Positions 1 to 64,000 of a stretch of DNA of 64,000 nt are shown piece by piece (within the stretch, counting starts at the first letter, position 1; every line of letters starts with the position of its first letter). Under the pieces are notes generated by a model, which was not told the origin of the DNA, did no database searches, and saw only the letters and a program-made list of their open reading frames with translations. This DNA comes from Bacilli bacterium (GTDB lineage Bacteria > Bacillota_I > Bacilli_A > RFN20 > CAG-449). Location of the stretch: contig DBGCPK010000005.1 in assembly GCA_048359995.1 (NCBI GenBank), positions 56,585 through 120,584 of the forward strand, read 5' to 3'. The translations under genes were made by a program, and so were the position numbers.

Positions 1-2
1 AT

Positions 3-905
3 CGACGCCTTTTAAAAGAAGCGGATTGCCCTCTTACGGTCACCGAAATGGTTTCCGATTGCGCGTTGATCTACGGCAACAAAGAGACGATCGATATGAT
101 TCGCGCGGAAAAAGAAGATCATCCTTTAAGCGTGCAGTTGTTCGGCGGTTCTAAGGAAACGATCCTCAAAGCCGCGGAGGTTCTTTTCTCTTTGGGAGGA
201 TTCGAAATACTGGATCTCAATCTGGGTTGCCCCGTCCACAAAGTCGTTAAAGGCAACGCAGGATCCTCTTGGTTAAAACCCGAGAGAAGAGGCGAACTCG
301 CGGATATGGTGAACGCGCTGGTTGCTCTAAGCCCCGTTCCGATTACTTGCAAGGTGCGGTTAGGATGGGATGAATCGTCGATCTGCCTGCCGGAAACGTG
401 TTCGATTTTGGAACAGGCGGGCATCAGCCTCATCGCCGTGCATGCCCGAACCCGAAGCCAGATGTACTCCGGAAGCCCACAATACGAAATATTGAAGCAA
501 GTCAGACCGCAGGTCGGAATTCCGTTGATCGCCAACGGAGATATTCGAACTCTTGACGACGCATTGAACGTGATGAAAACGACGGGGTGCGACGGCGTGA
601 TGATCGGTCGAGGGGCATTGGGAAATCCGAATCTGATACGTCAGATCGTCGGATATTTCAAAACGGGAAAGAGAATTCCGGACGCGTCTTTTGAAGAAAG
701 GATCGAAGCATTGAGAAAGCATTACGCGTATTTAAAAGAACTGAAAGGAGAAAGCAAGGCAAGCGCGGAAATGCGCGGCTTGGCTTCGCATTATCTGAAA
801 GGAATTGAAAATGCGCGGGAATTTCGAGCGAGGCTTTCGACTATGCGAAACGAAAGCGAGTTTCAGGAAATTCTTTCTATGTGGACAAAAACCAACCGGC
901 GGTAG
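3..905 (+). CDS. dus: tRNA-dihydrouridine synthase (Dus family), 5'-truncated by window edge
   Basis: ORF runs open from the window start. Translation carries Dus/TIM-barrel flavoenzyme motifs (LNLGCPV..KVVKGNAGSSWL, HARTRSQ, IANGDI). Confidence 0.85.
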   Translation, partial: RRLLKEADCPLTVTEMVSDCALIYGNKETIDMIRAEKEDHPLSVQLFGGSKETILKAAEVLFSLGGFEILDLNLGCPVHKVVKGNAGSSWLKPERRGELADMVNALVALSPVPITCKVRLGWDESSICLPETCSILEQAGISLIAVHARTRSQMYSGSPQYEILKQVRPQVGIPLIANGDIRTLDDALNVMKTTGCDGVMIGRGALGNPNLIRQIVGYFKTGKRIPDASFEERIEALRKHYAYLKELKGESKASAEMRGLASHYLKGIENAREFRARLSTMRNESEFQEILSMWTKTNRR

Positions 906-1118
906 ATTCTTTTACAAAGTCGGTGAAACAAAAAGAGGGATTCCGACAAATCATCGGCGGGATTTTTGGATATAAAACGGCAAATAAAGCGAAAGAGAGT
1001 ACCCAATCTTACGTCATCAACAATCAAAAAGAGAATTATTCTATAGGGGATTGCTCAAAGGGCATTCGGGATCCGTTCTCCAAAACAAAGACGGATATCC
1101 CGTTTTTTTCGCTTTTGA

Positions 1119-1394
1119 AAGAGGGATGAGGAGACCCACACTGCATATGGATATGATTGTATTATTGAAAAAGAGTATTACGAAATTGTAAAAATATTTG
1201 AACAGGGTGAGGAGTATGTAGAAAAGCATTTGTCGCCACAAGAAGTTGTGGTCAAAATTCTAGGCGAATTTATTGGAGGGCTGAATTCCGAAATAAGAAG
1301 TTTCGAGATCGATCTGCTTCCGCTGGAAGAGCAAGCAAGTATATTGCGAGAGCAAGAACGTATGCAAAAAAAAATTAAATATAGGAATGCTTAA
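1119..1394 (+). pseudogene. Start-less 91-codon open frame, C-terminal fragment of an unknown protein (gene remnant)
   Basis: 91 sense codons with no ATG/GTG/TTG start near the 5' end and a TGA just upstream in frame. Its stop abuts the convergent recombinase stop. Confidence 0.3.
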
Positions 1395-2018
1395 CTATGT
1401 TGTTAGGCATCCCTTATTTTTTTCGCTTAAAATACGGTTCATATGATAATAAAAATTGCAACGTTTTAGTCCGGACAATTTGATGGCTTCAGCAATTGAT
1501 ATTTCTTTTTTGCTTACTTGATAAACAATTTTTATTAATTCATTTTCATAAATTCTTTTAGGGCGACCAAATTTCACCCCACGATTCTTTGCGGCAATAA
1601 TTCCTTCTTTTTGCCTTTGCCGGATGTTGTCGCGCTCGTTCTCTGCAACAAACGATAGAACTTGAAGAACAATATCCGATATAAATTTGCCAACGAGTGT
1701 ATTTGCTTTGGTGCGCGTATCCAAAAGCGGCATATCTAGTACTAAAATATCCGCTTTGATTTCGTTTGTAATATAACTCCATTCGTGAATAATGGAATCA
1801 TAGTTTCTGCCAAGACGATCTATTGACTTGATGATTAGCAAATCATCTTGTTTTAATGTCTGAAGTAATTTTTTATAATTCTCACGTTCAAAATCTTTAC
1901 CGCTTTTTTTGTCTGAAAAAATGAATTTAGGATCAATGCCATAAGCAGTAAAAGCATCAAGCTGTCTTGCTATATTTTGGTCGGTTGCGGATACTCGTGC
2001 ATAAGCATAAGTGGACAT
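1395..2018 (-). CDS. Small serine recombinase (resolvase/Hin-type DNA invertase family)
   Basis: N-terminal catalytic motif YARVSATDQ with the active-site Ser, and a C-terminal HTH. About 207 aa. AAGGAG RBS 6-8 nt upstream of the ATG at 2018. Confidence 0.9.
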   Translation of the reverse strand: MSTYAYARVSATDQNIARQLDAFTAYGIDPKFIFSDKKSGKDFERENYKKLLQTLKQDDLLIIKSIDRLGRNYDSIIHEWSYITNEIKADILVLDMPLLDTRTKANTLVGKFISDIVLQVLSFVAENERDNIRQRQKEGIIAAKNRGVKFGRPKRIYENELIKIVYQVSKKEISIAEAIKLSGLKRCNFYYHMNRILSEKNKGCLTT

Positions 2019-2111
2019 TTGATTTTTCTCCTTGATTATATAAGGATAGCACAAAAGGAAAATTCAAAAAACTAAAACATATGGTTATAGCGGCGCTTAC
2101 AATTAAAAAAA

Positions 2112-2128
2112 GTAGACTTTTTCTAACA
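2112..2128. repeat. Left inverted repeat (IRL) GTAGACTTTTTCTAACA of candidate invertible switch
   Basis: Perfect 17-bp reverse complement of 2206-2222. Confidence 0.85.
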
Positions 2129-2205
2129 GCATACTTATCGACGAATTAGTACAAAATTCGACATAATTGAGTATAGTATAAATTAATTTCTATTGCAAGT
2201 GTTTG

Positions 2206-2222
2206 TGTTAGAAAAAGTCTAC
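2206..2222. repeat. Right inverted repeat (IRR) TGTTAGAAAAAGTCTAC of candidate invertible switch
   Basis: Perfect 17-bp reverse complement of 2112-2128; the two copies are separated by 77 bp. Confidence 0.85.
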
Positions 2223-2392
2223 CTTTGCTAACAGGATAGTTAGTTCTTTTGATGAAGTTGTGGAGATTTGCTCGTAGCTTTGGGCTCGGCAAAAATTGCA
2301 ACGGACATAAATTATTATTGTAGTGCAGGATATTCCAGCATGAAAGGGCGAAGCATACCTTTTCGCTTAATTGTTGGTATCATGGAGGGGAT

Positions 2393-2968
2393 ATGGAAGA
2401 GCCATATTGGTGGTATGTATTGCATGTGCGCTCTAACAAAGAGCATCGTGTTGTGGAAAGTTTTCAGCAAGCCTTTAACCAAAAAGGACTTGCATACGAA
2501 TTATACACTTTTTGTCTTGAGTCAGAACACTTCTATAAAGACAAGCAATCCCAAACATTAGGGCGAAAATATATTAAAAGGCCATTATTTCCTGGATATG
2601 TTTTTATAGAAACTAATATGCCATCTAAAGAGTTCATAATGACCTTTTTTTATGTGTTTTATGATTCTGCTGATATAATCCGTCTTTTGCGATACGGAGA
2701 TTCGGATGAAATTGCATTAAAAAAAGAAGAGCGGCAACGTTTTGAATTCCTTTTTAAAGGAAAAAGGGCGATTGAACACTCTATTGGTTATATTGAAGGT
2801 GATAAAATCATTATCACAGGCGGAGGACTAATGGGGCTTGAAGGGTATATCCGAAAAATCAATCGACATAACCGCACTGCAGATGTAGAGATAAATATGT
2901 TTAATCAAAGACAAACTATAAAAGTTGCACTTGAAATTGTGTCAAAATCAGGCAATCAAAAAAAATAG
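2393..2968 (+). CDS. NusG paralog (LoaP/UpxY-like specialized transcription antiterminator), NGN + KOW
   Basis: WYVLHVRSNKEHRV and PLFPGYVFIE NGN-domain motifs, and a C-terminal KOW-like GDKIIITGGGLMGLEGYI. GGAGGGG RBS. It is the first gene of the long co-directional cluster. Confidence 0.8.
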   Translation: MEEPYWWYVLHVRSNKEHRVVESFQQAFNQKGLAYELYTFCLESEHFYKDKQSQTLGRKYIKRPLFPGYVFIETNMPSKEFIMTFFYVFYDSADIIRLLRYGDSDEIALKKEERQRFEFLFKGKRAIEHSIGYIEGDKIIITGGGLMGLEGYIRKINRHNRTADVEINMFNQRQTIKVALEIVSKSGNQKK

Positions 2969-3037
2969 TCTTAACAGATTATTTTTTTGCTTTCTTTATG
3001 TAACGAGCGTTCCAAATAGGATTTAAGTACTAATGAT

Positions 3038-3571
3038 ATGAAAGAAGAAATAATAAACGCAAATGAAACTACCTTAAAAATTATTTTTGGTTGCTTAGTT
3101 CGTAACGGAGTAGAAAATACTACAATGCGATCGATATGTAATGCGACAGGCTTGACCGCAAGCAGTTTATATTACCGATTTAAGGACAAGGATGAAATTA
3201 TTTTAGAGGCATCCTGTTATGGGCTTAATTCCGTAACAAAAGAATTGTTTTGGGTTGTAACTGAAAAAATTAATAACTTCCAAGTTTTAATTGCTTTTTT
3301 GAAAAATGTTGATACTAGGAAACAATCTATAAAGCTTATTTATCAAGTTTTAAGTAGCCCTAAGTATGGTGAAAAATTTAGAAAAATGACGCATTCAACA
3401 CCGATGGTAATATATAAGTATACTGGGATGTTGTCAGAGAAACTCAATTGCTCGACAGAAGATTGTTGCTATATGTCGGACTTACAATTGCCGTTATTCG
3501 TGAATATGCAATATGGGAAAACAGGGAAAGCACGAAGCGAAAACTTAAATTTATTTACGACAATTGCTTAG
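3038..3571 (+). CDS. TetR/AcrR-family transcriptional regulator
   Basis: N-terminal HTH TTMRSICNATGLTASSLYYRFKDKDEI, typical of TetR; 177 aa. Confidence 0.7.
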   Translation: MKEEIINANETTLKIIFGCLVRNGVENTTMRSICNATGLTASSLYYRFKDKDEIILEASCYGLNSVTKELFWVVTEKINNFQVLIAFLKNVDTRKQSIKLIYQVLSSPKYGEKFRKMTHSTPMVIYKYTGMLSEKLNCSTEDCCYMSDLQLPLFVNMQYGKTGKARSENLNLFTTIA

Positions 3572-3620
3572 CCGATTGCTGTAAAAATGAAATTAATGAT
3601 TAATTTGGAAGAAACAACAA

Positions 3621-4661
3621 ATGCTTACTGATTATTATTATAATGAATTGTCCGTCCCTGAACAGGGTGCGTATAATAGTATTAGATTTGCTTTAAACAA
3701 TTCAGAGACTGAATGCACTGTAACTGGAATTAGTTCTAGTGAATCTGCTACACTTGTTTGGAAAGCCGTTGTTTTTGATCATCCGGAAATTATTAATTAT
3801 CCTGGACTGTTTTGTCAGCCGGTAGGTAATGGTGAGAATTTTAGGTTCAGATTTCAATATTCCCAGATTGATAGATATGCTTATGAAGAAAAACTAAATC
3901 GGCTAATAAACAAAATTAACAATAAAATGTCTGCTAATGCGTCAGATTATGTTGCTTGCAAAACAATATTTGATGAGTTAGCATCTTTTATTAAATATGA
4001 AGAAAATGTTTTAGAAGAGTATTTGAACCTTGAGCAAGAGAATTCTTCAGAGACAATAGATTTTATGCGAGACCATAGTACTTCATTTTCTCCATACGGA
4101 ATTCTAATGAATTCTAAAGGAGTGTGCCAAGGAATAGCCAAACTTTTTAAAATTATTTGTGACAGATTTGGCGTTCAATGTGCGTGTGTTGAAGCTAAGA
4201 CATTAAATTGCGGAGCTAATTCGGCAAGCAATCACATGTTAAATGTTGTAGAAATAGATGGGGAACGTGCTTTTGTCGATATAGCAAATAGTTTAAAGAT
4301 TGAAAATCTACCCGTTATTAAATATGATTTTTTCCTTATGCCTCAGCGTATTATCAATAAGACCTTTACAATTATTGGTGAGTTTGGATGCCGTAATGAG
4401 TCATTAAACTATTTTGTTAAAAATAATCTCCGTTTTACATCAATAAATGATTTAAGACGTTATCTTTTATCATATACCTATCGCTCAACGAATGGCGAAG
4501 TAAGGTGCCATTACGATGGAAACAAATTTGATGATAAAAAATTGGAAGACTTATTTTTTTACAATATAAACTACCATTGTCAAGATGGGTATTATATGCA
4601 ATTTGCAAGTGTTAAGAACGGATTCTGTACCGGTCTTATTAAATCAGATTCGGAGGTTTAA
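3621..4661 (+). CDS. Transglutaminase-like cysteine protease superfamily protein
   Basis: Cys-His-Asp arrangement: GVCQGIAKLFKIICDRFGV (Cys), NHMLNVVEI (His), AFVDIA (Asp). Confidence 0.55.
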   Translation: MLTDYYYNELSVPEQGAYNSIRFALNNSETECTVTGISSSESATLVWKAVVFDHPEIINYPGLFCQPVGNGENFRFRFQYSQIDRYAYEEKLNRLINKINNKMSANASDYVACKTIFDELASFIKYEENVLEEYLNLEQENSSETIDFMRDHSTSFSPYGILMNSKGVCQGIAKLFKIICDRFGVQCACVEAKTLNCGANSASNHMLNVVEIDGERAFVDIANSLKIENLPVIKYDFFLMPQRIINKTFTIIGEFGCRNESLNYFVKNNLRFTSINDLRRYLLSYTYRSTNGEVRCHYDGNKFDDKKLEDLFFYNINYHCQDGYYMQFASVKNGFCTGLIKSDSEV

Positions 4662-4664
4662 ATT

Positions 4665-6908
4665 ATGGAAGAAAGCAAAAAAATGAAATGGCAAAAGGAT
4701 TTTGATACTTTTTTCCCGATCTATAACTCATTTATCTTTGAAGGGTTCATTGATGATGATCAGCCATATGAAGACGAAAATGGAGAAATTAAATATTGTA
4801 GGCTTTATGACTATTTTGATAAAGTCTACAGCAATCATACCGATCCAACAAAACGTAAACGTGTAATCATCTATGATCCTACAGAATCAGATGATAAACG
4901 GTTTAAGATTTGCGATGATGATTGTATGCAAGAAGAAGTTGTCGATGAATCAGCAGACAATTTTGATGGAAAACTGAAAAAAGTCATGAATTATATGTCA
5001 TCGCAAATGTCGCAACATTTTTGGGATATAGTACATGATGATGATTTGGACATGCTTTTAATAGATCATAAATCATCTGGTCCTTCGTTAGATTTTTCTC
5101 GTATCCATTACGCTGTTACAGAGGGTAGTGGCCGTATTGCTCCATTCGAAATTCTTGATAAATTTAGAGATATTTTTAATAACCTGTTTGGTAATCCGCA
5201 AAATGGTGAACCAAGTGGGTATTTGTTTGTAATTAAAATGACATCACGTCTTTTATCGCGTGATGGTGCGTCCAACGGCTTGAGCGGTGAAGAGTTAATG
5301 ATATTTAGACAGTTGCTTAACATTGCCCAAAGTCTCGATACTGAAAGCGATAACGCCACGCAGCAACATCAAAGTAATAAGATCATCATTCTTGCAAACC
5401 AAGTGCGGGATTTGCCTATGTGGTTTACAGATGAAATTGCAAATCCGTTTATCAAGCTTATCAATGTATCAAGACCTTCTGAAGAAAATAAACTTGATTA
5501 TTTTAATGAAATGCTTGATAGCGGTTGCTTTAGTCCGCAATTTGTAGCTCGCTATAATGAGATTGATAGTGCTAGTAAAGAAAAAGATGCGCAGGCTAAG
5601 CGTAATCCAGTTGAAAAGAAATTTTTGGCGTATACAAACGATTTTAGTATGAAAATGCTAAGACGTTATAGGGCGTTTATTTCTAATAATCCTATAGATG
5701 ATCCGGCTAAATTGGGCTTTTCAATATCCACGTTCCGTGCCGGTGATATGACAAATCCTTGGGATGACGAAGACCGCATAAAGGATATGCTTAATATCAA
5801 ACAAACGGTAAGCAAAAAAATACAAGGTCAAGATTTTGCTTTAGATACTGCGCAAGCCATTTTAACAAGAGCCGCAATTGGACTTGACCGTGCTGAAAAT
5901 CCTAATGCTCCGCGGGTTATCTTATTTCTTGCCGGTCCGACAGGTACAGGTAAGACTGAACTATGTAAACAAATTGCGGAAAGTATTTTTGGCAGTGAAG
6001 ATAGAATTGTAAGATTTGATATGTCCGAGTATGGACAGGAAGAATCAGATCAAAAGCTTTTTGGTGCGCCTCCAGGATATGTTGGTTATGAAGAAGGCGG
6101 AAAGTTAACAAATGCTGTTAAGAAAGAGCCTTTTTCTCTTATCCTTTTCGATGAAATAGAAAAGGCTCATAATTCTATTCTCGATAAGTTTTTACAAATT
6201 CTTGGTGATGGCAGATTAACCGATGGCAAAGGAGAAACTGTTAGATTCACTGATTGCATTATAGTTATCACTTCAAATGCCGGGGTATTCTCGTTTGACG
6301 GAATGCCGCAGGAAGAAATCGACAAACTCATGAATGGCGATACAAAACCTGAAGGCGAAATGAATATGGACAGAGTTGCCCAGCTTGAGGAAGAATTGGC
6401 TGACGCTAATGGCAATATTTCCGAGCAATCATACTCAGAAATTTACGCAAAAGTAAAAGAACATTTAAGATACAATGTAAAGTCTTATTTCCATTGTAAA
6501 TTGAAGAGACCTGAGTTATACGGTCGTATTGAAGATTCTATAGTTTATTACAATTACATAGGAAAAGAATCAGTTGCAAAAATTGTTAAATCCAAAATTT
6601 CCGACGTAATTAAATCTACAAAAGAATCAATGAATGTTAACGATATTATATGCTCTGACGAAGTAAAAGCGGCAATTGCTCTCTATTGCCAAGATTGCAA
6701 AGTAAGAGCCTTAGGTGCGCGTGGTATTATCAAGAGTACCGGTAAATTATTCACTGGTAGCTTATCTAATTTCCTTTCTGATTATGTTCGTGGAGAGAAC
6801 GGAAAAAGTAAGGGCGATTTATCAGGAAAAACTTTAAAATGCACGTGCAACGAAATAATTTCATCGGCCTATGATATAGTTTGGAGTATCAATGATTGTA
6901 GTATTTGA
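4665..6908 (+). CDS. AAA+ ATPase with ClpA/ClpB D2-type domain (C-terminal) and unknown N-terminal region of about 400 aa
   Basis: LAGPTGTGKTELCK Walker A, a GAPPGYVGYEEGG sensor motif, Walker B LILFDEIEKAH, and LQILGDGRLTDGKGETVRFTDCIIVITSN. All are hallmarks of the Clp/Hsp100 D2 module. Confidence 0.8.
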   Translation: MEESKKMKWQKDFDTFFPIYNSFIFEGFIDDDQPYEDENGEIKYCRLYDYFDKVYSNHTDPTKRKRVIIYDPTESDDKRFKICDDDCMQEEVVDESADNFDGKLKKVMNYMSSQMSQHFWDIVHDDDLDMLLIDHKSSGPSLDFSRIHYAVTEGSGRIAPFEILDKFRDIFNNLFGNPQNGEPSGYLFVIKMTSRLLSRDGASNGLSGEELMIFRQLLNIAQSLDTESDNATQQHQSNKIIILANQVRDLPMWFTDEIANPFIKLINVSRPSEENKLDYFNEMLDSGCFSPQFVARYNEIDSASKEKDAQAKRNPVEKKFLAYTNDFSMKMLRRYRAFISNNPIDDPAKLGFSISTFRAGDMTNPWDDEDRIKDMLNIKQTVSKKIQGQDFALDTAQAILTRAAIGLDRAENPNAPRVILFLAGPTGTGKTELCKQIAESIFGSEDRIVRFDMSEYGQEESDQKLFGAPPGYVGYEEGGKLTNAVKKEPFSLILFDEIEKAHNSILDKFLQILGDGRLTDGKGETVRFTDCIIVITSNAGVFSFDGMPQEEIDKLMNGDTKPEGEMNMDRVAQLEEELADANGNISEQSYSEIYAKVKEHLRYNVKSYFHCKLKRPELYGRIEDSIVYYNYIGKESVAKIVKSKISDVIKSTKESMNVNDIICSDEVKAAIALYCQDCKVRALGARGIIKSTGKLFTGSLSNFLSDYVRGENGKSKGDLSGKTLKCTCNEIISSAYDIVWSINDCSI

Positions 6909-7425
6909 TGAACAATTAAAAGAAGCGCTTGAAAACGCCCAAAAGCTAAAACTGGCGGGAGAAGAAGAACTTTCAAAACAAATGTGTTTAAAATGCGTTG
7001 AGAAAGTTGCGTTATATAATGGCATTGATTTGATTTCGCTATTTTATGAGGACAAAGTATATGACGAAATAAAGGATGTGCCAGATGCTTTAAAGTACAT
7101 TTTTATAGCAAAATGCGCAATGAATGCGTATGACTTAATTTACTCAAAAAATCCGGCGAGCGATTCCGCATCTTCGTGGGCCAAGTGTGATAAAAACAAT
7201 AGCAATAGACCGCTTAGAGGTTTTTTTGAATGGTTACAAAGACGAAATCGATCAGTAGAAGAAAGGGATTGCAACCAATTCAAAATTCTGATCAATGCAA
7301 TGGTTGATTCTGACAATATTTATTTTAAAATGTCAGACCGAGTTGCTCAGTTGCCTTTAGTAGATATATTGAGCATGATAGTATCTGGTTCAATTACCAT
7401 TACTTCCGACGGAGAACTAAGATGA
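6892..7425 (+). CDS. Hypothetical protein (177 aa)
   Basis: ORF overlaps the upstream gene by 17 nt and the downstream gene by 4 nt (translational coupling); no recognisable motif. Confidence 0.55.
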   Translation: MIVVFDEQLKEALENAQKLKLAGEEELSKQMCLKCVEKVALYNGIDLISLFYEDKVYDEIKDVPDALKYIFIAKCAMNAYDLIYSKNPASDSASSWAKCDKNNSNRPLRGFFEWLQRRNRSVEERDCNQFKILINAMVDSDNIYFKMSDRVAQLPLVDILSMIVSGSITITSDGELR

Positions 7426-9191
7426 TTAGCGTAGTAAGATGTAGTAATAGAATGTGTATACAACTCCCAAAGGGTGTTACATGCAAGATTGGGGATATAA
7501 TTCCTTGCCCTAAAAGTTGTACATGCTTCAAAAAAGTTGAATCATTTTCCGTGGCGTCGGTATGGCAAATGGATGAAAAAAAATCCAGCAGTACGGCCAA
7601 ATATTCTGATGAGGAAATTAGAGCATATTGGGGGCAAGAGAATACGTCATCAGCTTCTTCTACCGATAGTGATATGCAAAGTTCAAATGTAGGCGTTAAC
7701 TCGTCCAATACTGCTTTGGGTGTAGAGCGACACGATAATAATCAAGTTGTAGCGAATGCCAATGAATTTGTAAGACAAAAGTCTTTCGGCAGATCACAGC
7801 GTTCTCAGTCCAATAGTGTTCCCGAAGCCGATGCAATATTGAGACCGCAAGAAAATTATGAAAAAATTGAGATTGGTGGTATGCAATTTACTGATAAAAT
7901 GACGATACTATCGTCGGAAATATCGCAGCCTCTCAGAAATGCTTTGTGGTTTATTTTCTCGCATTGGGAAACTCGTTCAGTTTTTAAAACAGAAACAGAA
8001 TTACGTGATGATTTTATTTGGTTGATAACATCGACTTCTAAACGCACTTTTAAGAAAAGTGAAATTGATGCAATATTATTAAATGAAGAATATGGACTTT
8101 CAGAAAAGTTCTTTTATTTGTTTTACGATATTATCTATCGCTACGAGCCGCCTAAAGGGTTTTACTGGTGCGATAAAGTTCTCTCACCTGATCCTTTAAG
8201 CTCATATTTTAGAGATAAAAAAGATTTTGTAGTTAAGTATTGTAATGCATACGCACAAGGCGAGCAATTTCGTTTGTTTTACATGGCACATAAAAAGGAA
8301 ATTTTACACTTTTTAGGCAGCGATAATGAAGAAAAATTGTTTGAAGACATGACATTATCTTTAGCTAAAGATGTCGGAGAAATTGTATTGATAGATAAAT
8401 ACAATAATTACATGCCGATAAATATGGGTAAGATTTCTTCGTTTATTATTAACATGCAGCAGCCAACTGAATTAAACAACATGAGAAACATGGTTAATTT
8501 TTTGGAAAAATATCGTGTAACACGACTTGGCGTTGTTCCTAGAGCTATTGAATACCCGTTCGAAAAATCTGTCAGGGATGATTTACAAGAAGATGTCAGT
8601 ATGTATGCAACTCTGCGATTAAACTCTTCTGCAAGCTACGCATCGGAATATGATTGCTTTGTGACACTCTTACATGAATATGTTAAGGTATTTAATCCCA
8701 GTGAAATTAAAATAGGTGAATTAACATTTACCCAAAGCAATTTTTCTCACGAATTAGAAGAAATTGTAAAAAACCTTTGCAAATCTTATTTTGGACAAGT
8801 CGCAGATGATGTGTTTGCAGACTATAAAAGTCGCGCATGGCTTGCGAAAAGCATATATGACAGGAACATTTTATCGACATATGTGTTAGAAAATAAATCC
8901 TACGTCGATAAGCTTATGAAACTAATTTCTAATCCAACATTAGAGCAATATATATCAATGTTCGATGATTGTGTTATTCAGTTGCATTATAGAGATTTAA
9001 CTATTCATGAATATATTGCAGAATTAGTGAAAGAAGATATTTATACGGTGTGTGGAGAATTTAGAGAAGACAATATTATTCATGAATTCTTCAATTACAA
9101 AATAAAAAATTGGTCTAAAACAAATTTGAGTGAACTGTTTAATAAATATCAGCGGCAATATGAAGCATTCATTAAAGGAGACATACTATGA
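7422..9191 (+). CDS. Hypothetical protein (589 aa) with Cys-rich N-terminus and Ser-rich linker
   Basis: ATGA overlap with the upstream gene. The N-terminus CSNRMC..CPKSCTC suggests a small metal-binding motif, followed by a low-complexity S/T-rich linker and a globular region. Confidence 0.6.
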   Translation: MISVVRCSNRMCIQLPKGVTCKIGDIIPCPKSCTCFKKVESFSVASVWQMDEKKSSSTAKYSDEEIRAYWGQENTSSASSTDSDMQSSNVGVNSSNTALGVERHDNNQVVANANEFVRQKSFGRSQRSQSNSVPEADAILRPQENYEKIEIGGMQFTDKMTILSSEISQPLRNALWFIFSHWETRSVFKTETELRDDFIWLITSTSKRTFKKSEIDAILLNEEYGLSEKFFYLFYDIIYRYEPPKGFYWCDKVLSPDPLSSYFRDKKDFVVKYCNAYAQGEQFRLFYMAHKKEILHFLGSDNEEKLFEDMTLSLAKDVGEIVLIDKYNNYMPINMGKISSFIINMQQPTELNNMRNMVNFLEKYRVTRLGVVPRAIEYPFEKSVRDDLQEDVSMYATLRLNSSASYASEYDCFVTLLHEYVKVFNPSEIKIGELTFTQSNFSHELEEIVKNLCKSYFGQVADDVFADYKSRAWLAKSIYDRNILSTYVLENKSYVDKLMKLISNPTLEQYISMFDDCVIQLHYRDLTIHEYIAELVKEDIYTVCGEFREDNIIHEFFNYKIKNWSKTNLSELFNKYQRQYEAFIKGDIL

Positions 9192-11092
9192 GCTCAATCG
9201 ATAAATATGTTGAAGGTGAAGCCAGATCATACAATCCTAGAGTTAATGTTGTAAAAAGGGGTGGTATGATAAATGGTTATATCGGTGGCAATTTAGTTTT
9301 TTCAATCGCAGACCGATATGGATATTTAAGCGATTCCGAACGCAGTACGATTAGAAACTCAATTCACGAGTATGAGGCAGAAGAGCAAGAGCGTATAAGA
9401 AGAGAACAAATACGCATTGAAAATGAACGCGTCGCTGTGCGAAATGCGCTTAGAAGCTCTGTAGTAGCTACAAAAAATAAAATTAGAGAATCATACAGTA
9501 ACGCTCAACGGGTAAGTCAAGAAGTAGCATCTTCATTGAGCGTTAAGTCAGTTTTGGATTCATTTAAAAAATATAATATTTCTTCATACATAGAACGTGC
9601 ACAAATTTTGGATCGCAAATTAAAAAGTTGTGTAGAGAGATTAGATGGTGAATACAGAAAAAAAATGCAAGAAGTCGAGTCGCTTGAAAGAACAATACGT
9701 GAAGATTCGACGAGACAGACATATATTCAACAGCAGGATTCCTTAAAGAAAATACACGTAAATTTTACTAATGTTGAATTTCCTGTTTCGGAAATTGAGC
9801 AATTAAAGTTTGAAATTGAAAAACTCAGAGAAGCTATTTTGAAAATCGAAAACATCGAAAAAGAACTTAGCAACGTGGCCAATGATGGGCTCATAGGCTC
9901 AATTGCTGCATCAGCTCTTAAAGAGATTAGACAGTTCAATATTAGTTCATTGGATGATGTAAATAAACTCCTTATTAGTGTTCAGGAACATCTTGGTGAA
10001 ATTCGCAATTTGAAATTTCACCAACAAAGCAAGGAGAGAAGCGATCAAATTGCTTTGTTAAACGGTATATTAAAATCGTGCTCGCAATTGCACGAATATT
10101 TGATTAGCCAGCCCTATGAAGCTACAAATAATCGTAGCGAAATAGTTGAGACAGCTAATCGGGTCTTAGGTATTTATTCAGAACTTGATACAGCTACTTA
10201 TTCTACATGCAGCAAAGAAAAAATTAAAGATGCATATGAATTGGTTCAAGAGGTGTTGGTTGGCTCGGCATCTAATGCTCAAACTCTTGAGTATTTAAAA
10301 CGGTTGCTTGAAGAAGGATTTGTATTTAAGCGCGACGACCAGCTTCAAGCAGATAATTATGCGGACTATATAAAAAAATACAACGAAATGATTGAACGCG
10401 GCGTGTCGATCGAAGAAATTGAAGTTTTTGATCCAATTAATTATTCAGAGCAAAAAAAGCGTCTCAATGAAAAACTGCTTGGATTAGATGTTCAAGAGGG
10501 AATAAATAGAACGCGCACGTCCTTTATGATGGCTTGGAAAGTTATGGAGGATATGGGATATCGTCTTCTGTATCAAAATATGGGAAGCGAAGGCGCAGAC
10601 GCATTAGCTTGCGAAGGTTTATTTGTTAAACCCGGTTATGAGGGGGTTGTATGGCAAGTTGTTGCTTCAGATTGCAATATAACTCGAAAGATAATAGGCG
10701 TTGAAAGGACAAGCGGTTTATCTACTTCAATCCAAAGAGTTAGAGAAGTCGCAGAAATAACAGAGCGCGACGGTGAAGTACAGGAATTCTTTGAGCGATA
10801 TGCAGAAGAAGGCGGTGGTGAACTTCTAGTCACAACTGATGTATATACTGGTTCTCCGGAATGCGAGCAAGCTATTCAAAGCAATGGATGTTTCAAGCTG
10901 TCAGAAGAAGGCGAAAAATGTTTAGATAAATTAGTGGAAACCGATGATGAGAATGCTAAAAAGAAAGGGCGCTCTCGTCTTAGAGCAGGAGAAGGAACAC
11001 CAGTCCAAACTCACGGAGTATCTCATAGTGTGCGTGAACAAGAGTCGCTGAGCGCTAATTCTAGAATAGTTGCCCAAAGAGCTAAGAAGTAA
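9188..11092 (+). CDS. Hypothetical protein (634 aa), coiled-coil rich
   Basis: ATGA overlap. Long heptad-like E/K/R/L-rich stretches and no catalytic motif. Confidence 0.6.
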   Translation: MSSIDKYVEGEARSYNPRVNVVKRGGMINGYIGGNLVFSIADRYGYLSDSERSTIRNSIHEYEAEEQERIRREQIRIENERVAVRNALRSSVVATKNKIRESYSNAQRVSQEVASSLSVKSVLDSFKKYNISSYIERAQILDRKLKSCVERLDGEYRKKMQEVESLERTIREDSTRQTYIQQQDSLKKIHVNFTNVEFPVSEIEQLKFEIEKLREAILKIENIEKELSNVANDGLIGSIAASALKEIRQFNISSLDDVNKLLISVQEHLGEIRNLKFHQQSKERSDQIALLNGILKSCSQLHEYLISQPYEATNNRSEIVETANRVLGIYSELDTATYSTCSKEKIKDAYELVQEVLVGSASNAQTLEYLKRLLEEGFVFKRDDQLQADNYADYIKKYNEMIERGVSIEEIEVFDPINYSEQKKRLNEKLLGLDVQEGINRTRTSFMMAWKVMEDMGYRLLYQNMGSEGADALACEGLFVKPGYEGVVWQVVASDCNITRKIIGVERTSGLSTSIQRVREVAEITERDGEVQEFFERYAEEGGGELLVTTDVYTGSPECEQAIQSNGCFKLSEEGEKCLDKLVETDDENAKKKGRSRLRAGEGTPVQTHGVSHSVREQESLSANSRIVAQRAKK

Positions 11093-11685
11093 TGCAGATA
11101 GAAAGGGCTATGCTAGGGATAAGAACTTTAGGTCCCGGCAATAGATTTGTTATTTGGGTTAATGGTTGCTACCGTAAATGTGCTGGTTGCGTTTCAAAAC
11201 GCTTACAAGCTTTTAACCCTTTTAATGAGCAAGACGTTATTAAATATATATCGCAATTTAGCTTGAGTGAGATTGCCGGGGTAACTATATCTGGGGGAGA
11301 GCCTTTTGAACAGTATACAGATTTATGCAAAGCCGTTAAATACTTTAATCAACAAGGCATTGAGGACATCTTAATTTATACTGGTTATACTTTTGATGAG
11401 CTGAAAGATAAAAAAAACGCAGAGATTAATTACATTTTAGAACACATCGCTGTTTTAATTGATGGTCCGTATGTTCAAAAACTAGATAGTGGATATGGGA
11501 ATCTAAAGGGTAGCGATAATCAAAGAGTAATCATTTTAAACCCCAAAGTAAAACGGCTATATGTTGAGTATTATAGTCCGACTCGAACAATGCAAGAGTT
11601 TTATATCGGCAATATAGTTTTGGCAGCAGGTATTCCCGATGAAGATTATATTAAGAAATTTAGAAATGCAAAAGGAGATCAATGA
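11092..11685 (+). CDS. Radical SAM protein, NrdG-like (anaerobic RNR activase family) small activase
   Basis: DGPGNRFVIWVNGCYRKCAGCVS contains CxxxCxxC and closely parallels the NrdG motif GPG..SGCxHxCPGC. Also a GGEPF SAM-binding motif; 197 aa. Confidence 0.7.
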   Translation: MQIERAMLGIRTLGPGNRFVIWVNGCYRKCAGCVSKRLQAFNPFNEQDVIKYISQFSLSEIAGVTISGGEPFEQYTDLCKAVKYFNQQGIEDILIYTGYTFDELKDKKNAEINYILEHIAVLIDGPYVQKLDSGYGNLKGSDNQRVIILNPKVKRLYVEYYSPTRTMQEFYIGNIVLAAGIPDEDYIKKFRNAKGDQ

Positions 11686-13691
11686 TGGCAGACTCAACTT
11701 TATGTACCGCTGAATATTATTTTGAGTACAAAATTGAAAGAGTTTCTGGAGATGAAAAAGCGATAAAGACTCCTAAAATTTATTTTGAGAGAGATTACCG
11801 CACCTCAAATCTTCCATATACGATGTTTGCAGTTCCTGAAGAATGGTTAAATCAACAGGATCTTGTGAATAGTCTTAAGGGCGAAACAGATGCCGAGACA
11901 GTCAAAAAGATACTCTCAAAATTACCATATGACACGATAAACGTTGTGTTTGATATTAAAGGCATAGCCTGCGCACCTTTAGGCGATGTTAAAAGTATTG
12001 AATACGAAAAAGCAGAGATTCACTTGCCTGATCAAACATTTGAAAAGTTTTATCAAGCAGGTTGTCGTCTTACAATTGAAAACAATAATTCCGAAGATCA
12101 TTCAGGAATAGGTGTCATTGAGATGATTAAAAATAAAGTTACAGTAGCAAAATTTTTCTTTGCCGTCAACTTTACGTTCCGAAAAGATATATCTTATGAA
12201 TTAGAAGTTTCGGGTAAATCTGTAAACATTGAATTTAAATGTAAAGACCGTCCTACTGGTATAGAGGTCGTCATTGTATATAACAAGGATAGGCTTCCTT
12301 GTTTATGCAACGATATGGGCGTTAATATGGTAACGTCGCCGTTTACTTTGGATTTCTCCAAAGGTGAGACATTTCGCAAGACAATACCACTAACAGGTGA
12401 AGCTGCAGCGCAAGGGAATATTTTCTCTATTGCAATAAGAAATCGGCAAATGGCCAAGTATTACATTCTAAATTGCGAAAAGAATACATCTCTTCCGAAT
12501 CAAAGCGATAAAAAAATCAAATCGACTGTTAGCTATACATGTCCATTTTGTCATAAGAAGATAAATTATAGTATTTCAAAAAGCGCCAGATACAAAAAAG
12601 GTGGTACATCGTGTAGCTCAATTGAGGATGCAAAAAGCGGTAAGAAGATACCCACAATTTATAACAAACACAAGGCCAAAGTTAAAAAATGTCTGTTCTG
12701 TTCTGAAGATTTAATGGTAAAAGATAACTCTAGTTTTCAAGATTTAAGAAGACGATTGCTCCCGCTCTCATTCATGGAGCACGACAATTATAAAATTGCT
12801 TTTGCCGGTTCAACAAGAGCTGGTAAGACAACTTATATTTCCAGGTTCTTTGGTATCTCAGGTGACACAAGAATTAGTATGCCAATGACAATGGCTACAA
12901 ATAGCCTAAAACGTTTTGGAATCTATATTAAGTCTGCACCGATACTAGAAGTTAAAAGGGGTACTGAAGGTTATCAATTAACGGACACTAATTGGCCAGA
13001 TATTCAGAAAGAATACATAGAACGTTCAATAGACCTAAATGCAAAAAAATATCCTGAAAGAACTACGACTGGTGATTATACATCATATCCTTTTATTGCT
13101 GAAGTAAACGATAACGCTTATATTTCCTTTTATGATATTGCCGGTGAAGATGCACAGCATTCTATGCTTATTAAGAACATTGCAAATGGTGAACTTATAG
13201 GAATCTTTTGTTTAATTAACGGAAAAACAGATATCGGTGGCAATAGTGATGTTATTAATATGTTAAAGGGTGCAGCACAGAAAGATAAAGACAAGCGCGA
13301 TGATGTTGTAGTTGATAAAAGGTGCCCAATAGCAGTGGTAGTTACAAAAATGGATATGTTAGAGCCTGAATTTGATCCGAATTGTCAATGTTTAAGAAGT
13401 GACTATTTTGATGGCGGCACAATATATGAAGGCAGTGAAATTGAAAGAGTCATAAATATTTCAAGTGAAGAAATTAAGTCGTATTTAAAACAGCATGCAT
13501 TATTGCCGGAATTTGAAGGTTTATATGAGAACGTAAAATACTTCGGGGTTTCATCATTCAATTTTATGGACAGCATACATAATAAGTTGGAGGATATAAA
13601 TACGCCAGGAAAAGTTAAATTTGAATGTTCATCAAAACGAATGGAGCTTCCTTTCCTGTGGATGCTTAAACAATTTGGTGTAATTAGATAA
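11682..13691 (+). CDS. P-loop GTPase (TRAFAC class) with N-terminal domain containing a Cys4 zinc ribbon
   Basis: G1 AGSTRAGKTT, G3 DIAGED and G4 TKMD in the correct order and spacing. An upstream CPFCHKK...CLFCSED Zn-ribbon. Confidence 0.7.
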   Translation: MMADSTLCTAEYYFEYKIERVSGDEKAIKTPKIYFERDYRTSNLPYTMFAVPEEWLNQQDLVNSLKGETDAETVKKILSKLPYDTINVVFDIKGIACAPLGDVKSIEYEKAEIHLPDQTFEKFYQAGCRLTIENNNSEDHSGIGVIEMIKNKVTVAKFFFAVNFTFRKDISYELEVSGKSVNIEFKCKDRPTGIEVVIVYNKDRLPCLCNDMGVNMVTSPFTLDFSKGETFRKTIPLTGEAAAQGNIFSIAIRNRQMAKYYILNCEKNTSLPNQSDKKIKSTVSYTCPFCHKKINYSISKSARYKKGGTSCSSIEDAKSGKKIPTIYNKHKAKVKKCLFCSEDLMVKDNSSFQDLRRRLLPLSFMEHDNYKIAFAGSTRAGKTTYISRFFGISGDTRISMPMTMATNSLKRFGIYIKSAPILEVKRGTEGYQLTDTNWPDIQKEYIERSIDLNAKKYPERTTTGDYTSYPFIAEVNDNAYISFYDIAGEDAQHSMLIKNIANGELIGIFCLINGKTDIGGNSDVINMLKGAAQKDKDKRDDVVVDKRCPIAVVVTKMDMLEPEFDPNCQCLRSDYFDGGTIYEGSEIERVINISSEEIKSYLKQHALLPEFEGLYENVKYFGVSSFNFMDSIHNKLEDINTPGKVKFECSSKRMELPFLWMLKQFGVIR

Positions 13692-13703
13692 CGGGGGTAT
13701 TTT

Positions 13704-16184
13704 ATGATACAATATCTTTATTTTCATACTGGCAAAGAATATGTTTCAAAACTTAGTCTTGGAAGATCCGAGGAAGGCTACTCGGACAATGAAATGCTTT
13801 TTGAAACGGTTCGAAAATCCGTGGAAGGGAATACATTTACATATGCGCCTGTTGGTAGTGAAGATGCGATTTTTATGCAAGCTTCAAAAGGTCCGGATGG
13901 CTTATTTACAAAAGGCTTAAGGGGTAACATAGGCGCCATTTCGAATGCTCCGGCAAAATACATAGATAAGTTTGAGAAAAATCCGTTACCAACCTATTGC
14001 AATTCAGAAAAATTGCCTGAAGGGGAACTTCCACCTATAGGCAGACTTCAAGATGACTTCTCATTGGCAAGAGATTTGCATCATATTTTTCCCAAATTAG
14101 TTGATATTCTTCTTTTTGGAAACACAAGTAAAAACATAGTAATTTTGACTGAAACACCTTTGAAAGCTATGAACTATATTAAAGTTCTAAGTGTGCTTTT
14201 GCCATTATCTTTTATGAAGAAAATCGGCTTTTGCATCGGCGCAGCCAATATCCCTGATGAAGATTTTTCTATCATAAAAAATGATGGAAATACTGAGTCA
14301 TTATCTATACGTATTTGGCTTCCAGAATCAAGAAATTATATTTTTGAGTCTCTAGCATCATATTACTATGTATTTGATACTAGAGCGCAAGGTGAAAACT
14401 ATCGTGATAATTACAATCAAGAGCTTAGTACAACAGCTAAGGTTTTAGATGAAATAAATCTCTGCGACCAAAATCAAACAAAGAGGTTTTCTGACTATAT
14501 AGCAAGTGCATTTGATTCACATGGTAATTTGAATGCCGCAGTCTTAAAGAGAAACTCAGCATTGTTCATGTTTGAAGTCAAGCGGGATGTAGATTCTGCA
14601 AAGGAAATTTTGAATATGGGCTTCGATGGGGGCGATATACAAGAACATGCATTTACACGAGCAGCCTCAATATTATTACGCCAAGAAAATATTCAATATT
14701 TATCACTACAAAATAAAAATGCGATAGTATTGGGATATAAAAAGAACAATCGTATTGCTCAAGAACTTGAAAGCTCTTTATTTGACTATTTGTCAACCAC
14801 ATATGCATCACTCGTGCCCGATGAGAAAAAATTGTTTGCCGAAATGGTCTATAATGACGTATCTGGCAAACGGTTGAATTCCTATTTAAAAAAATCGCTA
14901 CGCGGTGATTTCCAAGCAAGAGTAGATGCATTTGATTTTTCAAGTAAAATTTTAGATGTCGCGTTAAAACAGTCAGGCAATAATCTATACTCGATTAAAG
15001 ATTTGGTTAAGACAGTAGTGGAATTCTTTGATATTGGTGATTGTTTTAGAATCATTCCACCTGGTCAAATGACATCAGGTGAAGCCTTCTTTAACTGCAT
15101 TCCACAGTATGAGAGGACTGAGTTACGGCAACTTATGACGGCCATATTACTTTCTTCTGCATACAAAAAATTGGTGCCGGAAGATCATTGTGAAATCAGA
15201 TTGAGAGGTTTTAAAAAGATATTGCCCAATATCGATGAGAAACATATAAATCAGTTTGAATTCATTTTGGGAGTAAGAAATAAAATTCTTGAAATATCGG
15301 AGTTAATACCTGAATTGGATATTGAAAATCAGTTTGATTTCTTATTTAATATTAAGTTCGGTGAATTTTTTGTTTCAGAATTTATACAGAGGCTATCCGT
15401 TGAAGAAGCGTTAGATGCAGAAAAGCTTGTAAAAAGTCGTACATCACAACGATTATTTTATGAGAGTATGTCTACTGCGATCAGAGCAAAATTATTGGAT
15501 ATTAAATTTGTCAAAAAACATATAAAAAGTGGAGCCGTCGCATCTGAACGATACATAGAATTTTTCAGAACATTACCCCAAGACAAAAAAAGTGAAGCCG
15601 CAGAGATTGATTCATATCTTTCCGAATTGAATCACGAGTTTGACATTAATGAAGAATTCGGCCATTATCGTTATGGTTTTGCTCAGGAATGTTATAATAC
15701 ACTTTCTGCTGATAACCAAAACGAAATTAAACAGAGTATAAGTCAACGAAAAGCAAAAGATACATCATTGGATGAGAGATTACTTTTTGTTGAAGAGATA
15801 ATACGCGTTTTTGGTACGATTAAAGGACATAAAAGAAAAGGAAGACTTTCATATTGCGGCATATTCTTATGGGCTTTTGGGTTTAGCCTATTGTCTATGC
15901 TAATCTTGAGTCTTCCTGCTATTATTTTTCCGGCAAGTTTGGGAACGTGCGATTCCGCACATATCTTGGAAAAGTTTATATATTACTTTAAACCGTATTT
16001 ATTGGCTTTGCCTGTTTATGTATTTTTGCTTGAACTGGTAATTTATTTTTGCTTTAAACAAGGCAACAGATTGAAAAGAGCAAACATTATTACAATTCTT
16101 TGTGGAATACTTCCGATAGTGATTTTTACATTATCCTGTGTTTTCTTCTATTACATTAGAATTGATTTACCTTTTAGTCTGTAA
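13704..16184 (+). CDS. Large hypothetical membrane protein (826 aa), soluble N-terminal region plus about four C-terminal TM helices
   Basis: C-terminal 150 aa consists of hydrophobic helices (GIFLWAFGFSLLSMLILSLPAIIF, YLLALPVYVFLLELVIYFCF, IITILCGILPIVIFTLSCVFFYYI). Confidence 0.6.
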   Translation: MIQYLYFHTGKEYVSKLSLGRSEEGYSDNEMLFETVRKSVEGNTFTYAPVGSEDAIFMQASKGPDGLFTKGLRGNIGAISNAPAKYIDKFEKNPLPTYCNSEKLPEGELPPIGRLQDDFSLARDLHHIFPKLVDILLFGNTSKNIVILTETPLKAMNYIKVLSVLLPLSFMKKIGFCIGAANIPDEDFSIIKNDGNTESLSIRIWLPESRNYIFESLASYYYVFDTRAQGENYRDNYNQELSTTAKVLDEINLCDQNQTKRFSDYIASAFDSHGNLNAAVLKRNSALFMFEVKRDVDSAKEILNMGFDGGDIQEHAFTRAASILLRQENIQYLSLQNKNAIVLGYKKNNRIAQELESSLFDYLSTTYASLVPDEKKLFAEMVYNDVSGKRLNSYLKKSLRGDFQARVDAFDFSSKILDVALKQSGNNLYSIKDLVKTVVEFFDIGDCFRIIPPGQMTSGEAFFNCIPQYERTELRQLMTAILLSSAYKKLVPEDHCEIRLRGFKKILPNIDEKHINQFEFILGVRNKILEISELIPELDIENQFDFLFNIKFGEFFVSEFIQRLSVEEALDAEKLVKSRTSQRLFYESMSTAIRAKLLDIKFVKKHIKSGAVASERYIEFFRTLPQDKKSEAAEIDSYLSELNHEFDINEEFGHYRYGFAQECYNTLSADNQNEIKQSISQRKAKDTSLDERLLFVEEIIRVFGTIKGHKRKGRLSYCGIFLWAFGFSLLSMLILSLPAIIFPASLGTCDSAHILEKFIYYFKPYLLALPVYVFLLELVIYFCFKQGNRLKRANIITILCGILPIVIFTLSCVFFYYIRIDLPFSL

Positions 16185-16201
16185 GAGGAGGGAATAGAGA
16201 A

Positions 16202-17155
16202 GTGGCTAGTAATAAAAAGAAAGATAAAGCAATAGGCGCCTTTTCAATTATCGCCATCATTCTATGTGTTTGCGCACTTTGCCTTGGCTTCATAAAAAGT
16301 CAGTCTGAAGATTTGTACTTCAATCTTGAAAAGGCAAAACAGGTTGAAATATCTAGTATCGAAGATATCATTGCATTAGGTGAAGCAATCTACAACGATG
16401 AGTGTGTTCTAACCAAAGATATTCATATTACTGAAAATGGTTTTAGAATCGGAACAACTAAAAGACCGTTTGCGGGAACATTTGACGGTAGAGGACATAC
16501 TATATATTTGGATTACAATTTCGCTAATCAAAATACATCATTATTTAGCTGTATTGAAGCTTCTGGAGTGATTAAGAACACTCGATTTGTATTTGGCAAT
16601 ATAGCGGTTGAGGGTAATACATTTGGTGGCATTGCGAAGATCAATTACGGAACAGTTCAAGATTGCAAGATTGAATGTGCAGATATCAAAATCGATAATA
16701 ACATAGGTATCTATTCACCTTGTGTGATAACCAACAATGGTACGATAGCAAATATAGTAGTGGATTGCTCTTTTTCTAATTCACAAATATATGACAATGA
16801 AGCATCGATATTATTTGGCGGCATATGTACATATAATTATGGAACTGTAAAAAATTGCATTGTTGCCCCGACATTCAATAACATTGTTTGCTCGGATGAA
16901 TTTAAGATTCTTGTGGGAGAAACAACTAATGTTGGAGTAAGTGCAATTTGTGCAGTAAACACGAGTGAGGCATCAACTACTAACTCGGTGGCAATTCTAC
17001 AAACCGGTGTATATACTTCAGACAAGAATAGTGGATTAAAAATCGCTAGCGATTATAGTAGTATTACCAATGAGGACACGATTTTCTTTGATTTGGATTT
17101 CAATAATCGTGTTTGGGAAATTCAAAACAATAAACTAGTTCTTATAGAGGGTTAA
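16202..17155 (+). CDS. Membrane-anchored surface protein with parallel beta-helix-like repeats
   Basis: GTG start preceded by GAGGAGGG. N-terminal signal-anchor helix. GTFDGRGHTIYLDY-type repeat motif, followed by N/G/T-rich beta-strand repeats. Confidence 0.55.
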   Translation: MASNKKKDKAIGAFSIIAIILCVCALCLGFIKSQSEDLYFNLEKAKQVEISSIEDIIALGEAIYNDECVLTKDIHITENGFRIGTTKRPFAGTFDGRGHTIYLDYNFANQNTSLFSCIEASGVIKNTRFVFGNIAVEGNTFGGIAKINYGTVQDCKIECADIKIDNNIGIYSPCVITNNGTIANIVVDCSFSNSQIYDNEASILFGGICTYNYGTVKNCIVAPTFNNIVCSDEFKILVGETTNVGVSAICAVNTSEASTTNSVAILQTGVYTSDKNSGLKIASDYSSITNEDTIFFDLDFNNRVWEIQNNKLVLIEG

Positions 17156-17159
17156 GAAT

Positions 17160-20100
17160 ATGAACGACAAAATTACTGCAAAGAATGGAATAATTAAGAT
17201 ACTTTCAATTATCGTTGTTGCGATATTAGCAATTGCGGTAACTGTTATTGGCATCTTATTGCTCAATAAAGATTCAAACACTGAAAATGCAAGCTATAGC
17301 ATCATTGTCGATGATGAAATTACAATATATGAGGGAGATACATTTACTTTAGTTCCATATTTGGTAAACAAGGATGGAACGGTAGTTGAATCTCGCTTTG
17401 ATTATTCGGCATCTGATAAGGCTATATCTGTTAATGTTGACGGTGTGATTTCCGTAAACTCAATTCCCGAAAATGATGTCCACGTATCAATTTATGAGCG
17501 CAACACGTCTACAACTGCTGAAGTAAACGTTAATATCGTCGGTAGACTCACTAAAGTCTTGGGCATTACTTTCAGCGATTTAGCTGGAAATAAGATGTTG
17601 GTGTCGGGCACACAGAATTTAAAATTAGGTGAAACTTATATCATTGACGTAGTGACTGAACCACGTAATGTCGAAATTGAGAATTATTGTCTTTTGCAGG
17701 CTCTGAATTCGAGCGGTACTGAAAAGAATGTATTTGAATTTGCATACACCAAAACTAATGTTAGTATGACGGCAGTTGGTCTTGGATCTGGAACATTGCT
17801 GCTCGATATAACAAATGACGATAATCAGTCCATATACGATACTGATTTCGATTTTTCCGTCTCGATGTCTGATGAGAATCTTAGCGAAGAGATACTGAAT
17901 AGTACTAATACAACTTTATTATCAAAAGAAGAGCTTAACAAAATTGAAAAAGTTGAGTTGAGTCAAAATGTTTCAAATTTAGATGGTTTACAAAATTTAA
18001 CATCATTAAAAACGGTTGTATTTACAGCTGATGAGGTAATGAATATTGAGAATATCTCTCAGAACTATTGTTACAGAATTAAAACAAATTTGTTTGAGAA
18101 TTATCTAGATGCGAATAATTGGGCAGATTATTTAAAATGTATAATTCCTTATGAAGAAAGTGCTGATGAACTTTTTATTGTATATCATAATGCAAAGACT
18201 GCAACAGGAGAGGAAAATGTTGTATATGAAAGGTTAGAGAATATTGCAAATTTTCCTACTTATATTTTTGAGGGATATACGAATTTTGGATGGTTAGATG
18301 GAACCGAAACAGAGGTATCTTTATCTCAAGTTAAGGCTTCCGTAAAGAGTAATGGCATACATTTATATGCCGGTTGGAATCCTATATCATATAAAGTTGT
18401 TTATCACATTAGAGATTCTGAGGTCGCTAACAAAGAAGAGATCTTTTATTACGATACAGAATATTTACTTAAAGTGCCTAACGAGATTGATAGTTCAATA
18501 ACTCATACTGGATATAAATTTGCTGGTTGGACACGTAATAGAAATTCAAATACTTTCTCACCTAATGTGCAATTTAGGAATGGCGACGCTATCTCTAATT
18601 TAACTAGCGAAGCTGATGCTATTATAGATTTGTATGATATTTGGGAGCCAATAGAATATACGGTTATTTTTTCATCTGTCGAAGGGATGGAAGAGATTGC
18701 AGACCTTACAGCAAAATATAATACAGCATATACGTTACCGACACCATCTAGACCCGGTTATGCATTTAATTATTGGAAGCTTAATAACGGAGATATATTG
18801 AATGCAGGGATACAAGATCCTAACCTTGATTCCGAATTAAATTTATCAAGTATTGAAGGCGCAGAAATAATTCTTACTCCAGATTTCACTGAAATAACCT
18901 ATACAATAACATTTAGGCTAAATGGAGGTCAAGCCCTTCAGGATCTGTCATTTGTAGATGGATACAGAAAGACATTGTATTATGAGGAAGAATATACTTT
19001 ACCCTATTTAACTAAAGAAGGGTATACGAGATATTACTGGCTTTGTGCTGAAAATGGTAAACAATATAAACTAGATGAGAATAACAAAGGACCAAAACTT
19101 TTACAAGAATTTACTACAGCATGCGAGGTAACATTCTCTGCGGTTTGGACGTCAGCAGAATACAGTATTAATTATGATTGCAATGGTGGTAATATTGCCG
19201 GAGATAGTTATGTGACAGATACAAGATTTTGGGACGATGGTGGTTCCTTGTTAACGCCTCAAAGAATAGGATATACTTTCGTAAAATGGCAAGATATTGA
19301 TCATGAAGATATTAGCTATGTTCCCGAAGATGCCGGATGGACAAGCAACTTAATTAAGTCTGCGCAAGAGGATGGTGCCGAATTCAATTTTAAAGCCGTA
19401 TGGCAAATAAATTACTACGATCTCACTATATCAACTGGTGCGGGAACTAGCTTATCTGTTAAAGTAAACGATCAAACTAAACTTGACGGTACGTATAGTG
19501 TCGCATATAATAGCACAATTACTGTTAGTTATAGTGCAAATACAGGGTATAGTAATGCCGAATGCACTTTCCCTGGCGGTAATATGCCTGCTAATAATCT
19601 AACAATAAAGTCTAGTGCTACAATCAATAAACATAATGTAACAATCATTATTGGCAGTGGCTCATATATGACTGTAAACATAGGCGGGACATCATATTCG
19701 AACAACCAAACAGTTAAAAATGTAGCTTATGGAACTTCAATTTCTGTTTCAAACTATGGTGCTACTAACGGTTATCATGACGGTTGGGCTTCATGCGATT
19801 ATAGCACGATGCCGGATTATGATATTACAGTTAGCTCTGGAGCTACACCAGATTCATGTTTTACAAAGGGAACAATGTTAATGCTAGGAGATGGGACTTC
19901 AGTTGCCGTTGAAAATCTCAGAATCAACGATATAATTTTAGCATTTGATCATTCCACGGGACAGTATGTTGAAAGTCGAATACTTTATACTTATTATGGC
20001 TACGATTATGTACCGTCAATTGAACTATATTTCTCCAATAAAGCAGTTCTCGAATTCTTAAATGTAGGACATGGTCTTTTTGATGCTACGATGAATGAAT

Positions 20101-20543
20101 ATGTTCTCATTAACGCTAACAACGTGCAAGAATATGTAGGACATGAGTTCTTATATACAAGCTTTATTGACGGCAATTTTGTCGCTAATACAGTCAAATT
20201 AGAATCTTACATTGTTTCGAGCAAATTAGTTGAACGTTACGATATTGTAACGGAAAGCACATTAAATCATATTGCCAATGGATTACTTGCATGCTCGGAT
20301 ACATTGGTAGGAATTTGCAATATGTTCAAGTTTGATGATGACTTTACTTATGACATTGTGCAGTTGCAAATCGATATAGAAACATACGGATTATATACGT
20401 ATGATGAATGGAGGAAATATATATCATATGAGGATTTTGTTTCTTTCAATGGTGCATATTTTAAAATTGCCGTAGGAAAGGGATTAATAAGCGTAGATGA
20501 AATATTATCGCTTCTTGATGATTTGTCTGAAAATCGCGCATAG
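17160..20543 (+). CDS. Large surface protein: N-terminal TM anchor, Big_2-like Ig domains, LRR-like segment, multiple Listeria-Bacteroides (Flg_new) repeats, C-terminal Hint domain plus about 80-aa extension
   Basis: Repeated Y.I.YD.NGG...P.R.GYTF.GW units. Hint hallmarks CFTKGTMLMLGDGT, VGHGLF and YDIVTESTLNHIANGLLA. Confidence 0.75.
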   Translation: MNDKITAKNGIIKILSIIVVAILAIAVTVIGILLLNKDSNTENASYSIIVDDEITIYEGDTFTLVPYLVNKDGTVVESRFDYSASDKAISVNVDGVISVNSIPENDVHVSIYERNTSTTAEVNVNIVGRLTKVLGITFSDLAGNKMLVSGTQNLKLGETYIIDVVTEPRNVEIENYCLLQALNSSGTEKNVFEFAYTKTNVSMTAVGLGSGTLLLDITNDDNQSIYDTDFDFSVSMSDENLSEEILNSTNTTLLSKEELNKIEKVELSQNVSNLDGLQNLTSLKTVVFTADEVMNIENISQNYCYRIKTNLFENYLDANNWADYLKCIIPYEESADELFIVYHNAKTATGEENVVYERLENIANFPTYIFEGYTNFGWLDGTETEVSLSQVKASVKSNGIHLYAGWNPISYKVVYHIRDSEVANKEEIFYYDTEYLLKVPNEIDSSITHTGYKFAGWTRNRNSNTFSPNVQFRNGDAISNLTSEADAIIDLYDIWEPIEYTVIFSSVEGMEEIADLTAKYNTAYTLPTPSRPGYAFNYWKLNNGDILNAGIQDPNLDSELNLSSIEGAEIILTPDFTEITYTITFRLNGGQALQDLSFVDGYRKTLYYEEEYTLPYLTKEGYTRYYWLCAENGKQYKLDENNKGPKLLQEFTTACEVTFSAVWTSAEYSINYDCNGGNIAGDSYVTDTRFWDDGGSLLTPQRIGYTFVKWQDIDHEDISYVPEDAGWTSNLIKSAQEDGAEFNFKAVWQINYYDLTISTGAGTSLSVKVNDQTKLDGTYSVAYNSTITVSYSANTGYSNAECTFPGGNMPANNLTIKSSATINKHNVTIIIGSGSYMTVNIGGTSYSNNQTVKNVAYGTSISVSNYGATNGYHDGWASCDYSTMPDYDITVSSGATPDSCFTKGTMLMLGDGTSVAVENLRINDIILAFDHSTGQYVESRILYTYYGYDYVPSIELYFSNKAVLEFLNVGHGLFDATMNEYVLINANNVQEYVGHEFLYTSFIDGNFVANTVKLESYIVSSKLVERYDIVTESTLNHIANGLLACSDTLVGICNMFKFDDDFTYDIVQLQIDIETYGLYTYDEWRKYISYEDFVSFNGAYFKIAVGKGLISVDEILSLLDDLSENRA

Positions 20544-20578
20544 ATTTCTATTATCATTAAAGTGAATCGGAGGTTGAT

Positions 20579-21208
20579 ATGGCTAAAATAAAATTAATAA
20601 CAGTAAAGTGCGCTCACTGCGGTAAAGAGAGCGAGCAGACAACAGTTTATAGTAGCAGTTCATTCGGTAGTATGGATTTAGATACTAGACCGCCGATGTC
20701 CGATATGACGTTGCAATATGAAGTGCAGGAGTGTCCTCACTGTCATTTCTGCAATAATACAATTGTAGATGCTACAAATATTCCGGAGTCATTTTCTCCG
20801 GAATATGATGCACTATCAAAGGATAACATCATTTCCCAAACCGCTAAAAAATTCTTGTTGGCAGCAATGCTTCGGGCTCAAATCGGAGACAATCTTAAAG
20901 CCGGGGAGTACTATTTAAAGGCCGCTTGGGTATTTGACGATGAAAATGCTCAAGAAGCCGCTATAGATGCACGTAAAAATGCAGCAATAAAATTCCGTGA
21001 GTATGTTGATGCTACCGACGATGGTAATGTCGCCATTGTGCTAGTAGATGTCCTCAGACGTGCAGGAGATTTTAAAGCTGCAGCAGACCTCATAGACTTA
21101 ATAGGTAATACCGAAGATAAACTTTTAAACAATATTCTTTCGTTTGAAAAATCATTAATAAGTAAAAACGATACGTCCTGCCATAACATGGGAGAAATAG
21201 CTGAATGA
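20579..21208 (+). CDS. Zinc-ribbon (CxxC...CxxC) plus helical-repeat protein
   Basis: CAHCG...CPHCHFC followed by an Ala-rich helical TPR-like region. Candidate partner or immunity-type protein for the upstream gene. Confidence 0.5.
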   Translation: MAKIKLITVKCAHCGKESEQTTVYSSSSFGSMDLDTRPPMSDMTLQYEVQECPHCHFCNNTIVDATNIPESFSPEYDALSKDNIISQTAKKFLLAAMLRAQIGDNLKAGEYYLKAAWVFDDENAQEAAIDARKNAAIKFREYVDATDDGNVAIVLVDVLRRAGDFKAAADLIDLIGNTEDKLLNNILSFEKSLISKNDTSCHNMGEIAE

Positions 21209-22305
21209 TATTCGGGAACAAATACACTAAAACCCGAATATCAACGCCTTATTCGAAATTGTCCGAAATGGAATTATTATCGAGGTTTGAGAGCGATAGC
21301 TGGACTAAATTAAATCAACAGGAAAAAATCGATACTATTCAAGAATTAGAAAATCGATACGCAGTCGAGCAAAAAAGACCAGTATCTAAAATTGAGGCAG
21401 AGGACAACTCTTACAATTATGGTTCCTATGCAAAATCGGAAAATACTATCCGTATTCGTATGGAGGATAGTAAAGCAAATACATCTTATGAGATGCTGGA
21501 TTCTTACTATCATGAGAGCAGACACGCACAACAATATCAAGCAATCGAGTCGGGTAAAGGATTGGATGAGACTACACGGAATGTTTGTCAGACTGAATTA
21601 CGAGGCAATTACGTTGGCGGCGGAAAATATTATGACATGCAGACTTGTGAAATGGATAGCAATAACTATGCGGCAGACAAGATGTTGTCAAACAAAAAAC
21701 TCTTCGAGGGGGATGAAAAGTATAACGAGTATTTAGAACGACTCCAAGAACATTTCGAAGAGGTTAATAAAAGTTGTCATGAAGATGAAGATTTTAGAGC
21801 TCGTCAGCAAATTAATAATGTAGATAAGAGCTTAGCACGCGGTAGTATTACGGAAAAACAAGCAAACCAAATCAAAGAGCAAGTATACAGTGACAACGAC
21901 GATCCCGTATTAGCAGAGAGCTGTGATATTGAGGATAGACTACGAGAAGAAAACTCTGAACGTTTAGAAAATAGAAATTCAGCATCAAACGACTTGACAT
22001 TAGAACAAAAGCGCGAACAATTTTTCGAAACCGAAAGCACTGACGCTGAAACAAACTATAGTCAAAACGATATAAGTAAACGTCAACAGTTTTTTGAGAG
22101 AGATGAATCATCTGATGATCAAGAGCAAGTATCAGACAACCTAGCTAATTCAGAAGAGGACACACATAGCAAGCACGAGCAATTTTTTGAAGACAGCGGA
22201 AGCAATAATGGGCAAGGAGATGGCGAAGGAAATACTGAAGCGTTCGGCGAAAGTGAACATAGTGGCGAGAGTGAGCAATCCTCTCAAACGAATTCAATTA
22301 CATAG
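21205..22305 (+). CDS. HExxH-motif protein (putative zincin-like) with acidic disordered C-terminal tail carrying repeated [KR][HQ]x[EQ]FFE motifs
   Basis: YYHESRHAQQ contains H-E-x-x-H. The tail repeats EQFFETES, RQQFFERDES and HEQFFEDSGS. Confidence 0.6.
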   Translation: MIFGNKYTKTRISTPYSKLSEMELLSRFESDSWTKLNQQEKIDTIQELENRYAVEQKRPVSKIEAEDNSYNYGSYAKSENTIRIRMEDSKANTSYEMLDSYYHESRHAQQYQAIESGKGLDETTRNVCQTELRGNYVGGGKYYDMQTCEMDSNNYAADKMLSNKKLFEGDEKYNEYLERLQEHFEEVNKSCHEDEDFRARQQINNVDKSLARGSITEKQANQIKEQVYSDNDDPVLAESCDIEDRLREENSERLENRNSASNDLTLEQKREQFFETESTDAETNYSQNDISKRQQFFERDESSDDQEQVSDNLANSEEDTHSKHEQFFEDSGSNNGQGDGEGNTEAFGESEHSGESEQSSQTNSIT

Positions 22306-22325
22306 TTTATTTTGAGGGAAAGTAT

Positions 22326-22852
22326 ATGAGTCATATTATTGATGGATACGCAAGTGAAAGCGAAATAAGTAGTTTTATTGGTGGAAACCCCGTTGTCGCT
22401 GCCTATGCAAAAAACAAGGATAATCCAAATGAGTATTACTATGAATATTGGTCAAGTATAAAGCATCCAGAGACGGGAGAAAGGCTTCAAGCCGTAAAAG
22501 GGTACTGTAATCCTAATGATTTTAACCAATGCTATTACGCAGAATATCGAGATGCTGAAGGCAATTCTTACCATTATCTCGACTCCAGATATTATCATGA
22601 TCCGGAGTTGTGCGGCAATAAATCAATTTCACAACAGCAATCGGAAGATGCAGCTGAGTGGAAAGAAAATTTTCTACTCGAAAGCACGAAGAATTCTTTG
22701 AGAAATCATCGGGCGAAGACACATCAAAAACAAGTGAAAAACATCAGGCTTTTTTTGAAAAAACAAATGGTTCTAACGAAAGTGTTTCTAGTTCAGAAGA
22801 GTCATCTAATGACAAATCAAATGCTAATGGAAATATTAATAGTCAATCATGA
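22326..22852 (+). pseudogene. Frameshifted paralog-like gene with the same FFE-repeat acidic tail (frameshift near 22645-22665)
   Basis: Frame A (22326-) and frame B (22658-22852) are each open. The FFEK repeat motifs HEEFFEKSSG and HQAFFEKTNG are encoded only in frame B. The switch lies in an A-rich run, GGAAAGAAAATTTT. Confidence 0.5.
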
Positions 22853-23193
22853 TGATTGTTGAGAGAAATTACGCAGACAGAGTTCTCATCTTATTAAGTG
22901 AATTAGTTCATATTTTTCCAGAAGATTATCAAGCGCAACTTCAGCTTCTTGAGCAGCAATTAAATGAACTAAGCTGTGATGAGGATTTGATTATTTTTGT
23001 AATACATTTCCTAAAAAAATATTTACTTAAAAATAGCAACAAGCCCCCAAAAGCAGTTTTTTTCGAAGAGTGCAAAGAGGAAAAAGCCAGTAACATTAAT
23101 TGTGTAAACGTTAAGATTGATGAATTAATTGCGGCGCTGAATTGGTTATTAGACGGGCAAAATCAAACTGAATTTAAAGGAATTATTAGATAG
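22849..23193 (+). CDS. Small hypothetical helical protein (114 aa)
   Basis: ATGA overlap with the upstream gene; acidic/helical composition; no motif. Confidence 0.5.
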   Translation: MMIVERNYADRVLILLSELVHIFPEDYQAQLQLLEQQLNELSCDEDLIIFVIHFLKKYLLKNSNKPPKAVFFEECKEEKASNINCVNVKIDELIAALNWLLDGQNQTEFKGIIR

Positions 23194-23195
23194 CA

Positions 23196-24506
23196 ATGAT
23201 AAAACAGATACTTTCGGGGAATTTATTAGAAAAGAATAGCCCTCCAGTGATAGATGATCCACTTATCTATATTAATGGAACATGTAATGGTTCCCGCGCA
23301 TCGTTTATGCTAAATGAGAGCATTTTGAGTAAACATATGATGCTCATAGGTGGAACTGGGTGTGGCAAAACTAATACTTTTCTCCATTTGGTTAAACAAC
23401 TTAAATCCAGCATGACAGAAGACGATGTGATGATTATTTTTGATACAAAAGGCGATTATCATAGTAAGTTTTTTAATTCTAACAAGGATTACGTTTTGTC
23501 CGCATCATCTCTGTATAAACAAGACGCTTGTACATGGAATATATTTAGCGAAATTTTAGCTGACGGCAATAGAGCAAGCGAAATTGAACCTAATATTGCA
23601 GAAATATCATGGGGACTTTTTAGCGTGAGCATCGAAAAAAATAATAGTAATCCATTTTTCCCTAATGCAGCAAGAGACCTTTTTTCTTCGATTTTAACAT
23701 GTATTGTAAGGTATGCTGAAGGGAGAGAAGACTGGATATCTAAATATTTACATAATGCTTTTTTGAAAACTAAACTTGATAAAATGAATGCTAAAGCAAT
23801 TGGTGAATTGCTGAAGGACTACGATGATCAAGCTGCTGTAATGAGTTACATTGGCAATGGAGAGAATCAACAAGGGTTGGGCGTAATGGCCGAGATGCAG
23901 TCAGTTATCAGGAAAGTATTTGTAGGTGCATTCGCAGAGAAGGGTGACTTCTCCATTAGAAAATTTATTAGAGACAAAGGAGCTAAAACACTTTTTATCG
24001 AATATGACTTGTCGCGGGGAGCCACATTAACTCCAATATACAAGTTACTTATTGACCTGGCATTAAAGGAAGCAATGAGCAGAAAATGCAAAGGTAATGT
24101 GTATTTATTCTGTGACGAGTTTAAACTGTTACCTTACTTACAACATATCGAAGACGCGGTTAACTTTGGGCGTTCTTTAGGTGTTAAGGTTTTTGCAGGA
24201 CTTCAAAGTATAGATCAGCTCTATGAAAATTATGGCGAAGCTAGAGGAAAAAACATTATCGCTGGATTTTCAAGCGTTTTATCTTTCAAGGCCAATGATG
24301 AAGACACACGAACTTTTACCTCTGGATTATACGGTAAAAATTACATATTGGAGCAGTATAGAGTATTGGAAAATGCTTATGCCGAAGATAAAAGATTAGG
24401 CTCTGTTGTTGAAGATTGGGAAATTTGTAGCTTACAAGTTGGTGAAGCAGTTGTTGGGTTGCCTAACACAGCACCATTCAAATTTAAATTCGATTTATAT
24501 AGGTGA
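23196..24506 (+). CDS. VirD4/TraG-family (type IV coupling protein-like) P-loop ATPase, soluble form lacking N-terminal TM segment
   Basis: Walker A LIGGTGCGKTNT, Walker B LFCDEF, NPFFPNAARDLFSSIL (the DPFW..AA..LL motif of T4CPs), and GRSLGVKVFAGLQSIDQLYENYG (the GRS.G.....Q...QL..YG block). Confidence 0.65.
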   Translation: MIKQILSGNLLEKNSPPVIDDPLIYINGTCNGSRASFMLNESILSKHMMLIGGTGCGKTNTFLHLVKQLKSSMTEDDVMIIFDTKGDYHSKFFNSNKDYVLSASSLYKQDACTWNIFSEILADGNRASEIEPNIAEISWGLFSVSIEKNNSNPFFPNAARDLFSSILTCIVRYAEGREDWISKYLHNAFLKTKLDKMNAKAIGELLKDYDDQAAVMSYIGNGENQQGLGVMAEMQSVIRKVFVGAFAEKGDFSIRKFIRDKGAKTLFIEYDLSRGATLTPIYKLLIDLALKEAMSRKCKGNVYLFCDEFKLLPYLQHIEDAVNFGRSLGVKVFAGLQSIDQLYENYGEARGKNIIAGFSSVLSFKANDEDTRTFTSGLYGKNYILEQYRVLENAYAEDKRLGSVVEDWEICSLQVGEAVVGLPNTAPFKFKFDLYR

Positions 24507-26047
24507 TCAGAATGTTAAGAGCGATTTTTGGTTTTTTTGTCGGTCTATTTCGACGCAGTTCAAATCTTAGAAATACTGAACAGCAATTAAATAATATTGA
24601 TGTTCAGAATGAAACAAACAAAAATGTCGTTGAGTATCGGAATAATGCCATAGAAGCATTTGTTCCAAACGGAACTGAAAATATTGTTGTTTCTGGTTCA
24701 AATGAAAGTTTACGTAATAGAGTAAACTGCGCATCTGCTTGGCGTTGCCATGAGGTGGGAAGGGCAGCAGTCATTTTACATTGCAGTAATTATCAGTTAT
24801 CTGAGCTGATCGATGAAACATTTAGCGGCGAGAGGGGCTTTCATAATTTGAATAGTCGTAATCCATATTACGATCCTTTTGTTGGCTTAAACCGTTCGGA
24901 AATTTCACAGATGATTTTGAGTTCATCTGGTAGCAATTATAAAATTGAGCGAATAGGAAATTCGTATATATATGGATTAATCGATTACCTTCAGCTAATT
25001 GGTAGACCTATTTGCGTTGAAACTTTTAATAACTGCTTACGAGATAGAAGCTACGAACAAATTATGGAGCAGGCAGAACGAGGAAATATTTCCGAATTTA
25101 TTGCTAGGCGAATTAATTCAGAATTAGCACAAGGAAAACTTGAAGCTGGAAACATTGAACAATACTTTACGGTATTAAAGCAGCAAACTGGAAATACTCT
25201 AGCTGATGAATCATCCGTCTCTAATGCTATCAGTATTAAAAAAGCTTTAAGACAAAATGAAATCATAGCATTTGATATCGGTGATGCATCCAATTCATTA
25301 TTACTTAATTTGGTTATTCAAGAAATAAGAGATGCAATTTCTGCAGGACTAAGATTTACACTGATTATTGATTCAATTCCAGTTGATTCATCGGAATCTC
25401 TTGGACAGTTGATGAGGAATTTTTCAGGTATGTGCTCGTTTGTTTATTCGTCTCCAGATGCATATACAAGTGCTCAAAGTACAGCAAATATTTTTGACAC
25501 CATTCTTGGACGAGCCAATACCGTATTTGTATTGCAGCATTCATCTACTTCCAGTGGAAGATTTTCTCAGTTTTTAGGTCAATATCAAAAAATAGAAGTT
25601 AATCATACTTTTACAAGCGGAGATACATATGCAACATTTGGGCAAATTCTGCCCGGTTCATCATCTGCAAATATTTACGGAACGCAATTGGTTAATAGAG
25701 CTCGAGTAGAGGAAAACGAAATTTCATCTCAGAGTCCCGAGCACGTATATATTAAAAGAAGTGGAACCAATGAGATAATAAGTGTGAGGTGTACAGGTGG
25801 TAGCGCAAAGACTCATTACGAAACGCCGCAAATAAATATTTCACGCCGTCCTAGAGCAACCAGACGAAGAATGAGTTGGATTGTTTTTATTTTATTGTTC
25901 GTTTTCTGTTGTCCGGCTGCATTTATTTACTCGTTTGTAAAATCGGGCAGAATAGGAAAAATTGTCAGTGCAATATTCTTTTTCTTAGTGCTGGCATTGT
26001 ACATTTGTCAGATTGTTTTAATTGTCAATGGTAGGACGGTTAGTTAA
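24503..26047 (+). CDS. Polytopic membrane protein (514 aa), N-terminal TM and two C-terminal TM helices
   Basis: ATGA overlap with the upstream ATPase gene. Hydrophobic N-terminus AIFGFFVGLF. C-terminal helices WIVFILLFVFCCPAAFIYSF and IVSAIFFFLVLALYICQIVLIV. Confidence 0.6.
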   Translation: MIRMLRAIFGFFVGLFRRSSNLRNTEQQLNNIDVQNETNKNVVEYRNNAIEAFVPNGTENIVVSGSNESLRNRVNCASAWRCHEVGRAAVILHCSNYQLSELIDETFSGERGFHNLNSRNPYYDPFVGLNRSEISQMILSSSGSNYKIERIGNSYIYGLIDYLQLIGRPICVETFNNCLRDRSYEQIMEQAERGNISEFIARRINSELAQGKLEAGNIEQYFTVLKQQTGNTLADESSVSNAISIKKALRQNEIIAFDIGDASNSLLLNLVIQEIRDAISAGLRFTLIIDSIPVDSSESLGQLMRNFSGMCSFVYSSPDAYTSAQSTANIFDTILGRANTVFVLQHSSTSSGRFSQFLGQYQKIEVNHTFTSGDTYATFGQILPGSSSANIYGTQLVNRARVEENEISSQSPEHVYIKRSGTNEIISVRCTGGSAKTHYETPQINISRRPRATRRRMSWIVFILLFVFCCPAAFIYSFVKSGRIGKIVSAIFFFLVLALYICQIVLIVNGRTVS

Positions 26048-26706
26048 AAAATATAGCATCTATACTGATTTAATACTTGCTAAAGCAAATCAGTAAAGAA
26101 ACAAATTAATTTATGCAAGTTGTGCAATGATAATATCTTTAATTGTTATTTGCTGTTTGATAGTAACAAGGGTAACGATATGATCAACGGTATAAGCATT
26201 TTGATTGTATGTCGAGGAAGAATAGTTCTTCTTTATACTGCAAAATCTTTGCAGCTTGAACAATTTTATTCAATAATACTGAAAGATTTTTAATTTTCGT
26301 CAGGTGACAACTTAAATTCAGTTAAAAAAAGAAAAACGAAGAAAAGACAAAGTAAGTTCCGAAAAAAGAGACAGGGAGTTGCTATTTTCATGACAAAGTA
26401 AGTTCAGCCAGTAAAAGAATTCAATGAAACTATTGATAAAAAACAGAAATTACCTTAATATGAAGATGCTTAAAGATAGCAAAAAGACAAAGAAAAAAGA
26501 ACTCACGGAATATCGTTGCCAAACTCAATTCCGTAAATTGATGGGTATATATTTTTGTTAATTTGTCCTTGCCATATGCATCTTTAAGTTTTTTTATTCT
26601 TTATATTTTCTAATAAGTGATTTGGTTAGATGAATACCATCAAATGGATTTTTTTTTGATATTAGGAGAGTCAAGTATTTCACTTCCAAAGATAAATTCA
26701 AAGATT

Positions 26707-27535
26707 TCATATTGCAGGAAATATTTTTTTAAAATTATCAATTCCAATTCTATCTTGAATGAAATTAAATGCTGAAACAATCGTTGAAGCTTCTTTATTA
26801 AGAACTAAGATACCAATCATAAAATTTGAAAAAGGAAATAGAAGAGTCATTAGATATTGTGAATCATTGGTTTTACCAATAACTAAATCAAGTTGAGGAA
26901 TATATACTTGACGATTTTCTGCAAGAAATTTTAAATAGTCTTCATACATTCTTCCATCTCTGATTGCTTGTAATTCTTTTCTTTCTTTGTCTTTGTACTT
27001 GTAAGCTTTTCTTGGCTTCATTTTTACTTTATTTCGTAAATCATGATCTTTTATTTGAAGATATCTATTTGTTACATAATGGTAAACAGTTCTTTCGGAT
27101 ACACCTATCTCAGGATGATTGATCATAGTAGTAATGATGAATCCGACAAGAACCAGTCTTTTGACAACCATTGCATACATAAGGGAATCTAGTTAAACGA
27201 GAACAAGTCTTGATAACAAAATCTTACAAATGAGAGTAAGATCTTTCGTAATACATTTTCTACATTCATATGCACATAATGTTGAACAGACTTTCGTTTT
27301 CTTACATTCCTTTACTTTTGAACAAATACAACAATATGGACGAATATAATCACCGCGTTTTACTTGTTTTACATAACGATGCTTCCGAATTTCTTTGGAG
27401 AATGAAGTAGGATCTTTTCCAATCTTCCTCGCAATTTCATTTTATTTTGTTCCTTTTTTGATTTCAATTAAGATAGTATCTCTTTGATCGAGAGTCATAT
27501 GTGTTCCTTTTGCCATTCTTTTCCTTCCTTTCTTT
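26707..27535 (-). mobile_element. IS30-family transposase gene remnant (in-frame stops, 3'-truncated)
   Basis: Reverse-strand translation gives an IS30-like HTH (IARKIGKDPTSFSKEIRKHRY, cf. IA..L.RSPSTISREIQRN). It also gives the catalytic-core region DLVIGKTNDSQYLMTLL (cf. GHWEGDLVSGTKNSHIATLV). The reading frame is broken by stop codons and ends before the final third of the DDE domain. Confidence 0.55.
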
Positions 27536-28012
27536 TTGGCGAGGTCCATCTTCATTATACTATTGTCACACTAAATTTCACTTTTCCTTTTTTAAACTGA
27601 TTTTATGTTGGCACTTATCGGATTTTTAATTTTTATAAAAATTGTTCATCAGTTAATGCTTTGAAAATGACGAAAAGATATTGAGCATTCTTGCAAAAAA
27701 AGGGGATTGCCAAACTTTGGGTATATAAAGAAGTTGAAAATATCTGTTCGTTACTCTATTTTGCGGGTTCAACATTCTTATTATATAAATCTTTTACAGA
27801 TAACGAAAAGGCGGAAGAGCGGAGAATCAATGTGTTGTCGTTTTTCATGATAAATAAGTTATTTCACAGAAAAAAAGTTTAATTTTTTCTTTTTAACTCT
27901 GGTTTTTTACGGGAAAACGCGTCGATCAACCGGCAGTTGATTCGTTCAATTTTAATTATTTTGCTTTTTTTGCATAACTGCACTTATACTAAAAGCGAGG
28001 AGGTTGTTGAAA

Positions 28013-29026
28013 ATGAATCGAGTTAAAATGGCGGACTTCTTGGTTGAACTCAGAAAAGAAAAGGGATTATTGCAGCAAGAAGTCGCGGAAATTTTTATGG
28101 TTACGACTCAGGCGGTCTCTAAATGGGAAAGAGGAGAATCCATTCCCGACATTTCCATTTTAGAAAGAATATCGGAATTTTACGGAGTTACCATCGAGGA
28201 GATTCTCAACGGAGAACGCAAGGCAAAACCGGCTTCGGAAGGAGAAAAAGATATGGGGGAGCAACCGGAGAGGAGAAAAATCGAAATCGCCAATATCGTT
28301 GTCGCCGGAGTGGCGTTACTGCTTCTTCTGATCTTTTCATCGCTCGGGTATACGGCGGGATATATTGACGACTTTTTCGTCAGCTTCTCTTTATATGATT
28401 TGATTTTTAAAGGTACGGGATTAGGCAATATCATTTTGCTTTTGGCTTTTCTATCGATGATCGGGGCGACGATATTGGACATTTTGGTCGGCGCGGGAAT
28501 CAAGTGCGAAGGAAAATTGGGCCTTTTCCGCGATTTTTTACTCGTCGGTGTGACGGGCGCATTCTTCGGAAACATAGTCGCACTTTATCATCTGGAAGCG
28601 GGGGCTTTTATCCTCTTAATTTTATCTGTTGTTTATTTGGTTCTGATGCTGACACTTCCGTCTTATCGAAACGCGCGGAGAGAAACGATATCGAAAAAAG
28701 GTCACTTTTTAAGTACGTATATCGGCATTGGCGTCGTTGTTTTTGCCCTATGTACTCCGGCCGAAACGACGATGTCGCTGTTAATTTCATACATACCTCT
28801 TTTCGCAACGCTCGCGATCATCGTCGGCGGATATTTCGCCAAAGGAAAAGCCGTTGAAATCTTAAAGTTGATTTTCACGGCGATTTCTGCGATCTTGCCT
28901 TTTATCTACGCCATATACGGCAGCGCAGGAAACGCATTCGTCTTCGGGTCGGGCGCACTGCTGATTTACTTCGTTGTAATGCTTGCTGTTCCTGTACTCC
29001 GAATAAAAAATCTGGTGAAAGAATAG
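28013..29026 (+). CDS. XRE-family HTH DNA-binding domain fused to polytopic membrane domain
   Basis: N-terminal HTH_3 (LRKEKGLLQQEVAEIFMVTTQAVSKWERGE) and more than six hydrophobic helices. GAGGAGG RBS. The ORF track starts at TTG 28004, but ATG 28013 is more likely. Confidence 0.75.
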   Translation: MNRVKMADFLVELRKEKGLLQQEVAEIFMVTTQAVSKWERGESIPDISILERISEFYGVTIEEILNGERKAKPASEGEKDMGEQPERRKIEIANIVVAGVALLLLLIFSSLGYTAGYIDDFFVSFSLYDLIFKGTGLGNIILLLAFLSMIGATILDILVGAGIKCEGKLGLFRDFLLVGVTGAFFGNIVALYHLEAGAFILLILSVVYLVLMLTLPSYRNARRETISKKGHFLSTYIGIGVVVFALCTPAETTMSLLISYIPLFATLAIIVGGYFAKGKAVEILKLIFTAISAILPFIYAIYGSAGNAFVFGSGALLIYFVVMLAVPVLRIKNLVKE

Positions 29027-29098
29027 CGCGAAAAGATCGGGATTTTACAATGATTATCATTTATGCTATAATATCCGCACAACGAAAGGAAAATCAGA

Positions 29099-29374
29099 AT
29101 GTATAAGAAAGATTTAGCGAAAATCGTCGCGGAAAAAACCGGCGCAGCGCCGAGCGAGGTGAATCGGATTGTGAACGCGACTCTGGAAACGATCGCGGAA
29201 ACGCTTGCCGACGGAGATAAGGTAACCTTGATCGGTTTCGGAACTTTCAAGACCGCGCGGAGAAGCGAGAGAACGGGGAGAAATATCCGAACAGGAGAAA
29301 CGATCGTCATTCCTGAAACGATCGTACCCGCTTTCAAATCGGGCAAACGATTGAAAGACCGCGTGAAACGTTAA
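29099..29374 (+). CDS. hup: HU-family nucleoid-associated DNA-binding protein
   Basis: 91 aa; GFGTFKTARRSERTGRNIRTGETIVIPE beta-arm motif. Confidence 0.9.
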   Translation: MYKKDLAKIVAEKTGAAPSEVNRIVNATLETIAETLADGDKVTLIGFGTFKTARRSERTGRNIRTGETIVIPETIVPAFKSGKRLKDRVKR

Positions 29375-29389
29375 AAAAAGAAAAAGGGA

Positions 29390-29421
29390 AAAGCAAGAGG
29401 AAAAAATCTTGCTTTTTTTGT
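29390..29421 (+). terminator. Rho-independent terminator after hup
   Basis: Stem AAAGCAAGA/TCTTGCTTT with an 8-nt loop, followed by a T7 tract. Confidence 0.7.
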
Positions 29422-29504
29422 TGAAAACGAATACAAAGGATAAATTTCTTGTGAATATCCGCGCTTTTTTGTAAAATAGAGAAGAATCGTAAAGGAGACG
29501 GATT

Positions 29505-31442
29505 ATGGAAGAAAAATTGACGGATCAAGAGATCGTCCGACGGCAAAAAGTAGAAAAACTGAAAGAATGGGGAATCGATCCTTTCGGGCAGGCTTACGAG
29601 AGAACGGCGTGGTCGAACGAGATTCGGGAAAAGGTGCGGGGATTGACGCACGAAGAGGCGGAAAATCTGAACTTGAATGTGTCTGTCGCAGGAAGAATCA
29701 TGTTTATCCGAAAAATGGGAAAAGCGAGTTTTTTCGCCATTCAGGACTTAAAAGGAAAAATTCAGATTTATATCAGCGTCAACGATGTCGGAGAAGAAAC
29801 GTATACCTTGTTTAAAACGGCGGATGTCGGGGATATCGTCGGAGTCAAGGGCAAAGTGATGTTGACCCAGACAGGCGAACCGACGGTGAAATGTTCGGAA
29901 TATACGCATTTGACCAAAGCGCTCAGACCATTGCCGGAAAAATTTCACGGGTTGACCGACAAAGAAGAACGTTACCGTCGGAGATACGTGGATTTGATTA
30001 TGAACGAAGATGCCAAGAAAACGGCATTGATGAGACCGAAGATCATTCGTGCGATTCAGGAATACTGCGATGGTCAAGGTTTTGTCGAGGTTGAAACGCC
30101 CGTTCTGCAACCGATTCAGGGGGGCGCTACCGCGCGACCTTTTGTCACGCACCATAACGCGCTGAACAAAGACTTCTATCTTCGGATCGCGACGGAACTT
30201 CCGTTGAAAAGATTGATCGTCGGAGGATTGGAGAAGGTCTATGAAATCGGACGACTTTTTCGGAACGAGGGAATGGATCTTACGCATAATCCCGAATTCA
30301 CCACGATCGAACTCTATGAAGCTTACGGCGATTTGTCTTCGATGATGAAAATCACCGAAGAGATGATTCGTTTCGCGGCGAAAAAAGTTGCCGGCAAAGA
30401 AGAATTTATCGATATTTTTCACCCGAGCGGCGAGAAGATCGACCTTTCCAAACCTTTCCGAAAAGTGACGATGTGCGAAATGATCGCGGAAGAAACCGGC
30501 ATCGATTTCAAAAACCGCAGATATACGTTGGAAGAAGCGAAGAAATTGGCTGTCGAACACGGAGTAGAAGTGGAAAAACACTTTACGATCGGTCACATCA
30601 TCAACGGGTTTTTTGAAAAATATTGCGAAGAAAAGCTGATTCAACCGACTTTCTTATGCGCTCATCCCGTGGAAATTTCCCCGCTTACGAAGATCGATCC
30701 GGAAGATGATCGTTTCGTTCAACGCTTTGAACTTTACATCGGTGGACACGAATTCGCGAATGCGTATACCGAGTTGAACGACCCGATCGAGCAGAAGAAT
30801 CGCTTTCTCGAACAACTGAAAGAACGGGACGCAGGGAACGACGAAGCCAATGAGATGGACGTCGACTTCATCGAAGCGTTGGAATACGGTATGCCTCCTT
30901 GCGGTGGGGTCGGAATGGGAATCGACCGCTTGGTGATGTTTCTGACGGAACAGGTTTCGATTCGTGAAGTGCTTTTATTCCCGACGATGAAAGTCATCGG
31001 AGATACGGACGCGTTAAAAAAAGCCGAAAAGGCAATACGGACGGAAGGCAAAACGACGGAAAAGATCGACTTCTCCGATGTCAAAATCGAGCCGTTGTTC
31101 GAAGAGACGGTCGATTTCGAGACGTTTAGCAGATCCGATTTCCGCATCGTGAAAATCGAAGCCTGCGAAGCGGTGGCGAAGAGCAGGAAACTTTTGAAGT
31201 TTACCTTGAATGACGGAACGGATCGGAAACGCACGATACTAAGCGGCATTCACGAATATTACGAGCCGGAAGATTTGATCGGAAAGAAGGCGGTGGCTAT
31301 CGTCAATCTGCCTCCGAGAGCCATTATGGGCATCGAATCCGAAGGAATGCTGATCTCCGCCGTACATCGAAACGGCGATCGGGAAGGACTGCACCTTCTG
31401 ATCGTCGACGACGATATTCCCGCGGGCGCGAAACTTTATTGA
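29505..31442 (+). CDS. lysS: Lysine--tRNA ligase (class II) fused to C-terminal Myf/EMAP-type tRNA-binding domain
   Basis: Full class-II LysRS core with motifs 1-3, plus a C-terminal domain of about 150 aa (ILSGIHEYYEPEDLIGKKAVAIVNLPPRAIMGIESEGMLISA) matching the MetRS/CsaA tRNA_bind fold. Confidence 0.9.
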   Translation: MEEKLTDQEIVRRQKVEKLKEWGIDPFGQAYERTAWSNEIREKVRGLTHEEAENLNLNVSVAGRIMFIRKMGKASFFAIQDLKGKIQIYISVNDVGEETYTLFKTADVGDIVGVKGKVMLTQTGEPTVKCSEYTHLTKALRPLPEKFHGLTDKEERYRRRYVDLIMNEDAKKTALMRPKIIRAIQEYCDGQGFVEVETPVLQPIQGGATARPFVTHHNALNKDFYLRIATELPLKRLIVGGLEKVYEIGRLFRNEGMDLTHNPEFTTIELYEAYGDLSSMMKITEEMIRFAAKKVAGKEEFIDIFHPSGEKIDLSKPFRKVTMCEMIAEETGIDFKNRRYTLEEAKKLAVEHGVEVEKHFTIGHIINGFFEKYCEEKLIQPTFLCAHPVEISPLTKIDPEDDRFVQRFELYIGGHEFANAYTELNDPIEQKNRFLEQLKERDAGNDEANEMDVDFIEALEYGMPPCGGVGMGIDRLVMFLTEQVSIREVLLFPTMKVIGDTDALKKAEKAIRTEGKTTEKIDFSDVKIEPLFEETVDFETFSRSDFRIVKIEACEAVAKSRKLLKFTLNDGTDRKRTILSGIHEYYEPEDLIGKKAVAIVNLPPRAIMGIESEGMLISAVHRNGDREGLHLLIVDDDIPAGAKLY

Positions 31443-31512
31443 TAAGAACGCCGGATAACGGATTCGACACCGAAGATTCATAATCCGCTTCGGAAAGGAG
31501 TATAATGGGAAT

Positions 31513-32082
31513 ATGGAAAAAGAAAAGAAAGTCATCGTCGGCAAAGGTACTCGCGTCGATCCGACTTGCGTTTTTGAGGGGACGGTCGTCATCGGTGAAA
31601 ACTGCACGATCGGACCTTTTAACGTTTTAAAAAATATGACGATCGGAAACGGGAATACGATCAATCATTCTTATCTGGAAGATTCTTCAATCGAAAACGA
31701 TTGTATGATCGGCCCGTATACTCACATTCGGAATCAGTCGCGGATCGGATCCGGCTGTCGGATCGGAAACTATGTCGAAATCAAGAACAGCGTGCTGCAT
31801 AAGGAAGTGAAATGCGCGCATTTGAGTTATATCGGCGATTGTGAAATCGGGGAAAATACCAACGTCGGTTGCGGCGTCATCACCGCAAATTACGACGGGA
31901 AGACCAAGCACCACACGCACATCGGCAAAAATTGTTTTATCGGGTGCAATTCGGTTTTGATCGCGCCGATCGAAATCGACGACGATTCGTTTATCGCCGC
32001 AGGGACGACATTGACGTCGTCTTTATCGAAAAAATCCTTTGCGATCAGCCGCAGCGAACTGAAAATTAAAGAACGAAAATAA
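31513..32082 (+). CDS. Left-handed beta-helix (hexapeptide-repeat) acetyltransferase, GlmU C-terminal-domain-like, standalone
   Basis: AHLSYIGDCEIGENTNVGCGVITANYDGKTKHHTHIGKNCFIGCNSVLIAP closely parallels the GlmU acetyltransferase domain. There is no N-terminal nucleotidyltransferase domain. Confidence 0.7.
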   Translation: MEKEKKVIVGKGTRVDPTCVFEGTVVIGENCTIGPFNVLKNMTIGNGNTINHSYLEDSSIENDCMIGPYTHIRNQSRIGSGCRIGNYVEIKNSVLHKEVKCAHLSYIGDCEIGENTNVGCGVITANYDGKTKHHTHIGKNCFIGCNSVLIAPIEIDDDSFIAAGTTLTSSLSKKSFAISRSELKIKERK

Positions 32083-32083
32083 A

Positions 32084-32126
32084 TTAGCACTCTTTTGTTG
32101 ACATTGCTAAATTTTTGGCTATACTA
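32084..32126 (+). promoter_or_regulatory. htpG promoter (TTGACA-16-TATACT) overlapped by CIRCE-like element TTAGCACTC-N9-cAtTGCTAA
   Basis: Perfect CIRCE left half-site TTAGCACTC at 32084-32092 and a right half matching 6/9. -35 TTGACA at 32098-32103 and -10 TATACT at 32120-32125. Confidence 0.5.
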
Positions 32127-32169
32127 TTATTTGATGCTGAAAAAAGCAAACGAATAAGGGAGGCAAAAA

Positions 32170-34104
32170 ATGGAATCTAAGATAGAAACCAAAGAATTTA
32201 AAACGGAATCGAAGAGACTTTTGGATCTGATGATTCACTCGATTTATACCAACAGGGAGATTTTTCTAAGGGAACTGATCTCCAATGCCAGCGATGCGAT
32301 CGACAAGTATCATTACCTGTCTTTAAGCGACGACCATTTGGAAAAAGGGCGAACTTTCGAGATAAGAATTGCGCCTGATAAGGAGAGCAGAACGCTGACG
32401 ATCGAAGACAACGGCATCGGCATGACCTACGAAGAAATCGACAGTAATCTGGGAACGATCGCTTCCAGCGGATCGGCTGAGTTTATCAAGAAAATGCAAC
32501 AGATGCAGGAAGAAAAGAAAGAGGACGTCGACATCATCGGACAATTCGGCGTCGGGTTCTATTCTTCGTTTATGGTCGCCAAAAAAGTAGAGGTGGAGAC
32601 GAAATCGCCTTTCAGCGGAAAAGCCTATCGCTTTTCCAGCACTGGTGAAGACAATTACACGATCGAAGAGATCGATAAAGAAGACGCGGGGACTCGGATT
32701 ATTCTTCATCTGCGAGACGATCAAGGCGATGACGAATACGGCAGTTTTCTGGAAAGTTATGAAATCGAATCGCTGGTAAAGAAGTATTCGGATTATATCC
32801 GTTATCCGATTCGAATGAAAGTCAGCGAAAAAGTGAACGACGTCGATGAAAACGGCAAGGAAATCGAGGGAAAATTCCACGATGTCGTCGAAGATAAAAC
32901 CTTGAATTCGATGCTTCCTCTTTGGAAAAAGAACAAAAGCGAAGTCAACGAAGAACAACTCAACGAATTTTACAAAGATAAATTCTACGCGGGCGAAGAT
33001 CCTTTGCTTTCTTTGTTCGTCAAACTCGAAGGCGATCCGTCGTACAACGCTTTGCTGTTCATTCCGAAGAAAGCCCCGTACGATCTGTATTCGGAAAAAT
33101 ACGAAAAGGGCTTGCAACTATACACCAAAGGCGTCTTTATCATGGATAAGTGCAAAGATCTTTTGCCGGATTATCTCAAATTTGTCAAAGGTCTGGTCGA
33201 TTCTTCCGATCTGTCGCTCAACATATCCAGAGAGATTTTGCAGCAAAACGGCGAATTGAAAAAGATCGCTTCATCGGTGGAAAAGAAAATCATCAAGGAA
33301 CTCGAAAATCTGAAAGCGAACGATTTCGACAAGTATCAGGAATTTTTCAAAACGTACGGCGTTCATTTGAAATGGGGGATCTACGAGTCTTACGGAATGA
33401 AAAAAGACCTTCTTCAAGACCTTCTCATCTATTCCTCGATCAACGAAGAAAAGATGATCTCTTTAAAAGAATATAAGGAAGCGATGAAAGAGGGGCAGAA
33501 AGCGATCTACTATGCTTCCGGAAAGGACAAATCGTCGATTCTGAATCTTCCGCAGATGGACGCGATGAAAAAGCACGGCTATAATGTTTTGATTTTGACC
33601 GATGAAATCGACGAATTCACTTTGAGGATTCTCCGCGAATACGATAAAACCGAATTCAAAGCGATCACCGACGAGGATCTCGATCTGACCACAGAAGAAG
33701 AGAAAAACCGCGTCGAAGATCTGAAAAAGGAAAACGAATCGTTGCTCAATAAGATTAAAGAGACGTTAAACGGAAAAGTTTCGGATGTTCGTCTCTCGTC
33801 ACGTTTGGTCGATTCTCCGGTTTGTTTGGCTTCGACGGAAGGACTTTCTTTCGAAATGGAAAAAGTTCTCAACAATATGCCGAACGGTGAAAATGTCAAA
33901 GCGGGAAGAATTCTGGAAATCAATCCGAACCACGATCTATTGAAAGCAATCGGAAAGGTGTACGAAGACGATCCGAGTTTGATCGAAAAATACGCGGATC
34001 TGTTGTACAACCAAGCGCTTTTGATCGAGGGTCTTCCGATCGAAAATCCGGCGGAATTCTCCAAAAATATGTGTGACTTGATGATTTTATCCGCGAACAA
34101 GTAA
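32170..34104 (+). CDS. htpG: Molecular chaperone HtpG (Hsp90)
   Basis: N-terminal GHKL ATPase motifs (IFLRELISNASDAIDK, IGQFGVGFYSSFMVA); 644 aa. Confidence 0.95.
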   Translation: MESKIETKEFKTESKRLLDLMIHSIYTNREIFLRELISNASDAIDKYHYLSLSDDHLEKGRTFEIRIAPDKESRTLTIEDNGIGMTYEEIDSNLGTIASSGSAEFIKKMQQMQEEKKEDVDIIGQFGVGFYSSFMVAKKVEVETKSPFSGKAYRFSSTGEDNYTIEEIDKEDAGTRIILHLRDDQGDDEYGSFLESYEIESLVKKYSDYIRYPIRMKVSEKVNDVDENGKEIEGKFHDVVEDKTLNSMLPLWKKNKSEVNEEQLNEFYKDKFYAGEDPLLSLFVKLEGDPSYNALLFIPKKAPYDLYSEKYEKGLQLYTKGVFIMDKCKDLLPDYLKFVKGLVDSSDLSLNISREILQQNGELKKIASSVEKKIIKELENLKANDFDKYQEFFKTYGVHLKWGIYESYGMKKDLLQDLLIYSSINEEKMISLKEYKEAMKEGQKAIYYASGKDKSSILNLPQMDAMKKHGYNVLILTDEIDEFTLRILREYDKTEFKAITDEDLDLTTEEEKNRVEDLKKENESLLNKIKETLNGKVSDVRLSSRLVDSPVCLASTEGLSFEMEKVLNNMPNGENVKAGRILEINPNHDLLKAIGKVYEDDPSLIEKYADLLYNQALLIEGLPIENPAEFSKNMCDLMILSANK

Positions 34105-34236
34105 AAAGATTTTTTAAATCCTTCGGATCAAAAAAGGCTTTCTCGTCATCGATGAGAGAGTATAACCTTGCGATCGGGAGGATTTTTTTGTGAAATCTTC
34201 GCAAAGAAAACGAATTTAATCGGATAGACTCATCGT

Positions 34237-35145
34237 TTAAATCAACTTTTCTCTCAGCAGAACGGTTCCGAAGGATCGGCCGAGCCGAAGCTCGCTTAGT
34301 GCGTCATAATGATAGATATCCGGATTCTCTTTCGGTTCCCGATCGTAAGTCAGTCCTTCCGAAATCGTATCGATGAAGAAATGGAGATAAGGATTTTCTT
34401 CGGCTAGTTTCTTTTTCGCATCGTTGATCGTAGCGTAATGAGTCCAACTCGGACAGTCCGAGATTCCTCCGTCGATAAAACCTATTCCCTTTTCCGAAGC
34501 GTAGAAAGAAATTTCTTCGATAATATCCTGAACAAACTTTTTTTCCAATCCGTAGTAAGCGGTCGCATTGTTCCCCGATGCGTCGCTTTCGCCTTGCATC
34601 CAACAGAAAGCGCGGATAACGGGAATCAAATTCATCTCTTCGAGTCGATGAAGGGACTCGTAAACGAATGCGATCAATTCGGTATAGAGTTCCGATGTTC
34701 CGAATTCGGAAGACGGAGAATGCCAGTCATTGTACAGCGTTGTTCCTCCGACAGCGTATTTGATGAGATAAGTTTTCTTTTGAATTCCGGCCTCTTTCAG
34801 CGCTTCGGCAATGCCAAGCTCGATGCCGAATCGATCCGTAGAGACGCCCATTCCCTCTTTTACGGGAATAAAGCCGTCGCTTTTGTTTGTGCCGCGATTG
34901 CACGAGAAACGGATCAGCGTATTTCCGAATCCGTTTTTAAAATTCTCTCTTTGCTCTTCGTCCGTATTCTCTCTGAGATAGGAGACGTGAGAGTGCCCTT
35001 CGCAATTGGACTGACCGGCAAGAATCACGACGTCGACGATTTCGGGAACTTCTTTTTCCTCAGAAGCGACGGAATCGATGCGCAAATCGGTGACGGAGGA
35101 TTTCGAAGAGGCGAACGAACAACCGGATAAGCATAACTTATTCAT
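34237..35145 (-). CDS. SGNH/DUF303-type carbohydrate (sialate-like) O-acetylesterase, possible lipoprotein
   Basis: ILAGQSNCEG (GQSN block). N-terminal MNKLCLSGC lipobox-like, but the leader is short, so localisation is uncertain. Confidence 0.65.
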   Translation of the reverse strand: MNKLCLSGCSFASSKSSVTDLRIDSVASEEKEVPEIVDVVILAGQSNCEGHSHVSYLRENTDEEQRENFKNGFGNTLIRFSCNRGTNKSDGFIPVKEGMGVSTDRFGIELGIAEALKEAGIQKKTYLIKYAVGGTTLYNDWHSPSSEFGTSELYTELIAFVYESLHRLEEMNLIPVIRAFCWMQGESDASGNNATAYYGLEKKFVQDIIEEISFYASEKGIGFIDGGISDCPSWTHYATINDAKKKLAEENPYLHFFIDTISEGLTYDREPKENPDIYHYDALSELRLGRSFGTVLLREKLI

Positions 35146-35239
35146 AAAACGATTTCAATCTCCTTGAAAATAGAGTATAATACATTAACGTTAATGTCAA
35201 CGTTTATTGCATTTGGAATTGATTTTGAAGGGAGAAAAT

Positions 35240-36208
35240 ATGAAAAAGAAATCGAATTTGATTCGACAACAGGATATCGCCGACGCATTGGGTGTTTCCC
35301 TCAACACCGTTTCGCACGCATTGAGGGACTGCAAGGATATCTCTAAGGAAACGATCGCCAAAGTCAAAGCGAAAGCGCAGGAGTTGGGATACATATCCAA
35401 CAACATCGCTTACTATCTTGTCAACGGAAAGACGAACTTCGTGGCGATCATTTTTCCGTCGTTGCAGAATCCGTATTACTTGATTATGATCACTTATCTT
35501 TTAACCGAATTAAAAGAAAGGCATCTCGACGGACTGTTGATTCCGTTGAACAGCGTCGTCGATAGTCAGACGGTGGAAAAGGTGATGCTCAATCGATGCG
35601 GAGGTGTGATTACTTTCGTCGAATTGGAAGAAAACGTCGCTAAGATTTTCGAGGAAAGGAACATTCCCGTCATCCTTTTGGGATCGAATTCGCCGTATTC
35701 TTCCGTAGACTCGGTTTATACCGACGACGAAGACGGAGGAAAGCAAATCGGGCAAGTATTTTTATCTTCCGAGTGCAAAAAAGCCCTTTACATCGGCAAC
35801 GCTTTTACGGAAACGTCGAAGCGGAGAGCCGGAGGATTTCTCCGGTGTATACAAGGCAAAAAAGAAGCTGAAGCGTATTTCCTTTCGCTTGATGAGTATG
35901 GAAATTTTGACAAAATGTACGAATTCATCGAAAAAGGAGGATTTGATTTTATCTTTACGCACAACGACGAATTGGCGATTACGATTCGGCGGCACTTCAA
36001 TTATCCTGCAGACGGAAAAGTAAAATTGTTCGGTTACGACGATGTTTCCGGATATCTAAACGTCTGCGAGCGGATCAACAGCGTTTCTTCGTCTTATCAG
36101 GAAATCGCCCGATATACCGCGGATTTGATGAAAAAGCGATTTGACGGCGACGATGCCGAACGACCTCACCGAAAAAGATTTCCGGTCAAAGTGGTTTACA
36201 ACGTATAA
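35240..36208 (+). CDS. LacI-family transcriptional regulator
   Basis: N-terminal HTH IRQQDIADALGVSLNTVSHALRD and a periplasmic-binding-protein-like core. GAAGGGAG RBS before ATG 35240. Confidence 0.85.
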   Translation: MKKKSNLIRQQDIADALGVSLNTVSHALRDCKDISKETIAKVKAKAQELGYISNNIAYYLVNGKTNFVAIIFPSLQNPYYLIMITYLLTELKERHLDGLLIPLNSVVDSQTVEKVMLNRCGGVITFVELEENVAKIFEERNIPVILLGSNSPYSSVDSVYTDDEDGGKQIGQVFLSSECKKALYIGNAFTETSKRRAGGFLRCIQGKKEAEAYFLSLDEYGNFDKMYEFIEKGGFDFIFTHNDELAITIRRHFNYPADGKVKLFGYDDVSGYLNVCERINSVSSSYQEIARYTADLMKKRFDGDDAERPHRKRFPVKVVYNV

Positions 36209-36385
36209 AAACTCCGAAATAACTGCGTGCGTTTTCAGCTTCTATCGCGTCAACCCAAGAATGACGGCTTAACGGGAAAAGATAAATCCGTGAAAAGACT
36301 TGCGGGATTCCATTCACAGGGCGTAATTGAATTAAACATTATCAATAATGGAATGGAAAATGATCGAAAGTCTGTTACAATAAGG

Positions 36386-36400
36386 ATGCGGGAATATCCC
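36386..36400. promoter_or_regulatory. Palindrome GCGGGAATATCCCGC upstream of galT, candidate LacI-family operator
   Basis: Perfect 6-bp arms around ATA, 23 bp upstream of the galT start and adjacent to the LacI-family gene. Confidence 0.3.
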
Positions 36401-36422
36401 GCGGGAAAGTTCGGGTGCGATT

Positions 36423-37946
36423 ATGGAAATCAATCAGGCAATCAAGGAACTCGTTTTGTACGGGAGAATCCATTTGGAAATGGAGGAAATCGACGCCGTC
36501 TATAAGGAAAATCTTCTGTTGGATTATTTTCACGCCGATTGCCCTTATTCCGGAGAAATAGATACGGAATCGATCGTTTCTTTGGATCGTCCGGACCTCT
36601 TGATCGAACATCTTCGAGGCGCTTTGAAAAAAGATGTCGACGACAGGGAATTCGAAAGACAGGTTGTGAAAGCGTTGGGAATCATCACGCCTGCGCCCTC
36701 GCAGATCATCTCCCGTTTTCAAGAGTTGCAAAAAAAAGACGAAGCCGCTGCTTTGACTTATCTCTATCGATTGGGTATCAAAAACTACTATATCCGGAAG
36801 ACGGATATCGAAAAAAATCTGAAATGGAGTTACTCGACGGGGAATAACGATTTGGAAATCACGATCAATTTGTCAAAACCGGAAAAGAACAACAAAGATA
36901 TCTTAGCGTCAGCAAAATCGACGCATGTGAAATATCCTCGATGCGCATTATGCAAAGAGAATTTGGGCTATTGGGGAAGAGACGACCATCCGGCCAGAGA
37001 GAATATCCGTACCGTGCCGATGATATTGAACGGAGAATCGTGGTTTTTGCAGTTCTCTCCATATGCTTATTTTGAAGAGCATTGCATCGCGGTGAAAGAG
37101 AAACACGAAGGAATGAAACTCAGCGAAAAAACTTTCCTTCGGTTTGTCGACTTTCTGGATCAGTTCCCTTCATATTTCATCGGATCCAACGCGGACCTTC
37201 CGATCGTCGGGGGTTCGATTCTTTCGCACGAACACTATCAAGGCGGAAAACATTTGATGCCGTTGATGAAGTGCAGGAACCGATATACATTTGTTTCGGA
37301 AAAATATCCGCATACGGAGATTTCCTATCTTGACTGGTTTAATTCCTGCATTTGTTTGATTTCTTCTTCGAGAGAGGAAATCGTCGGTTTGATGAACCGG
37401 TTCTTCGAAGCGTGGAAACGTTATAATTCCATAGAAAACAAGATCATCTCCGAAGACGAAAACGGACCGCATAATACGATTACGCCGATTATGAGAAAAG
37501 AAAACGGCAGATATATCGCCTATTTGATTTTAAGAAACAACCGAACCGACGAAGAGAATCCGGAGGGGATTTTCCACGCGCATCGAGAAAGGCACAACAT
37601 CAAAAAAGAATCGATCGGATTGATCGAAGCCATGGGGTTGTTCATTCTTCCGGCTCGGTTGAAACGGCAGTGCAAGGAAATCGAAGATATCCTCATTCAA
37701 TCGGATTTCCAAGAAGAGACGTATTACGAATCTCATTCGGATATGCGCGTTCATTCCGAGATGATTCGCCGTTTGATTCGGGAAAACGGATTATCGAACG
37801 ACAGAGTTTCTGCGGAAAAAGCCGTCCGAAACTATATCAACGAAACTTGTCGATCGATTCTCGACGATACGGCGGTTTTCAAAAACGACTATCTGGGAAA
37901 TAAAAGCGCGGTTGAGTTCATCGATTCGGTGTTAAAGGAAGATTAA
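36423..37946 (+). CDS. galT: Galactose-1-phosphate uridylyltransferase (type 2, Gram-positive GalT)
   Basis: About 507 aa; N-terminus IKELVLYGRIH..ENLLLDYF, and a conserved CALCKEN...HEHYQGG region. Confidence 0.85.
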   Translation: MEINQAIKELVLYGRIHLEMEEIDAVYKENLLLDYFHADCPYSGEIDTESIVSLDRPDLLIEHLRGALKKDVDDREFERQVVKALGIITPAPSQIISRFQELQKKDEAAALTYLYRLGIKNYYIRKTDIEKNLKWSYSTGNNDLEITINLSKPEKNNKDILASAKSTHVKYPRCALCKENLGYWGRDDHPARENIRTVPMILNGESWFLQFSPYAYFEEHCIAVKEKHEGMKLSEKTFLRFVDFLDQFPSYFIGSNADLPIVGGSILSHEHYQGGKHLMPLMKCRNRYTFVSEKYPHTEISYLDWFNSCICLISSSREEIVGLMNRFFEAWKRYNSIENKIISEDENGPHNTITPIMRKENGRYIAYLILRNNRTDEENPEGIFHAHRERHNIKKESIGLIEAMGLFILPARLKRQCKEIEDILIQSDFQEETYYESHSDMRVHSEMIRRLIRENGLSNDRVSAEKAVRNYINETCRSILDDTAVFKNDYLGNKSAVEFIDSVLKED

Positions 37947-37949
37947 AAT

Positions 37950-39125
37950 ATGAATTTAGAGCAAAGAAAAAGCAAGTTAAAAGCCAAATTCCACGACCTG
38001 TTTTTACAGGAAAACACGGACTATTTTTCGTCTTCGGGAAGAATCGAACTCTTGGGAAATCACACCGATCACAATCGAGGATCGGTGATCGTCGGGGCAG
38101 TCGATCTCGACATTCTCGCGGCAACCAGAAAACGTGAAGACCGGAAGGTCGTCATCTATTCCAAAGGATATCCCAAAATTTCCTTGCAAATCGACGATCG
38201 GAATCTGAGAGAAGAAGAAAGCGGAAAAAGCATCGCCATCGTCAGAGGGGTTCTTCACCGCCTCTTTGAACTCGGTTACTGCATCGGCGGTTTTTCCTGT
38301 TATTTGGAATCTTCGGTTTATGCCGGCGCGGGAGTATCTTCTTCCGCCGCATACGAATGCCTGATCGTTGCGATTCTCAACGACTATTACAACGAAAACA
38401 GGATTAGTCCGTTGCAAATGGCGGAAATCGCTCAATACAGCGAATCGGTTTACTTTATGAAACCTTGCGGACTTTTGGACCAATGCGGCGTCGCTTTCGG
38501 TGGAGTCAATCGGATCGATTTCAAAGACATTTCTTGTCCTGTCGTAGAAAACATTCAAGCGGATTTTTCTCCGTATTGCCTTGTTTTAGTCAACACAGGC
38601 GGTTCGCACAGCCATTTGACCGAACAATATAAAGCCATTACCGAAGAAATGAAAGCGGTCGCGAATTTTTTCGGTAAGGAATACCTAAGAGAAGTCTCCG
38701 AGCCGGTGTTTATACAGAAACTGAAAGAGCTTCGCGAGCGGGTTTCCGATCGCGCCGTACAAAGAGCGATGCACTTTTTCGAGGAAAATAAAATCGTCGA
38801 AAAGGGCTTTGCGTTTTTAAAGGAAAAACAGATCGAAAAATTTCTCGAATGCGTCGATCGATCGGGAAGAAATTCGTATGAACTATTGCAGAATAACATC
38901 AACGTCTCTTCCGAACGGCAAAACATCTCTTTGGCAATCGGTTTGACCAGAGAGTTGCTTTCCCGAGGCGCGGTACGGGTTCACGGAGGCGGATTCGAAG
39001 GGACGATTTTAGCGTTCGTTCATCGCGAAGATTTAAAAGATTATCTGCAAGTGATGCGGAACGTTTTCGGAAGAAACAACGTTCACGATGTGGAAATCAG
39101 GAACTGCGGGGCTAAAAAAGTTTAA
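37950..39125 (+). CDS. galK: Galactokinase (GHMP kinase)
   Basis: ELLGNHTDHNRGSV (galactokinase signature) and GAGVSSSAAYECL (GHMP ATP motif). Confidence 0.9.
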   Translation: MNLEQRKSKLKAKFHDLFLQENTDYFSSSGRIELLGNHTDHNRGSVIVGAVDLDILAATRKREDRKVVIYSKGYPKISLQIDDRNLREEESGKSIAIVRGVLHRLFELGYCIGGFSCYLESSVYAGAGVSSSAAYECLIVAILNDYYNENRISPLQMAEIAQYSESVYFMKPCGLLDQCGVAFGGVNRIDFKDISCPVVENIQADFSPYCLVLVNTGGSHSHLTEQYKAITEEMKAVANFFGKEYLREVSEPVFIQKLKELRERVSDRAVQRAMHFFEENKIVEKGFAFLKEKQIEKFLECVDRSGRNSYELLQNNINVSSERQNISLAIGLTRELLSRGAVRVHGGGFEGTILAFVHREDLKDYLQVMRNVFGRNNVHDVEIRNCGAKKV

Positions 39126-39916
39126 GCCTCTGTTTTTTCGGAAACTTCTTTACGGATATAATCGGCATAGGCGTAATCGGAATACTCTTCGGTTCTTCGG
39201 CACATCGTCGTATAAACTTGATCTCTGATTTTTTTGGTGGCTTCGCTTACGGATAAACTCTGATCCGGATAGAAAGGTCCGTCGACGAAAGAGACGATCT
39301 TCGGTCTTTTTCCGAATTTTCTCTTCCGGTAACAGTGCGTAATGCAGAAAACCGGAACTTGAAGTTTAACGGGATATTTGAAAGAAGTTTCCCCGAACGG
39401 GCGAATTTTCGTGTAATATGGCCAAATGTGCGCTTCGGGAAAGATCGTCACCGAACTTTTTTCCGCGATTCTCTGATGAATGCACTTGACCATCGCGATA
39501 TTTTCTTTGACCGTATTGCCCAAAGGAATACCGCCGAGCATCTGCACGATGTTTCTTAATCCGAAGATCGAAGTTGCGTCGGGATGGACGATGATATAAT
39601 TTCTTTTCGGATAAGGCATATAAGATGAAGCGAAGCAGTCGTTGATGTAGCTGGTATGATTGCTGTAAACAAAATATCCGGTATGTTTGGCTTTTTTCAG
39701 TACCTTTTTGTTCACGCTTTTCTGATGATGAACGATCTTGTTGATTGGAATGATGAGAAGAGGCGCAATGAAAAAGTAGAGAATACGGCAAAGAAACCGC
39801 CAGAAAAAGGAAGTGTGAACGTATTTAAAATGTTTTCCCAACTTTTTTTGACGAATGCGGGTTTTGGCAAAATCGTCATTGAGTTCGTCTGCATAGTAGT
39901 AAGTTTTGCGCTTCAT
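39122..39916 (-). CDS. 1-acyl-sn-glycerol-3-phosphate acyltransferase (PlsC-like lysophospholipid acyltransferase)
   Basis: NHTSYINDC (HX4D acyltransferase motif) and IFPEAH; an N-terminal TM helix. Confidence 0.75.
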   Translation of the reverse strand: MKRKTYYYADELNDDFAKTRIRQKKLGKHFKYVHTSFFWRFLCRILYFFIAPLLIIPINKIVHHQKSVNKKVLKKAKHTGYFVYSNHTSYINDCFASSYMPYPKRNYIIVHPDATSIFGLRNIVQMLGGIPLGNTVKENIAMVKCIHQRIAEKSSVTIFPEAHIWPYYTKIRPFGETSFKYPVKLQVPVFCITHCYRKRKFGKRPKIVSFVDGPFYPDQSLSVSEATKKIRDQVYTTMCRRTEEYSDYAYADYIRKEVSEKTEA

Positions 39917-41062
39917 TTATTTGTCCTTTTTTCGATGTTGGGCGTAATTGTTTAAGAGAAAACTTTCCATTTTTTCCATACACAATTTTTGATCGAAAGA
40001 GAAAGCGGTATTCAAATATTTTTTCGAATATTCTTCCTTTTCTTTCGGGTGTTCGATCCAATAATCGATCTTTTCCGCCAGACTGGACGGGTTTTTGTTG
40101 GCAAAAAGCGATTTTTCGTCGATGGCGAAATATTTGGTCGCACATTTTTTTGAATCGGCGACGATCGGAACGAGACCGCAGGAAATCGCTTCGATGCAAG
40201 AAATCGATTCGATTTCGACTTCGGCAGGGTGACAATAGAGATCGGCATAATTGATGACATTGACTAAATCGGCGCGCGAATAAAAATTGAATTCGCAGTC
40301 GACGTTCAACTTTTTGACAAGACGAGTCAATTTTCCTTTATCCGGACCGGAACCGGCGAGAATCAGATGAATTCTCTCTTTGTGCTTCGAAAGATCGACG
40401 GCTTTGATGAGAACGTCCTGATTTTTTTCGCTGCAATACCGCCCGACATTGAGAATGACGAATTTGTCTTTCAGGTTTTCCGGACGCGGAGAAGGCTTCT
40501 TGCGGTAAATCTCGTTGACGCCGTTGGAAATGACGACTCCCGGAGTCAAACCGACCACGCTTTCGTAAACGTCGCGGATAAATTGAGTCGGATAATGAAT
40601 GCCGTCTACGTAGCGATAGACTCGCTTATAAAAAAATTTATAGATCAAATTATTCACTTTTTCCTGATTCTTCATGAAGAAATGCGCGGATACGTTTTCC
40701 GCCTGCGCGTGGAAACCCGCTGTAACCGGAATTTTGTGCTTTTTGCAATAACGGACCGCATAATGGGATAGAGCGAAAGGAAGCATACAATGAACCATGT
40801 CGGAATCCTTTAAGGCCTCGTTCAACGTTTTCTTGTCGACGCGGGAAAGTTTGACGCCGTTTCGGTGTACGATGGCGTTGAGAAAAAGAAGATTCAATTC
40901 CGGAACGACATAAAATCCGTCGAGGTTCTTTTTGTCGGCATCGTTGCAAACGATACGAATCTCGTGTCCTTTCGCTTTCAGATGTTTGATCAAGTTCATC
41001 GCCGCGATCGTCGTTCCGTTATTCGGTTCGCCCAGCACATCGCAGATGATCGTTATTTTCAT
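39917..41062 (-). CDS. GT4-family glycosyltransferase (likely glycolipid synthase)
   Basis: GT-B fold with the C-terminal EX7E-like region (CHPAEVEIESISCIEAISCGLVPI). Coupled to the downstream acyltransferase gene. Confidence 0.75.
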   Translation of the reverse strand: MKITIICDVLGEPNNGTTIAAMNLIKHLKAKGHEIRIVCNDADKKNLDGFYVVPELNLLFLNAIVHRNGVKLSRVDKKTLNEALKDSDMVHCMLPFALSHYAVRYCKKHKIPVTAGFHAQAENVSAHFFMKNQEKVNNLIYKFFYKRVYRYVDGIHYPTQFIRDVYESVVGLTPGVVISNGVNEIYRKKPSPRPENLKDKFVILNVGRYCSEKNQDVLIKAVDLSKHKERIHLILAGSGPDKGKLTRLVKKLNVDCEFNFYSRADLVNVINYADLYCHPAEVEIESISCIEAISCGLVPIVADSKKCATKYFAIDEKSLFANKNPSSLAEKIDYWIEHPKEKEEYSKKYLNTAFSFDQKLCMEKMESFLLNNYAQHRKKDK

Positions 41063-41229
41063 AAAACTACCTCACATATTTAATCATACTATAAAACCGC
41101 GAAATATAAGAATAAACTATTAAACTAACTTGTGAATTGTCGGTGAATTCGATTAAACTTCGAGTTTAATCGTGGAGTAAAAGTTGATTTTTTATTTATT
41201 AGGCTTTAAAATGGATTCGGTAAAAGAAA

Positions 41230-41820
41230 ATGGAACTGGGAAAGATTATCGGAACGAACATTCAAAATCTGAGAAAAGAGAGGAATATGACGCAGAGAGA
41301 TCTCGCCAATCTGTTTTCGTACACTTCCAATGCGGTTTCCAAATGGGAAAGAGGAGAGGCTTTGCCGGAAATCGCCACGCTGAAAGCGATCGCCGATTAT
41401 TTCGGCGTAACGGTCGACTGCCTTTTAAGCGAAGGCGGTTATAAACAAAAAGAGAATTACAGGAATAAAAGTTCGATTAAGGCGATGAAATTGGTCAAAG
41501 CGCTGTTGATGGTTTCTTTGGTTCTCGTCGCGGTGACCGTCGTTTTCGTCTACCTTTATCAAAATCAAGGGGCGTCTTCGCGCTGCTGGACGACGTTTAT
41601 CTGGGGGATACCTCTATCCTGCCTACCTCCGCTGTGGATATACTATCGCGAAAACAACCCGATTCTGAAATTCGTCCTGATGACAACGATCGTCTGGGGG
41701 ATTTTGACCGCGATATATCTCCAATTTATCGAATTGAATATGTATTTGATTTTTTTGATCGGCATACCTGCCCAATTGTCGGTTTTTCTTTGGTCGCAAA
41801 TTATTAAAATTCGAAAATAG
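41230..41820 (+). CDS. XRE-family HTH domain fused to membrane domain (paralogous architecture to 28013-29026)
   Basis: HTH_3 NLRKERNMTQRDLANLFSYTSNAVSKWERGE, then 3-4 TM helices. Confidence 0.75.
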   Translation: MELGKIIGTNIQNLRKERNMTQRDLANLFSYTSNAVSKWERGEALPEIATLKAIADYFGVTVDCLLSEGGYKQKENYRNKSSIKAMKLVKALLMVSLVLVAVTVVFVYLYQNQGASSRCWTTFIWGIPLSCLPPLWIYYRENNPILKFVLMTTIVWGILTAIYLQFIELNMYLIFLIGIPAQLSVFLWSQIIKIRK

Positions 41821-41917
41821 GCGATGTGCGATTTTCGATTTGTTCCGTTTAATTTTCTTTTATGTGTCAATAATTCTATATGTAGTTTCATAAATTATCT
41901 ATTGAAAGGAAATTATT

Positions 41918-43939
41918 ATGCTGGAAAAGTTTTCAAGTGGGGCGCAGAGAATTATATCTCTTGCCGAAGCCTTAGCGTTTGAATTCAATCACCCGACGGT
42001 CGGCAGCGAACATCTTCTTCTCAGCTTTTTGAAATGCAAAGATAACCTCCTGACCAAAGAATTGAGCAAATACAATATCGACTATCTAAACCTGAGAGAT
42101 AAAGTGAAAAATCTTTATCAAGGTTCGGACGATACCAATATTTACGTTCAATATACGTTTGAACTGAAAGAACTTCTGGCAGATTCGCTGAAAATCAGCG
42201 AAAAAAACAAAGAATCGCTGATCAGTTCCGATTCGCTGGCTTTGGCTATCCTGTCCAACAAAAACATCGCGCAGGAACTTTTAGCGAAGGAAGGAGTCAA
42301 TATCAACGCAATGTTAAAAGCCATCAACAATTCGAGAAAACGAAAGTCGGAACTGAATACGATCGCCGATCTCCACCTTTCCGGTGCCGATCATCGCGAT
42401 CCTCTCATCGGAAGAGAAAAAGAACTGAGACAGTTAATCAATGCTTTGAGCAGAAGAAACAAACCCAACGCGATTCTGTTAGGAGAACCGGGCGTGGGGA
42501 AAAGCGCGATCGTCGAAGAACTTGCCAGACAACTTTTGGCCAATAAAGTGCCGTCTTTAAAGGGGAAATCAATCTATGAACTCGATATTGCTTCGACGGT
42601 TTCCGGAACGAAATATCGCGGAGAATTCGAGGAGAAAATCAAAAAAATCATTCGCAAAGTGCAGGAGGACGGAAACGCTATTCTGTTCATCGACGAAATT
42701 CACACGATCGTCAAGGCGGGAGGCGCGGAAGGAGCAATCGATGCGTCCAACATATTAAAACCCTACCTGTCGCGAGGAGAGATTCAGGTTATCGGCGCGA
42801 CGACAGAAGAAGAATTCAACGCCACGTTTGAAAACGACAAGGCTTTGAAACGCAGATTTCAGATTATCCGCGTAGAAGAAACCACACCGGAGGAAACGCT
42901 GGATATCCTCCTTAAAACCAAGCCCATTTACGAGAAGTTTTACTCTATCAAAATCGACGATTATCTGCTGAAAGAAATCGTCGATGTGGCGAAAAAGTAT
43001 CTGTTGAATCAAAAATTTCCGGATAAAGCCATCGATATTCTGGACAATTCTTGCGTAGAAGCCAAAGGACATCTGACTTTGGAGAATATTTACAACACGT
43101 TGGAGAACTATTACAAGGTGGCGACCAATTATCATAAACAGGAAACGCTGAAACGTGAACTGAGCGAAAACCTGATCGGTCAGGACGAAGCGATCGAAGC
43201 GATTGTTGACGAGTTCAGAATGATTGAATTATCGCTGGAAGAAAGGGACGCGCCTTTGGGAGTTTTCCTGTTTAACGGCCCTTCCGGATGCGGAAAAACC
43301 CTTTGTGCGAAGATCATTTCCAAATGTTACTTCTCTTCTCGTCATACATTGACGTTGAATATGAACACTTATCGCGATCTCAACGGGTTAAATCGCCTGA
43401 TCAACGCTTCTTCTTCCAATTATCTCGAAAGCGTTTCTCCTTTCATAAAATGTTTGAACAATTGTCCGAATTCGTTAATTGTCATCGACGATTTCGACAA
43501 AGCGACAAACGACATCAAAGAATTCTTTTTCGACATTTTCGATAAAGGTCGCTTTTACGACAATCGGGGAAATCTGATCAATTGCAGCAATGCAGTATTC
43601 ATTCTCAATACTTCATACGTCCCCGGCGATTATTTGGATTTTAAGAATTATCTGTCGAAAACTCAAAACGAGAATAAAAACGAAATCGTGCGAAAACTCG
43701 GTAGCAGTTTTGTTTCGCGACTTACCCGCATCGTCGAATTCCGAAGCCTGAATCCGGAAACCATCAAGACGATTATGAGACAATACGCCGACAATCATCA
43801 TTTGCAATATGAGGCCGGTTTCATCGAAGAAGCGTTCCGTTTGAGCGATCTGAAAGAGTACGAAAAAACCGGTGCGAGATTGGCGTATAAGAATATGAAA
43901 AGCAAACTGATCGAAAGAGAAAAGATCAACAATAAATAG
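41918..43939 (+). CDS. Clp/Hsp100-family AAA+ ATPase (ClpC/ClpE-like, shortened and divergent)
   Basis: Clp_N repeats. D1 Walker A GEPGVGKSAI. D2 Walker A GPSGCGKT. Walker B reads VIDDFDK (DD rather than DE). 673 aa. Confidence 0.75.
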   Translation: MLEKFSSGAQRIISLAEALAFEFNHPTVGSEHLLLSFLKCKDNLLTKELSKYNIDYLNLRDKVKNLYQGSDDTNIYVQYTFELKELLADSLKISEKNKESLISSDSLALAILSNKNIAQELLAKEGVNINAMLKAINNSRKRKSELNTIADLHLSGADHRDPLIGREKELRQLINALSRRNKPNAILLGEPGVGKSAIVEELARQLLANKVPSLKGKSIYELDIASTVSGTKYRGEFEEKIKKIIRKVQEDGNAILFIDEIHTIVKAGGAEGAIDASNILKPYLSRGEIQVIGATTEEEFNATFENDKALKRRFQIIRVEETTPEETLDILLKTKPIYEKFYSIKIDDYLLKEIVDVAKKYLLNQKFPDKAIDILDNSCVEAKGHLTLENIYNTLENYYKVATNYHKQETLKRELSENLIGQDEAIEAIVDEFRMIELSLEERDAPLGVFLFNGPSGCGKTLCAKIISKCYFSSRHTLTLNMNTYRDLNGLNRLINASSSNYLESVSPFIKCLNNCPNSLIVIDDFDKATNDIKEFFFDIFDKGRFYDNRGNLINCSNAVFILNTSYVPGDYLDFKNYLSKTQNENKNEIVRKLGSSFVSRLTRIVEFRSLNPETIKTIMRQYADNHHLQYEAGFIEEAFRLSDLKEYEKTGARLAYKNMKSKLIEREKINNK

Positions 43940-44064
43940 GAAAACGAAAAAACAAGCCGAACGGAGTTTATTTTGCTTTTATTCTTTGAAAAAATCTTTC
44001 GGAACCGAAGATATTTCGCCGATTTCGGTTGGTAGCGAATAAGCATTCCGAGATTCGCCAGAGG

Positions 44065-45312
44065 TTATCGATTTCTGCGAATTTTGATCGGTCTTCCGTT
44101 TTTCAAACGCGATTTTTCCGCGGAAAAGCCGATATAATGACTTTCCAACGATTCTTCGAGAGTGGTATATCCGTCCGATTCGTCATTTTGAATCATATCG
44201 TAAAATCGATCGATCATCCGCGTCTCACCTCCGCCGTGACCGACAGAAGTGTCACCGAGTGAAGAAAGACGATAGTTGATTTTTTCGCGATCAAAAGGCA
44301 TGACTTCGATCGTATCTTTCTCTTCGGAAAAAGCGATGTTACCGTAAGTTCCGTAAAAGTTCATATTTCGTCCCCATCCGGAAGTAAAAGCCATCATTTT
44401 CAGGTCGGCGCGGATTCCGTTTTGAAATTGCAGATGAACGATTTGGTGATCGACGACGTTGTTATCGCAAGCGAATACGCATCGACCGTAAGGACCTTTT
44501 TTCAATGCCTCTGAAACGTTTTGATCGGTGACCGGACGAAGATCGGTAACCATATTCCGCCCCCAAAATCGATTTCGGATATAGATGTTCTCGGCACTAT
44601 AAGGGCAAGTCGAGTTATGCGGACAGTCGCAGCAGCGATCCGTCGCATCTTTCGGTTGGTTTTCCTTTTTGAAAAAAGACAGAGAACCGAAAGAAGAAAC
44701 GCTTTCGCATTTGGAATGCGCAAACCATTGAAATAAATCAAGATCGTGGCAACATTTAGCCAAAATCATCGGCGCGGCCTGACGATCATTCCGCCAATTT
44801 CCGCGAACGTAAGAATGCGCATAATGGAGATATTGCACTTGTTCGGTGCCTTCAAAAAAGACAAGATCGCCGATAATTCGGCTTTCAATCAGTTCTTTGA
44901 GTTTGACAAAAGCGGGCGCGTAACGGAGAACGTGACAGACGACGACTTTTTTTCGGTAGATTCTCGCGGCTCTGTCCAGTCGAAGACAATCACTTTCGCT
45001 GACCGCTATCGGTTTTTCCATCAATATGTCGTAACCGAGTTTAAGCCCTTTGATCGCATGATTAACATGATCCTTATCTTGTGTCGAAACGATCAGCACA
45101 TCACTTCTCTTTTGTCGGAAAAAATCTTCTTCTTTTTCGAAAACTTCGTCTTCTCGAATCTGAAATTCTTTCTGCGCATTTTTCCTTCTTTCTTTTATTC
45201 GATCGCAGATGGCGACGACGCTATATCGATCCGGTCTGTCTTTCATTAAACCGGCATAAAGAAACCCTCTTGCACCCATGCCGATGACCGAAACCGTTAA
45301 AATTTTTTTCAT
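44065..45312 (-). CDS. Gfo/Idh/MocA-family NAD(P)-dependent oxidoreductase
   Basis: N-terminal Rossmann motif VSVIGMGARG, and EKP in LMEKPIAV. Confidence 0.8.
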   Translation of the reverse strand: MKKILTVSVIGMGARGFLYAGLMKDRPDRYSVVAICDRIKERRKNAQKEFQIREDEVFEKEEDFFRQKRSDVLIVSTQDKDHVNHAIKGLKLGYDILMEKPIAVSESDCLRLDRAARIYRKKVVVCHVLRYAPAFVKLKELIESRIIGDLVFFEGTEQVQYLHYAHSYVRGNWRNDRQAAPMILAKCCHDLDLFQWFAHSKCESVSSFGSLSFFKKENQPKDATDRCCDCPHNSTCPYSAENIYIRNRFWGRNMVTDLRPVTDQNVSEALKKGPYGRCVFACDNNVVDHQIVHLQFQNGIRADLKMMAFTSGWGRNMNFYGTYGNIAFSEEKDTIEVMPFDREKINYRLSSLGDTSVGHGGGETRMIDRFYDMIQNDESDGYTTLEESLESHYIGFSAEKSRLKNGRPIKIRRNR

Positions 45313-45405
45313 AATTTATACCTCTTTATCAGTATAAAGTGTCACATATTGATTTTTCTATCTCACTTTTTTATAATAAATTTGCAAATATTGCTGTTTA
45401 GTCAA

Positions 45406-46140
45406 ATGAAACCATCTGTTTATGAATCTTTCCGCGATTTGGAAAGCAGCGTTACGTGCAATTTGTATGCGCACGTCGGTGTCGATACGCATTTACATCA
45501 AAGCATCGAAATCATCGCGATGATCGAAGGAGAAACCGAAATCGCGATCGGAAATGCGACTTTTCTGTTGAAAAAAGGAGAAATCGCTTTTATTCCGCCG
45601 TTTTTTCCTCATTCAATCCAAAAGCACGAATGGAATGAATATTATTGTTTAATCATTTCTAAACCATTTTATGCCCTCTATGAATCCATCTATCGCGATC
45701 AATGCTTTAATCTGCTCAAAGACATCGAATACAATCAAAGGATATTTAAACTTTTGAAATCTTTTCGACACGGAGATTCTTTGCTGTTGCAGGGACAGGC
45801 CTATACGATTCTCGGTGAAATCACATCGCATTATCGACCGGTGAAATCGACATATCGGAATGTTCAATTGATTCGGAAAATCATCGATTACGTCGAGAAA
45901 AATGTTTGTAATCCGATCTCTTTGGAATCGATAAGTAAGGAAATGGGATATAACAAATATTACCTATCGCATTTTTTCAATCGGATTTTCAACTGCAATC
46001 TCAATCAATATATCAATATGGTTCGACTTCTTAGGGTTGAACAGACACCGGGAAGCAGAACCGAAGCGATTCTCGAAAACGGCTTTACCAGCCTATCCAC
46101 GTATTATCGTTTGAAAAGAAAATGGTCAGAAAGGCAATAA
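45406..46140 (+). CDS. AraC-family transcriptional regulator (cupin + HTH)
   Basis: C-terminal AraC HTH region ISLESISKEMGYNKYYLSHFFNRIF. Confidence 0.8.
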   Translation: MKPSVYESFRDLESSVTCNLYAHVGVDTHLHQSIEIIAMIEGETEIAIGNATFLLKKGEIAFIPPFFPHSIQKHEWNEYYCLIISKPFYALYESIYRDQCFNLLKDIEYNQRIFKLLKSFRHGDSLLLQGQAYTILGEITSHYRPVKSTYRNVQLIRKIIDYVEKNVCNPISLESISKEMGYNKYYLSHFFNRIFNCNLNQYINMVRLLRVEQTPGSRTEAILENGFTSLSTYYRLKRKWSERQ

Positions 46141-46348
46141 GCAATATTTCGCGTGTCAATCTGTTTTTTCTTGCTTTGATTTCGACAAAAACGATAAGCC
46201 ATGTCAACAGGAAACAATTTTTCGTAAATCGAATACAATATCATAGAGGGCAAAAAAATTTTTACAAGATATTGCGGAAACACAAGTGAAATGATAATAT
46301 AAAAGCAGAAATAAACGAATCATCTCATAAAGAGAAGAAAGGGGAAAT

Positions 46349-46897
46349 ATGCGCGTTCCGTTCCACAGATTATCTCTTACGCTCTTATTTATAATTGCTC
46401 TTTCAGGCTGTCAACATAAAGCCGTCTACGATACCGAGATCGAAACGGGAACGTATACGGCGAAGTTGATTTACCAATCTCGTAGTTTTTCCGCAGTTTC
46501 GGGTGACTTTGAAGTCAATATCGACGAAACGAATCTGTCGATGACAGCAGGATATGTTACAGAACCTTTCGATGAACCACTATCCCCTGTAACGTTGACC
46601 AAAGAAATCTGGTCGGAAGATTTTCCGGAATTGGATTTATATACCACGCACAATTCCGCCTATCGGGAAGAAGATACATTGGATAAACTTTATAAGGCGG
46701 AAACCGCTCTCGAAGCAAGCAGAACGATCGAGAAAGAAGATCCGGACGGACGGGTTTACGATTATATCGATTATTTTGATCTATTTCGAGTCAACAAAAA
46801 GATTTATATGTTTCATCTATGGAAGAGCAATTATCGCGATGGAGAAGAAGATTATTATCCCCATATCATGCGTATCTTTCGATTAGTCAAGGAATAA
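46349..46897 (+). CDS. Lipoprotein, member 1 of tandem paralog triplet
   Basis: Signal peptide plus lipobox LSGC. Shares TEIETGTYTAKLIYQ...PLSPVTLTKEIW...RIFRLVKE with the next two genes. Confidence 0.75.
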   Translation: MRVPFHRLSLTLLFIIALSGCQHKAVYDTEIETGTYTAKLIYQSRSFSAVSGDFEVNIDETNLSMTAGYVTEPFDEPLSPVTLTKEIWSEDFPELDLYTTHNSAYREEDTLDKLYKAETALEASRTIEKEDPDGRVYDYIDYFDLFRVNKKIYMFHLWKSNYRDGEEDYYPHIMRIFRLVKE

Positions 46898-46911
46898 AGA
46901 GAGGTGAAAAT

Positions 46912-47481
46912 ATGAGAAAAGGAATCATAAAAAAAGGAAAACTTCGAGCGATATTGTTGTCTTTCGTACTGATATTTACTTTGTCAGGCTGTCAACATAA
47001 AGACATCTACGATACCGAAATCGAAATGGGAACGTATACGGCGAAGTTGATTTATCAGTATGGTACAACGTCCTATGTTCCGAGTGACTTTGAAGTCAAT
47101 ATCGACGAAATGCAATTATCCATAACAGGGTATCTTGTGGGGGTTGATAAACCTTTCGATCAACCATTATCCCCTGTAACGTTGACGAAAGAAATTTGGC
47201 CGGATGATTTTCCGGATTTGGATTTATATTCCACGCACAATTCCGCCTATCGAGAAGAAGATACATTGGATAAACTTTATAAAGTAGAATGGGTTTTTGA
47301 AGCCGGTTGTTTATACGATGAAGAAATCCTTCAAAACATTTATTACGTATATTATTTTGATCTATTTCGAGTTAATGGCAAAATTTATATGTTTCATCGC
47401 GCTTATTCGTATCGCCAAGATAAATTCGATGAGAATTGGATTGCAAAGGTAGCACGCATCTTTCGATTAGTCAAGGAATAA
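46912..47481 (+). CDS. Lipoprotein, member 2 of tandem paralog triplet
   Basis: AGAGAGGTGAAAAT-ATG RBS; MRKGIIKKGKLRAILLSFVLIFTLSGC. Confidence 0.75.
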   Translation: MRKGIIKKGKLRAILLSFVLIFTLSGCQHKDIYDTEIEMGTYTAKLIYQYGTTSYVPSDFEVNIDEMQLSITGYLVGVDKPFDQPLSPVTLTKEIWPDDFPDLDLYSTHNSAYREEDTLDKLYKVEWVFEAGCLYDEEILQNIYYVYYFDLFRVNGKIYMFHRAYSYRQDKFDENWIAKVARIFRLVKE

Positions 47482-47495
47482 AGAGAGGTGAAAAT

Positions 47496-48074
47496 ATGAG
47501 AAAAGGGATCATAAAAAAAGGAAAACTTAGAGCGATTCTGTTGTCTTTCGTACTGATCTTTACTTTGTCAGGATGTCAACATAAGGACGTCTACGATACC
47601 GAGATCGAAACGGGAACGTATACGGCGAAGTTGATTTATCAACAAGGTGCATTATCTTGGATCCCAGGAGATTTTGAAGTCATTGTTGATGAAATAAATC
47701 TGTCGACGACGGGATATGTCAAGGTACCTTTTGAAAATGAACCGTTATCCCCTGTAACGTTGATGAAAGAAATCTGGCTGGATCCTTTTCCGGAATTAGA
47801 TATATATAGTAGGTACGATTCTACCTATACGGAAGAAGACACCTTGGATAAACTTTATAAGGCGGAAACTGCTCTTGAAGCAAGCAGAACGACCGAAGAT
47901 GAAACTTCAAACGGACGAGTTTACGATTATATCGATTATTTTGATCTATTTCGAGTTAATGGCAAAATTTATATGTTTCATCTTACGGATATGATTTATC
48001 GAGATGAAGAAGACGACTATGGTCCTCATGTATTACGCATCTTTCGATTAGTCGAAGAAGACGCAAAACAATAA
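47496..48074 (+). CDS. Lipoprotein, member 3 of tandem paralog triplet
   Basis: Identical RBS/leader block to member 2 and the same conserved core. Confidence 0.75.
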   Translation: MRKGIIKKGKLRAILLSFVLIFTLSGCQHKDVYDTEIETGTYTAKLIYQQGALSWIPGDFEVIVDEINLSTTGYVKVPFENEPLSPVTLMKEIWLDPFPELDIYSRYDSTYTEEDTLDKLYKAETALEASRTTEDETSNGRVYDYIDYFDLFRVNGKIYMFHLTDMIYRDEEDDYGPHVLRIFRLVEEDAKQ

Positions 48075-48088
48075 GGAGAGAAAGCAGT

Positions 48089-49681
48089 ATGAAGAAAAAA
48101 ATCCGAAGATTTATCATTTTTCTAATTTTCACTTTATCGGCATTTCCGAATCGCCCGACTCGGATCGTGCACGCGCAAAAGGCTTCTTTACCATTACTTT
48201 CTCAAATGACGGAAGAAGAGAGCATTGCTTTTATCGAAGAAAGGGAAATTGAGATTCCTCAATATTTGATCAATATATCTCAACACGGAAAAATCATCCA
48301 AAATACCATACGCCTTGTGGAAGAAGACCCTGCTTATCCGGTATATTTTAACAATCGAGCCGGAGACCGTTTCGTGAAAGCGATCAAGAACGCGGTGAAC
48401 GAATACTACGGAATCGATTGGACGACATATACTAATCAAAGCAGAGCCGCGCAATATGTTTTACGGGAAAGTTTAGTACAGGACGAAGACGGGAACTGGG
48501 TCAGCACAGGCGGTGCATGGAAAGAGATATGGAGAAAATACAAATGCTATGCGTATGCGATTCATCGGATAGAGCAGCCTCCCTTTTATTACGATGAAGA
48601 AGAGTACAATCCGAATTCGGACGGGGATCAATATCAACCGGGAGATTTTATCGGAATAAATGCTTGGGAAGCATCGAATCACAATGTTGTTCAATTAGCC
48701 GATTATGTCAAAATGGATTTAGAAGCGATCGGATATCAAAATATCGAAATATCGGCGGAGATTCCCGAGATCACATCTGAACAAGAATTGATCTGTTTAA
48801 GATGCGGAAATGATTTTCACTTTATGCGATATGACTACGAAACGGACGCGTGGTATCATAAACCCGGGAATAATGCTGTTTTGAAGTATAAGGGCGTTCC
48901 GAGTAACGACAGAGAATGGTCGAATGAAGCCAGTTTTGAAGGGCGGACGATTGAAGAAAATAGAATTTGGTATTATAATACTAGCCCGATCTATTACATC
49001 ACCTACGATAAGAACGAAATTAAACTGGACTACGGGCAAAGTTCGGATCAGATCGCAAGGACGATCAGGGCAAGCAAGGATACGATGATCGAAGTGAAAG
49101 CGAATGTGTCGGAAGAATGCTTGATACAGCTCGAATCGTACAGCGAAATGTATGTCGATCTTTACGATGAAGAGATGGAGTGGATCGAATCGTATACGGG
49201 AACGAACGTTTGCTTTTCCAAAGAAGCGGATTACGACACGTATTACATTCGAGTGAATTTCACCAATCCGAATCATGTCGGAGGAGTCACGGTCAAAGGC
49301 CATTACCATACATATGAAGGGCATAATTGCACTTACTGCGGTCAATACACGGAAAGTCATGATTTCGGATCGCCGTATCTGTGGATCAACACGCAGAAAC
49401 ATCGTGCGAGTTGTTCCTGCGGAAGTACGAGACTGGAAGGTCATGCGGTTTCGTTAAGCGCATATCAAGCGAATGCTTCGTATTTGATCTGTCTGTTATG
49501 CGGAGGAAAAGCGGAGAGCGGTTTTATACAATTGGGCGAAAAGAATCAAGCGGAATACAAAACCGGGAACGGAAGTTTCATTTCATCGAACGGTATCGTC
49601 TTTTTAGCGGATGAGGATATTCAGTCTTACCTCGATCACACCTTAGTTTGGACGATATCGACCGGAGAAGAAGAGGCGTAG
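48089..49681 (+). CDS. Secreted hypothetical protein (530 aa) with Cys/His-rich C-terminal segment
   Basis: N-terminal signal peptide and AQKASLP cleavage-like site; HYHTYEGHNCTYCGQYTESH...CSCGS...CLLCGG. Confidence 0.6.
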   Translation: MKKKIRRFIIFLIFTLSAFPNRPTRIVHAQKASLPLLSQMTEEESIAFIEEREIEIPQYLINISQHGKIIQNTIRLVEEDPAYPVYFNNRAGDRFVKAIKNAVNEYYGIDWTTYTNQSRAAQYVLRESLVQDEDGNWVSTGGAWKEIWRKYKCYAYAIHRIEQPPFYYDEEEYNPNSDGDQYQPGDFIGINAWEASNHNVVQLADYVKMDLEAIGYQNIEISAEIPEITSEQELICLRCGNDFHFMRYDYETDAWYHKPGNNAVLKYKGVPSNDREWSNEASFEGRTIEENRIWYYNTSPIYYITYDKNEIKLDYGQSSDQIARTIRASKDTMIEVKANVSEECLIQLESYSEMYVDLYDEEMEWIESYTGTNVCFSKEADYDTYYIRVNFTNPNHVGGVTVKGHYHTYEGHNCTYCGQYTESHDFGSPYLWINTQKHRASCSCGSTRLEGHAVSLSAYQANASYLICLLCGGKAESGFIQLGEKNQAEYKTGNGSFISSNGIVFLADEDIQSYLDHTLVWTISTGEEEA

Positions 49682-49875
49682 GGATATTCGCTTTGTTTCA
49701 TCGCATTCGAATTTCTTTTTATGCGCACAATTCGGCTTAAAATGCGCGGCAAAAGCGAATGACATCACGATAAATCGATTTGTATAAAAATTCGATTTCT
49801 TTTCAATATTCTTTTCAACTATGGAAATGAAAAATAAAAAATGCTAAATTAGATTTGTTTGATGGAGGGATTCGA

Positions 49876-51186
49876 ATGATCGACCGTTACTCTTTGCCTA
49901 AGATGAAAAAAATCTGGGAGGACGAGTCTAAATTCGACGCATTCCTCCAAGTAGAAATCAGCGCGGTAAAAGCATTTTGGAAGTTGGGTGTCGTTCCCGA
50001 AGAGGATTATCGGAAAATCGCGGCGAACGCTTCTTTTGATGTAAAAGAAATCCGTCGCATAGAGCAGGAAACCAAACACGACGTCATCGCATTTACCCGC
50101 GCGGTCGGGGAAAGTCTGGGAGAAGAAAGAAAATGGATTCATTACGGTCTAACCTCTACCGACGTCGTCGACAGCGCGAACGGTTTGCTCTTTCGGAAAG
50201 CCGATGAGATCCTTGACGAAGATATGTCGGTTTTAGCGGACGTTTTAAAGAAAAAGGCTTTGGAATTTCAGAATACGCCCTGCATCGGAAGAACGCACGG
50301 AATGCACGCCGAAATCACTTCTTTCGGGTTGAAATTCGCTTTGTATTACGATGAATTGAAGAGAGATATTCGTCGATTTACGGAAGCGAGAAAAGACGTG
50401 GAAACCTGTAAAATGTCCGGCGCGGTCGGGAACTACGTAACCACATCGATCGAATTCGAACAAATGGTCGCGGATGACCTGAACTTAAAACGAGCGAAAA
50501 TATCGACTCAAGTGCTTTCCAGAGACAGACACGCTTACTATTTGAGCGTATTGGGGCTGATCGCTTCTCTTTTGGAAAAGATGGCTACCGAAATTCGGAA
50601 TCTGTCCCGTCAGGAGATTCGCGAAGTCGCGGAAGGATTTTCTTCGGGACAAAAAGGTTCGAGCGCAATGCCGCATAAAAGGAATCCGATCGGCAGCGAA
50701 AATATCTGCGGTCTATCGCGAATGATGCGTTCTTACATCGACGTAGCATTCGAAAACAATGTCTTGTGGCACGAAAGGGACATATCTCATTCCTCCGCGG
50801 AAAGAATCATCTTTGCCGACGCGACCACGCTTTTGGACTATATGCTCTGTCGGTTCACTCGGATTTTGAATGACCTCGTCGTCGATCCGAACAGAATGAT
50901 CGAAAATATTTATCTCACAAAAGGCGTTGTTTTTTCCGGAAAAGTCTTGAATTATTTGGTGAGCAGAGGGTATTCGCGCGAAGAAGCCTACGATCGGATT
51001 CAGCCTCTGACATTCGAGGCTTTGGACAAAAAGAAAGAATTTCGCCGGTTGCTCGTCGAGCATCGCGTGCTCACGGAAGCGGAATGCGAAGAAATCTTTA
51101 CTTTTGAAACCTATTTGAAAAACGTAGAAGCAATTTATCGGAGCGTAGGAATAGCGGAAGGAGAACGGGAATGGGACAAACGGTAG
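49876..51186 (+). CDS. purB: Adenylosuccinate lyase
   Basis: Fumarate-lyase signature GSSAMPHKRNP. GGAGGG RBS before ATG 49876. Confidence 0.9.
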   Translation: MIDRYSLPKMKKIWEDESKFDAFLQVEISAVKAFWKLGVVPEEDYRKIAANASFDVKEIRRIEQETKHDVIAFTRAVGESLGEERKWIHYGLTSTDVVDSANGLLFRKADEILDEDMSVLADVLKKKALEFQNTPCIGRTHGMHAEITSFGLKFALYYDELKRDIRRFTEARKDVETCKMSGAVGNYVTTSIEFEQMVADDLNLKRAKISTQVLSRDRHAYYLSVLGLIASLLEKMATEIRNLSRQEIREVAEGFSSGQKGSSAMPHKRNPIGSENICGLSRMMRSYIDVAFENNVLWHERDISHSSAERIIFADATTLLDYMLCRFTRILNDLVVDPNRMIENIYLTKGVVFSGKVLNYLVSRGYSREEAYDRIQPLTFEALDKKKEFRRLLVEHRVLTEAECEEIFTFETYLKNVEAIYRSVGIAEGEREWDKR

Positions 51187-52460
51187 TGGTCGTCGGCAGC
51201 GCGTGGGGCGATGAGGGAAAAGGAAAAATCACCAACTATTTTTCGGACAAGGCCGATTTGGTCGTCCGTTATCAAGGAGGAGATAATGCGGGGCATACGA
51301 TCGTTTTCGATCGGAAAACCTACAAATTGCATATCGTTCCTTCCGGCATTTTTAATCCGAAAGTCAAGTGCGTGCTCGGAAACGGTTGCGCGATCAATCC
51401 GGAGGCCTTAATAGGAGAACTGAATCTTTTAAAAGCGGACGGATATCCGTGCGACAACCTATTTATTTCTTCCCGGGCGCAGGTGCTGTTCGATTATCAT
51501 AGAGTGATCGACGCTTTGATCGAGAAAAAACTGGGAAATCGTCGTATCGGTACGACGAAAAAAGGAATCGGACCTTGCTATACCGACAAAGTTGCCAGAA
51601 CCGGCATTCGAATGTGCGATTTCGTCGGCGAAAACTTCGAAGAAATGTATCGTCGGATTCTGGAAGAGAAAAACCGCGAAATCGTTCAAATCGGAGAAGA
51701 ACCGATCGATTTTCGCCGATCATATGAAAAGTATCGGAAACTGGCGGAAGAAATCCGTCCATATGTGTGCGATACGATCTCTCTTATCAACGAGGAATAC
51801 GAAAAAGGGAGCAAGATTCTTTTCGAAGGCGCGCAGGGAACTCTCCTCGACATCGATTTCGGAACTTATCCTTACGTAACCAGCAGCAGTCCTTCCGCGG
51901 GAGGCGTCTGTTCCGGCAGCGGTCTCGGACCGACGGCGATACATGAAATCGTCGGCGTTACCAAAGCTTATGCGACTCGCGTTGGAGAAGGACCTTTTCC
52001 GACGGAAATGGAAAACAACTTCGGTGGTCTTGCGGAGGAGATTCGACTCAAAGCCGATGAATTCGGCGCGACGACGAAAAGAGCCAGAAGAATCGGCTGG
52101 TTCGACGCCGTTTTGATTTCTTACAGTCGGAGAATCAACTCGATGACGGGTATTTCGTTGATGCTGTTGGATATTCTGACCGGCATCGAAAAAATCAAAA
52201 TATGCGATTATTATCTGCTTGACGGAAAAAGGATCGATGCGCCGTCTCCGCGGATCGAAGACTTCGCGCGATGTCGTCCCCACTATTTGGAACTCGACGG
52301 TTGGAGCGAAGATATTTCCGAAGTTCGAAGTTTTGAAGAATTGCCTTTAAATTGTAGAAATTACATTCGGAAAATCGAAGAACTGGTCAAAGTTCCGGTC
52401 GTGATGTTTTCGGTCGGACCGGATAAATATCAAACGATAATCAGAAAAGAGGTATTTTGA
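51171..52460 (+). CDS. purA: Adenylosuccinate synthetase
   Basis: GSAWGDEGKGK P-loop and GGDNAGHT. Confidence 0.95.
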   Translation: MGQTVVVVGSAWGDEGKGKITNYFSDKADLVVRYQGGDNAGHTIVFDRKTYKLHIVPSGIFNPKVKCVLGNGCAINPEALIGELNLLKADGYPCDNLFISSRAQVLFDYHRVIDALIEKKLGNRRIGTTKKGIGPCYTDKVARTGIRMCDFVGENFEEMYRRILEEKNREIVQIGEEPIDFRRSYEKYRKLAEEIRPYVCDTISLINEEYEKGSKILFEGAQGTLLDIDFGTYPYVTSSSPSAGGVCSGSGLGPTAIHEIVGVTKAYATRVGEGPFPTEMENNFGGLAEEIRLKADEFGATTKRARRIGWFDAVLISYSRRINSMTGISLMLLDILTGIEKIKICDYYLLDGKRIDAPSPRIEDFARCRPHYLELDGWSEDISEVRSFEELPLNCRNYIRKIEELVKVPVVMFSVGPDKYQTIIRKEVF

Positions 52461-53890
52461 TGAAAGAGAGTTATGACGTCATCATCGTCGGCGCGGGACC
52501 GACCGGCATATATTGCGCTTACGAACTGATTAAAAAAGATCCGACCGTTCGGGTGCTTTTGATCGACAAGGGGCAGGATATCTATTCGAGAAATTGCCCG
52601 ATTCTCAACAAAAAGATCAAGCAGTGTCCGTTGGATATCAATGGGGAATCGGGCTGCAAACCGAGTTGCGCGATGACGAGCGGATTCGGCGGATCCGGCG
52701 CGTATTCCGACGGAAAATTCAATATCACCAGCGAATTCGGCGGTTGGATGAACAACTATTTGGATAAAGAAACGGTTCTCGATCTGATCCGATATGTCGA
52801 TGCGATCAATCTCGCGCACGGCGCACCGAAAGAGATTACCGATCCCTATACTCCGGAAGTTCTGGAAATCGAGAAAAAAGGGATTTCCGTCGGTTTGAAA
52901 CTGCTGCGAAGTCAAGTGCGACATTTGGGAACGGAGATCAATCTTCGACTACTGAAATCGATCTATGAAGAAATGAAAGACAAGGTGGATTATCTTTTTG
53001 CTTCCAAAGTATCCGAAATAATCGTTCGGGGGAACGCCGTCAAAGGCGTGATTCTGGACGGAGGAAGGGAAATCGCTGCGGATTACGTTCTTCTCGGGGT
53101 TGGAAGAAACGGCTCGGAATGGTTGAGCGCGACGTTGAGAAAGCACAAGATCCGTTTCACCAACAACCGCGTCGACATCGGCGTTCGCGTCGAAACCAAC
53201 GACATCATCATGGCGGATATCAACAAAAATCTCTACGAAGGCAAATTCATATACAACACTTCGGTCGGAACGACGGTGCGGACGTTCTGTTCCAATCCTT
53301 CCGGCCACGTCGTTATCGAAAATCACAACGGAACGATGGTTTGCAACGGTCATGCATACAACGATCCGAAACTGGGCTCGGACAACACCAATTTCGCTTT
53401 GCTGGTATCTCAGGAATTCGACGAGCCGTTTAAAGACGCCAATCAATACGCGCAGGACGTTTCCCGTCTGGCCAATCAACTGTCGGGTGGCACGGTCATC
53501 GTGCAGAAGTACGGCGACATCAAAAAAGGGAGGAGATCGACGAAAAAGAGAATCGACGAGGGATTCGTTACGCCGACATTGAAAGAAGCCGTTCCGGGAG
53601 ATCTCGGTCTGGTACTTCCTTATAACACGATGAAATCGCTGATCGAGATGATCGAAGCGTTGGATAAAGTTACGCCGGGAATCGCCAACGATCACACCCT
53701 CTTTTACGGAGTAGAGGCAAAATTCTATTCCGATCGTCCGGAAGTCGACGATTCTTTCCAGACCAAAATCGAAAATCTTTACGTCGGAGGAGACGGCGCG
53801 GGAATCACGCGCGGACTGGCTCAGGCCGGCGCCAGCGGCGTATGGGTGGCTCGTGCGATATTGAAAAAAATCGGAAAGCGCGGAGAATAG
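52457..53890 (+). CDS. FAD-dependent oxidoreductase (COG2509-like uncharacterized FAD dehydrogenase)
   Basis: DVIIVGAGPTG dinucleotide-binding motif; about 477 aa. Confidence 0.7.
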   Translation: MMKESYDVIIVGAGPTGIYCAYELIKKDPTVRVLLIDKGQDIYSRNCPILNKKIKQCPLDINGESGCKPSCAMTSGFGGSGAYSDGKFNITSEFGGWMNNYLDKETVLDLIRYVDAINLAHGAPKEITDPYTPEVLEIEKKGISVGLKLLRSQVRHLGTEINLRLLKSIYEEMKDKVDYLFASKVSEIIVRGNAVKGVILDGGREIAADYVLLGVGRNGSEWLSATLRKHKIRFTNNRVDIGVRVETNDIIMADINKNLYEGKFIYNTSVGTTVRTFCSNPSGHVVIENHNGTMVCNGHAYNDPKLGSDNTNFALLVSQEFDEPFKDANQYAQDVSRLANQLSGGTVIVQKYGDIKKGRRSTKKRIDEGFVTPTLKEAVPGDLGLVLPYNTMKSLIEMIEALDKVTPGIANDHTLFYGVEAKFYSDRPEVDDSFQTKIENLYVGGDGAGITRGLAQAGASGVWVARAILKKIGKRGE

Positions 53891-53892
53891 CG

Positions 53893-54768
53893 ATGGATTC
53901 GATAGAGATCAAAATCGGCAGAAGATATCAGAATTATACGGTCGAAGAATATTTTCTCGACTCGGGAATCGGAAAGGGTCGTATCGCGGAAATCAAGCGG
54001 ACGAACTCGTGTTTCGTCAACGGAGAACCCGCCTCGTTGGATTATCATTTGAAAATCGACGATCGGATCGAATTGAAGTTCGAAGAAAAAATCAATTTTT
54101 CCCCTTGCGATCTTCCGTTGGATATCCTCTACGAAGACGACTACCTTCTTATCGTCAATAAGCCTTGCGGAATCTTGATACACCCCGACGGAATCAACGT
54201 CGAGACGACATTGGCAAATCGCGTCGCCGCATACTATTACTCGATAAAGCTTTTTCGCGAAGTCCGATACATACACCGCATTGACGTGGAAACGACCGGA
54301 ATCGTTTTATTTGCCAAAGATTTCATCACTTACAGTCGCATGATCAAACAAATCGAAGACGGAACTTTTGAAAGAAATTATTTGGCTTTGTGTCATCATC
54401 ACTTCAAGACCAGAAGCGGAATTATCGACGAACCGATCGGTCGAGACAGGCACGCGCCGAGATACCGAGTCAGCCGTTCTCTTCACAGCAAACGCGCGAT
54501 TACGGAATACGAAGTGGTGAAAGAATATCCGAAATATGCCTTAGTCAAACTGAAATTATCGACGGGAAGAACGCATCAAATTCGGGTTCATATGAGTTAT
54601 ATGCATCATCCTCTTTTGGGCGACACTCTTTACGGAGGCAGTAAGGAACGGATGGATCGGGTGGCTCTCCATTCTTCGGAAGTCCGTTTTATTCATCCGA
54701 TCGGAAACGAATTCGTTTCGGTGCAATGCCCTTTGCCGTCGGATATGGAAAGGTGGGTCAAAAAGTGA
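53893..54768 (+). CDS. RluA/RluD-family pseudouridine synthase
   Basis: S4-like N-terminus, HRIDVETTG catalytic-Asp motif, and GRTHQIRVH. Confidence 0.85.
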   Translation: MDSIEIKIGRRYQNYTVEEYFLDSGIGKGRIAEIKRTNSCFVNGEPASLDYHLKIDDRIELKFEEKINFSPCDLPLDILYEDDYLLIVNKPCGILIHPDGINVETTLANRVAAYYYSIKLFREVRYIHRIDVETTGIVLFAKDFITYSRMIKQIEDGTFERNYLALCHHHFKTRSGIIDEPIGRDRHAPRYRVSRSLHSKRAITEYEVVKEYPKYALVKLKLSTGRTHQIRVHMSYMHHPLLGDTLYGGSKERMDRVALHSSEVRFIHPIGNEFVSVQCPLPSDMERWVKK

Positions 54769-55451
54769 TCAAAGCCGTAATTTTCGATTTTGACGGAACA
54801 CTCGCGGACACTTTGGAAGATCTGAAAGATTCGGTCAACGAAGCCCTGCGAATGTCGGGATTTACCCGATCGTATACCTATTCGGAAACCAAAGGGCTGA
54901 TCGGTTCGGGAATCCGTCAACTTTGTGCGAGGGCATTGAGTTATCGCACGCATTCGATCGAAGACGAAGAAAAACTCTTCGCCGATTTTAATCGTTGCTA
55001 TCTAAGAAACCAACTTCGACATACGCATTTGTACGACGGCGTGCAGGAAACTTTGGACGAACTGAAAAGACGGGGTGTGATGACGGCGATTCTCTCCAAT
55101 AAAAAGGAAGAAAATACGCTGGAAATCGTCGCGCATCTCTTTAAGGAGAACACATTCGATCGAATCGTCGGAAAAAGGGAAGAATTTCCGTTAAAACCCG
55201 ATCCGACGAGTCTAAATTACGTCATCGCTTCGTTGGGAATCGGAAAAGACGAGGTTCTTTATGTCGGAGATTCGGATACCGATATGGAAACCGCGAATAA
55301 TTTATCGGTCAAGAAGATTGCCGTCACTTACGGCTATCGGGACGAGAGTATTTTAAAGCGATACGATCCGGATTATATGGTCGACGATTTTCGGAAAATC
55401 CTCGGCATCGTCGGCGAATTGAACCGAAAGGAAAGCCGTTTGGAAAAGTAA
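54764..55451 (+). CDS. HAD-superfamily hydrolase (phosphoglycolate phosphatase-like)
   Basis: FDFDGTLADT motif I and GDSDTDMETA motif IV. Start is uncertain (GTG 54764 versus upstream ATG 54726, which overlaps the rlu gene). Confidence 0.7.
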
Positions 55452-55575
55452 TCCCCGTTCTCTCGCGAAGATTTCCTCGATGAGAAAAAAAGTATATGGA
55501 AATTATTCGGAGTTTTGCATTTTTTACAACATATTTACCGTAGGTTTGCTATAATTCTTTCATCGGAGGGAGATT

Positions 55576-56277
55576 ATGGCTTACATTCGAGCGAAAGAAA
55601 TCAGCAAGGTTTACAAAACCGGCGACATCGAAATCCGCGCGTTGGATAAAGCCTCTTTTGAGATCGAAAAAGGGGAATTGGTTTGCATTCTCGGGCCTTC
55701 CGGCGCGGGAAAAACTACTTGTTTGAACATTTTGGGCGGAATGGACAATGCCGACGAAGGTGAATTATTCGTCGACGGCAACGATATCACGAAATGGAAA
55801 GGAAAAGAACAGATCCGATATAGGAGAAACGACATCGGATTTGTTTTTCAGTTTTACAATCTCGTTCAGAATTTGACCGCTTTGGAGAACGTCGAACTGG
55901 CGGTGCAATTGTGTAAAGATCACCTTGATCCGACGGAAATTCTCGAAAAGGTCGGTTTAAAAGAGAGAACAGGCAATTTTCCTTCTCAGTTGTCCGGCGG
56001 AGAACAGCAGCGTGTGGCGATTGCCCGCGCCATCGCCAAAAATCCGAAACTTTTGTTATGCGACGAACCGACAGGCGCGTTGGATTACAAGACGGGGAAA
56101 CAGATTCTCAAACTGTTGGAAGAAACTTGCCGGAAAGAAAAAATGACGGTGCTGATCATCACCCATAACAGCGCGATCGCACCGATGTGCGACAAAGTCA
56201 TTCGGTTCAAAAACGGAAGCGTGGAAGAAGTCTATACCAACGAAAAACCGAAAAAAATCGAGGAAATCGAGTGGTAA
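55576..56277 (+). CDS. ABC transporter ATP-binding protein (MacB/LolD-type)
   Basis: Walker [13 protein letters not shown] signature LSGGEQQR, and Walker B LLLCDEPT. Confidence 0.9.
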
Positions 56278-56278
56278 T

Positions 56279-59116
56279 ATGAAGAATCGGATATTGACAA
56301 ATAGTTTTCGGAATGTCCGGAAATCGTTCCCGCGCTTTCTTTCTCTCTTCATTATGAGTCTCTTGGGCGTTTTCGTCTTTGCCGGTTTAAAATCTACCGC
56401 GCCCGATATGCTGAGGACGTTGGACAATTATCTGGACGACGCGGATAGTTACGATCTCAAAATCGTCTCGGGGCAAGGAATCACCGACGACGACATTGAC
56501 GCGTTAAAAGCCGTCGAAGGAATCGAGGAAGCGGAAGGTGTCCGCGCGAGGGATTTGCTCTTTTCCGTCGGCGAAGATCAGTATGTCGTCAACGTCAGTT
56601 CCTTGCCTTCGAAGATCAATCGTCTGAAATTGATCGACGGCGTTTTTCCGGAAAAAAACAATGAAATCGTCGTCGAAGAAAACTTGATCGAAAAGAACGG
56701 TCTGCAATTGAACGACCGCATCGTTTTGAATTCGGAGTATCTTCGTGAAAGCGAATACGTCATCGTAGGCACTGTCGACAGCGCCTTGTATTTCAACAAC
56801 ACCGGAACGGGGCAGAATCGGGGAAGCACTTCGGTTGGTTCGGGAACGATTCATTTCTACTCCTATGTTTTGGATTCCACTTTTCAAATGGATTATTATA
56901 CCGCCGCTTATCTGACGGTGGAAGGCGCGAAAGAAGACACGACTTCATCGGATTCTTACCTGAAAAAAATCGCTTCCGCGGTTGCTTCGATCGGCGAAAT
57001 CAAGGAAGAAAGAGAGGAAATTCGATATCGCGAGATTTATTCTTCTCTCGAACAGTCGATCGACGCACAGGAGGCGGAGGTGCTTCTCTATCTGGAAGAC
57101 TACCGAGATCAAATCGATCAGGCGAAAGCAAGTTATTTTCAAGCGGAAACGGAATGGAAAACCGCTTTGCAATCTGCGTCTTTGAGCGAAGAAACTCTGA
57201 ATCCGACGGTCGAAGAGGCGGAAAGCCGGATTTCCGAAATGAGGAATCAAATGGAGACTTTGGACCCCGAAAGCGAAGAATACGCAGCTTTGATTCTTCA
57301 AATCGAAACGGCGGAAACGCGATTGAACGGATTAAAGGCGCTTCAAAGCGCGAGGGAAGAACTGAACGTTCAAGAAGAACAAATCCGCATTGCCGAAGCG
57401 GAATACGCGGAAAGCGAAGAGGAATGGAAAGAGAAGATCGACAGCGCGCGGAGAGAATTGAGTCAATTGAAAAAGGGAACGTGGTACATCAACGACAGAA
57501 GCGACAATTCCACCTATTCCGATTATATCGACGACACGGCCAGCATCGACAATCTGGCGAGAATATTCCCGTTGATCTTTTACGCCGTCGCGGTTCTGGT
57601 GAGCCTGATTTCGATGAATCGGATGGTCGAGGACGACCGTTTGGAAATCGGAACGTTGAAATCGCTGGGCTTTTCCGACGGATACATCATGGTAAAATAC
57701 CTTTTGTTCGCGTTTTCGGCGACGTTAATCGGGGGAATCATCGGCTGCGCTTTGGGATCGGTGATCATTCCTTCGCTGATTTTCAATATCTATCGCATTC
57801 TCTTCGAAGTCCCGAATTTCAGCCTCGCGATTCATTGGATTTCGTCGCTGTTGGGAATTTTGATTTCCTTTGTCTGCGTCGTGGGAACGACCGCGTTTAC
57901 GGTAAGCGCGGTTTTAAGAGAGAAACCGAGCGAACTGATGAGGCAGAAGGCGCCGAAAGGCGGAAAGAGAGTCGCGCTTGAAAAAGTCGGATTCCTCTGG
58001 AAAAGGCTTTCCTTTTCCAATAAAATAACCGTAAGAAATCTTTTCCGATACAAGAAAAGGGTATTAGTAACCATCTTCGGGATCGCCGGCTGCACGGCGT
58101 TGATGCTCTGCGGATTCGGGCTGAAAGATTCCATATCCAATATCCCCGAAAAACAGTACAGCGAAGTATTTACTTTCGACGGTATGGCTTATTTGAATAA
58201 TCCGGACGAAAAAGAAATCGGAACGCTTTTTTCGGATCAGGCGATAGAAAAAATCACCGAAGTGGAAAGTTTAAGCGCGACGATCTCTTCCAGAGAACTC
58301 AACCTTTTCATCTGCGACAAAGACCGTATAGGCGACATCGTCCGTTTTAACGATAAAAAGGGAAACGCGTTGACTCTCGAAAGCGGGAAAGTCATCATCA
58401 GCGAAAAACTCGCGGAATTGGAGAAACTGAAAGTCGGCGACACGATTTCGTTTGTCGATATCGACAATGTCGGTTATGCATACGAAATTTCCGGAATCTG
58501 TAAAAACTACATCAATCATTACATCTTCGTCGATTCGGGAACGTTTGAAGAAAGCGGACAGAGATTTATTCCGAATGTGGTGTTCTTTTCGACGATTGAA
58601 TTGAACGAAAGTAGAAGGGATACGCTTTCCGCCTCCCTGCTCGCCAACGACGAGATCATCAACGTGTCGTTCGTGGAAGTGTTGATCGATCAGGTGGACA
58701 ATATGCTGCAATCGCTGAACAAGGTCGTGATCATTCTGATCGTTCTGGCGGCGCTTCTCTCTTTCGTAGTGTTGTACAACCTTTCCAACATCAACATTCA
58801 CGAGCGGAAAAGGGAGATCGCCACGCTGAAAGTACTCGGTTTCTACGACAAGGAAGTCGATCAATACATCACGAAAGAAAACGTTCTTCTGACGCTCATA
58901 GGCATTGCCGTCGGGCTTCTGGCGGGGTATTTCATCACGCATCTGGTGATCGCCACGATCGAAATCGAAAGAGCCCGATTTATTCGTCAAATCTTCTTTA
59001 CCAGTTATCTCTTTTCGTCGGTGATCGCCTTCTTGTTCACCTTGATCGTCAACTTCGTCACGCATTTCAGTTTGAAAAGAATCGACATGATCGAAAGTTT
59101 AAAAAGCGTAGAGTAA
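56279..59116 (+). CDS. ABC transporter permease, FtsX/MacB-type with two FtsX domains and central coiled-coil
   Basis: 945 aa; each FtsX module is followed by 3-4 TM helices; a long E/A-rich coiled segment. Confidence 0.85.
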   Translation: MKNRILTNSFRNVRKSFPRFLSLFIMSLLGVFVFAGLKSTAPDMLRTLDNYLDDADSYDLKIVSGQGITDDDIDALKAVEGIEEAEGVRARDLLFSVGEDQYVVNVSSLPSKINRLKLIDGVFPEKNNEIVVEENLIEKNGLQLNDRIVLNSEYLRESEYVIVGTVDSALYFNNTGTGQNRGSTSVGSGTIHFYSYVLDSTFQMDYYTAAYLTVEGAKEDTTSSDSYLKKIASAVASIGEIKEEREEIRYREIYSSLEQSIDAQEAEVLLYLEDYRDQIDQAKASYFQAETEWKTALQSASLSEETLNPTVEEAESRISEMRNQMETLDPESEEYAALILQIETAETRLNGLKALQSAREELNVQEEQIRIAEAEYAESEEEWKEKIDSARRELSQLKKGTWYINDRSDNSTYSDYIDDTASIDNLARIFPLIFYAVAVLVSLISMNRMVEDDRLEIGTLKSLGFSDGYIMVKYLLFAFSATLIGGIIGCALGSVIIPSLIFNIYRILFEVPNFSLAIHWISSLLGILISFVCVVGTTAFTVSAVLREKPSELMRQKAPKGGKRVALEKVGFLWKRLSFSNKITVRNLFRYKKRVLVTIFGIAGCTALMLCGFGLKDSISNIPEKQYSEVFTFDGMAYLNNPDEKEIGTLFSDQAIEKITEVESLSATISSRELNLFICDKDRIGDIVRFNDKKGNALTLESGKVIISEKLAELEKLKVGDTISFVDIDNVGYAYEISGICKNYINHYIFVDSGTFEESGQRFIPNVVFFSTIELNESRRDTLSASLLANDEIINVSFVEVLIDQVDNMLQSLNKVVIILIVLAALLSFVVLYNLSNINIHERKREIATLKVLGFYDKEVDQYITKENVLLTLIGIAVGLLAGYFITHLVIATIEIERARFIRQIFFTSYLFSSVIAFLFTLIVNFVTHFSLKRIDMIESLKSVE

Positions 59117-59132
59117 AAAAGTCAAAAAAATG

Positions 59133-59222
59133 CTTGAAAATTTTTTTTGCAAAGGGATAAAATCTTTATGAACGTGTAGCAGAAATGCGTAAGTCCGGTT
59201 TGAAGGGCTTACGCTTTTTTTA
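59133..59222 (+). promoter_or_regulatory. MATE-gene leader: candidate promoter TTGAAA-N17/18-TAAAAT followed by terminator-like hairpin GCGTAAG-(14-nt loop)-CTTACGC plus T8
   Basis: The hairpin plus U-tract (59187-59222) lies between the promoter-like element and the GGAGG RBS of the MATE gene. It is either the intrinsic terminator of the ABC operon or a 5'-leader attenuator. Confidence 0.45.
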
Positions 59223-59233
59223 TGGAGGTTACT

Positions 59234-60622
59234 ATGGAAAACAAATTAGGAGTGCGACCGATCGGAAAACTGATTTGGAGTTTGGGAATACCGATGATCG
59301 TCTCGATGGTCTTGCAGGCGGTCTACAATATCGTTGATACCGCCTTCGTTGTCAATATGCCGGAATACGGTCAGGAAGGAAACTTGGCGTTGACGTATGC
59401 CTTTCCGGTACAGCTGGTCATCATCGCGCTGGGCGTGGGAACTGGCGTAGGAATCAATTCGATATTATCGAAATATCTAGGAGAAAAGAAATACGATTCG
59501 GCGGGAAAAATCGTCGGAAACGGGCTGTTCATCTCTATCGTCATCTACCTCTTTTTCCTCTTGTTCGGAATTTTCTTTTCCGAATCTTTCATTGCGATGC
59601 AGGGAAACAATGCGCAGGCGATACGCATGGGAACGGATTATCTGAGAATATGCTGCTGCCTCTCTTTCGGAGTGATCGGATTCAACCTTTTCGAGAGGTT
59701 GTTGCAGTCGACGGGAAAGACGATGTATTCGACGATCGCGCAGATTGCCGGCGCGGTGATCAACATCGTTTTGGATTACGTCTTCATCTTTCCTTGCCAT
59801 CTTTCGGTGAAAGGCGCGGCATACGCGACGATTTTGGGACAGATTGCTTCATTCCTTCTGGCGGCGTTGTTTCATTTCTGGAAGAACCGCGAATTGAAAT
59901 TTCGTTGGAAAGACATCAAACCCGAGGGAAAATTTTTAAAGGAAATCTATCGGATCGGATTACCGGCGATCATCATGCAGGGATTGCTTTCCGTGATGAT
60001 GCTGGGGATGAATTTGATTTTGGGAACATCCGAAAAGAACGCGGAACTCCTGCAAGGTTCTTTCGGCATTTACTATAAAATTCAACAGATGAGCCTGTTC
60101 GCTTGTTTCGGGTTGAGCAATACGATCATTACCGTCGCCTCTTACAACTACGGAAAGAAAAACGCTCCGCGTGTCAAGGAAGCGGTGAAATTCGGCATTC
60201 TCGATACGATGATCGTCGCTTTGATCATTACGGCTCTTTTCGAAATTTTCGCTCAACCGATCGCGGCATTATTCGGTATGGCCAGCGGAGAAAGTTCGTC
60301 GGAAATCACGGAAGTCTGCGTAATGGCGATCCGGATCGCTTCCGTTTCCTATCTTTTTATGGGAATCAATGTCGCCGTGCAAGGCTGCTTGCAAGCCTTC
60401 CGGAAAGTGGTCAGCCCCGTCGTCATTTCTCTATTGAGGTTGGTCGTGTTCGTATTTCCGTTCGCATATCTTTTTACTCTGTCTTCTTCGCCGACAAATT
60501 ACTTATGGTGGACATTCCCGATCGGCGAAGTTCTGACCTGTTTTTTCTCCGTCGGTTTTTTGAGAAAGTCTTTGAAAGAATTAAAAGACCGACTTCCGTC
60601 TCCGGAGGTCGCGGGCGAATAA
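59234..60622 (+). CDS. MATE-family multidrug/oligosaccharide efflux transporter
   Basis: 12-TM protein with the MATE N-terminal block GIPMIVSMVLQAVYNIVDTAFV. Confidence 0.85.
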   Translation: MENKLGVRPIGKLIWSLGIPMIVSMVLQAVYNIVDTAFVVNMPEYGQEGNLALTYAFPVQLVIIALGVGTGVGINSILSKYLGEKKYDSAGKIVGNGLFISIVIYLFFLLFGIFFSESFIAMQGNNAQAIRMGTDYLRICCCLSFGVIGFNLFERLLQSTGKTMYSTIAQIAGAVINIVLDYVFIFPCHLSVKGAAYATILGQIASFLLAALFHFWKNRELKFRWKDIKPEGKFLKEIYRIGLPAIIMQGLLSVMMLGMNLILGTSEKNAELLQGSFGIYYKIQQMSLFACFGLSNTIITVASYNYGKKNAPRVKEAVKFGILDTMIVALIITALFEIFAQPIAALFGMASGESSSEITEVCVMAIRIASVSYLFMGINVAVQGCLQAFRKVVSPVVISLLRLVVFVFPFAYLFTLSSSPTNYLWWTFPIGEVLTCFFSVGFLRKSLKELKDRLPSPEVAGE

Positions 60623-60656
60623 TGATTGCGCTTCAAAGCGTTTTTAAAAATAAAAT

Positions 60657-61355
60657 TTAGTCGGAAATCCGAATGTGATGCTGTCGGATAAAGATGAAAT
60701 CGCCGTCTTCTATTTGCAGGAAGTCATACGCGTAGCGATCGTATTCGACGTCTTTTCTTAGCGCGGCCAAACACTCCATTGTCGAGTAGCAAAGGCTTTT
60801 GATTTCCTCTGAACTTTGATTGCTTCTTTCCGCGAAAATGTCCAGTTTTTCGTATAAATCCTCTTCTTTTTCGATTGAAAAAGTCAGGTAATAGTAACTC
60901 GGCCCATAGTATTTCGAACCATAATAATATCCCGAGTAATACTCTTCCGTCATGCAGATGGTCAGATTTTTCTGCTCGGTTTCGGTATAATCTTTCGTGC
61001 ATTCGATCTGAAAGTCCTCTTCTTCGAAACGAATCGGCTGATCGAAGTAGTACGAAATCTCTCTTTCCTCTTCGAAAGTAAAACGGTATTCGTTTCCGAC
61101 GGAAAATTCTCTTTCCGAAGCGATACTCAGAAGAAATCGCGGACAAATAAAGATCTGTTCTTTTCCGCTTTGTTTGTAAAATACTCCGGAAAATTCCTTG
61201 AACGTTCTTTGTTGCAAACCCAAAAGCGTTTCGTTGATTCCTGAGTTCGGTTCTTCGGAAAGAGACGAATTGTCGGATAAACCGGTAGAGGAACGGCAGG
61301 AACTTGCCGTCAGAAGGTAGAGCAGAAATAAAAGGGATTTCAAGTGTTTACGCAT
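60657..61355 (-). CDS. Lipoprotein, hypothetical
   Basis: MRKHLKSLLFLLYLLTASSC signal plus lipobox. A longer ORF upstream is unlikely. Confidence 0.6.
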   Translation of the reverse strand: MRKHLKSLLFLLYLLTASSCRSSTGLSDNSSLSEEPNSGINETLLGLQQRTFKEFSGVFYKQSGKEQIFICPRFLLSIASEREFSVGNEYRFTFEEEREISYYFDQPIRFEEEDFQIECTKDYTETEQKNLTICMTEEYYSGYYYGSKYYGPSYYYLTFSIEKEEDLYEKLDIFAERSNQSSEEIKSLCYSTMECLAALRKDVEYDRYAYDFLQIEDGDFIFIRQHHIRISD

Positions 61356-62802
61356 AGGCGACCTCCTTATACAAATTGACGATAAAATGATTGATTGTGT
61401 ATGCATTCGCCGAGATGAAACGATTTCCGGAATGTACCGAGTTGCTAATAATTCCAATCAAATAGCAGTTCGTTGTGGGTACTCCGTTAATAACGGACGT
61501 GGTTTGATGAAAAATTGGTCCACCGCTATTCCCTTCACTAATGACGAGGTCATCAGAACGAATATATTTTTTTGAAAATTCGTCGACCAATTCCAGTGAA
61601 TGATAAAGGGGATAATTAGTCCATAGAGAATTGTTTACAAATCTTCCGTCTTCGTTTTTTAATGATGGAAAACCAGCAGATTGTGCCATAGTAAAATTTG
61701 CATTATCAAAATGAGCTATACCCATATATGAATGAACTTTTATATCGCTCATTGTTTGCTTTGCAATTGATATCGACCAATCGTAAATTGCCGAAACAGA
61801 TTTTCCCGATTGAGTATCAGAACGATAGATCACAAAGGAAATAGGTAAATATGTTTTTTGAACTTCATAATTGCCGCAAAAATAATGATTTGGAGGCATA
61901 TATCCAGGTTTAAAATTAACGTTACATGTCAATGTACTTAAAGTTCTACCGGAATATTTTCTTTCATTGAAAAAAAGATGTGCGCTGGATAAAATAACAT
62001 TTTCACTTACAAACGTACCTGTTCCTCCGGTAGATAGTGAAGATTGAACAGCGCCATCGTATTTTAAATCACCGCTCATTTTAGCGATTGAACTATAATA
62101 ACTATAAGTTGGATCGCTGACTAACCGTCGATTATCATTTTCAATTCCAAAAGTATAATTAGTTTCTTCAAGTAAAGAATTGTAAACAACAGAACTTCCG
62201 TTAGAAACAACTTTACTCTCCGTTAAAACTGAAGAAGATGATGAGATGTCAAAGGATTGTATGGTATAATGATAACCTAAACTTGAATCCGAGTCTTTGC
62301 TTTGACATAAAATATATTTTTCGTGATTTGATAAATTTGTTAATGTACATTTCTTTATTTCAAGACTAAAAGAATTTTGATTTTGAGCGGTATTTGTTAT
62401 TTCAAAAATATAATCAGTGTTAGCATCTAGGTAAAACAAATTCAGATCTGCGTTTGCGTTGTTGATACGGGTTAAATAATTTTTGTCGGAAATTAAATTT
62501 TTATAGAAAAGTCGGATTGTTGCATTGGAGCCTGAATAATTCAAACGACAAATCTGTGATTCTAATGATGAAAAAGCAAAGTATTTAGTCTCATTTTTCG
62601 AGAGAAAATCTGCTTTTATTTTTTTATTCAATTCAAGGGTTTGCTCAACGGAAACGGATACTTCCGAGTCTAAAACTTCTTCGACCAGTTTTTTTTCCGT
62701 AATTGAGGAGCAAAAATTTTCCGCCTTCGATAAAACCTTTATTGTAGAAAAATTTTCTGGGATACAAAGAGAAATAAATAGAAATAAAGGAAATCTTTTC
62801 AT
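61348..62802 (-). CDS. Secreted trypsin-like serine protease (S1B, glutamyl-endopeptidase-like)
   Basis: Signal peptide; catalytic-triad context ILSSAHLF (His), DWSISIA (Asp) and GNSGGPIF (Ser). Confidence 0.7.
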   Translation of the reverse strand: MKRFPLFLFISLCIPENFSTIKVLSKAENFCSSITEKKLVEEVLDSEVSVSVEQTLELNKKIKADFLSKNETKYFAFSSLESQICRLNYSGSNATIRLFYKNLISDKNYLTRINNANADLNLFYLDANTDYIFEITNTAQNQNSFSLEIKKCTLTNLSNHEKYILCQSKDSDSSLGYHYTIQSFDISSSSSVLTESKVVSNGSSVVYNSLLEETNYTFGIENDNRRLVSDPTYSYYSSIAKMSGDLKYDGAVQSSLSTGGTGTFVSENVILSSAHLFFNERKYSGRTLSTLTCNVNFKPGYMPPNHYFCGNYEVQKTYLPISFVIYRSDTQSGKSVSAIYDWSISIAKQTMSDIKVHSYMGIAHFDNANFTMAQSAGFPSLKNEDGRFVNNSLWTNYPLYHSLELVDEFSKKYIRSDDLVISEGNSGGPIFHQTTSVINGVPTTNCYLIGIISNSVHSGNRFISANAYTINHFIVNLYKEVAYA

Positions 62803-63096
62803 CGACTAATCATCTCCATAATATATTAAACTAAATTAATTATATGCGATAAAAAATTATTTTACAAGACAATAGCTGCGTTTTGCATTTATTGGCAATT
62901 TGCCTCGAATCGACCGAAATGCGAAAGAGAATCGTATTTTTTATGCGGCTTGAAATCGAGAATTATTTTTTTTAAAAATAACGAGGGATATTTAAAATTT
63001 TTTCAAGGGATACATTAAAATTAATGAAAGAAAAAAACGGACTTTTGTTGTAACGTAAAATTGTGAAAGCGGTTACTTAACCAAAAGGAGATTTTT

Positions 63097-64000
63097 ATGA
63101 AGAAAAGATACATAGCGCTGACATTATCGGTTCTCACATTGCTGGGATTGGTCGGTTGTAACGGTACGACCGATAATTCCGGATCTTCCGTCATTCCTGT
63201 CGGAGAAAAGGGAGATAAAGGCGATCCCGGCGAACCTGGCGCGCCGGGAGAAAAAGGGGATCAGGGCGAACCGGGAGAACCTGGCGAACCGGGAGAAACG
63301 GCATATTCCAATACCATTTTGACCAACGATGACGGAGTTGTGAAAGTCGACGTCGGTTCGGCTGTCGTCGGCGAGAATGTCACGTTTACGATTTTACCTG
63401 GAGCGGACACGGCCGTCTTAGGTCTGAAACTGAACGATACGATCGTCTACGAAGCGGATTTGACTCCTCTTTCGGACGGGACGTACACTTACACGACGGC
63501 GATGGTGCAAAACGGATTCGTGGTCGAAGGAATTTTCATCGGTCCGGAAAGTAAAATCCGAATCAATTTGACCGATTACGACGCGGGAGACGTTCAAGCC
63601 AAAGTCGGAGAGACGATCACCTTGCCGAGCGCAGATGTCTACGATCGGTACGGAAACGATCTCACTTATCTCTTGGAGATCACGGATACGACAGATTCGG
63701 CTGCGCTGATCGAGGGACAGACGATCACTTCCTCCGTCTCCGGAACGCATGAAATCAAATACACGATTAAGAATCCGGAAACCGGCGATGTGATGAACGA
63801 GAAGACGGTCGAAGTTCTCTTCGCGCGGAATCTTCTGGCTTGGAACGACAATACATTTACGGTCGAAAACGAGATGGCGGTAGATGATGAACAATACATT
63901 TCTTCGACGAATACCGGCTTCGGATTGATGAAATTGAATTACGATTTAAGCGAAACTTATTATGCCGAGGCCGTGATTCAACGCGAAACGGACGACCATT
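63097..64000 (+). CDS. Lipoprotein with collagen-like G-X-Y repeat tract, 3'-truncated by window edge
   Basis: AAAAGGAG RBS. Signal plus lipobox LVGC. GEKGDKGDPGEPGAPGEKGDQGEPGEPGEPGE repeats. Open to the end of the window. Confidence 0.75.
   Translation, partial: MKKRYIALTLSVLTLLGLVGCNGTTDNSGSSVIPVGEKGDKGDPGEPGAPGEKGDQGEPGEPGEPGETAYSNTILTNDDGVVKVDVGSAVVGENVTFTILPGADTAVLGLKLNDTIVYEADLTPLSDGTYTYTTAMVQNGFVVEGIFIGPESKIRINLTDYDAGDVQAKVGETITLPSADVYDRYGNDLTYLLEITDTTDSAALIEGQTITSSVSGTHEIKYTIKNPETGDVMNEKTVEVLFARNLLAWNDNTFTVENEMAVDDEQYISSTNTGFGLMKLNYDLSETYYAEAVIQRETDDH

Follow-up and report, generated by a model that had tools for sequence, protein, structure and literature searches.

The locus described here raises the question of how a specialised NusG paralog at the head of a long operon reaches RNA polymerase, and what it does there when the promoter before it can be turned around. 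The gene, loaP, lies in a 64-kb stretch of DNA (hereafter, the window), and its annotation is in itself ordinary, as the NCBI pipeline would call it "antiterminator LoaP". What is unusual is the setting, in which a known regulator is combined with a flip-flop promoter and a conserved leader RNA. We consider it quite likely that the locus as a whole is explained by a LoaP-family processive antiterminator acting in cis on the phase-switched operon that it heads.

A LoaP-family gene at the head of an 18-gene operon

The loaP gene (2393..2968, plus strand) encodes a 191-aa NusG paralog with NGN and KOW domains, and its ATG start follows a GGAGG (2384-2388) by 4 nt. The NGN motifs that a sequence-only reading had recognised here are present, with WYVLHV at residues 7-12 and PLFPGYVFIE at residues 64-73, and the Pfam NusG/NGN model matches residues 7-117 with 46.3 bits (cut-off 22.2). 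The KOW domain named in the same reading is borne out by other means. Although the Pfam KOW model (PF00467) gave no match in the loaP product at E<=0.01, AlphaFold predicts a five-stranded beta-barrel at residues 130-186 (mean pLDDT 89.5, pTM 0.82), the NCBIfam LoaP model NF033641 aligns end to end (profile positions 1-166 of 166 on residues 7-185), and PF00467 is recorded for several close homologues.

The ORF is a new member of the LoaP family and not a UpxY, an RfaH or a housekeeping NusG. NF033641 scored best among the NusG-family models with 132.5 bits, just above its cut-off of 125, while the models for UpxY (NF033644, 47.3 bits), RfaH (TIGR01955, 27.4 bits) and housekeeping nusG (TIGR00922, 63.6 bits) all fell below theirs (100, 144.5 and 135.7, respectively). 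The comparison with these four models, which the sequence-only reading had proposed, therefore upholds the LoaP half of its "LoaP/UpxY class" and not the UpxY half. Structural comparison points the same way, as the best Foldseek matches to the predicted model are chains of the LoaP-RNA crystal structure 8f5g ("NusG-RNA complex"), with TM scores of 0.72-0.81 over 185-189 columns covering both domains, against 0.36-0.52 (normalised to the query) for NusG and RfaH structures. A PDB sequence search also placed 8f5g at the top, and a 61%-identical relative bears the NCBI name "antiterminator LoaP". Identity to Paenibacillus LoaP is ~40%. The RNA-binding residues of Bacillus velezensis LoaP are E40, R41, K128 and I143; in a by-eye alignment with Paenibacillus LoaP, the Glu of "..QER.." appears to correspond to an invariant E45, the Arg is replaced by His here, and a KOW patch, KINRHNRTA, resembles KIDRHKRQA of the Paenibacillus protein. 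No second NusG-like ORF occurs in the 64-kb window.

The place of operon leader assigned earlier to the gene is also confirmed, as loaP is the first of 18 co-directional genes (2393-26047, 23.7 kb) that are separated by gaps of at most 69 nt and in many cases overlap by 1-17 nt. The operon belongs to an island between dusB and lysS with a GC content of 33-37%, compared with 42-48% in the flanks, and neither secE nor rplK lies nearby. The 17 downstream genes (3038..26047, plus strand) were surveyed by ORF calling, family scans and hydropathy. The second gene of the operon encodes a TetR-family regulator; other products with matches are a transglutaminase-like protein, a ClpB-like AAA+ ATPase, an NrdG-like radical-SAM activase, a DUF2225 protein and a TraG/VirD4-like ATPase with a 514-aa partner. 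A further product, of 1127 aa, is a membrane-anchored repeat protein that has a Hint domain at its C terminus, and nine cargo proteins matched no family in PADLOC, PHROGs, NCBIfam or Pfam. A conjugation (T4SS) role, prompted by the TraG/VirD4-like ATPase, was not adopted because no VirB4-type ATPase or relaxase was detected. The identical gene order follows a 92%-identical LoaP in a related locus (L045); in two others (L049 and L050), the LoaP genes stand apart from the cargo and their leaders are degenerate.

On the plus strand, a simple terminator scan, which may miss atypical terminators, found no strong intrinsic terminator in the operon interior, and the weak terminator-like sites were no more numerous than in shuffled sequence. 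Because strong intrinsic terminators are lacking, the "need" for antitermination invoked in the sequence-only reading is one that we infer.

An invertible promoter observed in both orientations

Upstream of the operon lies a small serine recombinase gene of the invertase/resolvase type, presumably encoding the flipase (1395..2018, minus strand; Pfam Resolvase, 93.2 bits). Its mechanical ORF extends to 2054, and the ATG at 2018, preceded by AAGGAG, is the likely start. NCBIfam returned a weak Mpi-family match. Recombinases with 69-74% identity occupy the same position in loci L006 and L007, and Resolvase genes are found at the equivalent position in L045, L047, L183 and L184. Between this gene and loaP lie two 26-nt inverted repeats, IRL (2103..2128) and IRR (2206..2231), whose arms are 88% complementary; repeats of this type also occur in L045, L006 and L009.

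The repeats enclose a 77-nt segment (2129..2205, minus strand in the window) in which a promoter scan found a -35 hexamer TTGCAA (2198-2193), a 17-nt spacer and a -10 hexamer TATACT (2175-2170), the latter without the TG extension found in relatives. The sequence-only reading had postulated a single switchable promoter. The switch is real, because other samples contain near-identical elements with the segment in either orientation, but in the window it is OFF for the operon, with the promoter aimed at the recombinase gene. Across near-identical elements in independent assemblies, the segment is ON (reverse-complemented relative to the window) in three (L045, L046 and L184), OFF in five including the window itself (the others being L047, L048, L183 and L185), and interrupted in two contigs (L186 and L187) that break inside the right repeat. 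A polymorphic base inside that repeat travels with the segment. The features of an inverton are thus all present, namely repeats flanking a promoter, an adjacent recombinase and two observed orientations, and OFF is simply one of the two states of the switch seen in the population. That the OFF-state promoter faces the recombinase gene suggests orientation-dependent expression of the recombinase. When the switch is ON, IRR forms the transcribed 5′ part of the leader.

A conserved, covarying leader RNA

The sequence-only reading, whose interpretation is supported here, had recommended a search of the 5′ leader for an ops-like or hairpin recruitment element, and both were found. Folding of positions 2206-2400 alone was no better than shuffled sequence (z = -0.37), so the leader structure emerged only from comparison. 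It is captured by a covariance model, R1, which was built on loaP's own clade by manually defining the structure for a consistent subset, followed by realignment with the covariance model. R1 matches the window once, directly upstream of loaP (2252..2360, plus strand; 107.1 bits, E 1.2e-27). In its 11-sequence seed, 93.6% of cells are paired, against 36-49% with the partners slid; across 28 distinct leader sequences, pairing is 89.9% and compensatory changes occur at 22 of the 24 pairs. RNAalifold run on a MAFFT alignment recovered a single hairpin (P2, below), because P1 was misaligned in four sequences. Rfam gave no match anywhere in the window at gathering thresholds, and at E<=10 the leader drew chance-level matches, mainly to microRNA models triggered by inverted repeats. 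R1 matches lie upstream of LoaP genes in approximately 25 loci. Among them are Paenibacillus loci whose LoaPs are annotated as such by NCBI, a Ruminiclostridium NRPS locus and an Acetivibrio polysaccharide locus.

The outermost element of the leader is a helix, P0 (2257..2302, plus strand), in which 2257-2263 pairs with 2296-2302 and all seven pairs vary on both sides. Its arms read GUUGU/GCAAC in the window, GUCGCCGAU/AUCGGCGGC in L015 and ACGAUUA/UAAUCGU in L024. P0 encloses P1 (2267..2293, plus strand), a bulged hairpin of the form UUUGC-U-CG-U-AGCU-UUG-GGCU-CG-GCAAA and a candidate LoaP-binding RNA. Its minimum-free-energy layout is that of the dfn hairpin of B. velezensis, GGCCAAUCGCGUCUUCGGCACGUUGCC, both consisting of a lower stem, a 1-nt bulge, a C-G/G-C core, a second 1-nt bulge, an upper stem and a loop. 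The C-G and G-C core pairs are almost invariant across leaders, and the hairpins of the Paenibacillus, Ruminiclostridium and Acetivibrio leaders carry AAUCGC...CACG(U/A)U, matching AAUCGC...CACGUU of dfn. The apical loop of P1 is UUUG/UUG, in contrast to the UNCG tetraloop of the dfn and mln hairpins. As P1-type loops differ among relatives and the Paenibacillus LoaP leaders likewise lack UNCG, this tetraloop does not appear to be a family-wide feature. In B. velezensis, LoaP binds the dfn hairpin and needs it for antitermination, and removal of the 10 nt just 5′ of the hairpin abolishes antitermination. A P0-type helix would explain that loss. P0 and P1 are retained and covary in every leader compared.

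Directly 3′ of P0 is the block GGACAUA (2303..2309, plus strand), whose columns are invariant or nearly so in alignments A3 and A4 and which reads GGAUAUA or GGAACAUA in the Paenibacillus and Ruminiclostridium leaders. It is followed by P2 (2323..2341, plus strand), a candidate pause hairpin found independently by RNAalifold and supported by compensatory changes at six of six pairs. P2 is separated by a constant spacer of 6 nt, commonly GAAAGG, from the heptamer GCGAAGC (2348-2354), which together form the ops-like element GAAAGG-GCGAAGC-AUAC (2342..2358, plus strand). No block of the leader varies less than this heptamer, even among relatives whose protein identity falls to 34-42%. Of 44 NusG-paralog loci, 14 have it in the 160 nt upstream, compared with an expectation of 1.2%, and the almost invariant 9-mer that contains it, GGGCGAAGC, lies within ~100 nt upstream of the LoaP start in most LoaP loci. 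Four leaders have P0 and P1 and no GCGAAGC.

The association of GGGCGAAGC with LoaP is based on loci identified by way of the protein. Scanning metagenomes for GAAAGGGCGAAGCNTAC was uninformative, with at least 120 stretches returned that were mostly chance matches in coding DNA; among the matches listed, a LoaP gene follows in 2 of 122, and a match on a single viral contig has no LoaP-like gene downstream. A literature text search for GGGCGAAGC gave no relevant match among the papers listed. Four copies of the 9-mer in L035 fall in a tandem coding repeat and are irrelevant here.

The element also overlaps a weak terminator-like hairpin with a U-poor tail, GGGCGAAG-CAUACCU-UUUCGCUU (2346..2378, plus strand), which was picked up by the terminator scan and is a possible leader attenuator. 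Its pairing is kept in L045 and L056, with one compensatory change in L010, and the hairpin is absent from canonical loci. There loaP begins ~30 nt past the motif, so the reading of GGGCGAAGC as the mere 5′ arm of a leader terminator is not general and was rejected.

Comparison of the ~25 leaders thus yields a full covarying model, consisting of P0, P1, GGACAUA, P2 and GGGCGAAGC, that extends the single published dfn hairpin. The model predicts that the mapped dfn pause coincides with an ops-like GCGAAGC, and it bears on how LoaP finds RNA polymerase, a question left by a 2025 study.

Proposed recruitment and role of LoaP in the switched operon

From these observations we infer RNA binding by LoaP, pausing at the ops-like site, antitermination and positive feedback. 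The recombinase would flip the 77-nt promoter cassette between the 26-nt repeats. With the switch ON, an extended -10 promoter would transcribe through the right repeat into a leader of ~160 nt, and the nascent RNA would fold into P0 and P1, presenting a bulged hairpin of the LoaP-binding type. RNA polymerase would next meet P2 and then GGGCGAAGC, a presumptive hairpin-stabilised, ops-like pause at which LoaP could gain loading time. The LoaP-modified elongation complex would then resist NusA-assisted termination, pausing or polarity over the 23.7 kb of AT-rich DNA. As the recruitment site precedes loaP itself, basal read-through into the gene could create a positive feedback and a sharper ON state. 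With the switch OFF, as in the window, the promoter is turned towards the recombinase gene. Several observations speak against this account: in published LoaP work, no specific binding to DNA upstream of the hairpin was found and deleting the dfn pause had only a moderate effect, and at the present locus the P1 loop is not UNCG, the operon has only weak terminator-like sites, the -10 hexamer of the window lacks the TG extension and the leader by itself folds no better than shuffled sequence, while four related leaders have no GCGAAGC.

A different account of the protein's role holds that it serves mainly against Rho-dependent polarity or the silencing of AT-rich foreign DNA, or for amplification of the ON state by positive feedback, rather than for reading through intrinsic terminators. 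The low GC content of the island, the operon interior without strong intrinsic terminators, the placement of loaP downstream of its own leader and the fact that NusG paralogs such as RfaH are counter-silencers would all fit. However, the characterised LoaP targets NusA-enhanced intrinsic terminators, reportedly without other factors, the simple scan may have passed over atypical terminators in this operon, and the present evidence gives no sign of Rho dependence. We therefore regard this account as unlikely.

Recruitment itself could work as in UpxY and RfaH, mainly through a GCGAAGC non-template DNA hairpin in a hairpin-paused complex, with P0 and P1 being accessory or serving another role. 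The Bacteroides opsX element is 5′-YGCGNAGCR and the RfaH ops is 5′-GCGGTAGC (PMC11685472); the GCGAAGC core has the same form as the former and resembles the latter, and a hairpin stands immediately upstream of it at fixed spacing, as in class-1 opsX. Moreover, a Terriglobia NusG paralog (L036) has the hairpin and GCGAAGC upstream of it without a P1-like element, and an invertible promoter followed by a NusG paralog as first gene is the layout of Bacteroides capsule loci. Against this stand the UpxY and RfaH HMM scores, which are far under their cut-offs, the LoaP-RNA complex 8f5g as top structural match, the covariation of P0 and P1 in every leader including the four without GCGAAGC, and the demonstrated necessity of the RNA hairpin for LoaP in B. 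velezensis. Recruitment mainly through DNA thus seems rather improbable.

It is conceivable, and we put it forward tentatively, that recruitment of LoaP is bipartite, combining the RNA hairpin with a hairpin-stabilised pause site at which the non-template strand forms an ops-type GCGAAGC mini-hairpin, and that LoaP has this ancestral logic in common with RfaH and UpxY. As part of the same proposal, the element would be conserved in lineages ranging from gut Clostridia to Paenibacillus, and would even precede NusG paralogs of Terriglobia and Flavobacteriia; in gut Clostridia, the module would be joined to invertible promoters with at least three repeat types and serine or tyrosine recombinases; and multi-copy genomes would carry a conserved, family-less second gene after loaP. 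Such a system, if real, would be the Firmicute equivalent of the UpxY/UpxZ phase-variation hierarchy in Bacteroides and would drive glycan loci as well as unknown cargo such as the 18-gene operon.

It is very doubtful that loaP is merely an orphan, or a copy in decay, without a present role. The OFF state of the switch in the window, a cargo unrelated to known LoaP targets and the state of L049 and L050 would fit, but the ORF is intact and keeps all 24 invariant columns of alignment A1 (of which loaP is the reference row), its protein shares 92% identity with copies that head this operon in other samples and occurs exactly on other contigs, the leader scores 107 bits, and OFF is merely one of two population states. 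Identity with housekeeping NusG, for which the NGN and KOW domains alone would speak, is refuted by the HMM scores (TIGR00922, 63.6 bits against 135.7) and by the synteny of a low-GC island behind an invertible promoter, and its probability is negligible.

The favoured explanation, a LoaP-family antiterminator acting in cis on its own switched operon, can be set beside several known systems. The LoaP of B. velezensis, which serves the dfn and mln polyketide operons, shares the NGN and KOW domains, membership by the family HMM, the fold and a target operon alongside. The leader here carries a bulged hairpin laid out like that of dfn, with the U bulge, the C-G/G-C core and the second bulge, and after it come another conserved site and a hairpin. 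Canonical LoaP loci have the same composite leader. Here, however, the loop is not UNCG, loaP is itself the first gene downstream of the leader, the promoter is invertible, and the cargo comprises 17 mostly unannotated genes instead of polyketide/NRPS or polysaccharide loci. The operon, 24 kb with almost no annotation, is turned on and off in gut populations and is therefore a reasonable target for functional work.

RfaH of Enterobacteria, with its ops element, is another NusG paralog specialised for long operons that were acquired horizontally. Here the leader carries GGGCGAAGCAU, which is similar to ops GGCGGTAGCGT with a loop one base shorter; compared with the 12-nt ops GGCGGTAGnnTG, the motif of the leader (GGGCGAAGCAUA) is likewise similar, although it is not ops. 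RfaH differs in its autoinhibited alpha-hairpin CTD, in contrast to the beta-barrel that AlphaFold predicts here, and in that its gene stands alone and serves several operons in trans. As for the switch, Hin/Gin-type invertases, Bacteroides Mpi and the RecV sites of C. difficile likewise involve a short promoter cassette flanked by inverted repeats, with a small serine recombinase next to it and both orientations present in natural populations; the OFF-state promoter facing the recombinase gene is a point of difference.

A search of a literature library for LoaP together with an invertible promoter returned only the UpxY work, as a paper and its preprint. The present locus ties LoaP to such a promoter, and the design recurs in relatives with recombinases of other types; this linkage makes the locus a Clostridial parallel to the UpxY capsule switches of Bacteroides. 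There, too, an invertible promoter (switched by Mpi) and a leader precede a locus-specific NusG paralog heading a long operon, and in the leader a GCGNAGC-type element comes after a hairpin. The LoaP locus differs in its NusG subfamily and phylum, in its second gene (TetR-family, not UpxZ), in the presence of the P0/P1 RNA domain, and in having its recombinase gene beside the switch rather than a master invertase in trans. As with UpxY, several loci occur in some genomes, with three of the LoaP type in Ca. Scatousia and two in another MAG.

LoaP-family assignment of the leading gene

The first gene of the operon, loaP, is an ATG-initiated ORF of 191 aa located at 2393..2968 (+), precisely where the sequence-only reading had placed a specialised NusG paralog, with GGAGG upstream at 2384-2388. 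Both NGN motifs named in that reading were found (WYVLHV, residues 7-12; PLFPGYVFIE, residues 64-73), and a NusG NGN domain was detected at residues 7-117 (46.3 bits, Pfam). As for the KOW domain claimed alongside them, the NGN domain of the AlphaFold model (pLDDT 89.5, pTM 0.82), built with a 33-sequence protein alignment (A1), is followed by a linker helix and then, at 130-186, by a beta-barrel of five strands, and positions 1-166 of the NCBIfam LoaP profile align full length on residues 7-185, whereas the Pfam KOW model was not significant in the window copy.

The protein had been assigned to a LoaP/UpxY class, and comparison with four NCBIfam models narrows this to LoaP, the only one above its curated cut-off (antiterm_LoaP NF033641, 132.5 bits against 125), as compared with 63.6 against 135.7 for nusG (TIGR00922), 47.3 against 100 for UpxY (NF033644) and 27.4 against 144.5 for RfaH (TIGR01955). 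The top PDB sequence match was 8f5g (E 4.6e-10), and the top Foldseek matches of the predicted structure were three 8f5g chains, described as a "NusG-RNA complex", with TM of 0.72-0.81 and both domains covered; query-normalised TM for NusG and RfaH entries was 0.36-0.52. We infer that 8f5g is the LoaP-dfn hairpin complex cited in a 2025 mBio paper, dfn being a polyketide operon of B. velezensis. A protein search returned 162 relatives, the majority of them in MAGs of Clostridia and Christensenellales; one, at 61% identity, carries the NCBI name "antiterminator LoaP"; identity to the Paenibacillus LoaP was ~40%. From the HMM scores, the 8f5g matches and these relatives, the window protein is therefore a LoaP-family member of a divergent gut-Clostridia clade, and its gene is an addition to an already known family. 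No second NusG-like ORF was found in the 64-kb window.

Natural inversion of the promoter segment

A small serine recombinase gene (1395-2018, - strand; Resolvase, 93 bits, Pfam) adjoins 26-nt inverted repeats (2103-2128 and 2206-2231) that are 88% complementary and flank 77 nt, within which the best promoter-like site lies on the - strand (TTGCAA, 17 nt, TATACT). In an alignment (A2) of the regions lying upstream at related and near-identical loci, the segment is reverse-complemented in L045, which shares the operon and has a LoaP of 92% identity, such that TTGCAA-17-TGnTACAAT faces loaP. This ON orientation is shared by L046 and L184, and the OFF orientation was scored in five copies (the window, L047, L048, L183 and L185). 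Moreover, one base within the repeat is polymorphic, TTTT[G/T]CTAAC, and moves with the segment (L183 vs L184), so that the crossover falls in the repeat's outer half. The occurrence of both orientations, together with the travelling base, therefore shows natural inversion of the promoter segment and bears out the switchable promoter of the sequence-only reading. Two further contigs (L186 and L187) stop within the right repeat, as expected for a sample holding both states. Because the window's OFF promoter points at the recombinase gene, expression of the recombinase may be tied to the state of the switch.

Inverted repeats around 77-155 nt just 5' of the leader are of at least three types: the serine-recombinase type (window, L045, L006 and L009), repeats of 21-24 nt with arms 153 nt apart (L056 and L004, with a tyrosine recombinase gene directly upstream in L056), and repeats of 31-33 nt (L023 and L026). 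A literature search for LoaP and invertible promoters together gave UpxY work only (a paper and its preprint), an absence of evidence from incomplete coverage, and a 2025 inverton survey ties UpxY, not LoaP, to invertons.

The leader RNA and its candidate recruitment elements

The sequence 3' of the right repeat is conserved down to 60% LoaP identity. A covariance model of this leader, R1, was built on 11 leaders with the structure set by hand; in this seed, 93.6% of cells pair, as compared with 36-49% with partners slid, 15 of the 24 pairs are altered on both sides, and none of 500 shuffles reached the observed values. Across 28 distinct leaders, realigned by a model-fitted procedure that favours R1, 89.9% pair and compensatory changes occur in 22/24 pairs. 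The single R1 match in the window lies at 2252-2360 (107 bits), and matches were found directly upstream of LoaP genes in about 25 loci, including Paenibacillus polymyxa-group LoaPs (annotated as such by NCBI), an NRPS locus of Ruminiclostridium cellobioparum (two copies), and a polysaccharide locus of Acetivibrio mesophilus. From its 5' end, the architecture consists of UGAAG, helix P0 (2257-2263 paired with 2296-2302), hairpin P1 (2267-2293), GGACAUA (2303-2309), hairpin P2 (2323-2341) and GAAAGG-GCGAAGC-AUAC (2342-2358).

Two loci show that leader and loaP are separable. In L049 and L050, a complete element of 62 bits (L049:609-725 and L050:165-281) heads the cluster, and loaP, 8.8 kb downstream with a degenerate leader copy of its own (19.9 bits), ends it, followed by an Rnf operon. 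The element therefore marks the target and not the gene.

The sequence-only reading had envisaged an ops-like or a hairpin recruitment element, and the leader holds a candidate for each: P1, and GCGAAGC after P2. LoaP of B. velezensis binds, and requires for antitermination, the RNA GGCCAAUCGCGUCUUCGGCACGUUGCC (mBio 2025, Table S2). In the minimum-free-energy layout of this RNA, the lower and upper stems lie on either side of C-G/G-C, set off from it by a 1-nt U bulge below and a 1-nt bulge above, and a loop closes the upper stem. The window P1, UUUGC-U-CG-U-AGCU-UUG-GGCU-CG-GCAAA, has the same layout. Paenibacillus and Ruminiclostridium leaders, in which R1 puts a dfn-like AAUCGC...CACG(U/A)U in the P1 columns, form a bridge between the two. 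The core C-G and G-C pairs of P1 are almost invariant; its apical loop is variable, and is not UNCG in the window or Paenibacillus. Loss of the 10 nt directly 5' of the dfn hairpin abolishes antitermination, for a reason not given (mBio 2025). A P0-type helix would account for this effect, and the dfn upstream sequence starts UGAUG-AAG, as does the window leader.

As for the ops-like candidate, P2 precedes GCGAAGC at a fixed 6-nt spacing, commonly GAAAGG, and in most loci, at protein identities as low as 34-42%, the 9-mer GGGCGAAGC lies no more than ~100 nt before the LoaP start. Of 44 loci with NusG paralogs, 14 carry GCGAAGC in the 160 nt upstream, as compared with an expectation of 1.2% taken from the remaining sequence of these loci. 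In the window it also pairs, as 5' arm, within a weak terminator-like hairpin at 2346-2368, a pairing not general among loci. As DNA, d(GCGAAGC) is a well-known mini-hairpin of very high stability. The opsX sites of UpxY consist of a pause hairpin and then a non-template DNA hairpin, 5'-YGCGNAGCR (Bacteroides UpxY study, PMC11685472). That study likens them to the RfaH element 5'-GCGGTAGC and contrasts both with LoaP's "proposed nascent RNA hairpin". The window motif fits the GCGNAGC form exactly. Given this form and the stability of the mini-hairpin, we propose that LoaP leaders may carry an ops-type, hairpin-stabilised pause beside the RNA hairpin. The obvious candidate for its counterpart in dfn would be the NusA-enhanced pause mapped between hairpin and terminator in published LoaP work. 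Against the proposal stand the four leaders without GCGAAGC and a published result: LoaP did not bind specifically to single-stranded DNA taken 5' of the hairpin.

There are also hints that the element may be common to NusG paralogs beyond LoaP. Upstream of distant paralogs with 27-29% identity to the window LoaP, L036:9900-9925 (Terriglobia) has a hairpin and then GGGGCGAAGCUAC, and L042:9930-9960 (Flavobacteriia) has GGCGAAGCC.

Proposed antitermination, cargo and related loci

LoaP-type antitermination of its own operon is the best-supported account. The promoter segment would flip to ON, the leader would fold and LoaP would be captured at the pause, and the modified elongation complex would finish the 23.7 kb; since loaP lies after its own recruitment site, positive feedback on the ON state would follow. 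Terminator-like sites on the operon's + strand are weak only, not above shuffled-sequence level, and an anti-Rho or counter-silencing role in place of intrinsic-terminator read-through is conceivable if unlikely. Recruitment mainly by a DNA ops, as for UpxY and RfaH, would suit the form of GCGAAGC but is quite improbable, both family models scoring far below cut-off. An inactive orphan copy is poorly supported, as is a housekeeping NusG, given a TIGR00922 score of 63.6 bits against 135.7.

The operon itself comprises 18 genes (+) at 2393-26047, none more than 69 nt from the next and many overlapping by 1-17 nt; a seeming 333-nt gap (22863-23195) is occupied by a 114-aa ORF. Its GC content is 33-37% vs 42-48% in the flanks, which hold dusB (48-905), then an HTH gene, lysS and htpG. 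Neither an integrase nor a tRNA gene was found at the island borders (900-1395 and 26048-28003); to the left lies a stretch of 490 nt following dusB, and the right border, AT-rich at 29% GC, carries a DUF3990-like gene at 26707-27180 (-).

For nine cargo proteins, Pfam, NCBIfam, PHROGs and PADLOC all gave no match. Those recognised include a transglutaminase-like protein, a ClpB-like AAA+ ATPase and an NrdG-like radical-SAM activase (11092-11685; TIGR02491, 97 bits, under cut-off), which is translationally coupled to family-less genes at 9188-11092 and 11682-13691 (634 and 669 aa); no glycyl-radical enzyme was recognisable. A 1127-aa Listeria-Bacteroides-repeat protein (17160-20543) has a membrane anchor at its N terminus and ends in a Hint (bacterial intein-like) domain opening CFTKGT near residue 900; it resembles a processed surface protein or one of polymorphic-toxin type, and a DUF2225 gene follows. 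The operon ends with a TraG/VirD4-like ATPase and a 514-aa partner (23196-26047). Such ATPases with membrane-tailed partners of 430-514 aa recur in other LoaP-led operons (L024:2666-5273, 59% and 31% identity; L056:10595-13256), and no VirB4 ATPase or relaxase was detected alongside these pairs. In L056, the operon runs on after the pair with DUF2225, a protein kinase and a vWA protein.

Across loci, the recombinase, inverted repeats, leader and loaP form a constant module, and the cargo changes. The module precedes the same 18-gene operon among mobile-element genes (YqaJ, RecD-like helicase, DUF3854) in L045, a TraG-like ATPase/DUF2225/kinase/vWA operon behind a tyrosine recombinase and beside conjugation genes in L056-58, and, in L052-55, biosynthetic genes together with a giant LRR protein. 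The commonest families downstream are glycosyltransferases and sugar-nucleotide enzymes (98 proteins, 15 loci). Some MAGs carry two or three such LoaP loci, and there the gene right after loaP encodes a conserved protein of 224-261 aa with no Pfam family (L003:869-1543, L007:1244-1924, L009:977-1678, L021:1910-2611 and L023:2321-3106; 26-81% identical across the five). This is the position of UpxZ in Bacteroides capsule loci, whereas the window has a TetR-family regulator gene there (3038-3571).

What the first reader, a model, noticed from the sequence alone, without database searches (positions are those of the whole stretch)
4665..6908. Standalone ClpB-D2-type AAA+ module fused to an unknown 400-aa N-terminal region
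The C-terminal 350 aa are an unmistakable Hsp100 D2 domain: Walker A and B, a sensor, and the GAPPGYVGYEEGG motif. There is no D1, no Clp_N and no ClpP-binding IGF loop. The N-terminal part has no recognisable motif. This resembles the effector or remodeller ATPases found in defence islands rather than a chaperone.
Basis: partly seen in the sequence, partly recalled or inferred. Interest (0 to 1): 0.55.

Follow-up and report, generated by a model that had tools for sequence, protein, structure and literature searches.

The report
Half-dead ClpB-like unfoldase in conflict operon
The gene encodes a two-tier AAA+ machine with a dead upper ATPase module and an intact ClpB-type lower motor. It always sits in a conserved, mobile multi-gene operon with a radical-SAM enzyme, a coiled-coil protein and a GTPase switch, so it is probably the remodelling engine of an uncharacterised bacterial conflict system and not a housekeeping chaperone.

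Summary
The ORF at 4665..6908 (+, 747 aa) is real. Its C-terminal half is an intact Hsp100 D2 module: Walker A and B, GYVG pore loop, sensor 1, Arg finger and GAR sensor 2 are invariant across 37 homologues. It has no Clp_N domain, no M-domain and no ClpP-docking loop.

The protein founds an uncurated family of more than 110 full-length members in gut Clostridia MAGs. It lies in a fixed operon: transglutaminase-like peptidase, AAA+, small protein, Zn-ribbon protein, coiled-coil protein, NrdG-like radical-SAM enzyme, Zn-ribbon DO-GTPase-like protein, GAP1-like membrane protein, then surface repeat proteins. The radical-SAM and GTPase genes were present in 21 of 21 loci long enough to show them.

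A wider sister family (about 650 aa) keeps the AAA+, radical-SAM and coiled-coil trio but uses a kinase, PP2C and FHA instead of the GTPase pair. One variant of the same GTPase chassis carries a TIR-Sel1 protein in place of the trio.

Best reading: an effector-module unfoldase of a new variant of GTPase-centric conflict systems. The function itself is untested.

The parts
4665..6908 (+). Target gene: 747-aa two-tier AAA+ protein (pseudo-D1 plus active ClpB-type D2)
   Evidence: ORF. More than 110 full-length homologues, 33-96% identical. AF2 model pLDDT 83.8.
4665..5762 (+). Pseudo-D1: degenerate AAA+ module (aa 1-366) with no Walker A or B. Conserved KWQxD, G27/D31, YDP, YLFVIKMTSR, K239..ILAN, DLPxW, NP, PSEEN and NPW motifs.
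5778..6284 (+). D2 large subdomain, including Walker A (5934-5957), GYVG pore loop (6063-6101), Walker B (6141-6167) and sensor 1 (6267-6284)
   Evidence: Pfam AAA_2 2.4e-42. PDB ClpE/ClpC/ClpB D2. Motif coordinates. Invariant columns.
6285..6503 (+). Variable, acidic insertion (64-110 aa across the family) at the site where ClpA/C/E/X carry the ClpP-docking loop. It has no IGF-type tripeptide.
   Evidence: Regex over 37 sequences. Variable alignment columns about 740-880. ClpE has only about 26 residues at this site (alignment).
6504..6905 (+). D2 small subdomain with Arg-finger box (6504-6536) and GAR sensor 2 (6714-6725), plus a C-terminal beta-hairpin tail with conserved W740
   Evidence: (second stretch aligned to ClpE 624-732).
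3621..4661 (+). Transglutaminase-fold cysteine-peptidase-like protein. Its stop codon is 4 nt before the AAA+ start.
   Evidence: Pfam EDR1_CTR1_ARMC3_pept 5.7e-6 and NCBIfam transglutaminase-related 8.5e-13. Present upstream in 19 of 22 loci.
6892..7425 (+). 177-aa protein of unknown fold. Its start overlaps the AAA+ stop by 17 nt, which suggests translational coupling.
   Evidence: Orthologues in most loci. Retained in the TIR variant L153 at 37% identity.
7422..9191 (+). 589-aa protein with an N-terminal Cys-rich (Zn-ribbon-like) segment. Part of the chassis.
   Evidence: Invariant C7, C29, P30 and C33. Syntenic. Retained in the TIR variant at 33% identity. No PDB or Pfam hit.
9188..11092 (+). 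634-aa coiled-coil protein with a conserved C-terminal 'MxxMGY...GV' domain. Co-conserved with the AAA+ and the radical-SAM enzyme.
   Evidence: hhalign against the about 550-aa coiled-coil protein of the kinase-type cassettes: probability 95.8%, E 6.5e-9. Coiled-coil-only PDB hits. Absent from the TIR variant.
11092..11685 (+). NrdG-like radical-SAM enzyme (197 aa, CxxxCxxC at C26/C30/C33, GGEP motif)
   Evidence: Pfam Fer4_12 8.3e-31. NCBIfam NrdG 1e-27, 97 bits against a cut-off of 126. Present in 21 of 21 target-type loci and in 10 of 14 well-flanked wider-family loci, often 2-31 nt from the AAA+ gene.
11682..13691 (+). Zn-ribbon plus TRAFAC GTPase (G1 GSTRAGKT, G3 DIAGE, G4 TKMD), DO-GTPase-like
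   Evidence: Alignment invariants C287/P288/C290/C311, G376/G381/K382, D485/G488/E489, K556/D558. Orthologues hit Pfam DO-GTPase2 in 4 of 6 cases, best 1.4e-5. 21 of 21 loci.
13704..16184 (+). 826-aa GAP1-like protein with 3-4 C-terminal transmembrane segments
   Evidence: Positional equivalents and orthologues hit Pfam GAP1-M in 4 of 6 cases. L006 scores 32 bits against a cut-off of 24. L001 and L008 hit weakly at the same position. TM segments at aa 715-823. The window protein itself gives no Pfam hit.
16202..20543 (+). Two membrane-anchored surface proteins: a 317-aa protein, and a 1127-aa protein with Listeria-Bacteroides repeats and a Hint-like C-terminus. They are conserved downstream partners.
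   Evidence: (39% and 29% identity in L153).
2393..3571 (+). NusG paralogue and TetR-family regulator that head the operon
   Evidence: Pfam NusG 6.3e-12 and TetR_N 8.2e-9. The same head is seen in L151/L152 and L023, and TetR in L006.

Best explanation
The gene encodes a cytoplasmic, probably hexameric, two-tier AAA+ unfoldase.

The upper tier (aa 1-366) is a degenerate AAA+ module that can no longer bind or hydrolyse ATP. It most likely serves as a structural and partner-docking ring (inferred). The lower tier is a fully equipped Hsp100/ClpB-type D2 motor. Its GYVG pore loop should thread a polypeptide (inferred from motif conservation). It has no Clp_N, M-domain or ClpP loop, so it is neither an Hsp70-coupled disaggregase nor a ClpP partner.

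It works inside a conserved operon. Its constant companions are an NrdG-like radical-SAM enzyme and a long coiled-coil protein (shown by co-occurrence and remote homology). This trio, together with a transglutaminase-like peptidase, behaves as an exchangeable effector module. The module is mounted on a membrane-associated sensor/switch chassis: a Zn-ribbon DO-GTPase-like protein, a GAP1-like membrane protein and surface repeat proteins. The same trio occurs with a kinase/PP2C/FHA switch in a sister family. On the same GTPase chassis it can be replaced by a TIR-Sel1 protein.

Most likely mechanism (inferred): when the switch fires, the AAA+ uses ATP to unfold or disassemble an operon-encoded protein. 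The coiled-coil protein is the best candidate substrate. This would either release or activate it, or expose it to the radical-SAM enzyme and the peptidase. The system as a whole is most likely a conflict (anti-phage or anti-invader) system of gut Clostridia.
For: Protein anatomy:
- D2 identity and intact catalytic and pore motifs.
- Loss of Walker A in 101 of 101 sequences.
- No ClpP loop and no transmembrane segments.

Operon conservation:
- The operon is conserved down to 33% AAA+ identity, with radical-SAM and GTPase genes in 21 of 21 loci and the transglutaminase-like gene in 19 of 22.
- Start and stop codons overlap or abut those of the neighbouring genes.

Wider family:
- The same pseudo-D1/D2 architecture occurs in 266 clusters.
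- These sit in kinase / coiled-coil / FHA / radical-SAM / AAA+ / PP2C cassettes.
- The coiled-coil proteins of the two system types are homologous (hhalign 95.8%).

Conflict-system context:
- DO-GTPase2 and GAP1-M hits on orthologues, and the conserved glutamate after G3 that defines DO-GTPases (PMC7159879, read).
- TIR-Sel1 replaces the transglutaminase-like peptidase, AAA+, coiled-coil protein and radical-SAM enzyme on the same chassis.
- Low-GC island with a resolvase.
- A decayed or recombined allele in related strains.
Against: - No experiment exists, and no PADLOC model fits any other operon protein.
- The window's own GTPase and GAP1-like proteins do not reach Pfam thresholds. The link rests on orthologues and positional equivalents, and the best hits are modest (25-32 bits).
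- The substrate is unknown. The pseudo-D1 role and hexamer formation are assumed from other AAA+ proteins.
- Surface repeat and Hint proteins and a VirD4-like ATPase nearby would also fit a secretion or contact-dependent role.
- 4 of 14 well-flanked wider-family loci showed no radical-SAM gene with my HMM.
- The TIR call is borderline (27.7 bits against a cut-off of 28).
Confidence: 0.6

Rival explanations
1. It is the ATPase of a secretion or surface-assembly apparatus. It would unfold or recycle components, as ClpV does, for export of the downstream membrane-anchored repeat and Hint-domain proteins, together with the VirD4-like coupling ATPase.
For: The downstream genes encode membrane-anchored surface proteins with Listeria-Bacteroides repeats and a Hint-like end. 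These are conserved partners. A TrwB/VirD4-like ATPase lies in the island and also next to the operon in L028, and weakly in L021. The kinase/PP2C/FHA/ClpB-like combination of the sister family recalls the T6SS threonine-phosphorylation pathway (own knowledge).
Against: The surface proteins and the GTPase chassis persist in the variant that lacks the AAA+ and carries a TIR-like protein instead, so they do not depend on the AAA+. The surface proteins have ordinary N-terminal anchor or signal segments. No channel or needle components were recognised. The VirD4-like gene was seen in only 3 loci. The NCBIfam ClpV score is far below its cut-off.
Confidence: 0.15
2. It belongs to a biosynthetic (RiPP-like or polymer) cluster. 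The radical-SAM enzyme would modify a peptide or protein, the transglutaminase-like peptidase would process it, and the AAA+ would act as a maturation chaperone. The NusG paralogue and TetR would be typical regulators of a long biosynthetic operon.
For: A NusG paralogue and TetR sit at the operon head. A radical-SAM enzyme and a cysteine-peptidase-like protein are in the operon. In L151/L152 the same head drives glycosyltransferase, Asn-synthase and radical-SAM genes.
Against: The radical-SAM enzyme is the minimal NrdG/activase type with no SPASM or RiPP-recognition domain. No precursor-peptide gene or transporter was recognised. The GTPase/GAP1-like, kinase/PP2C/FHA and TIR-swap contexts are features of signalling or conflict systems, not of biosynthesis.
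Confidence: 0.1
3. It is a divergent housekeeping Hsp100 chaperone or protease partner (ClpB/ClpC/ClpE-like), and its neighbours are coincidental.
For: High similarity of the D2 to ClpE, ClpC and ClpB.
Against: No Clp_N, no active D1, no M-domain and no ClpP loop. Scores are 5-6 fold below the equivalog cut-offs. It lies in a low-GC mobile island. Synteny is strict across 21 loci. It is truncated or lost in related strains.
Confidence: 0.03
4. It is a member of a known defence ATPase family, either Dodola DolB or the PADLOC candidate PDC-M37B.
For: PADLOC hits to PDC-M37B (2e-26) and DolB (2e-21). Dodola is a validated two-gene anti-phage system with a ClpB-domain protein (PMC11514479).
Against: The hits cover only the shared D2 core: aa 371-540 against profile positions 126-277 of 375 and 307-424 of 518. 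The same partial hits appear for all relatives. No neighbour matches DolA or any PDC-M37 partner. The architecture and operon are different.
Confidence: 0.03

Closest known systems
ClpB/Hsp104, ClpA/C/E and ClpV (class I Hsp100 AAA+ unfoldases)
   Same: Two stacked AAA+ tiers. The D2 has identical Walker A and B, GYVG pore loop, sensor 1, Arg finger and GAR sensor 2. Best sequence and structure matches are.
   Different: The upper tier has lost nucleotide binding. There is no Clp_N, no M-domain and no ClpP-docking tripeptide. A 64-110 aa variable insertion sits at the ClpP-loop site. NCBIfam scores are far below the family cut-offs. The gene lies in a mobile island and not among heat-shock or T6SS genes.
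Human CLPB/Skd3 (a single D2-type NBD behind a non-catalytic N-terminal region)
   Different: The Skd3 N-terminal region is ankyrin repeats. Here it is a degenerate AAA+ module. The biological context is also different.
DO-GTPase/GAP1 'GTPase-centric' conflict systems (Kaur, Burroughs, Iyer & Aravind 2020, eLife, PMC7159879), especially the GAP1-N2 type with its HSP70/GrpE/DnaJ theme
   Same: A Zn-ribbon TRAFAC GTPase with a glutamate after G3 is followed by a large protein with a GAP1-M-like region and C-terminal TM helices, plus a rapidly evolving extracellular repeat protein and an ATP-dependent chaperone theme.
   Different: The described themes are tubulin, HSP70/GrpE/DnaJ and kinase/PP2C. 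No ClpB-D2, radical-SAM or transglutaminase theme is mentioned. The repeats here are Listeria-Bacteroides repeats, not FNIII. The Pfam matches are weak, and absent for the window's own proteins.
Dodola DolB and PADLOC candidate PDC-M37B (ClpB-domain proteins of defence systems)
   Same: A ClpB-D2-type ATPase used outside proteostasis in an accessory or defence locus.
   Different: Only the D2 core matches. Length, N-terminal domain and partner genes all differ.
PpkA/PppA/Fha1/ClpV1 threonine-phosphorylation control of the P. aeruginosa H1-T6SS (own knowledge; not checked in a paper here)
   Same: The sister family combines a ClpB-like AAA+ with a Ser/Thr kinase, a PP2C phosphatase and an FHA protein.
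   Different: There are no T6SS structural genes, the hosts appear to be gut/rumen Firmicutes (inferred from the metagenome sources; not verified), the trio includes a radical-SAM enzyme and a coiled-coil protein, and the AAA+ has a dead D1.

Membership tests
ClpB/Hsp104 disaggregase | Clp_N N-terminal domain | tested here: not met
   No Clp_N hit in Pfam at E<=0.01. The N-terminal model is an AAA+ fold.
ClpB/Hsp104 disaggregase | Catalytically active D1 (Walker A GxxxxGK[ST], Walker B) | tested here: not met
   No Walker A in the N-terminal region of 37 of 37 family members and 64 of 64 wider-family members. By sequence position relative to the predicted strand, K-M occupies the Walker B acidic site (YLFVIKM); this placement is an inference.
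ClpB/Hsp104 disaggregase | Coiled-coil M-domain inserted in D1 for Hsp70 coupling | tested here: inconclusive
   NCBIfam ClpB aligns only profile positions 554-726 of 853, so no sequence match to the M-domain. The pseudo-D1 has a low-confidence helical insertion at aa 114-176 that I could not compare directly.
ClpB/Hsp104 disaggregase | Score at or above the curated equivalog cut-off | tested here: not met
   TIGR03346: 210 bits against 1232. NF008118: 176 against 1417.
ClpB/Hsp104 disaggregase | D2 with Walker A/B, GYVG pore loop, sensor 1, Arg finger and sensor 2 | tested here: met
ClpA/ClpC/ClpE/ClpX (ClpP-activating unfoldases) | IGF/LGF-type ClpP-docking tripeptide after sensor 1 | tested here: not met
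   No [ILVM]G[FLMI] in the insertion in 36 of 37 sequences, and the single match is not conserved.
ClpV/TssH (T6SS) | Equivalog score and linkage to T6SS genes | tested here: not met
   TIGR03345: 189.6 bits against 884.95. No neighbour in the window operon matched a T6SS Pfam family; the gene tables of other loci list none.
Dodola DolB | Full-length match to the DolB profile and an adjacent DolA | tested here: not met
   The match covers profile positions 126-277 of 375 only. No DolA hit on any neighbour.
PADLOC PDC-M37B | Full-length profile match and the partner gene of the candidate system | tested here: not met
   Matches positions 307-424 of 518 and 177-295 of 390 only. No PDC-M37 partner hit on neighbours.
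DO-GTPase/GAP1 conflict system (PMC7159879) | TRAFAC GTPase of the DO-GTPase family with a conserved glutamate in the Walker B/G3 motif, often with N-terminal Zn ribbons | tested here: inconclusive
   G1, G3 (D485xxG488E489) and G4 are invariant and Cys pairs are conserved. DO-GTPase2 hits in 4 of 6 orthologues, best 25.3 bits against a cut-off of 27. The window protein itself does not hit.
DO-GTPase/GAP1 conflict system (PMC7159879) | GAP1 protein (N, M and C domains) encoded directly downstream of the GTPase | tested here: inconclusive
   GAP1-M scores 32 bits (cut-off 24) in the L006 positional equivalent, with weak same-position hits in L001 and L008. No GAP1-N or GAP1-C hit. No hit for the window protein. 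The profile search found only close orthologues.
DO-GTPase/GAP1 conflict system (GAP1-N2 type) | FNIII-repeat protein as the variable sensor component | tested here: not met
   The downstream repeat protein carries Listeria-Bacteroides (Flg_new) repeats, not FNIII.
DO-GTPase/GAP1 conflict system (GAP1-N2 type) | Membrane association (C-terminal TM helices on GAP1) | tested here: met
   Hydrophobic segments at aa 715-749, 762-780 and 790-823.
Anaerobic RNR activase NrdG (for the partner radical-SAM enzyme) | Equivalog score and an NrdD substrate gene | tested here: not met
   TIGR02491: 97 bits against 126.1. No operon protein (3621..26047) matched an NrdD or glycyl-radical-enzyme family in Pfam or NCBIfam; the rest of the window (30-64 kb) was not scanned.

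The most novel reading that the evidence does not exclude
The pseudo-D1/D2 AAA+, the minimal NrdG-type radical-SAM activase and the coiled-coil protein may form a previously unrecognised radical-based protein effector module. In this reading the AAA+ unfolds or presents the coiled-coil protein, or another protein substrate, so that the activase can install a protein radical or other radical-SAM modification. One candidate site is the conserved Gly of the C-terminal 'R-x-x-x-G-V' strand. The module could be plugged into different switches (DO-GTPase/GAP1 or kinase/PP2C/FHA) and would be functionally exchangeable with a TIR effector.
Probability: 0.15. Interest if true: 0.85.

Novelty: new variant of a known kind. 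Interest (0 to 1): 0.62.

Why it matters
If this reading is right, three things follow.

1. It defines an uncurated AAA+ family: about 266 clusters at 50% identity, with a dead D1 stacked on a live ClpB-type D2. That would be a natural experiment on what an inactive ring contributes to an Hsp100 motor.

2. It reveals a conserved three-gene module (AAA+, NrdG-like radical-SAM enzyme, coiled-coil protein). I found it in human-gut, rumen and other metagenome contigs and in gut Clostridia MAGs. It is wired to two different signalling switches and is exchangeable with a TIR protein. That is the pattern expected of an immune effector module.

3. It would add a fourth 'theme' to the GTPase-centric conflict systems predicted in 2020, none of which I found tested experimentally in the papers searched. 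It would also give a concrete operon to express and test.

A radical-SAM activase with no known glycyl-radical partner, tied to an unfoldase, would interest enzymologists too.

Tried and rejected
- **Sequence searches on the N-terminal region.** Pfam, NCBIfam, PADLOC, PHROGs and a PDB profile search found nothing. Only fold comparison identified it.
- **Plasmid and phage collections.** tblastn of the N-terminal domain found no match. BFVD gave only weak generic AAA+ hits.
- **Other components between system types.** jackhmmer and hhalign were used to link the small protein, the 589-aa protein and the GAP1-like protein to positional equivalents in distant loci (L006, L007, L028) and to kinase-type cassettes. 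No significant signal appeared except for the coiled-coil protein.
- **PDB profile searches for the 589-aa and 634-aa proteins.** Nothing significant, only coiled-coil noise.
- **The radical-SAM enzyme against PDB by phmmer.** No hit.
- **GAP1-like N-terminal profile against 5.8 billion proteins.** Only 17 close orthologues, none annotated.
- **The search for related loci with the wider-family alignment.** I replaced it with a degenerate DNA motif search.
- **The afdb50 fold library.** Unavailable.
- **Rfam and tRNA scans of the window.** Empty.
- **Promoter and terminator scan.** Uninformative.
- **Literature.** No paper links a ClpB-like ATPase, an NrdG-like radical-SAM enzyme and defence. 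The eLife supplement holds no Clp or radical-SAM entries.
- **Readings rejected.** A bona fide ClpB, ClpC, ClpE or ClpV; membership of DolB or PDC-M37B.
Full report
**1. The observation**

The window holds an ORF at 4665..6908 on the + strand, 747 aa, starting with ATG. A GGAGG Shine-Dalgarno sits about 10 nt upstream. The upstream gene stops 4 nt before this start, and the downstream gene starts 17 nt before this stop.

The C-terminal half is an Hsp100 D2 module:
- Pfam AAA_2 matches aa 420-623 with E 2.4e-42.
- NCBIfam ClpB, ClpV and ClpA models match only their D2 parts, at 183-210 bits against cut-offs of 885-1232.
- A family profile hits the D2 of ClpE, ClpC and ClpB in the PDB at E 1e-75 to 1e-69.

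The D2 motifs are Walker A (aa 424-431), the GAPPGYVGYEEGG pore-loop motif (467-479), Walker B (493-501), sensor 1 (TSN, within 535-540), the RPELYGR Arg-finger box (614-624) and the GAR sensor 2 (684-687). All are invariant or nearly so in 37 homologues spanning 34-81% identity.

There is no Clp_N hit. At the place where ClpA, ClpC, ClpE and ClpX carry the ClpP-docking tripeptide, 36 of 37 sequences have no [ILVM]G[FLMI]. Instead, a variable, acidic insertion of 64-110 aa occupies that site.

**2. The N-terminal 370 residues**

At sequence level nothing matches. This holds for Pfam, NCBIfam, PADLOC, PHROGs and a PDB profile search.

The region is nevertheless well conserved. Recurring motifs are KWQxD, G27/D31, YDP, H135/H148, YLFVIKMTSR, K239..ILAN, DLPxW, NP, PSEEN and NPW.

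None of the 37 family members or 64 wider-family members has a Walker A in this region. By sequence position relative to the predicted strands, the P-loop site reads FEGFIDDDQP and the Walker B site reads VIKM. This placement is inferred and was not read from a structural superposition.

The region is therefore a degenerate AAA+ module, a pseudo-D1. The protein is a two-tier AAA+ with a dead upper tier and a live ClpB-type lower tier.

**3. The family**

More than 110 full-length (about 710-790 aa) homologues exist, from 96% down to 33% identity. The named ones come from MAGs labelled Clostridia, Clostridiales, Ruminococcaceae or Candidatus Coproplasma.

A genome scan found 18 loci, all MAGs. 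They include Coproplasma, Scatosoma, Ornithoclostridium, Christensenella/Christensenellaceae and one Anaeroplasmataceae.

An HMM of the N-terminal domain was run against 1.84 billion representatives. It found 266 clusters at E<=1e-3. Beyond the target family there is a wider sister family of about 600-700 aa with the same architecture: pseudo-D1, AAA_2 and ClpB_D2-small.

PADLOC's DolB and PDC-M37B profiles match only the shared D2 core in all of these proteins. No plasmid or phage record encodes the N-terminal domain.

**4. Genomic context of the target type**

The gene lies in a low-GC island (29-38% GC against 42-48% in the flanks) from about 1.1 to 27.3 kb. The island begins with a serine resolvase on the minus strand, followed by a NusG paralogue and a TetR regulator.

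The gene order is:

| Position | Product |
|---|---|
| 3621-4661 | Transglutaminase-like cysteine-peptidase-like protein |
| 4665-6908 | The AAA+ protein |
| 6892-7425 | 177-aa protein |
| 7422-9191 | 589-aa protein with a Cys-rich N-terminus |
| 9188-11092 | 634-aa coiled-coil protein |
| 11092-11685 | NrdG-like radical-SAM enzyme (Fer4_12 8.3e-31; CxxxCxxC) |
| 11682-13691 | Zn-ribbon GTPase |
| 13704-16184 | 826-aa protein with 3-4 C-terminal TM segments |
| 16202-20543 | Two membrane-anchored surface proteins |

This order is kept in every locus long enough to show it. The radical-SAM and GTPase genes are present in 21 of 21 distinct loci, and the transglutaminase-like gene in 19 of 22. 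This holds even where the AAA+ is only 33-36% identical.

**5. Link to a described class of systems**

Orthologues of the GTPase hit Pfam DO-GTPase2 in 4 of 6 cases, best E 1.4e-5. Orthologues and positional equivalents of the 826-aa protein hit GAP1-M in 4 of 6 cases. One of these is above the gathering cut-off at 32 bits against 24, and two others are weak but fall at the same position.

The GTPase alignment shows an invariant DxxGE. That is the conserved glutamate by which Kaur et al. define DO-GTPases (PMC7159879).

That paper describes GAP1-N2-type systems as membrane-proximal. They have Zn-ribbon GTPases, TM-bearing GAP1 proteins and a fast-evolving extracellular repeat protein. Their accessory "themes" are tubulin, HSP70/GrpE/DnaJ, or kinase/PP2C. 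No ClpB-D2, radical-SAM or transglutaminase theme is mentioned in the text or in the held supplement.

The window's own GTPase and 826-aa proteins do not reach Pfam significance, and the repeats here are Listeria-Bacteroides repeats, not FNIII. Membership is therefore plausible but not established. I treat this operon as a new variant on that plan.

**6. The conserved core is a trio**

Contexts of the wider family came from L029, L030 and 120 metagenome loci. The latter were retrieved with the motif D[LI]PxWFYx[ND]NP, and all 120 contain a family member.

These loci show a different cassette: Ser/Thr kinase, a coiled-coil protein of about 550 aa, an FHA protein, an NrdG-like radical-SAM enzyme, the AAA+ and a PP2C phosphatase. 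The radical-SAM gene often ends 2-31 nt from the AAA+ gene. No DO-GTPase or GAP1-like protein was detected.

Among the 14 loci with at least 3 kb on both sides of the AAA+ gene, the counts were:

| Component | Loci (of 14) |
|---|---|
| Radical-SAM enzyme | 10 |
| FHA protein | 11 |
| Ser/Thr kinase | 9 |
| PP2C phosphatase | 7 |
| Coiled-coil protein | 11 |

The coiled-coil proteins of the two cassette types are homologous in their C-terminal domain (hhalign probability 95.8%, E 6.5e-9). So the AAA+, the radical-SAM enzyme and the coiled-coil protein travel together, while the signalling partners are swapped.

**7. The trio behaves as an exchangeable module**

A 30%-identical homologue of the 826-aa protein lies in loci L153 and L154. 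These loci keep the 177-aa protein (37% identity), the 589-aa protein (33%), the GTPase (44%), the GAP1-like protein (29%) and both surface proteins (39% and 29%). They lack the transglutaminase-like protein, the AAA+, the coiled-coil protein and the radical-SAM enzyme.

At the head of that operon sits a protein with Sel1 repeats (3.3e-21) and a borderline TIR domain. The TIR evidence is TIR_2 at 27.7 bits against a cut-off of 28, and PADLOC ThsB at 7e-5. TIR domains are typical immune effectors (own knowledge).

This swap is the strongest argument that the AAA+-containing set acts as an effector module, or an effector-activating module, on a sensor/switch chassis. It is also the strongest argument that the whole system is a conflict system.

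The locus is also unstable. In related strains the AAA+ gene is cut at about residue 600 and fused in frame to an unrelated SPASM radical-SAM gene that lacks its cluster motif. The rest of the operon is replaced by glycosyltransferase genes (P0286, seen on 29 contigs).

**8. How it most likely works**

Shown:
- An intact threading motor (D2) behind a nucleotide-dead AAA+ tier.
- No transmembrane segments and no ClpP or Hsp70 coupling elements.
- Obligate linkage to the radical-SAM and coiled-coil genes.
- Tight spacing with the neighbouring genes, which suggests translational coupling.

Inferred:
- The protein forms a hexamer.
- The pseudo-D1 ring provides assembly and partner docking, as inactive tiers do in other AAA+ machines.
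- The variable insertion at the former ClpP-loop site, on the exit face, is a candidate docking element for a downstream enzyme.
- On a signal from the GTPase/GAP1-like switch (or from kinase/PP2C/FHA in the sister family), the motor unfolds or disassembles an operon-encoded protein, most plausibly the coiled-coil protein. This would release or activate it, or hand it to the radical-SAM enzyme and the transglutaminase-like peptidase.

I put about 0.6 on this overall picture. Within it, I put about 0.9 on the two-tier anatomy, about 0.65 on the conflict-system role and about 0.4 on the coiled-coil protein being the substrate.

**9. Rivals**

- **Secretion or surface-assembly ATPase.** The surface and Hint proteins, and a VirD4-like ATPase at 23196-24506 and next to the operon in L028, fit this reading. 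It is weakened because the surface genes persist without the AAA+ in the TIR variant.
- **Biosynthetic cluster.** The NusG/TetR head and the radical-SAM plus peptidase pair fit this. It is weakened by the minimal activase-type radical-SAM enzyme and the signalling and TIR contexts.
- **Housekeeping Clp chaperone, or a DolB / PDC-M37B member.** Both failed their membership tests.

**10. Novelty and limits**

I found no curated model and no paper covering this family or the trio. My literature access is partial, and no experiment exists.

I rate it a new variant of a known kind: an Hsp100-type unfoldase with a dead D1, recruited into a GTPase-centric conflict-type system.

The most novel reading still open is a radical-based protein effector module. 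In it the NrdG-type activase would act on a protein presented by the AAA+.

The afdb50 library was unavailable.

Noticed in passing
L151:8001-10643 and L152:2472-5114 (relatives of window 4665-6908): In related strains the AAA+ gene is truncated at about aa 600 and fused in frame to a SPASM radical-SAM gene that lacks its CxxxCxxC (P0286, 880 aa, on 29 contigs). The same resolvase/NusG/TetR/transglutaminase-like head is kept, but the rest of the operon is replaced by glycosyltransferase, Asn-synthase and other radical-SAM genes. The locus looks like a recombination hot spot.
   Followed up: partly
L153:4369-15418 and L154:2493-13542: A variant of the same GTPase/GAP1-like chassis carries a Sel1-repeat protein with a borderline TIR domain in place of the transglutaminase-like peptidase, AAA+, coiled-coil protein and radical-SAM enzyme. 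On the opposite strand downstream are AAA ATPases and a trypsin-like protease, which may be another conflict system.
   Followed up: partly
L029, L030 and L031-L150 (metagenome loci): The sister family of pseudo-D1/D2 ATPases sits in kinase / coiled-coil / FHA / NrdG-like radical-SAM / AAA+ / PP2C cassettes. This combination recalls the PpkA/PppA/Fha1/ClpV1 control pathway of the T6SS, although the hosts appear (from the metagenome sources; not verified) to be gut/rumen Firmicutes with no T6SS.
   Followed up: partly
window 17160-20543 (+): A 1127-aa membrane-anchored protein has Listeria-Bacteroides repeats and a C-terminal Hint-like domain (Hom_end_hint, E 0.0025) followed by a tail of about 100 aa. 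This layout resembles a polymorphic toxin. DUF2225 and two acidic unknown proteins follow at 20579-22862.
   Followed up: no
window 23196-26047 (+): A short (436 aa) TrwB/VirD4-like ATPase with no membrane anchor (TrwB_AAD_bind 8e-41; PADLOC mad8 1e-14) is followed by a 514-aa protein with two C-terminal TM segments. A VirD4-like gene also lies next to the operon in L028, and weakly in L021.
   Followed up: partly
window 1087-2968: The island boundary shows a terminator-like hairpin after the dusB-like gene (1087-1107), a serine resolvase on the minus strand (1395-2054), and then a NusG paralogue (2393-2968) and a TetR regulator at the head of the long + strand operon. GC content drops from 42% to about 33% here.
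   Followed up: partly
window 29505-31442 (+): The lysyl-tRNA synthetase-like ORF is 645 aa, about 130 aa longer than a typical bacterial LysRS. By eye its C-terminal extension looks like a Trbp111/CsaA-type tRNA-binding domain. This was not tested with any tool.
   Followed up: no
window 26707-27180 (-): A DUF3990-like ORF (Pfam 2.8e-5; PADLOC PDC-M10A 1.6e-4) sits at the AT-rich distal end of the island, where GC is 29% at 26-28 kb.
   Followed up: no
window 5108-5359 (-) and 6167-6415 (-): Two antisense ORFs of 82-83 aa with GTG or TTG starts lie inside the AAA+ gene. They are most likely chance ORFs in AT-rich DNA. They were not examined further.
   Followed up: no

Follow-up and report, generated by a model that had tools for sequence, protein, structure and literature searches.

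The gene at positions 11092-11685 of the window, the whole stretch of 64,000 nucleotides analysed here, is referred to as gene 6. As judged from its sequence, it does not encode a ribonucleotide-reductase activase and belongs to a separate, widespread sister clade of NrdG. Our working reading, which we hold tentatively and at somewhat less than even confidence, is that gene 6 is an activase-type enzyme outside ribonucleotide reduction, which acts on a polypeptide held by an AAA+ partner as part of a cassette engaged in conflict or defence.

In anaerobes, glycyl-radical activases are understood to be dedicated to the oxygen-sensitive metabolic enzymes that they serve. The present clade, a large sister group of these activases, stands without a glycyl-radical partner and is tied to an unfoldase, to kinase signalling and to an anti-phage-like helicase-nuclease. 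If these enzymes indeed act on proteins, activase-type chemistry would reach past glycyl-radical enzymes to aerobic hosts and possibly to immunity. For this, the window offers a test case from gut Clostridia that is compact, conserved and ten genes long.

The radical-SAM enzyme and its relation to NrdG

Gene 6 displays the hallmarks of the radical-SAM superfamily, namely the CxxxCxxC motif, a GGE-type motif and a partial TIM-barrel fold, and matches Pfam Fer4_12 with an E-value of 8.3e-31 (Table 1). In a 25-sequence alignment covering 48-90% identity, the three cysteines, GGEPF and 40 further positions are invariant, and the cysteine triad is retained in 74/74 relatives collected. This bears out the conservation of CxxxCxxC and GGEPF claimed in the preliminary description; loss of the cysteines in orthologues, which it had named as counter-evidence, was seen neither in the 25 close nor in the 74 wider homologues. 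The AlphaFold model (AF2) has a pLDDT of 94.4 and every structural match to it is a radical-SAM enzyme. At E<0.001, a Foldseek search against the PDB returned only the PFL activase (3C8F and 8FO0), and phmmer with the protein against the PDB found nothing. Sequence and model together mark gene 6 as an intact radical-SAM enzyme, for which catalytic competence, that is SAM cleavage, is predicted.

Table 1. Coordinates of the ten-gene operon and of the conserved elements of gene 6 within the window.
Feature	Position	Strand	Description
Gene 1	3621..4661	+	346 aa, transglutaminase-like cysteine peptidase or transglutaminase
Gene 2	4665..6908	+	747-aa two-tier AAA+ protein
Gene 3	6892..7425	+	177-aa helical protein, no assigned function
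Gene 4	7422..9191	+	589 aa: N-terminal Cys-rich (CP..C) motif, low-complexity linker, C-terminal helical domain
Gene 5	9188..11092	+	634 aa, mostly coiled coil
Gene 6	11092..11685	+	197-aa compact radical-SAM enzyme, NrdG/PFL-activase type; ATG at 11092, stop at 11683-11685
Gene 6, LGPGNR loop (residues 13-18)	11128..11145	+	L13, G14, P15, G16 and R18 invariant
Gene 6, CxxxCxxC [4Fe-4S] cluster motif (C26/C30/C33)	11167..11190	+	Invariant
Gene 6, (S)GGEPF SAM-binding motif (residues 68-72)	11293..11307	+	Invariant
Gene 6, C-terminal extension (residues ~150-197)	11539..11682	+	From alignments and AlphaFold model
Gene 7	11682..13691	+	669 aa: N-terminal domain, Zn ribbon, TRAFAC-type GTPase
Gene 8	13704..16184	+	826 aa: large soluble region, then C-terminal hydrophobic multi-pass membrane segment
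Gene 9	16202..17155	+	317 aa: N-terminal membrane anchor, then repetitive beta-rich region
Gene 10	17160..20543	+	1127 aa, N-terminal membrane anchor; last gene of the conserved cassette

Among the NCBIfam families, the best match is NrdG (TIGR02491, E 1e-27), scoring 97.0 bits against a curated cut-off of 126.1; the remaining NrdG models also score gene 6 under their cut-off, and the PFL-AE model yields 43 bits. NrdG and gene 6 have in common the compact radical-SAM core, GPGxR ahead of CxxxCxxC, GGEP, and the DGP[YF] and GS.NQ motifs. They differ in the loop, which is LGPGxR in the clade of gene 6 and [D/N]GPGxR in NrdD-linked NrdG, and in an extra C-terminal extension of ~45 residues that NrdD-linked NrdG lacks: the TIGR02491 profile comprises 154 positions and ends shortly past GS.NQ, whereas gene 6 has 197 aa. 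The extension runs from a helix (151-160) through a beta-hairpin (167-180) and an invariant GIP (180-182) to a second helix (184-192). Furthermore, the neighbour of gene 6 is of the AAA+ ATPase type and, unlike for NrdG, no nrdD is present in the window or the cassette loci. By score, by linkage to nrdD and by the short architecture with [D/N]GPGxR, gene 6 thus falls outside NrdG. The likeness to the class III RNR activase stressed in the preliminary description stands insofar as NrdG is the best named match, and gives way at the sub-threshold score, the LGPGxR loop and the extension.

The PFL activase (3C8F, 8FO0) is 17-22% identical to gene 6 and longer, with 245 aa compared to 197 aa, and gene 6, in contrast to it, has no PFL-type enzyme or RVxGY motif nearby.

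The ten-gene operon and the search for a glycyl-radical partner

Within an operon of ten tightly coupled genes (3621-20543), gene 6 comes sixth. It shares 1 nt with the stop of gene 5 at its start and 4 nt with the start of gene 7 at its stop, and it is translationally coupled to both neighbours. The order of the ten genes is identical in eight distinct Clostridia loci with unrelated flanks, and all gene 6 orthologues at 49-90% identity lie within this same cassette; a search of genome contigs with the enzyme as single-sequence query gave 4 loci. The hosts are gut Clostridia, which are anaerobes, and in other genomes the cassette is bordered by housekeeping genes and not by defence islands. 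In the window, no tRNA gene was found that could mark an integration site, and promoter-like sites show no excess over shuffled sequence (82 versus 81.8). Terminator-like sites in the window number 20, compared to 10.5 (sd 3.7) in shuffles.

Gene 1 is kept in all cassette loci. It matches Pfam EDR1_CTR1_ARMC3_pept (5.7e-6) and Transglut_core (0.005) as well as the transglutaminase-related NCBIfam family MAG6410 (8.5e-13), contains GVCQGIA and HMLNV..D, and has no evident signal peptide. Gene 3 is poorly conserved, with only 111 aa in locus L001, and gene 4 has no match in Pfam, NCBIfam or PADLOC. Gene 5 starts with an invariant MSSIDK (nt 9188-9205); its small beta domain ends in a D-R-x-G loop (residues 42-46, nt 9311-9325) and is followed by a coiled coil of ~400 aa and a C-terminal alpha/beta domain, which opens with MGY (456-458). 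In a profile search of 1.84 billion representatives this family is limited to the cassette. The structure model of gene 5 is confident and mainly helical, and its Foldseek matches in the PDB are coiled-coil noise; the profiles of genes 5 and 7 against the PDB gave only noise, one Zn-ribbon match and coiled-coil matches. Gene 7 combines the Zn ribbon CPFCH...C..C with the GTPase motifs GSTRAGKTT, DIAGED and TKMD, and its orthologues show weak Pfam matches to Roc (6/8, best 2e-4) and DO-GTPase2 (3/8, best 0.0036).

Gene 8 is conserved within the cassette and has neither a family match nor a GAP1 match in Pfam, NCBIfam or PADLOC. Gene 10 carries Listeria-Bacteroides (Flg_new) repeats (Pfam 1.1e-14) and, from residue ~900, a Hint autoprocessing domain (Pfam Hom_end_hint, 0.0025). 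Genes 9 and 10 encode surface proteins and weigh against the defence reading to the extent that a function in the cell envelope would suit them equally well. One could read the Clostridia cassette as an envelope assembly or secretion pathway for the Hint surface protein, with the radical-SAM enzyme maturing a component of the machine. Such a reading would accommodate the run of one membrane protein and two membrane-anchored surface proteins (Flg_new, Hint) in genes 8-10, the size of the gene 10 product, which ranges from 1104 to 3903 aa across the loci (the latter in L011), and the housekeeping flanks; an export machine could plausibly include the AAA+ protein, the GTPase and the peptidase. 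We consider it unlikely, since Pfam and NCBIfam linked none of the components to a known secretion system, and since in other loci the AAA+/radical-SAM core is accompanied by kinase, helicase and nuclease genes of a kind typical of defence. This reading is one of biological role, and the enzymatic mechanism proposed below could hold alongside it.

A glycyl-radical partner was sought at several levels. Gly_radical, NRDD and PFL-like Pfam domains are absent from the 20 ORFs of the island and the 10 largest other ORFs of the window, and tblastn with four NrdD proteins against the 64-kb window gave no match. The pattern R[VICT]xG[FYW] occurs in two minus-strand ORFs of the window only (29117-29524 and 32326-33117), both outside the cassette. 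In all cassette proteins examined by Pfam, pattern search and sequence inspection, neither an RVxG[FYW] motif nor a glycyl-radical domain is present, and no NrdD was found in the eight cassette loci. Linkage to a cognate glycyl-radical protein, a general mark of activases, is thus not seen for gene 6. Here the preliminary description, which had reported no such partner in the vicinity and had suggested a motif search of the cluster proteins, proved correct; its interpretation of the gene is supported in part. Gene 3 was considered as a GrcA-like spare-part protein on account of its C-terminal 'IVSGS' and rejected: the glycine varies (His in L009), and L001 lacks the entire C-terminal half.

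Oxygen destroys glycyl radicals, and glycyl-radical systems are therefore restricted to anaerobes and facultative anaerobes (PMC13450708). The clade of gene 6 is not confined to such hosts and includes Rhizobium, Arthrobacter, Rhodococcus, Calothrix, Geminocystis and many Pseudomonas. This occurrence in aerobes counts against a stable glycyl radical as the product.

It bears also on the possibility that gene 6 places a stable glycyl radical on a non-canonical cassette protein, for which the D-R-Y-G-Y loop of gene 5 would be the best candidate. The overlap of gene 5 with the start of gene 6 and the anaerobic gut hosts would suit this, as would the conservation of D42, R43 and G45 in 79/80 homologues whose identity is otherwise only ~25%; in the model, the motif sits in a loop that follows a beta strand, and it loosely resembles the NrdD site RRITGYL of L063 and L085. 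However, its spacing is one residue off RVxG[FYW], one homologue reads DRHDW and several have Val or Ile after the Gly. The protein consists mostly of coiled coil, lacks a glycyl-radical barrel and has no fold match in the PDB, and its family is found in the cassette only, whereas the enzyme clade is far wider and reaches into aerobes. Overall, we regard a glycyl radical on gene 5 as improbable.

The AAA+ partner, the wider clade and a proposed mechanism

The AAA+ protein encoded by gene 2 matches Pfam AAA_2 (2.4e-42) and, below threshold, NCBIfam ClpB (TIGR03346, 6.7e-62). Its N-terminal half is a degenerate AAA-like domain without a P-loop, and its C-terminal half is a ClpB-D2-like module with intact motifs, which is predicted to be active. 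Walker A (424-431), the pore loop GYVG (471-474), Walker B (D496/E497), N538, RPE (615-617) and GxRG (684-687) are invariant in 40/40 homologues. The retention of the pore-loop tyrosine together with the Walker A/B and arginine/sensor motifs marks this AAA+ protein as a polypeptide translocase. PADLOC returned generic matches to the ATPase core only (PDC-M37B 2e-26 and DolB 2e-21, both at residues ~370-540). Three genes separate gene 2 from gene 6 in the Clostridia cassette. The pairwise identities of the two proteins correlate (Mantel r 0.88, 0/2000 permutations), although linked genes in general are expected to diverge in step.

The survey of more distant neighbourhoods sampled 80 loci, of which 28 well-flanked metagenome loci, with relatives at 29-43% identity, were counted. 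An AAA+ gene lies within 7 kb in 23/28, and 18 of the 23 are ClpB-like; NrdD is the neighbour in 4/28, and one locus (1/28) has neither. The usual AAA+ neighbour is a ClpB-D2-like unfoldase homologous to gene 2, and members of the radical-SAM clade likewise adjoin genes of two other AAA families. The relatives adjacent to NrdD form a separate branch with DGPG and without the extension, which is the only branch beside NrdD. The preliminary description had reckoned with a place next to nrdD in related genomes; this applies to the four distant loci of that branch, and not to the 49-90% orthologues.

These counts also weigh on the view that gene 6 is a normal activase and serves a glycyl-radical enzyme (NrdD, PFL or another) from a different part of the genome, so that its place in the cassette would be incidental. 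NrdG is the best named match and the 64-kb window covers only part of the genome, which would leave room for such a partner. Nevertheless, we give this view very little credence: the close orthologues never leave the cassette, the distant relatives mostly adjoin an AAA+ gene, NrdD accompanies only the extension-less branch, the score lies below the NrdG cut-off, the extension and loop are specific to the clade, and the gene is translationally coupled to both neighbours.

Distant loci also carry FHA, PP2C and Ser/Thr kinase genes. Others encode a 2100-aa Pkinase-DUF4011-helicase-REase protein, which is matched by PADLOC PDC-S37 (7e-149) and also by Hhe, and sub-threshold by the NCBIfam anti-phage family ProA (8e-152). 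The clade is present in Pseudomonas, Rhizobium, actinobacteria and cyanobacteria, with examples carried by Rhizobium plasmids, where they lie between IS elements, and by a plasmid of Clostridia, and the four-gene unit of Pseudomonas adjoins MerR. Taken from gene content and sequence, the AAA+/radical-SAM pair appears as a portable two-gene core inside variable, horizontally mobile cassettes. A phage origin was rejected, as IMG/VR yielded no relatives of the clade and the GenBank phage matches are ordinary T4-type nrdG at ~31% identity. By hhalign, none of the Clostridia accessory proteins reached a probability above 50% against FHA, PP2C or the families F12, F16, F17, F18, F20, F22, F23 and F24 of the distant cassettes. 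A kinship of gene 5 with F12, F20 and F24, based on 'MS..', coiled coil and an hGY domain, was dismissed at a best probability of 14%.

The setting of the clade, beside an AAA+ unfoldase in mobile defence-like cassettes, suggests that its radical chemistry is probably directed at a target other than a known glycyl-radical enzyme. The most likely reaction would be hydrogen abstraction from a protein on which the AAA+ partner acts. Here, the reduced [4Fe-4S] cluster would cleave SAM to a 5'-deoxyadenosyl radical, which would take a hydrogen atom from the polypeptide held or unfolded by the AAA+ protein. The resulting protein-centred radical may then modify, cleave or switch on a component of the cassette or a target, and would not be a long-lived catalytic glycyl radical serving metabolism. 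To this pair, the Clostridia operon adds the transglutaminase-like peptidase, three uncharacterised proteins, the Zn-ribbon GTPase, the membrane protein and the two surface proteins. For the whole cassette, a role in conflict or defence is the most likely one.

A bolder form of this proposal, which we offer as a speculation with a modest chance of being right, is that the pair is a new protein-processing machine, in which the ClpB-like unfoldase presents a polypeptide for hydrogen abstraction from the backbone and the radical is the irreversible switch or the killing step of an immune or conflict system that is widespread. The carbon-centred radical would cleave the chain in oxygen-exposed hosts and could cross-link or epimerise it in anaerobes; the Clostridia cassette would be a specialised version, possibly acting on MSSIDK or D-R-Y-G-Y of gene 5.

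Comparison with known systems

Gene 6 and its cassette were also set against further known systems. For QueE, the 7-carboxy-7-deazaguanine synthase (PDB 5TGS, 6NHL, 4NJG), no family model is among the 15 NCBIfam matches of gene 6, and the queuosine/deazaguanine genes tied to QueE (QueC, QueD, FolE, TGT) are absent from the cassette in Pfam and NCBIfam; neither family model nor gene linkage places gene 6 with QueE. Matches to the prokaryotic viperins, which are radical-SAM effectors against phage (pVip; E 1e-5 to 5e-4), cover the generic radical-SAM core only. PADLOC pVip aligns with residues 24-127 alone (E 3e-4), its profiles having 257-262 positions compared to the 197 aa of gene 6, and the NCBIfam viperin model reaches 15.5 bits (0.0072) against a cut-off of 180, which leaves gene 6 outside this family as well. 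Viperins are not known to be paired with ClpB-like AAA+ proteins.

By analogy with QueE and viperins, gene 6 might modify a small molecule or nucleotide; the product would then serve as a signal or have antiviral activity, with the AAA+ protein acting as sensor or regulator. We judge this to be rather unlikely, though worth keeping in mind. The nearest named families, NrdG (97 bits) and PFL-AE (43 bits), put the enzyme far closer to protein-radical activases than to the QueE type, the structural search singles out the PFL activase, and the constant partner is a polypeptide translocase rather than an enzyme that handles nucleotides.

Gene 7 resembles the DO-GTPase systems in its combination of Zn ribbon and TRAFAC GTPase with a Glu after the Walker B glycine (DIAGED), and the next gene encodes a large membrane-associated protein, as in DO-GTPase/GAP1 (Kaur et al. 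2020, PMC7159879). In contrast to these systems, the DO-GTPase2 match is weak and found in only 3/8 orthologues, and no GAP1 or GASH domain was detected; the paper on these conflict systems, in turn, contains no radical-SAM/ClpB-like pair (PMC7159879).

PADLOC v2 matched no catalogued system in the cassette of the window, and no nuclease or toxin effector is recognisable in the Clostridia cassette. In Pseudomonas and Rhizobium, a Hhe/ProA/PDC-S37-like protein is encoded directly downstream of the relatives of the enzyme and the AAA+ protein. The cassette of the window, unlike these loci, has no helicase-nuclease and no kinase, and its accessory genes are unrelated to theirs by hhalign. In the literature, no account of an NrdG-like radical-SAM/AAA+ pairing was found apart from a passing mention in PMC10250203, which reports such genes at the flank of the P. 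aeruginosa core defence hotspot cDHS1 and assigns no function to the radical-SAM gene there. If the proposed action on proteins is correct, it would provide a role for these genes at the flank of the hotspot.

Gene 6 and its cassette

The radical-SAM enzyme under study is encoded by gene 6 of a cassette of ten plus-strand ORFs (3621–20543), which follow each other in series and either overlap or are spaced by at most 17 nt. Its start overlaps the stop of gene 5 by 1 nt and its stop the start of gene 7 by 4 nt. The enzyme contains both C26-x3-C30-x2-C33 and G68-G-E-P-F72. Pfam assigns Fer4_12 (E 8.3e-31), and the top NCBIfam model is TIGR02491 (NrdG; E 1e-27, 97 bits), followed by a second NrdG model, the PFL activase (43 bits) and other glycyl-radical activases; every matching NCBIfam model scores under its curated cut-off. 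In an alignment of 25 homologues (48–90% identity), 48 columns are invariant, among them L13-G-P-G16, R18, W22-V-N-G-C26, C30, C33, S67-G-G-E-P-F72, Y96-T-G98, V121-L-I-D-G-P-Y127, N137, G140-S141 and N143-Q144. Judged from this alignment, these columns represent the NrdG signature, and their invariance indicates a real gene under purifying selection. The preliminary description of both motifs as conserved and NrdG-like is thereby confirmed. The AlphaFold model built on the same alignment has a mean pLDDT of 94.4, and the enzyme is intact.

Features of the cassette and its surroundings (window positions)
Feature	Position	Strand	Description
Serine resolvase	1395–2054	minus	left edge of low-GC stretch
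NusG-like gene	2393–2968		left flank of cassette
TetR gene	3038–3571		left flank of cassette
Gene 1		+	transglutaminase-like cysteine peptidase
Gene 2	4665–6908	+	AAA+ protein, 747 aa
Gene 3		+	small, helical protein
Gene 4		+	589 aa; Cys-rich N-terminal motif, low-complexity linker, helical domain
Gene 5	9188–11092	+	634 aa, largely coiled coil
Gene 6	11092–11685	+	radical-SAM enzyme, 197 codons; ATG 11092, stop 11683–11685
Gene 7	11682–13691	+	669 aa; Zn ribbon and TRAFAC GTPase (GSTRAGKTT, DIAGED, TKMD)
Gene 8	13704–16184	+	826 aa, membrane segment at C-terminus
Gene 9		+	surface protein, membrane-anchored
Gene 10	17160–20543	+	membrane-anchored surface protein; Listeria-Bacteroides (Flg_new) repeats and Hint domain
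DUF2225 gene	20579–21208		just downstream of cassette, followed by unknowns
TrwB/VirD4-like coupling ATPase	23196–24506		downstream of cassette
Lowest-GC part of window (29%)	26047–28004		right edge of low-GC stretch
ORF	26707–27180	minus	sole ORF of at least 150 aa in 26047–28004
Clp-family ATPase	41918–43939		separate housekeeping protein (Clp_N, AAA, AAA_lid_9, AAA_2) in higher-GC part; unrelated to cassette AAA+

The same ten genes in identical order are present at each of the cassette loci examined, where the enzyme homologues are 90, 77, 60, 54, 51 and 49% identical (the last value at two distinct loci). These loci stem from Clostridia MAGs (Candidatus Coproplasma, Eubacteriales, Christensenellaceae), and their flanks vary: spoIIGA/sigE, AcnX, TldD/PmbA, and HD-domain or aminotransferase genes. 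Since gene content and order are kept while the flanks differ, the cassette is a mobile unit. In the window it lies in a low-GC stretch (33–38% at ~2 to 26 kb and 29% at 26–28 kb, versus 41–48% in the surrounding sequence). The resolvase, NusG, TetR and DUF2225 neighbours recur in the 90%-identical loci L014–L016 and are absent from the loci of other species; therefore, the cassette may be carried here by an integrative mobile element. No tRNA gene is present in the window.

The Hint domain of gene 10 begins with 'CFTKGT' (residue ~897), and ~85 further residues follow the 'ANGLLAC' block. This arrangement is reminiscent of intein-like autoprocessing in bacteria or of the architecture of polymorphic toxins. 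At locus L011, the orthologue comprises 3903 aa. The GTPase of gene 7 has a Glu after the Walker B glycine and an invariant S141-G142-x-G144 in its N-terminal domain.

Search for a glycyl-radical partner

A scan of 20 ORFs in the region 48–26047 and of the ten largest ORFs of the remaining window, which are housekeeping genes (lysyl-tRNA synthetase, Hsp90, ClpA/C-type ATPase, PurA, PurB, FtsX permease and others), showed no Gly_radical, NRDD or PFL-like domain. Using tblastn with four NrdD queries, no NrdD-like sequence was found in the window, and a regular expression for the glycyl-radical motif matched two ORFs only, 29117–29524 and 32326–33117, both on the minus strand and outside the cassette. 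None of the ten cassette proteins has a conserved motif of this kind; 'IVSGS' in gene 3 was rejected as a candidate because it varies among orthologues. The search of the cluster proteins that had been proposed was run, and it bears out the claim that no neighbour displays such a motif: the enzyme is without linkage to any glycyl-radical enzyme.

Gene 5 was examined because the preliminary description had suspected neighbouring proteins as substrates and because it is translationally coupled to the enzyme. Its N-terminus M-S-S-I-D-K (residues 1–6, 9188–9205) is shared without change by 79 of 80 homologues, with overall identity down to 25%. Such conservation points to a site that is recognised or modified, for instance by the AAA+ protein, the radical-SAM enzyme or the transglutaminase-like peptidase. 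Furthermore, D42, R43 and G45 of 'ADRYGY' (a D-R-x-G loop, residues 42–46, 9311–9325; placed after a three-stranded sheet in the predicted model) are kept in 79/80 homologues and loosely recall the NrdD site RRITGYL. Nevertheless, it is improbable that gene 5 bears a stored glycyl radical: the spacing of the loop is unlike the glycyl-radical motif, one homologue reads DRHDW, the residue after the Gly is not always aromatic, and coiled coil makes up most of the protein, for which no matching fold was found. Also, in a search of 1.84 billion representatives its family proved limited to this cassette, with 68 clusters at E<1e-30. Of the suspected neighbours, gene 5 stays a candidate target of the enzyme, for this cassette only, while spacing, fold and family range speak against it.

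The AAA+ protein as recurrent neighbour

Scanning JGI metagenomes with the enzyme family alignment yielded 80 loci (29–43% identity). Here, phmmer and ORF clustering placed a homologue of gene 2 (ClpB-like AAA+, ~600 aa) next to the enzyme relative at 46 of 74 loci. If only loci with 2.5 kb or more on each side are counted (28 loci), an AAA+ gene lies within 7 kb in 23 (18 ClpB-like, 3 classical AAA family, 2 two-domain AAA family), NrdD is present in 4 and neither in 1. A 508-aa classical AAA with AAA_lid_3 (L044, L064, L036, L045, L070) and a ~860-aa two-domain AAA with AAA_lid_6 (L023, L033, L042, L075, L078) also adjoin enzyme relatives.

It had been considered that related genomes might hold the gene next to nrdD; this is not so at the cassette loci and applies to the 4 distant loci, which form a branch apart (neighbour-joining tree, 75 sequences). 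NrdD-adjacent proteins carry DGPG and terminate just past the GS.NQ motif, whereas AAA-associated proteins, the window's among them, carry [L/N]GPGxR and a ~45-residue extension ending in a hydrophobic strand and GIP/GFP. In the AlphaFold model, this extension is predicted as helix 151–160, beta hairpin 167–180 and helix 184–192. Hence the enzyme falls into a separate clade, in which an AAA+ unfoldase is the constant neighbour. A conventional activase with its partner encoded at a distance is very improbable, since the enzyme fails as an NrdG on score, nrdD linkage and architecture.

In 40 homologues, gene 2 keeps Walker A GPTGTGKT (424–431), the GYVG pore loop (471–474), Walker B D496-E497, N538, R615-P-E617 and G684-x-R-G687, which is the motif set of a polypeptide translocase of the ClpB-D2 type. 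A degenerate AAA domain seems to make up the N-terminal half, in which 'hhhhGNhxD' stands where the P-loop would be, with 'hhhhDhaSR' and 'N...DLP.W....NP......P....R' after it. When enzyme and AAA+ from each locus are compared, their pairwise identities correlate (Mantel r 0.88, 0/2000 permutations), which shows co-inheritance and says nothing on contact.

The pair travels in variable mobile cassettes, often with proteins resembling anti-phage proteins. One recurrent arrangement is AAA+/radical-SAM/FHA/PP2C/unknown/Ser-Thr kinase; another is AAA+/radical-SAM/~2100-aa Pkinase-DUF4011-helicase-REase protein/~450-aa unknown (7166–17299 in L099/L100, Pseudomonas; 7172–17268 in L097, Rhizobium plasmid). 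The ~2100-aa protein matches PADLOC PDC-S37 (7e-149) and Hhe (4e-64) and, below cut-off, NCBIfam anti-phage ProA (8e-152). This four-gene version is common in Pseudomonas, adjoining MerR, and seems to correspond to the conserved flank of core defence hotspot cDHS1 in P. aeruginosa, whose flank genes were mentioned in passing without treatment of their function (PMC10250203). The pair also occurs on two further plasmids: in Rhizobium leguminosarum it lies on a conjugative plasmid, flanked by transposase genes, and the other plasmid is from Aristaeella (Clostridia). In both cases the annotation reads just 'AAA family ATPase' and '4Fe-4S single cluster domain-containing protein'. Clade hosts include aerobes and anaerobes; no clade relative was found in IMG/VR, and GenBank phage matches are ordinary nrdG.

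Distant cassettes also encode an unannotated ~400–590-aa protein with a long coiled coil and a C-terminal domain with 'hGY' and 'WC' motifs. Its families F12 (L035, L039–L041, L053, L081), F20 (L051, L065, L086, L092) and F24 (L059, L084, L096) are homologous to one another (hhalign, 61–92% probability), which makes the protein a possible third core component of these systems; no support was obtained for homology to the window's gene 5.

Possible mechanism and comparison with known systems

All of the closest sequence relatives of the enzyme act on a protein glycine, from which they abstract hydrogen, and the constant partner is a polypeptide-threading protein. Therefore, the most economical model, which we put forward tentatively, would be that the enzyme takes hydrogen from a protein with which the AAA+ partner is engaged. 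Since oxygen destroys glycyl radicals with backbone cleavage (PMC13450708), the clade in general is unlikely to produce a stored catalytic radical; a transient radical that would modify or cleave a protein is more plausible. A small molecule, as had also been proposed, or a nucleotide is a rather unlikely substrate: no QueE model is among the NCBIfam matches, and membership in QueE or viperin fails on sequence.

The Clostridia cassette may serve either defence or a cell-envelope function. Neither a recognisable nuclease or toxin nor a match to PADLOC or the catalogued defence systems was found in it, its flanks are housekeeping genes and surface proteins lie at its end. By hhalign, the accessory proteins of this cassette show no relationship to the ones in distant cassettes. 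The succession of gene 7 and the large, membrane-associated gene 8 recalls the DO-GTPase/GAP1 conflict systems, and the likeness of gene 7 to the Zn-ribbon DO-GTPases of Kaur et al. is weak (Pfam DO-GTPase2 in 3/8 orthologues, best E 0.0036) (PMC7159879).

Apart from the passing mention in PMC10250203, the literature searched contains no account of a ClpB-like AAA+ protein that forms a pair with an activase-like radical-SAM enzyme. Together with the failed matches to NrdG, QueE, viperin and defence systems, this leads us to regard the AAA+/radical-SAM system around the enzyme as uncharacterised. For ATPase-assisted activation, the nearest precedent would be the benzylsuccinate synthase operon, where the gene of a MoxR-type AAA+ protein, BssE, adjoins that of the activase.
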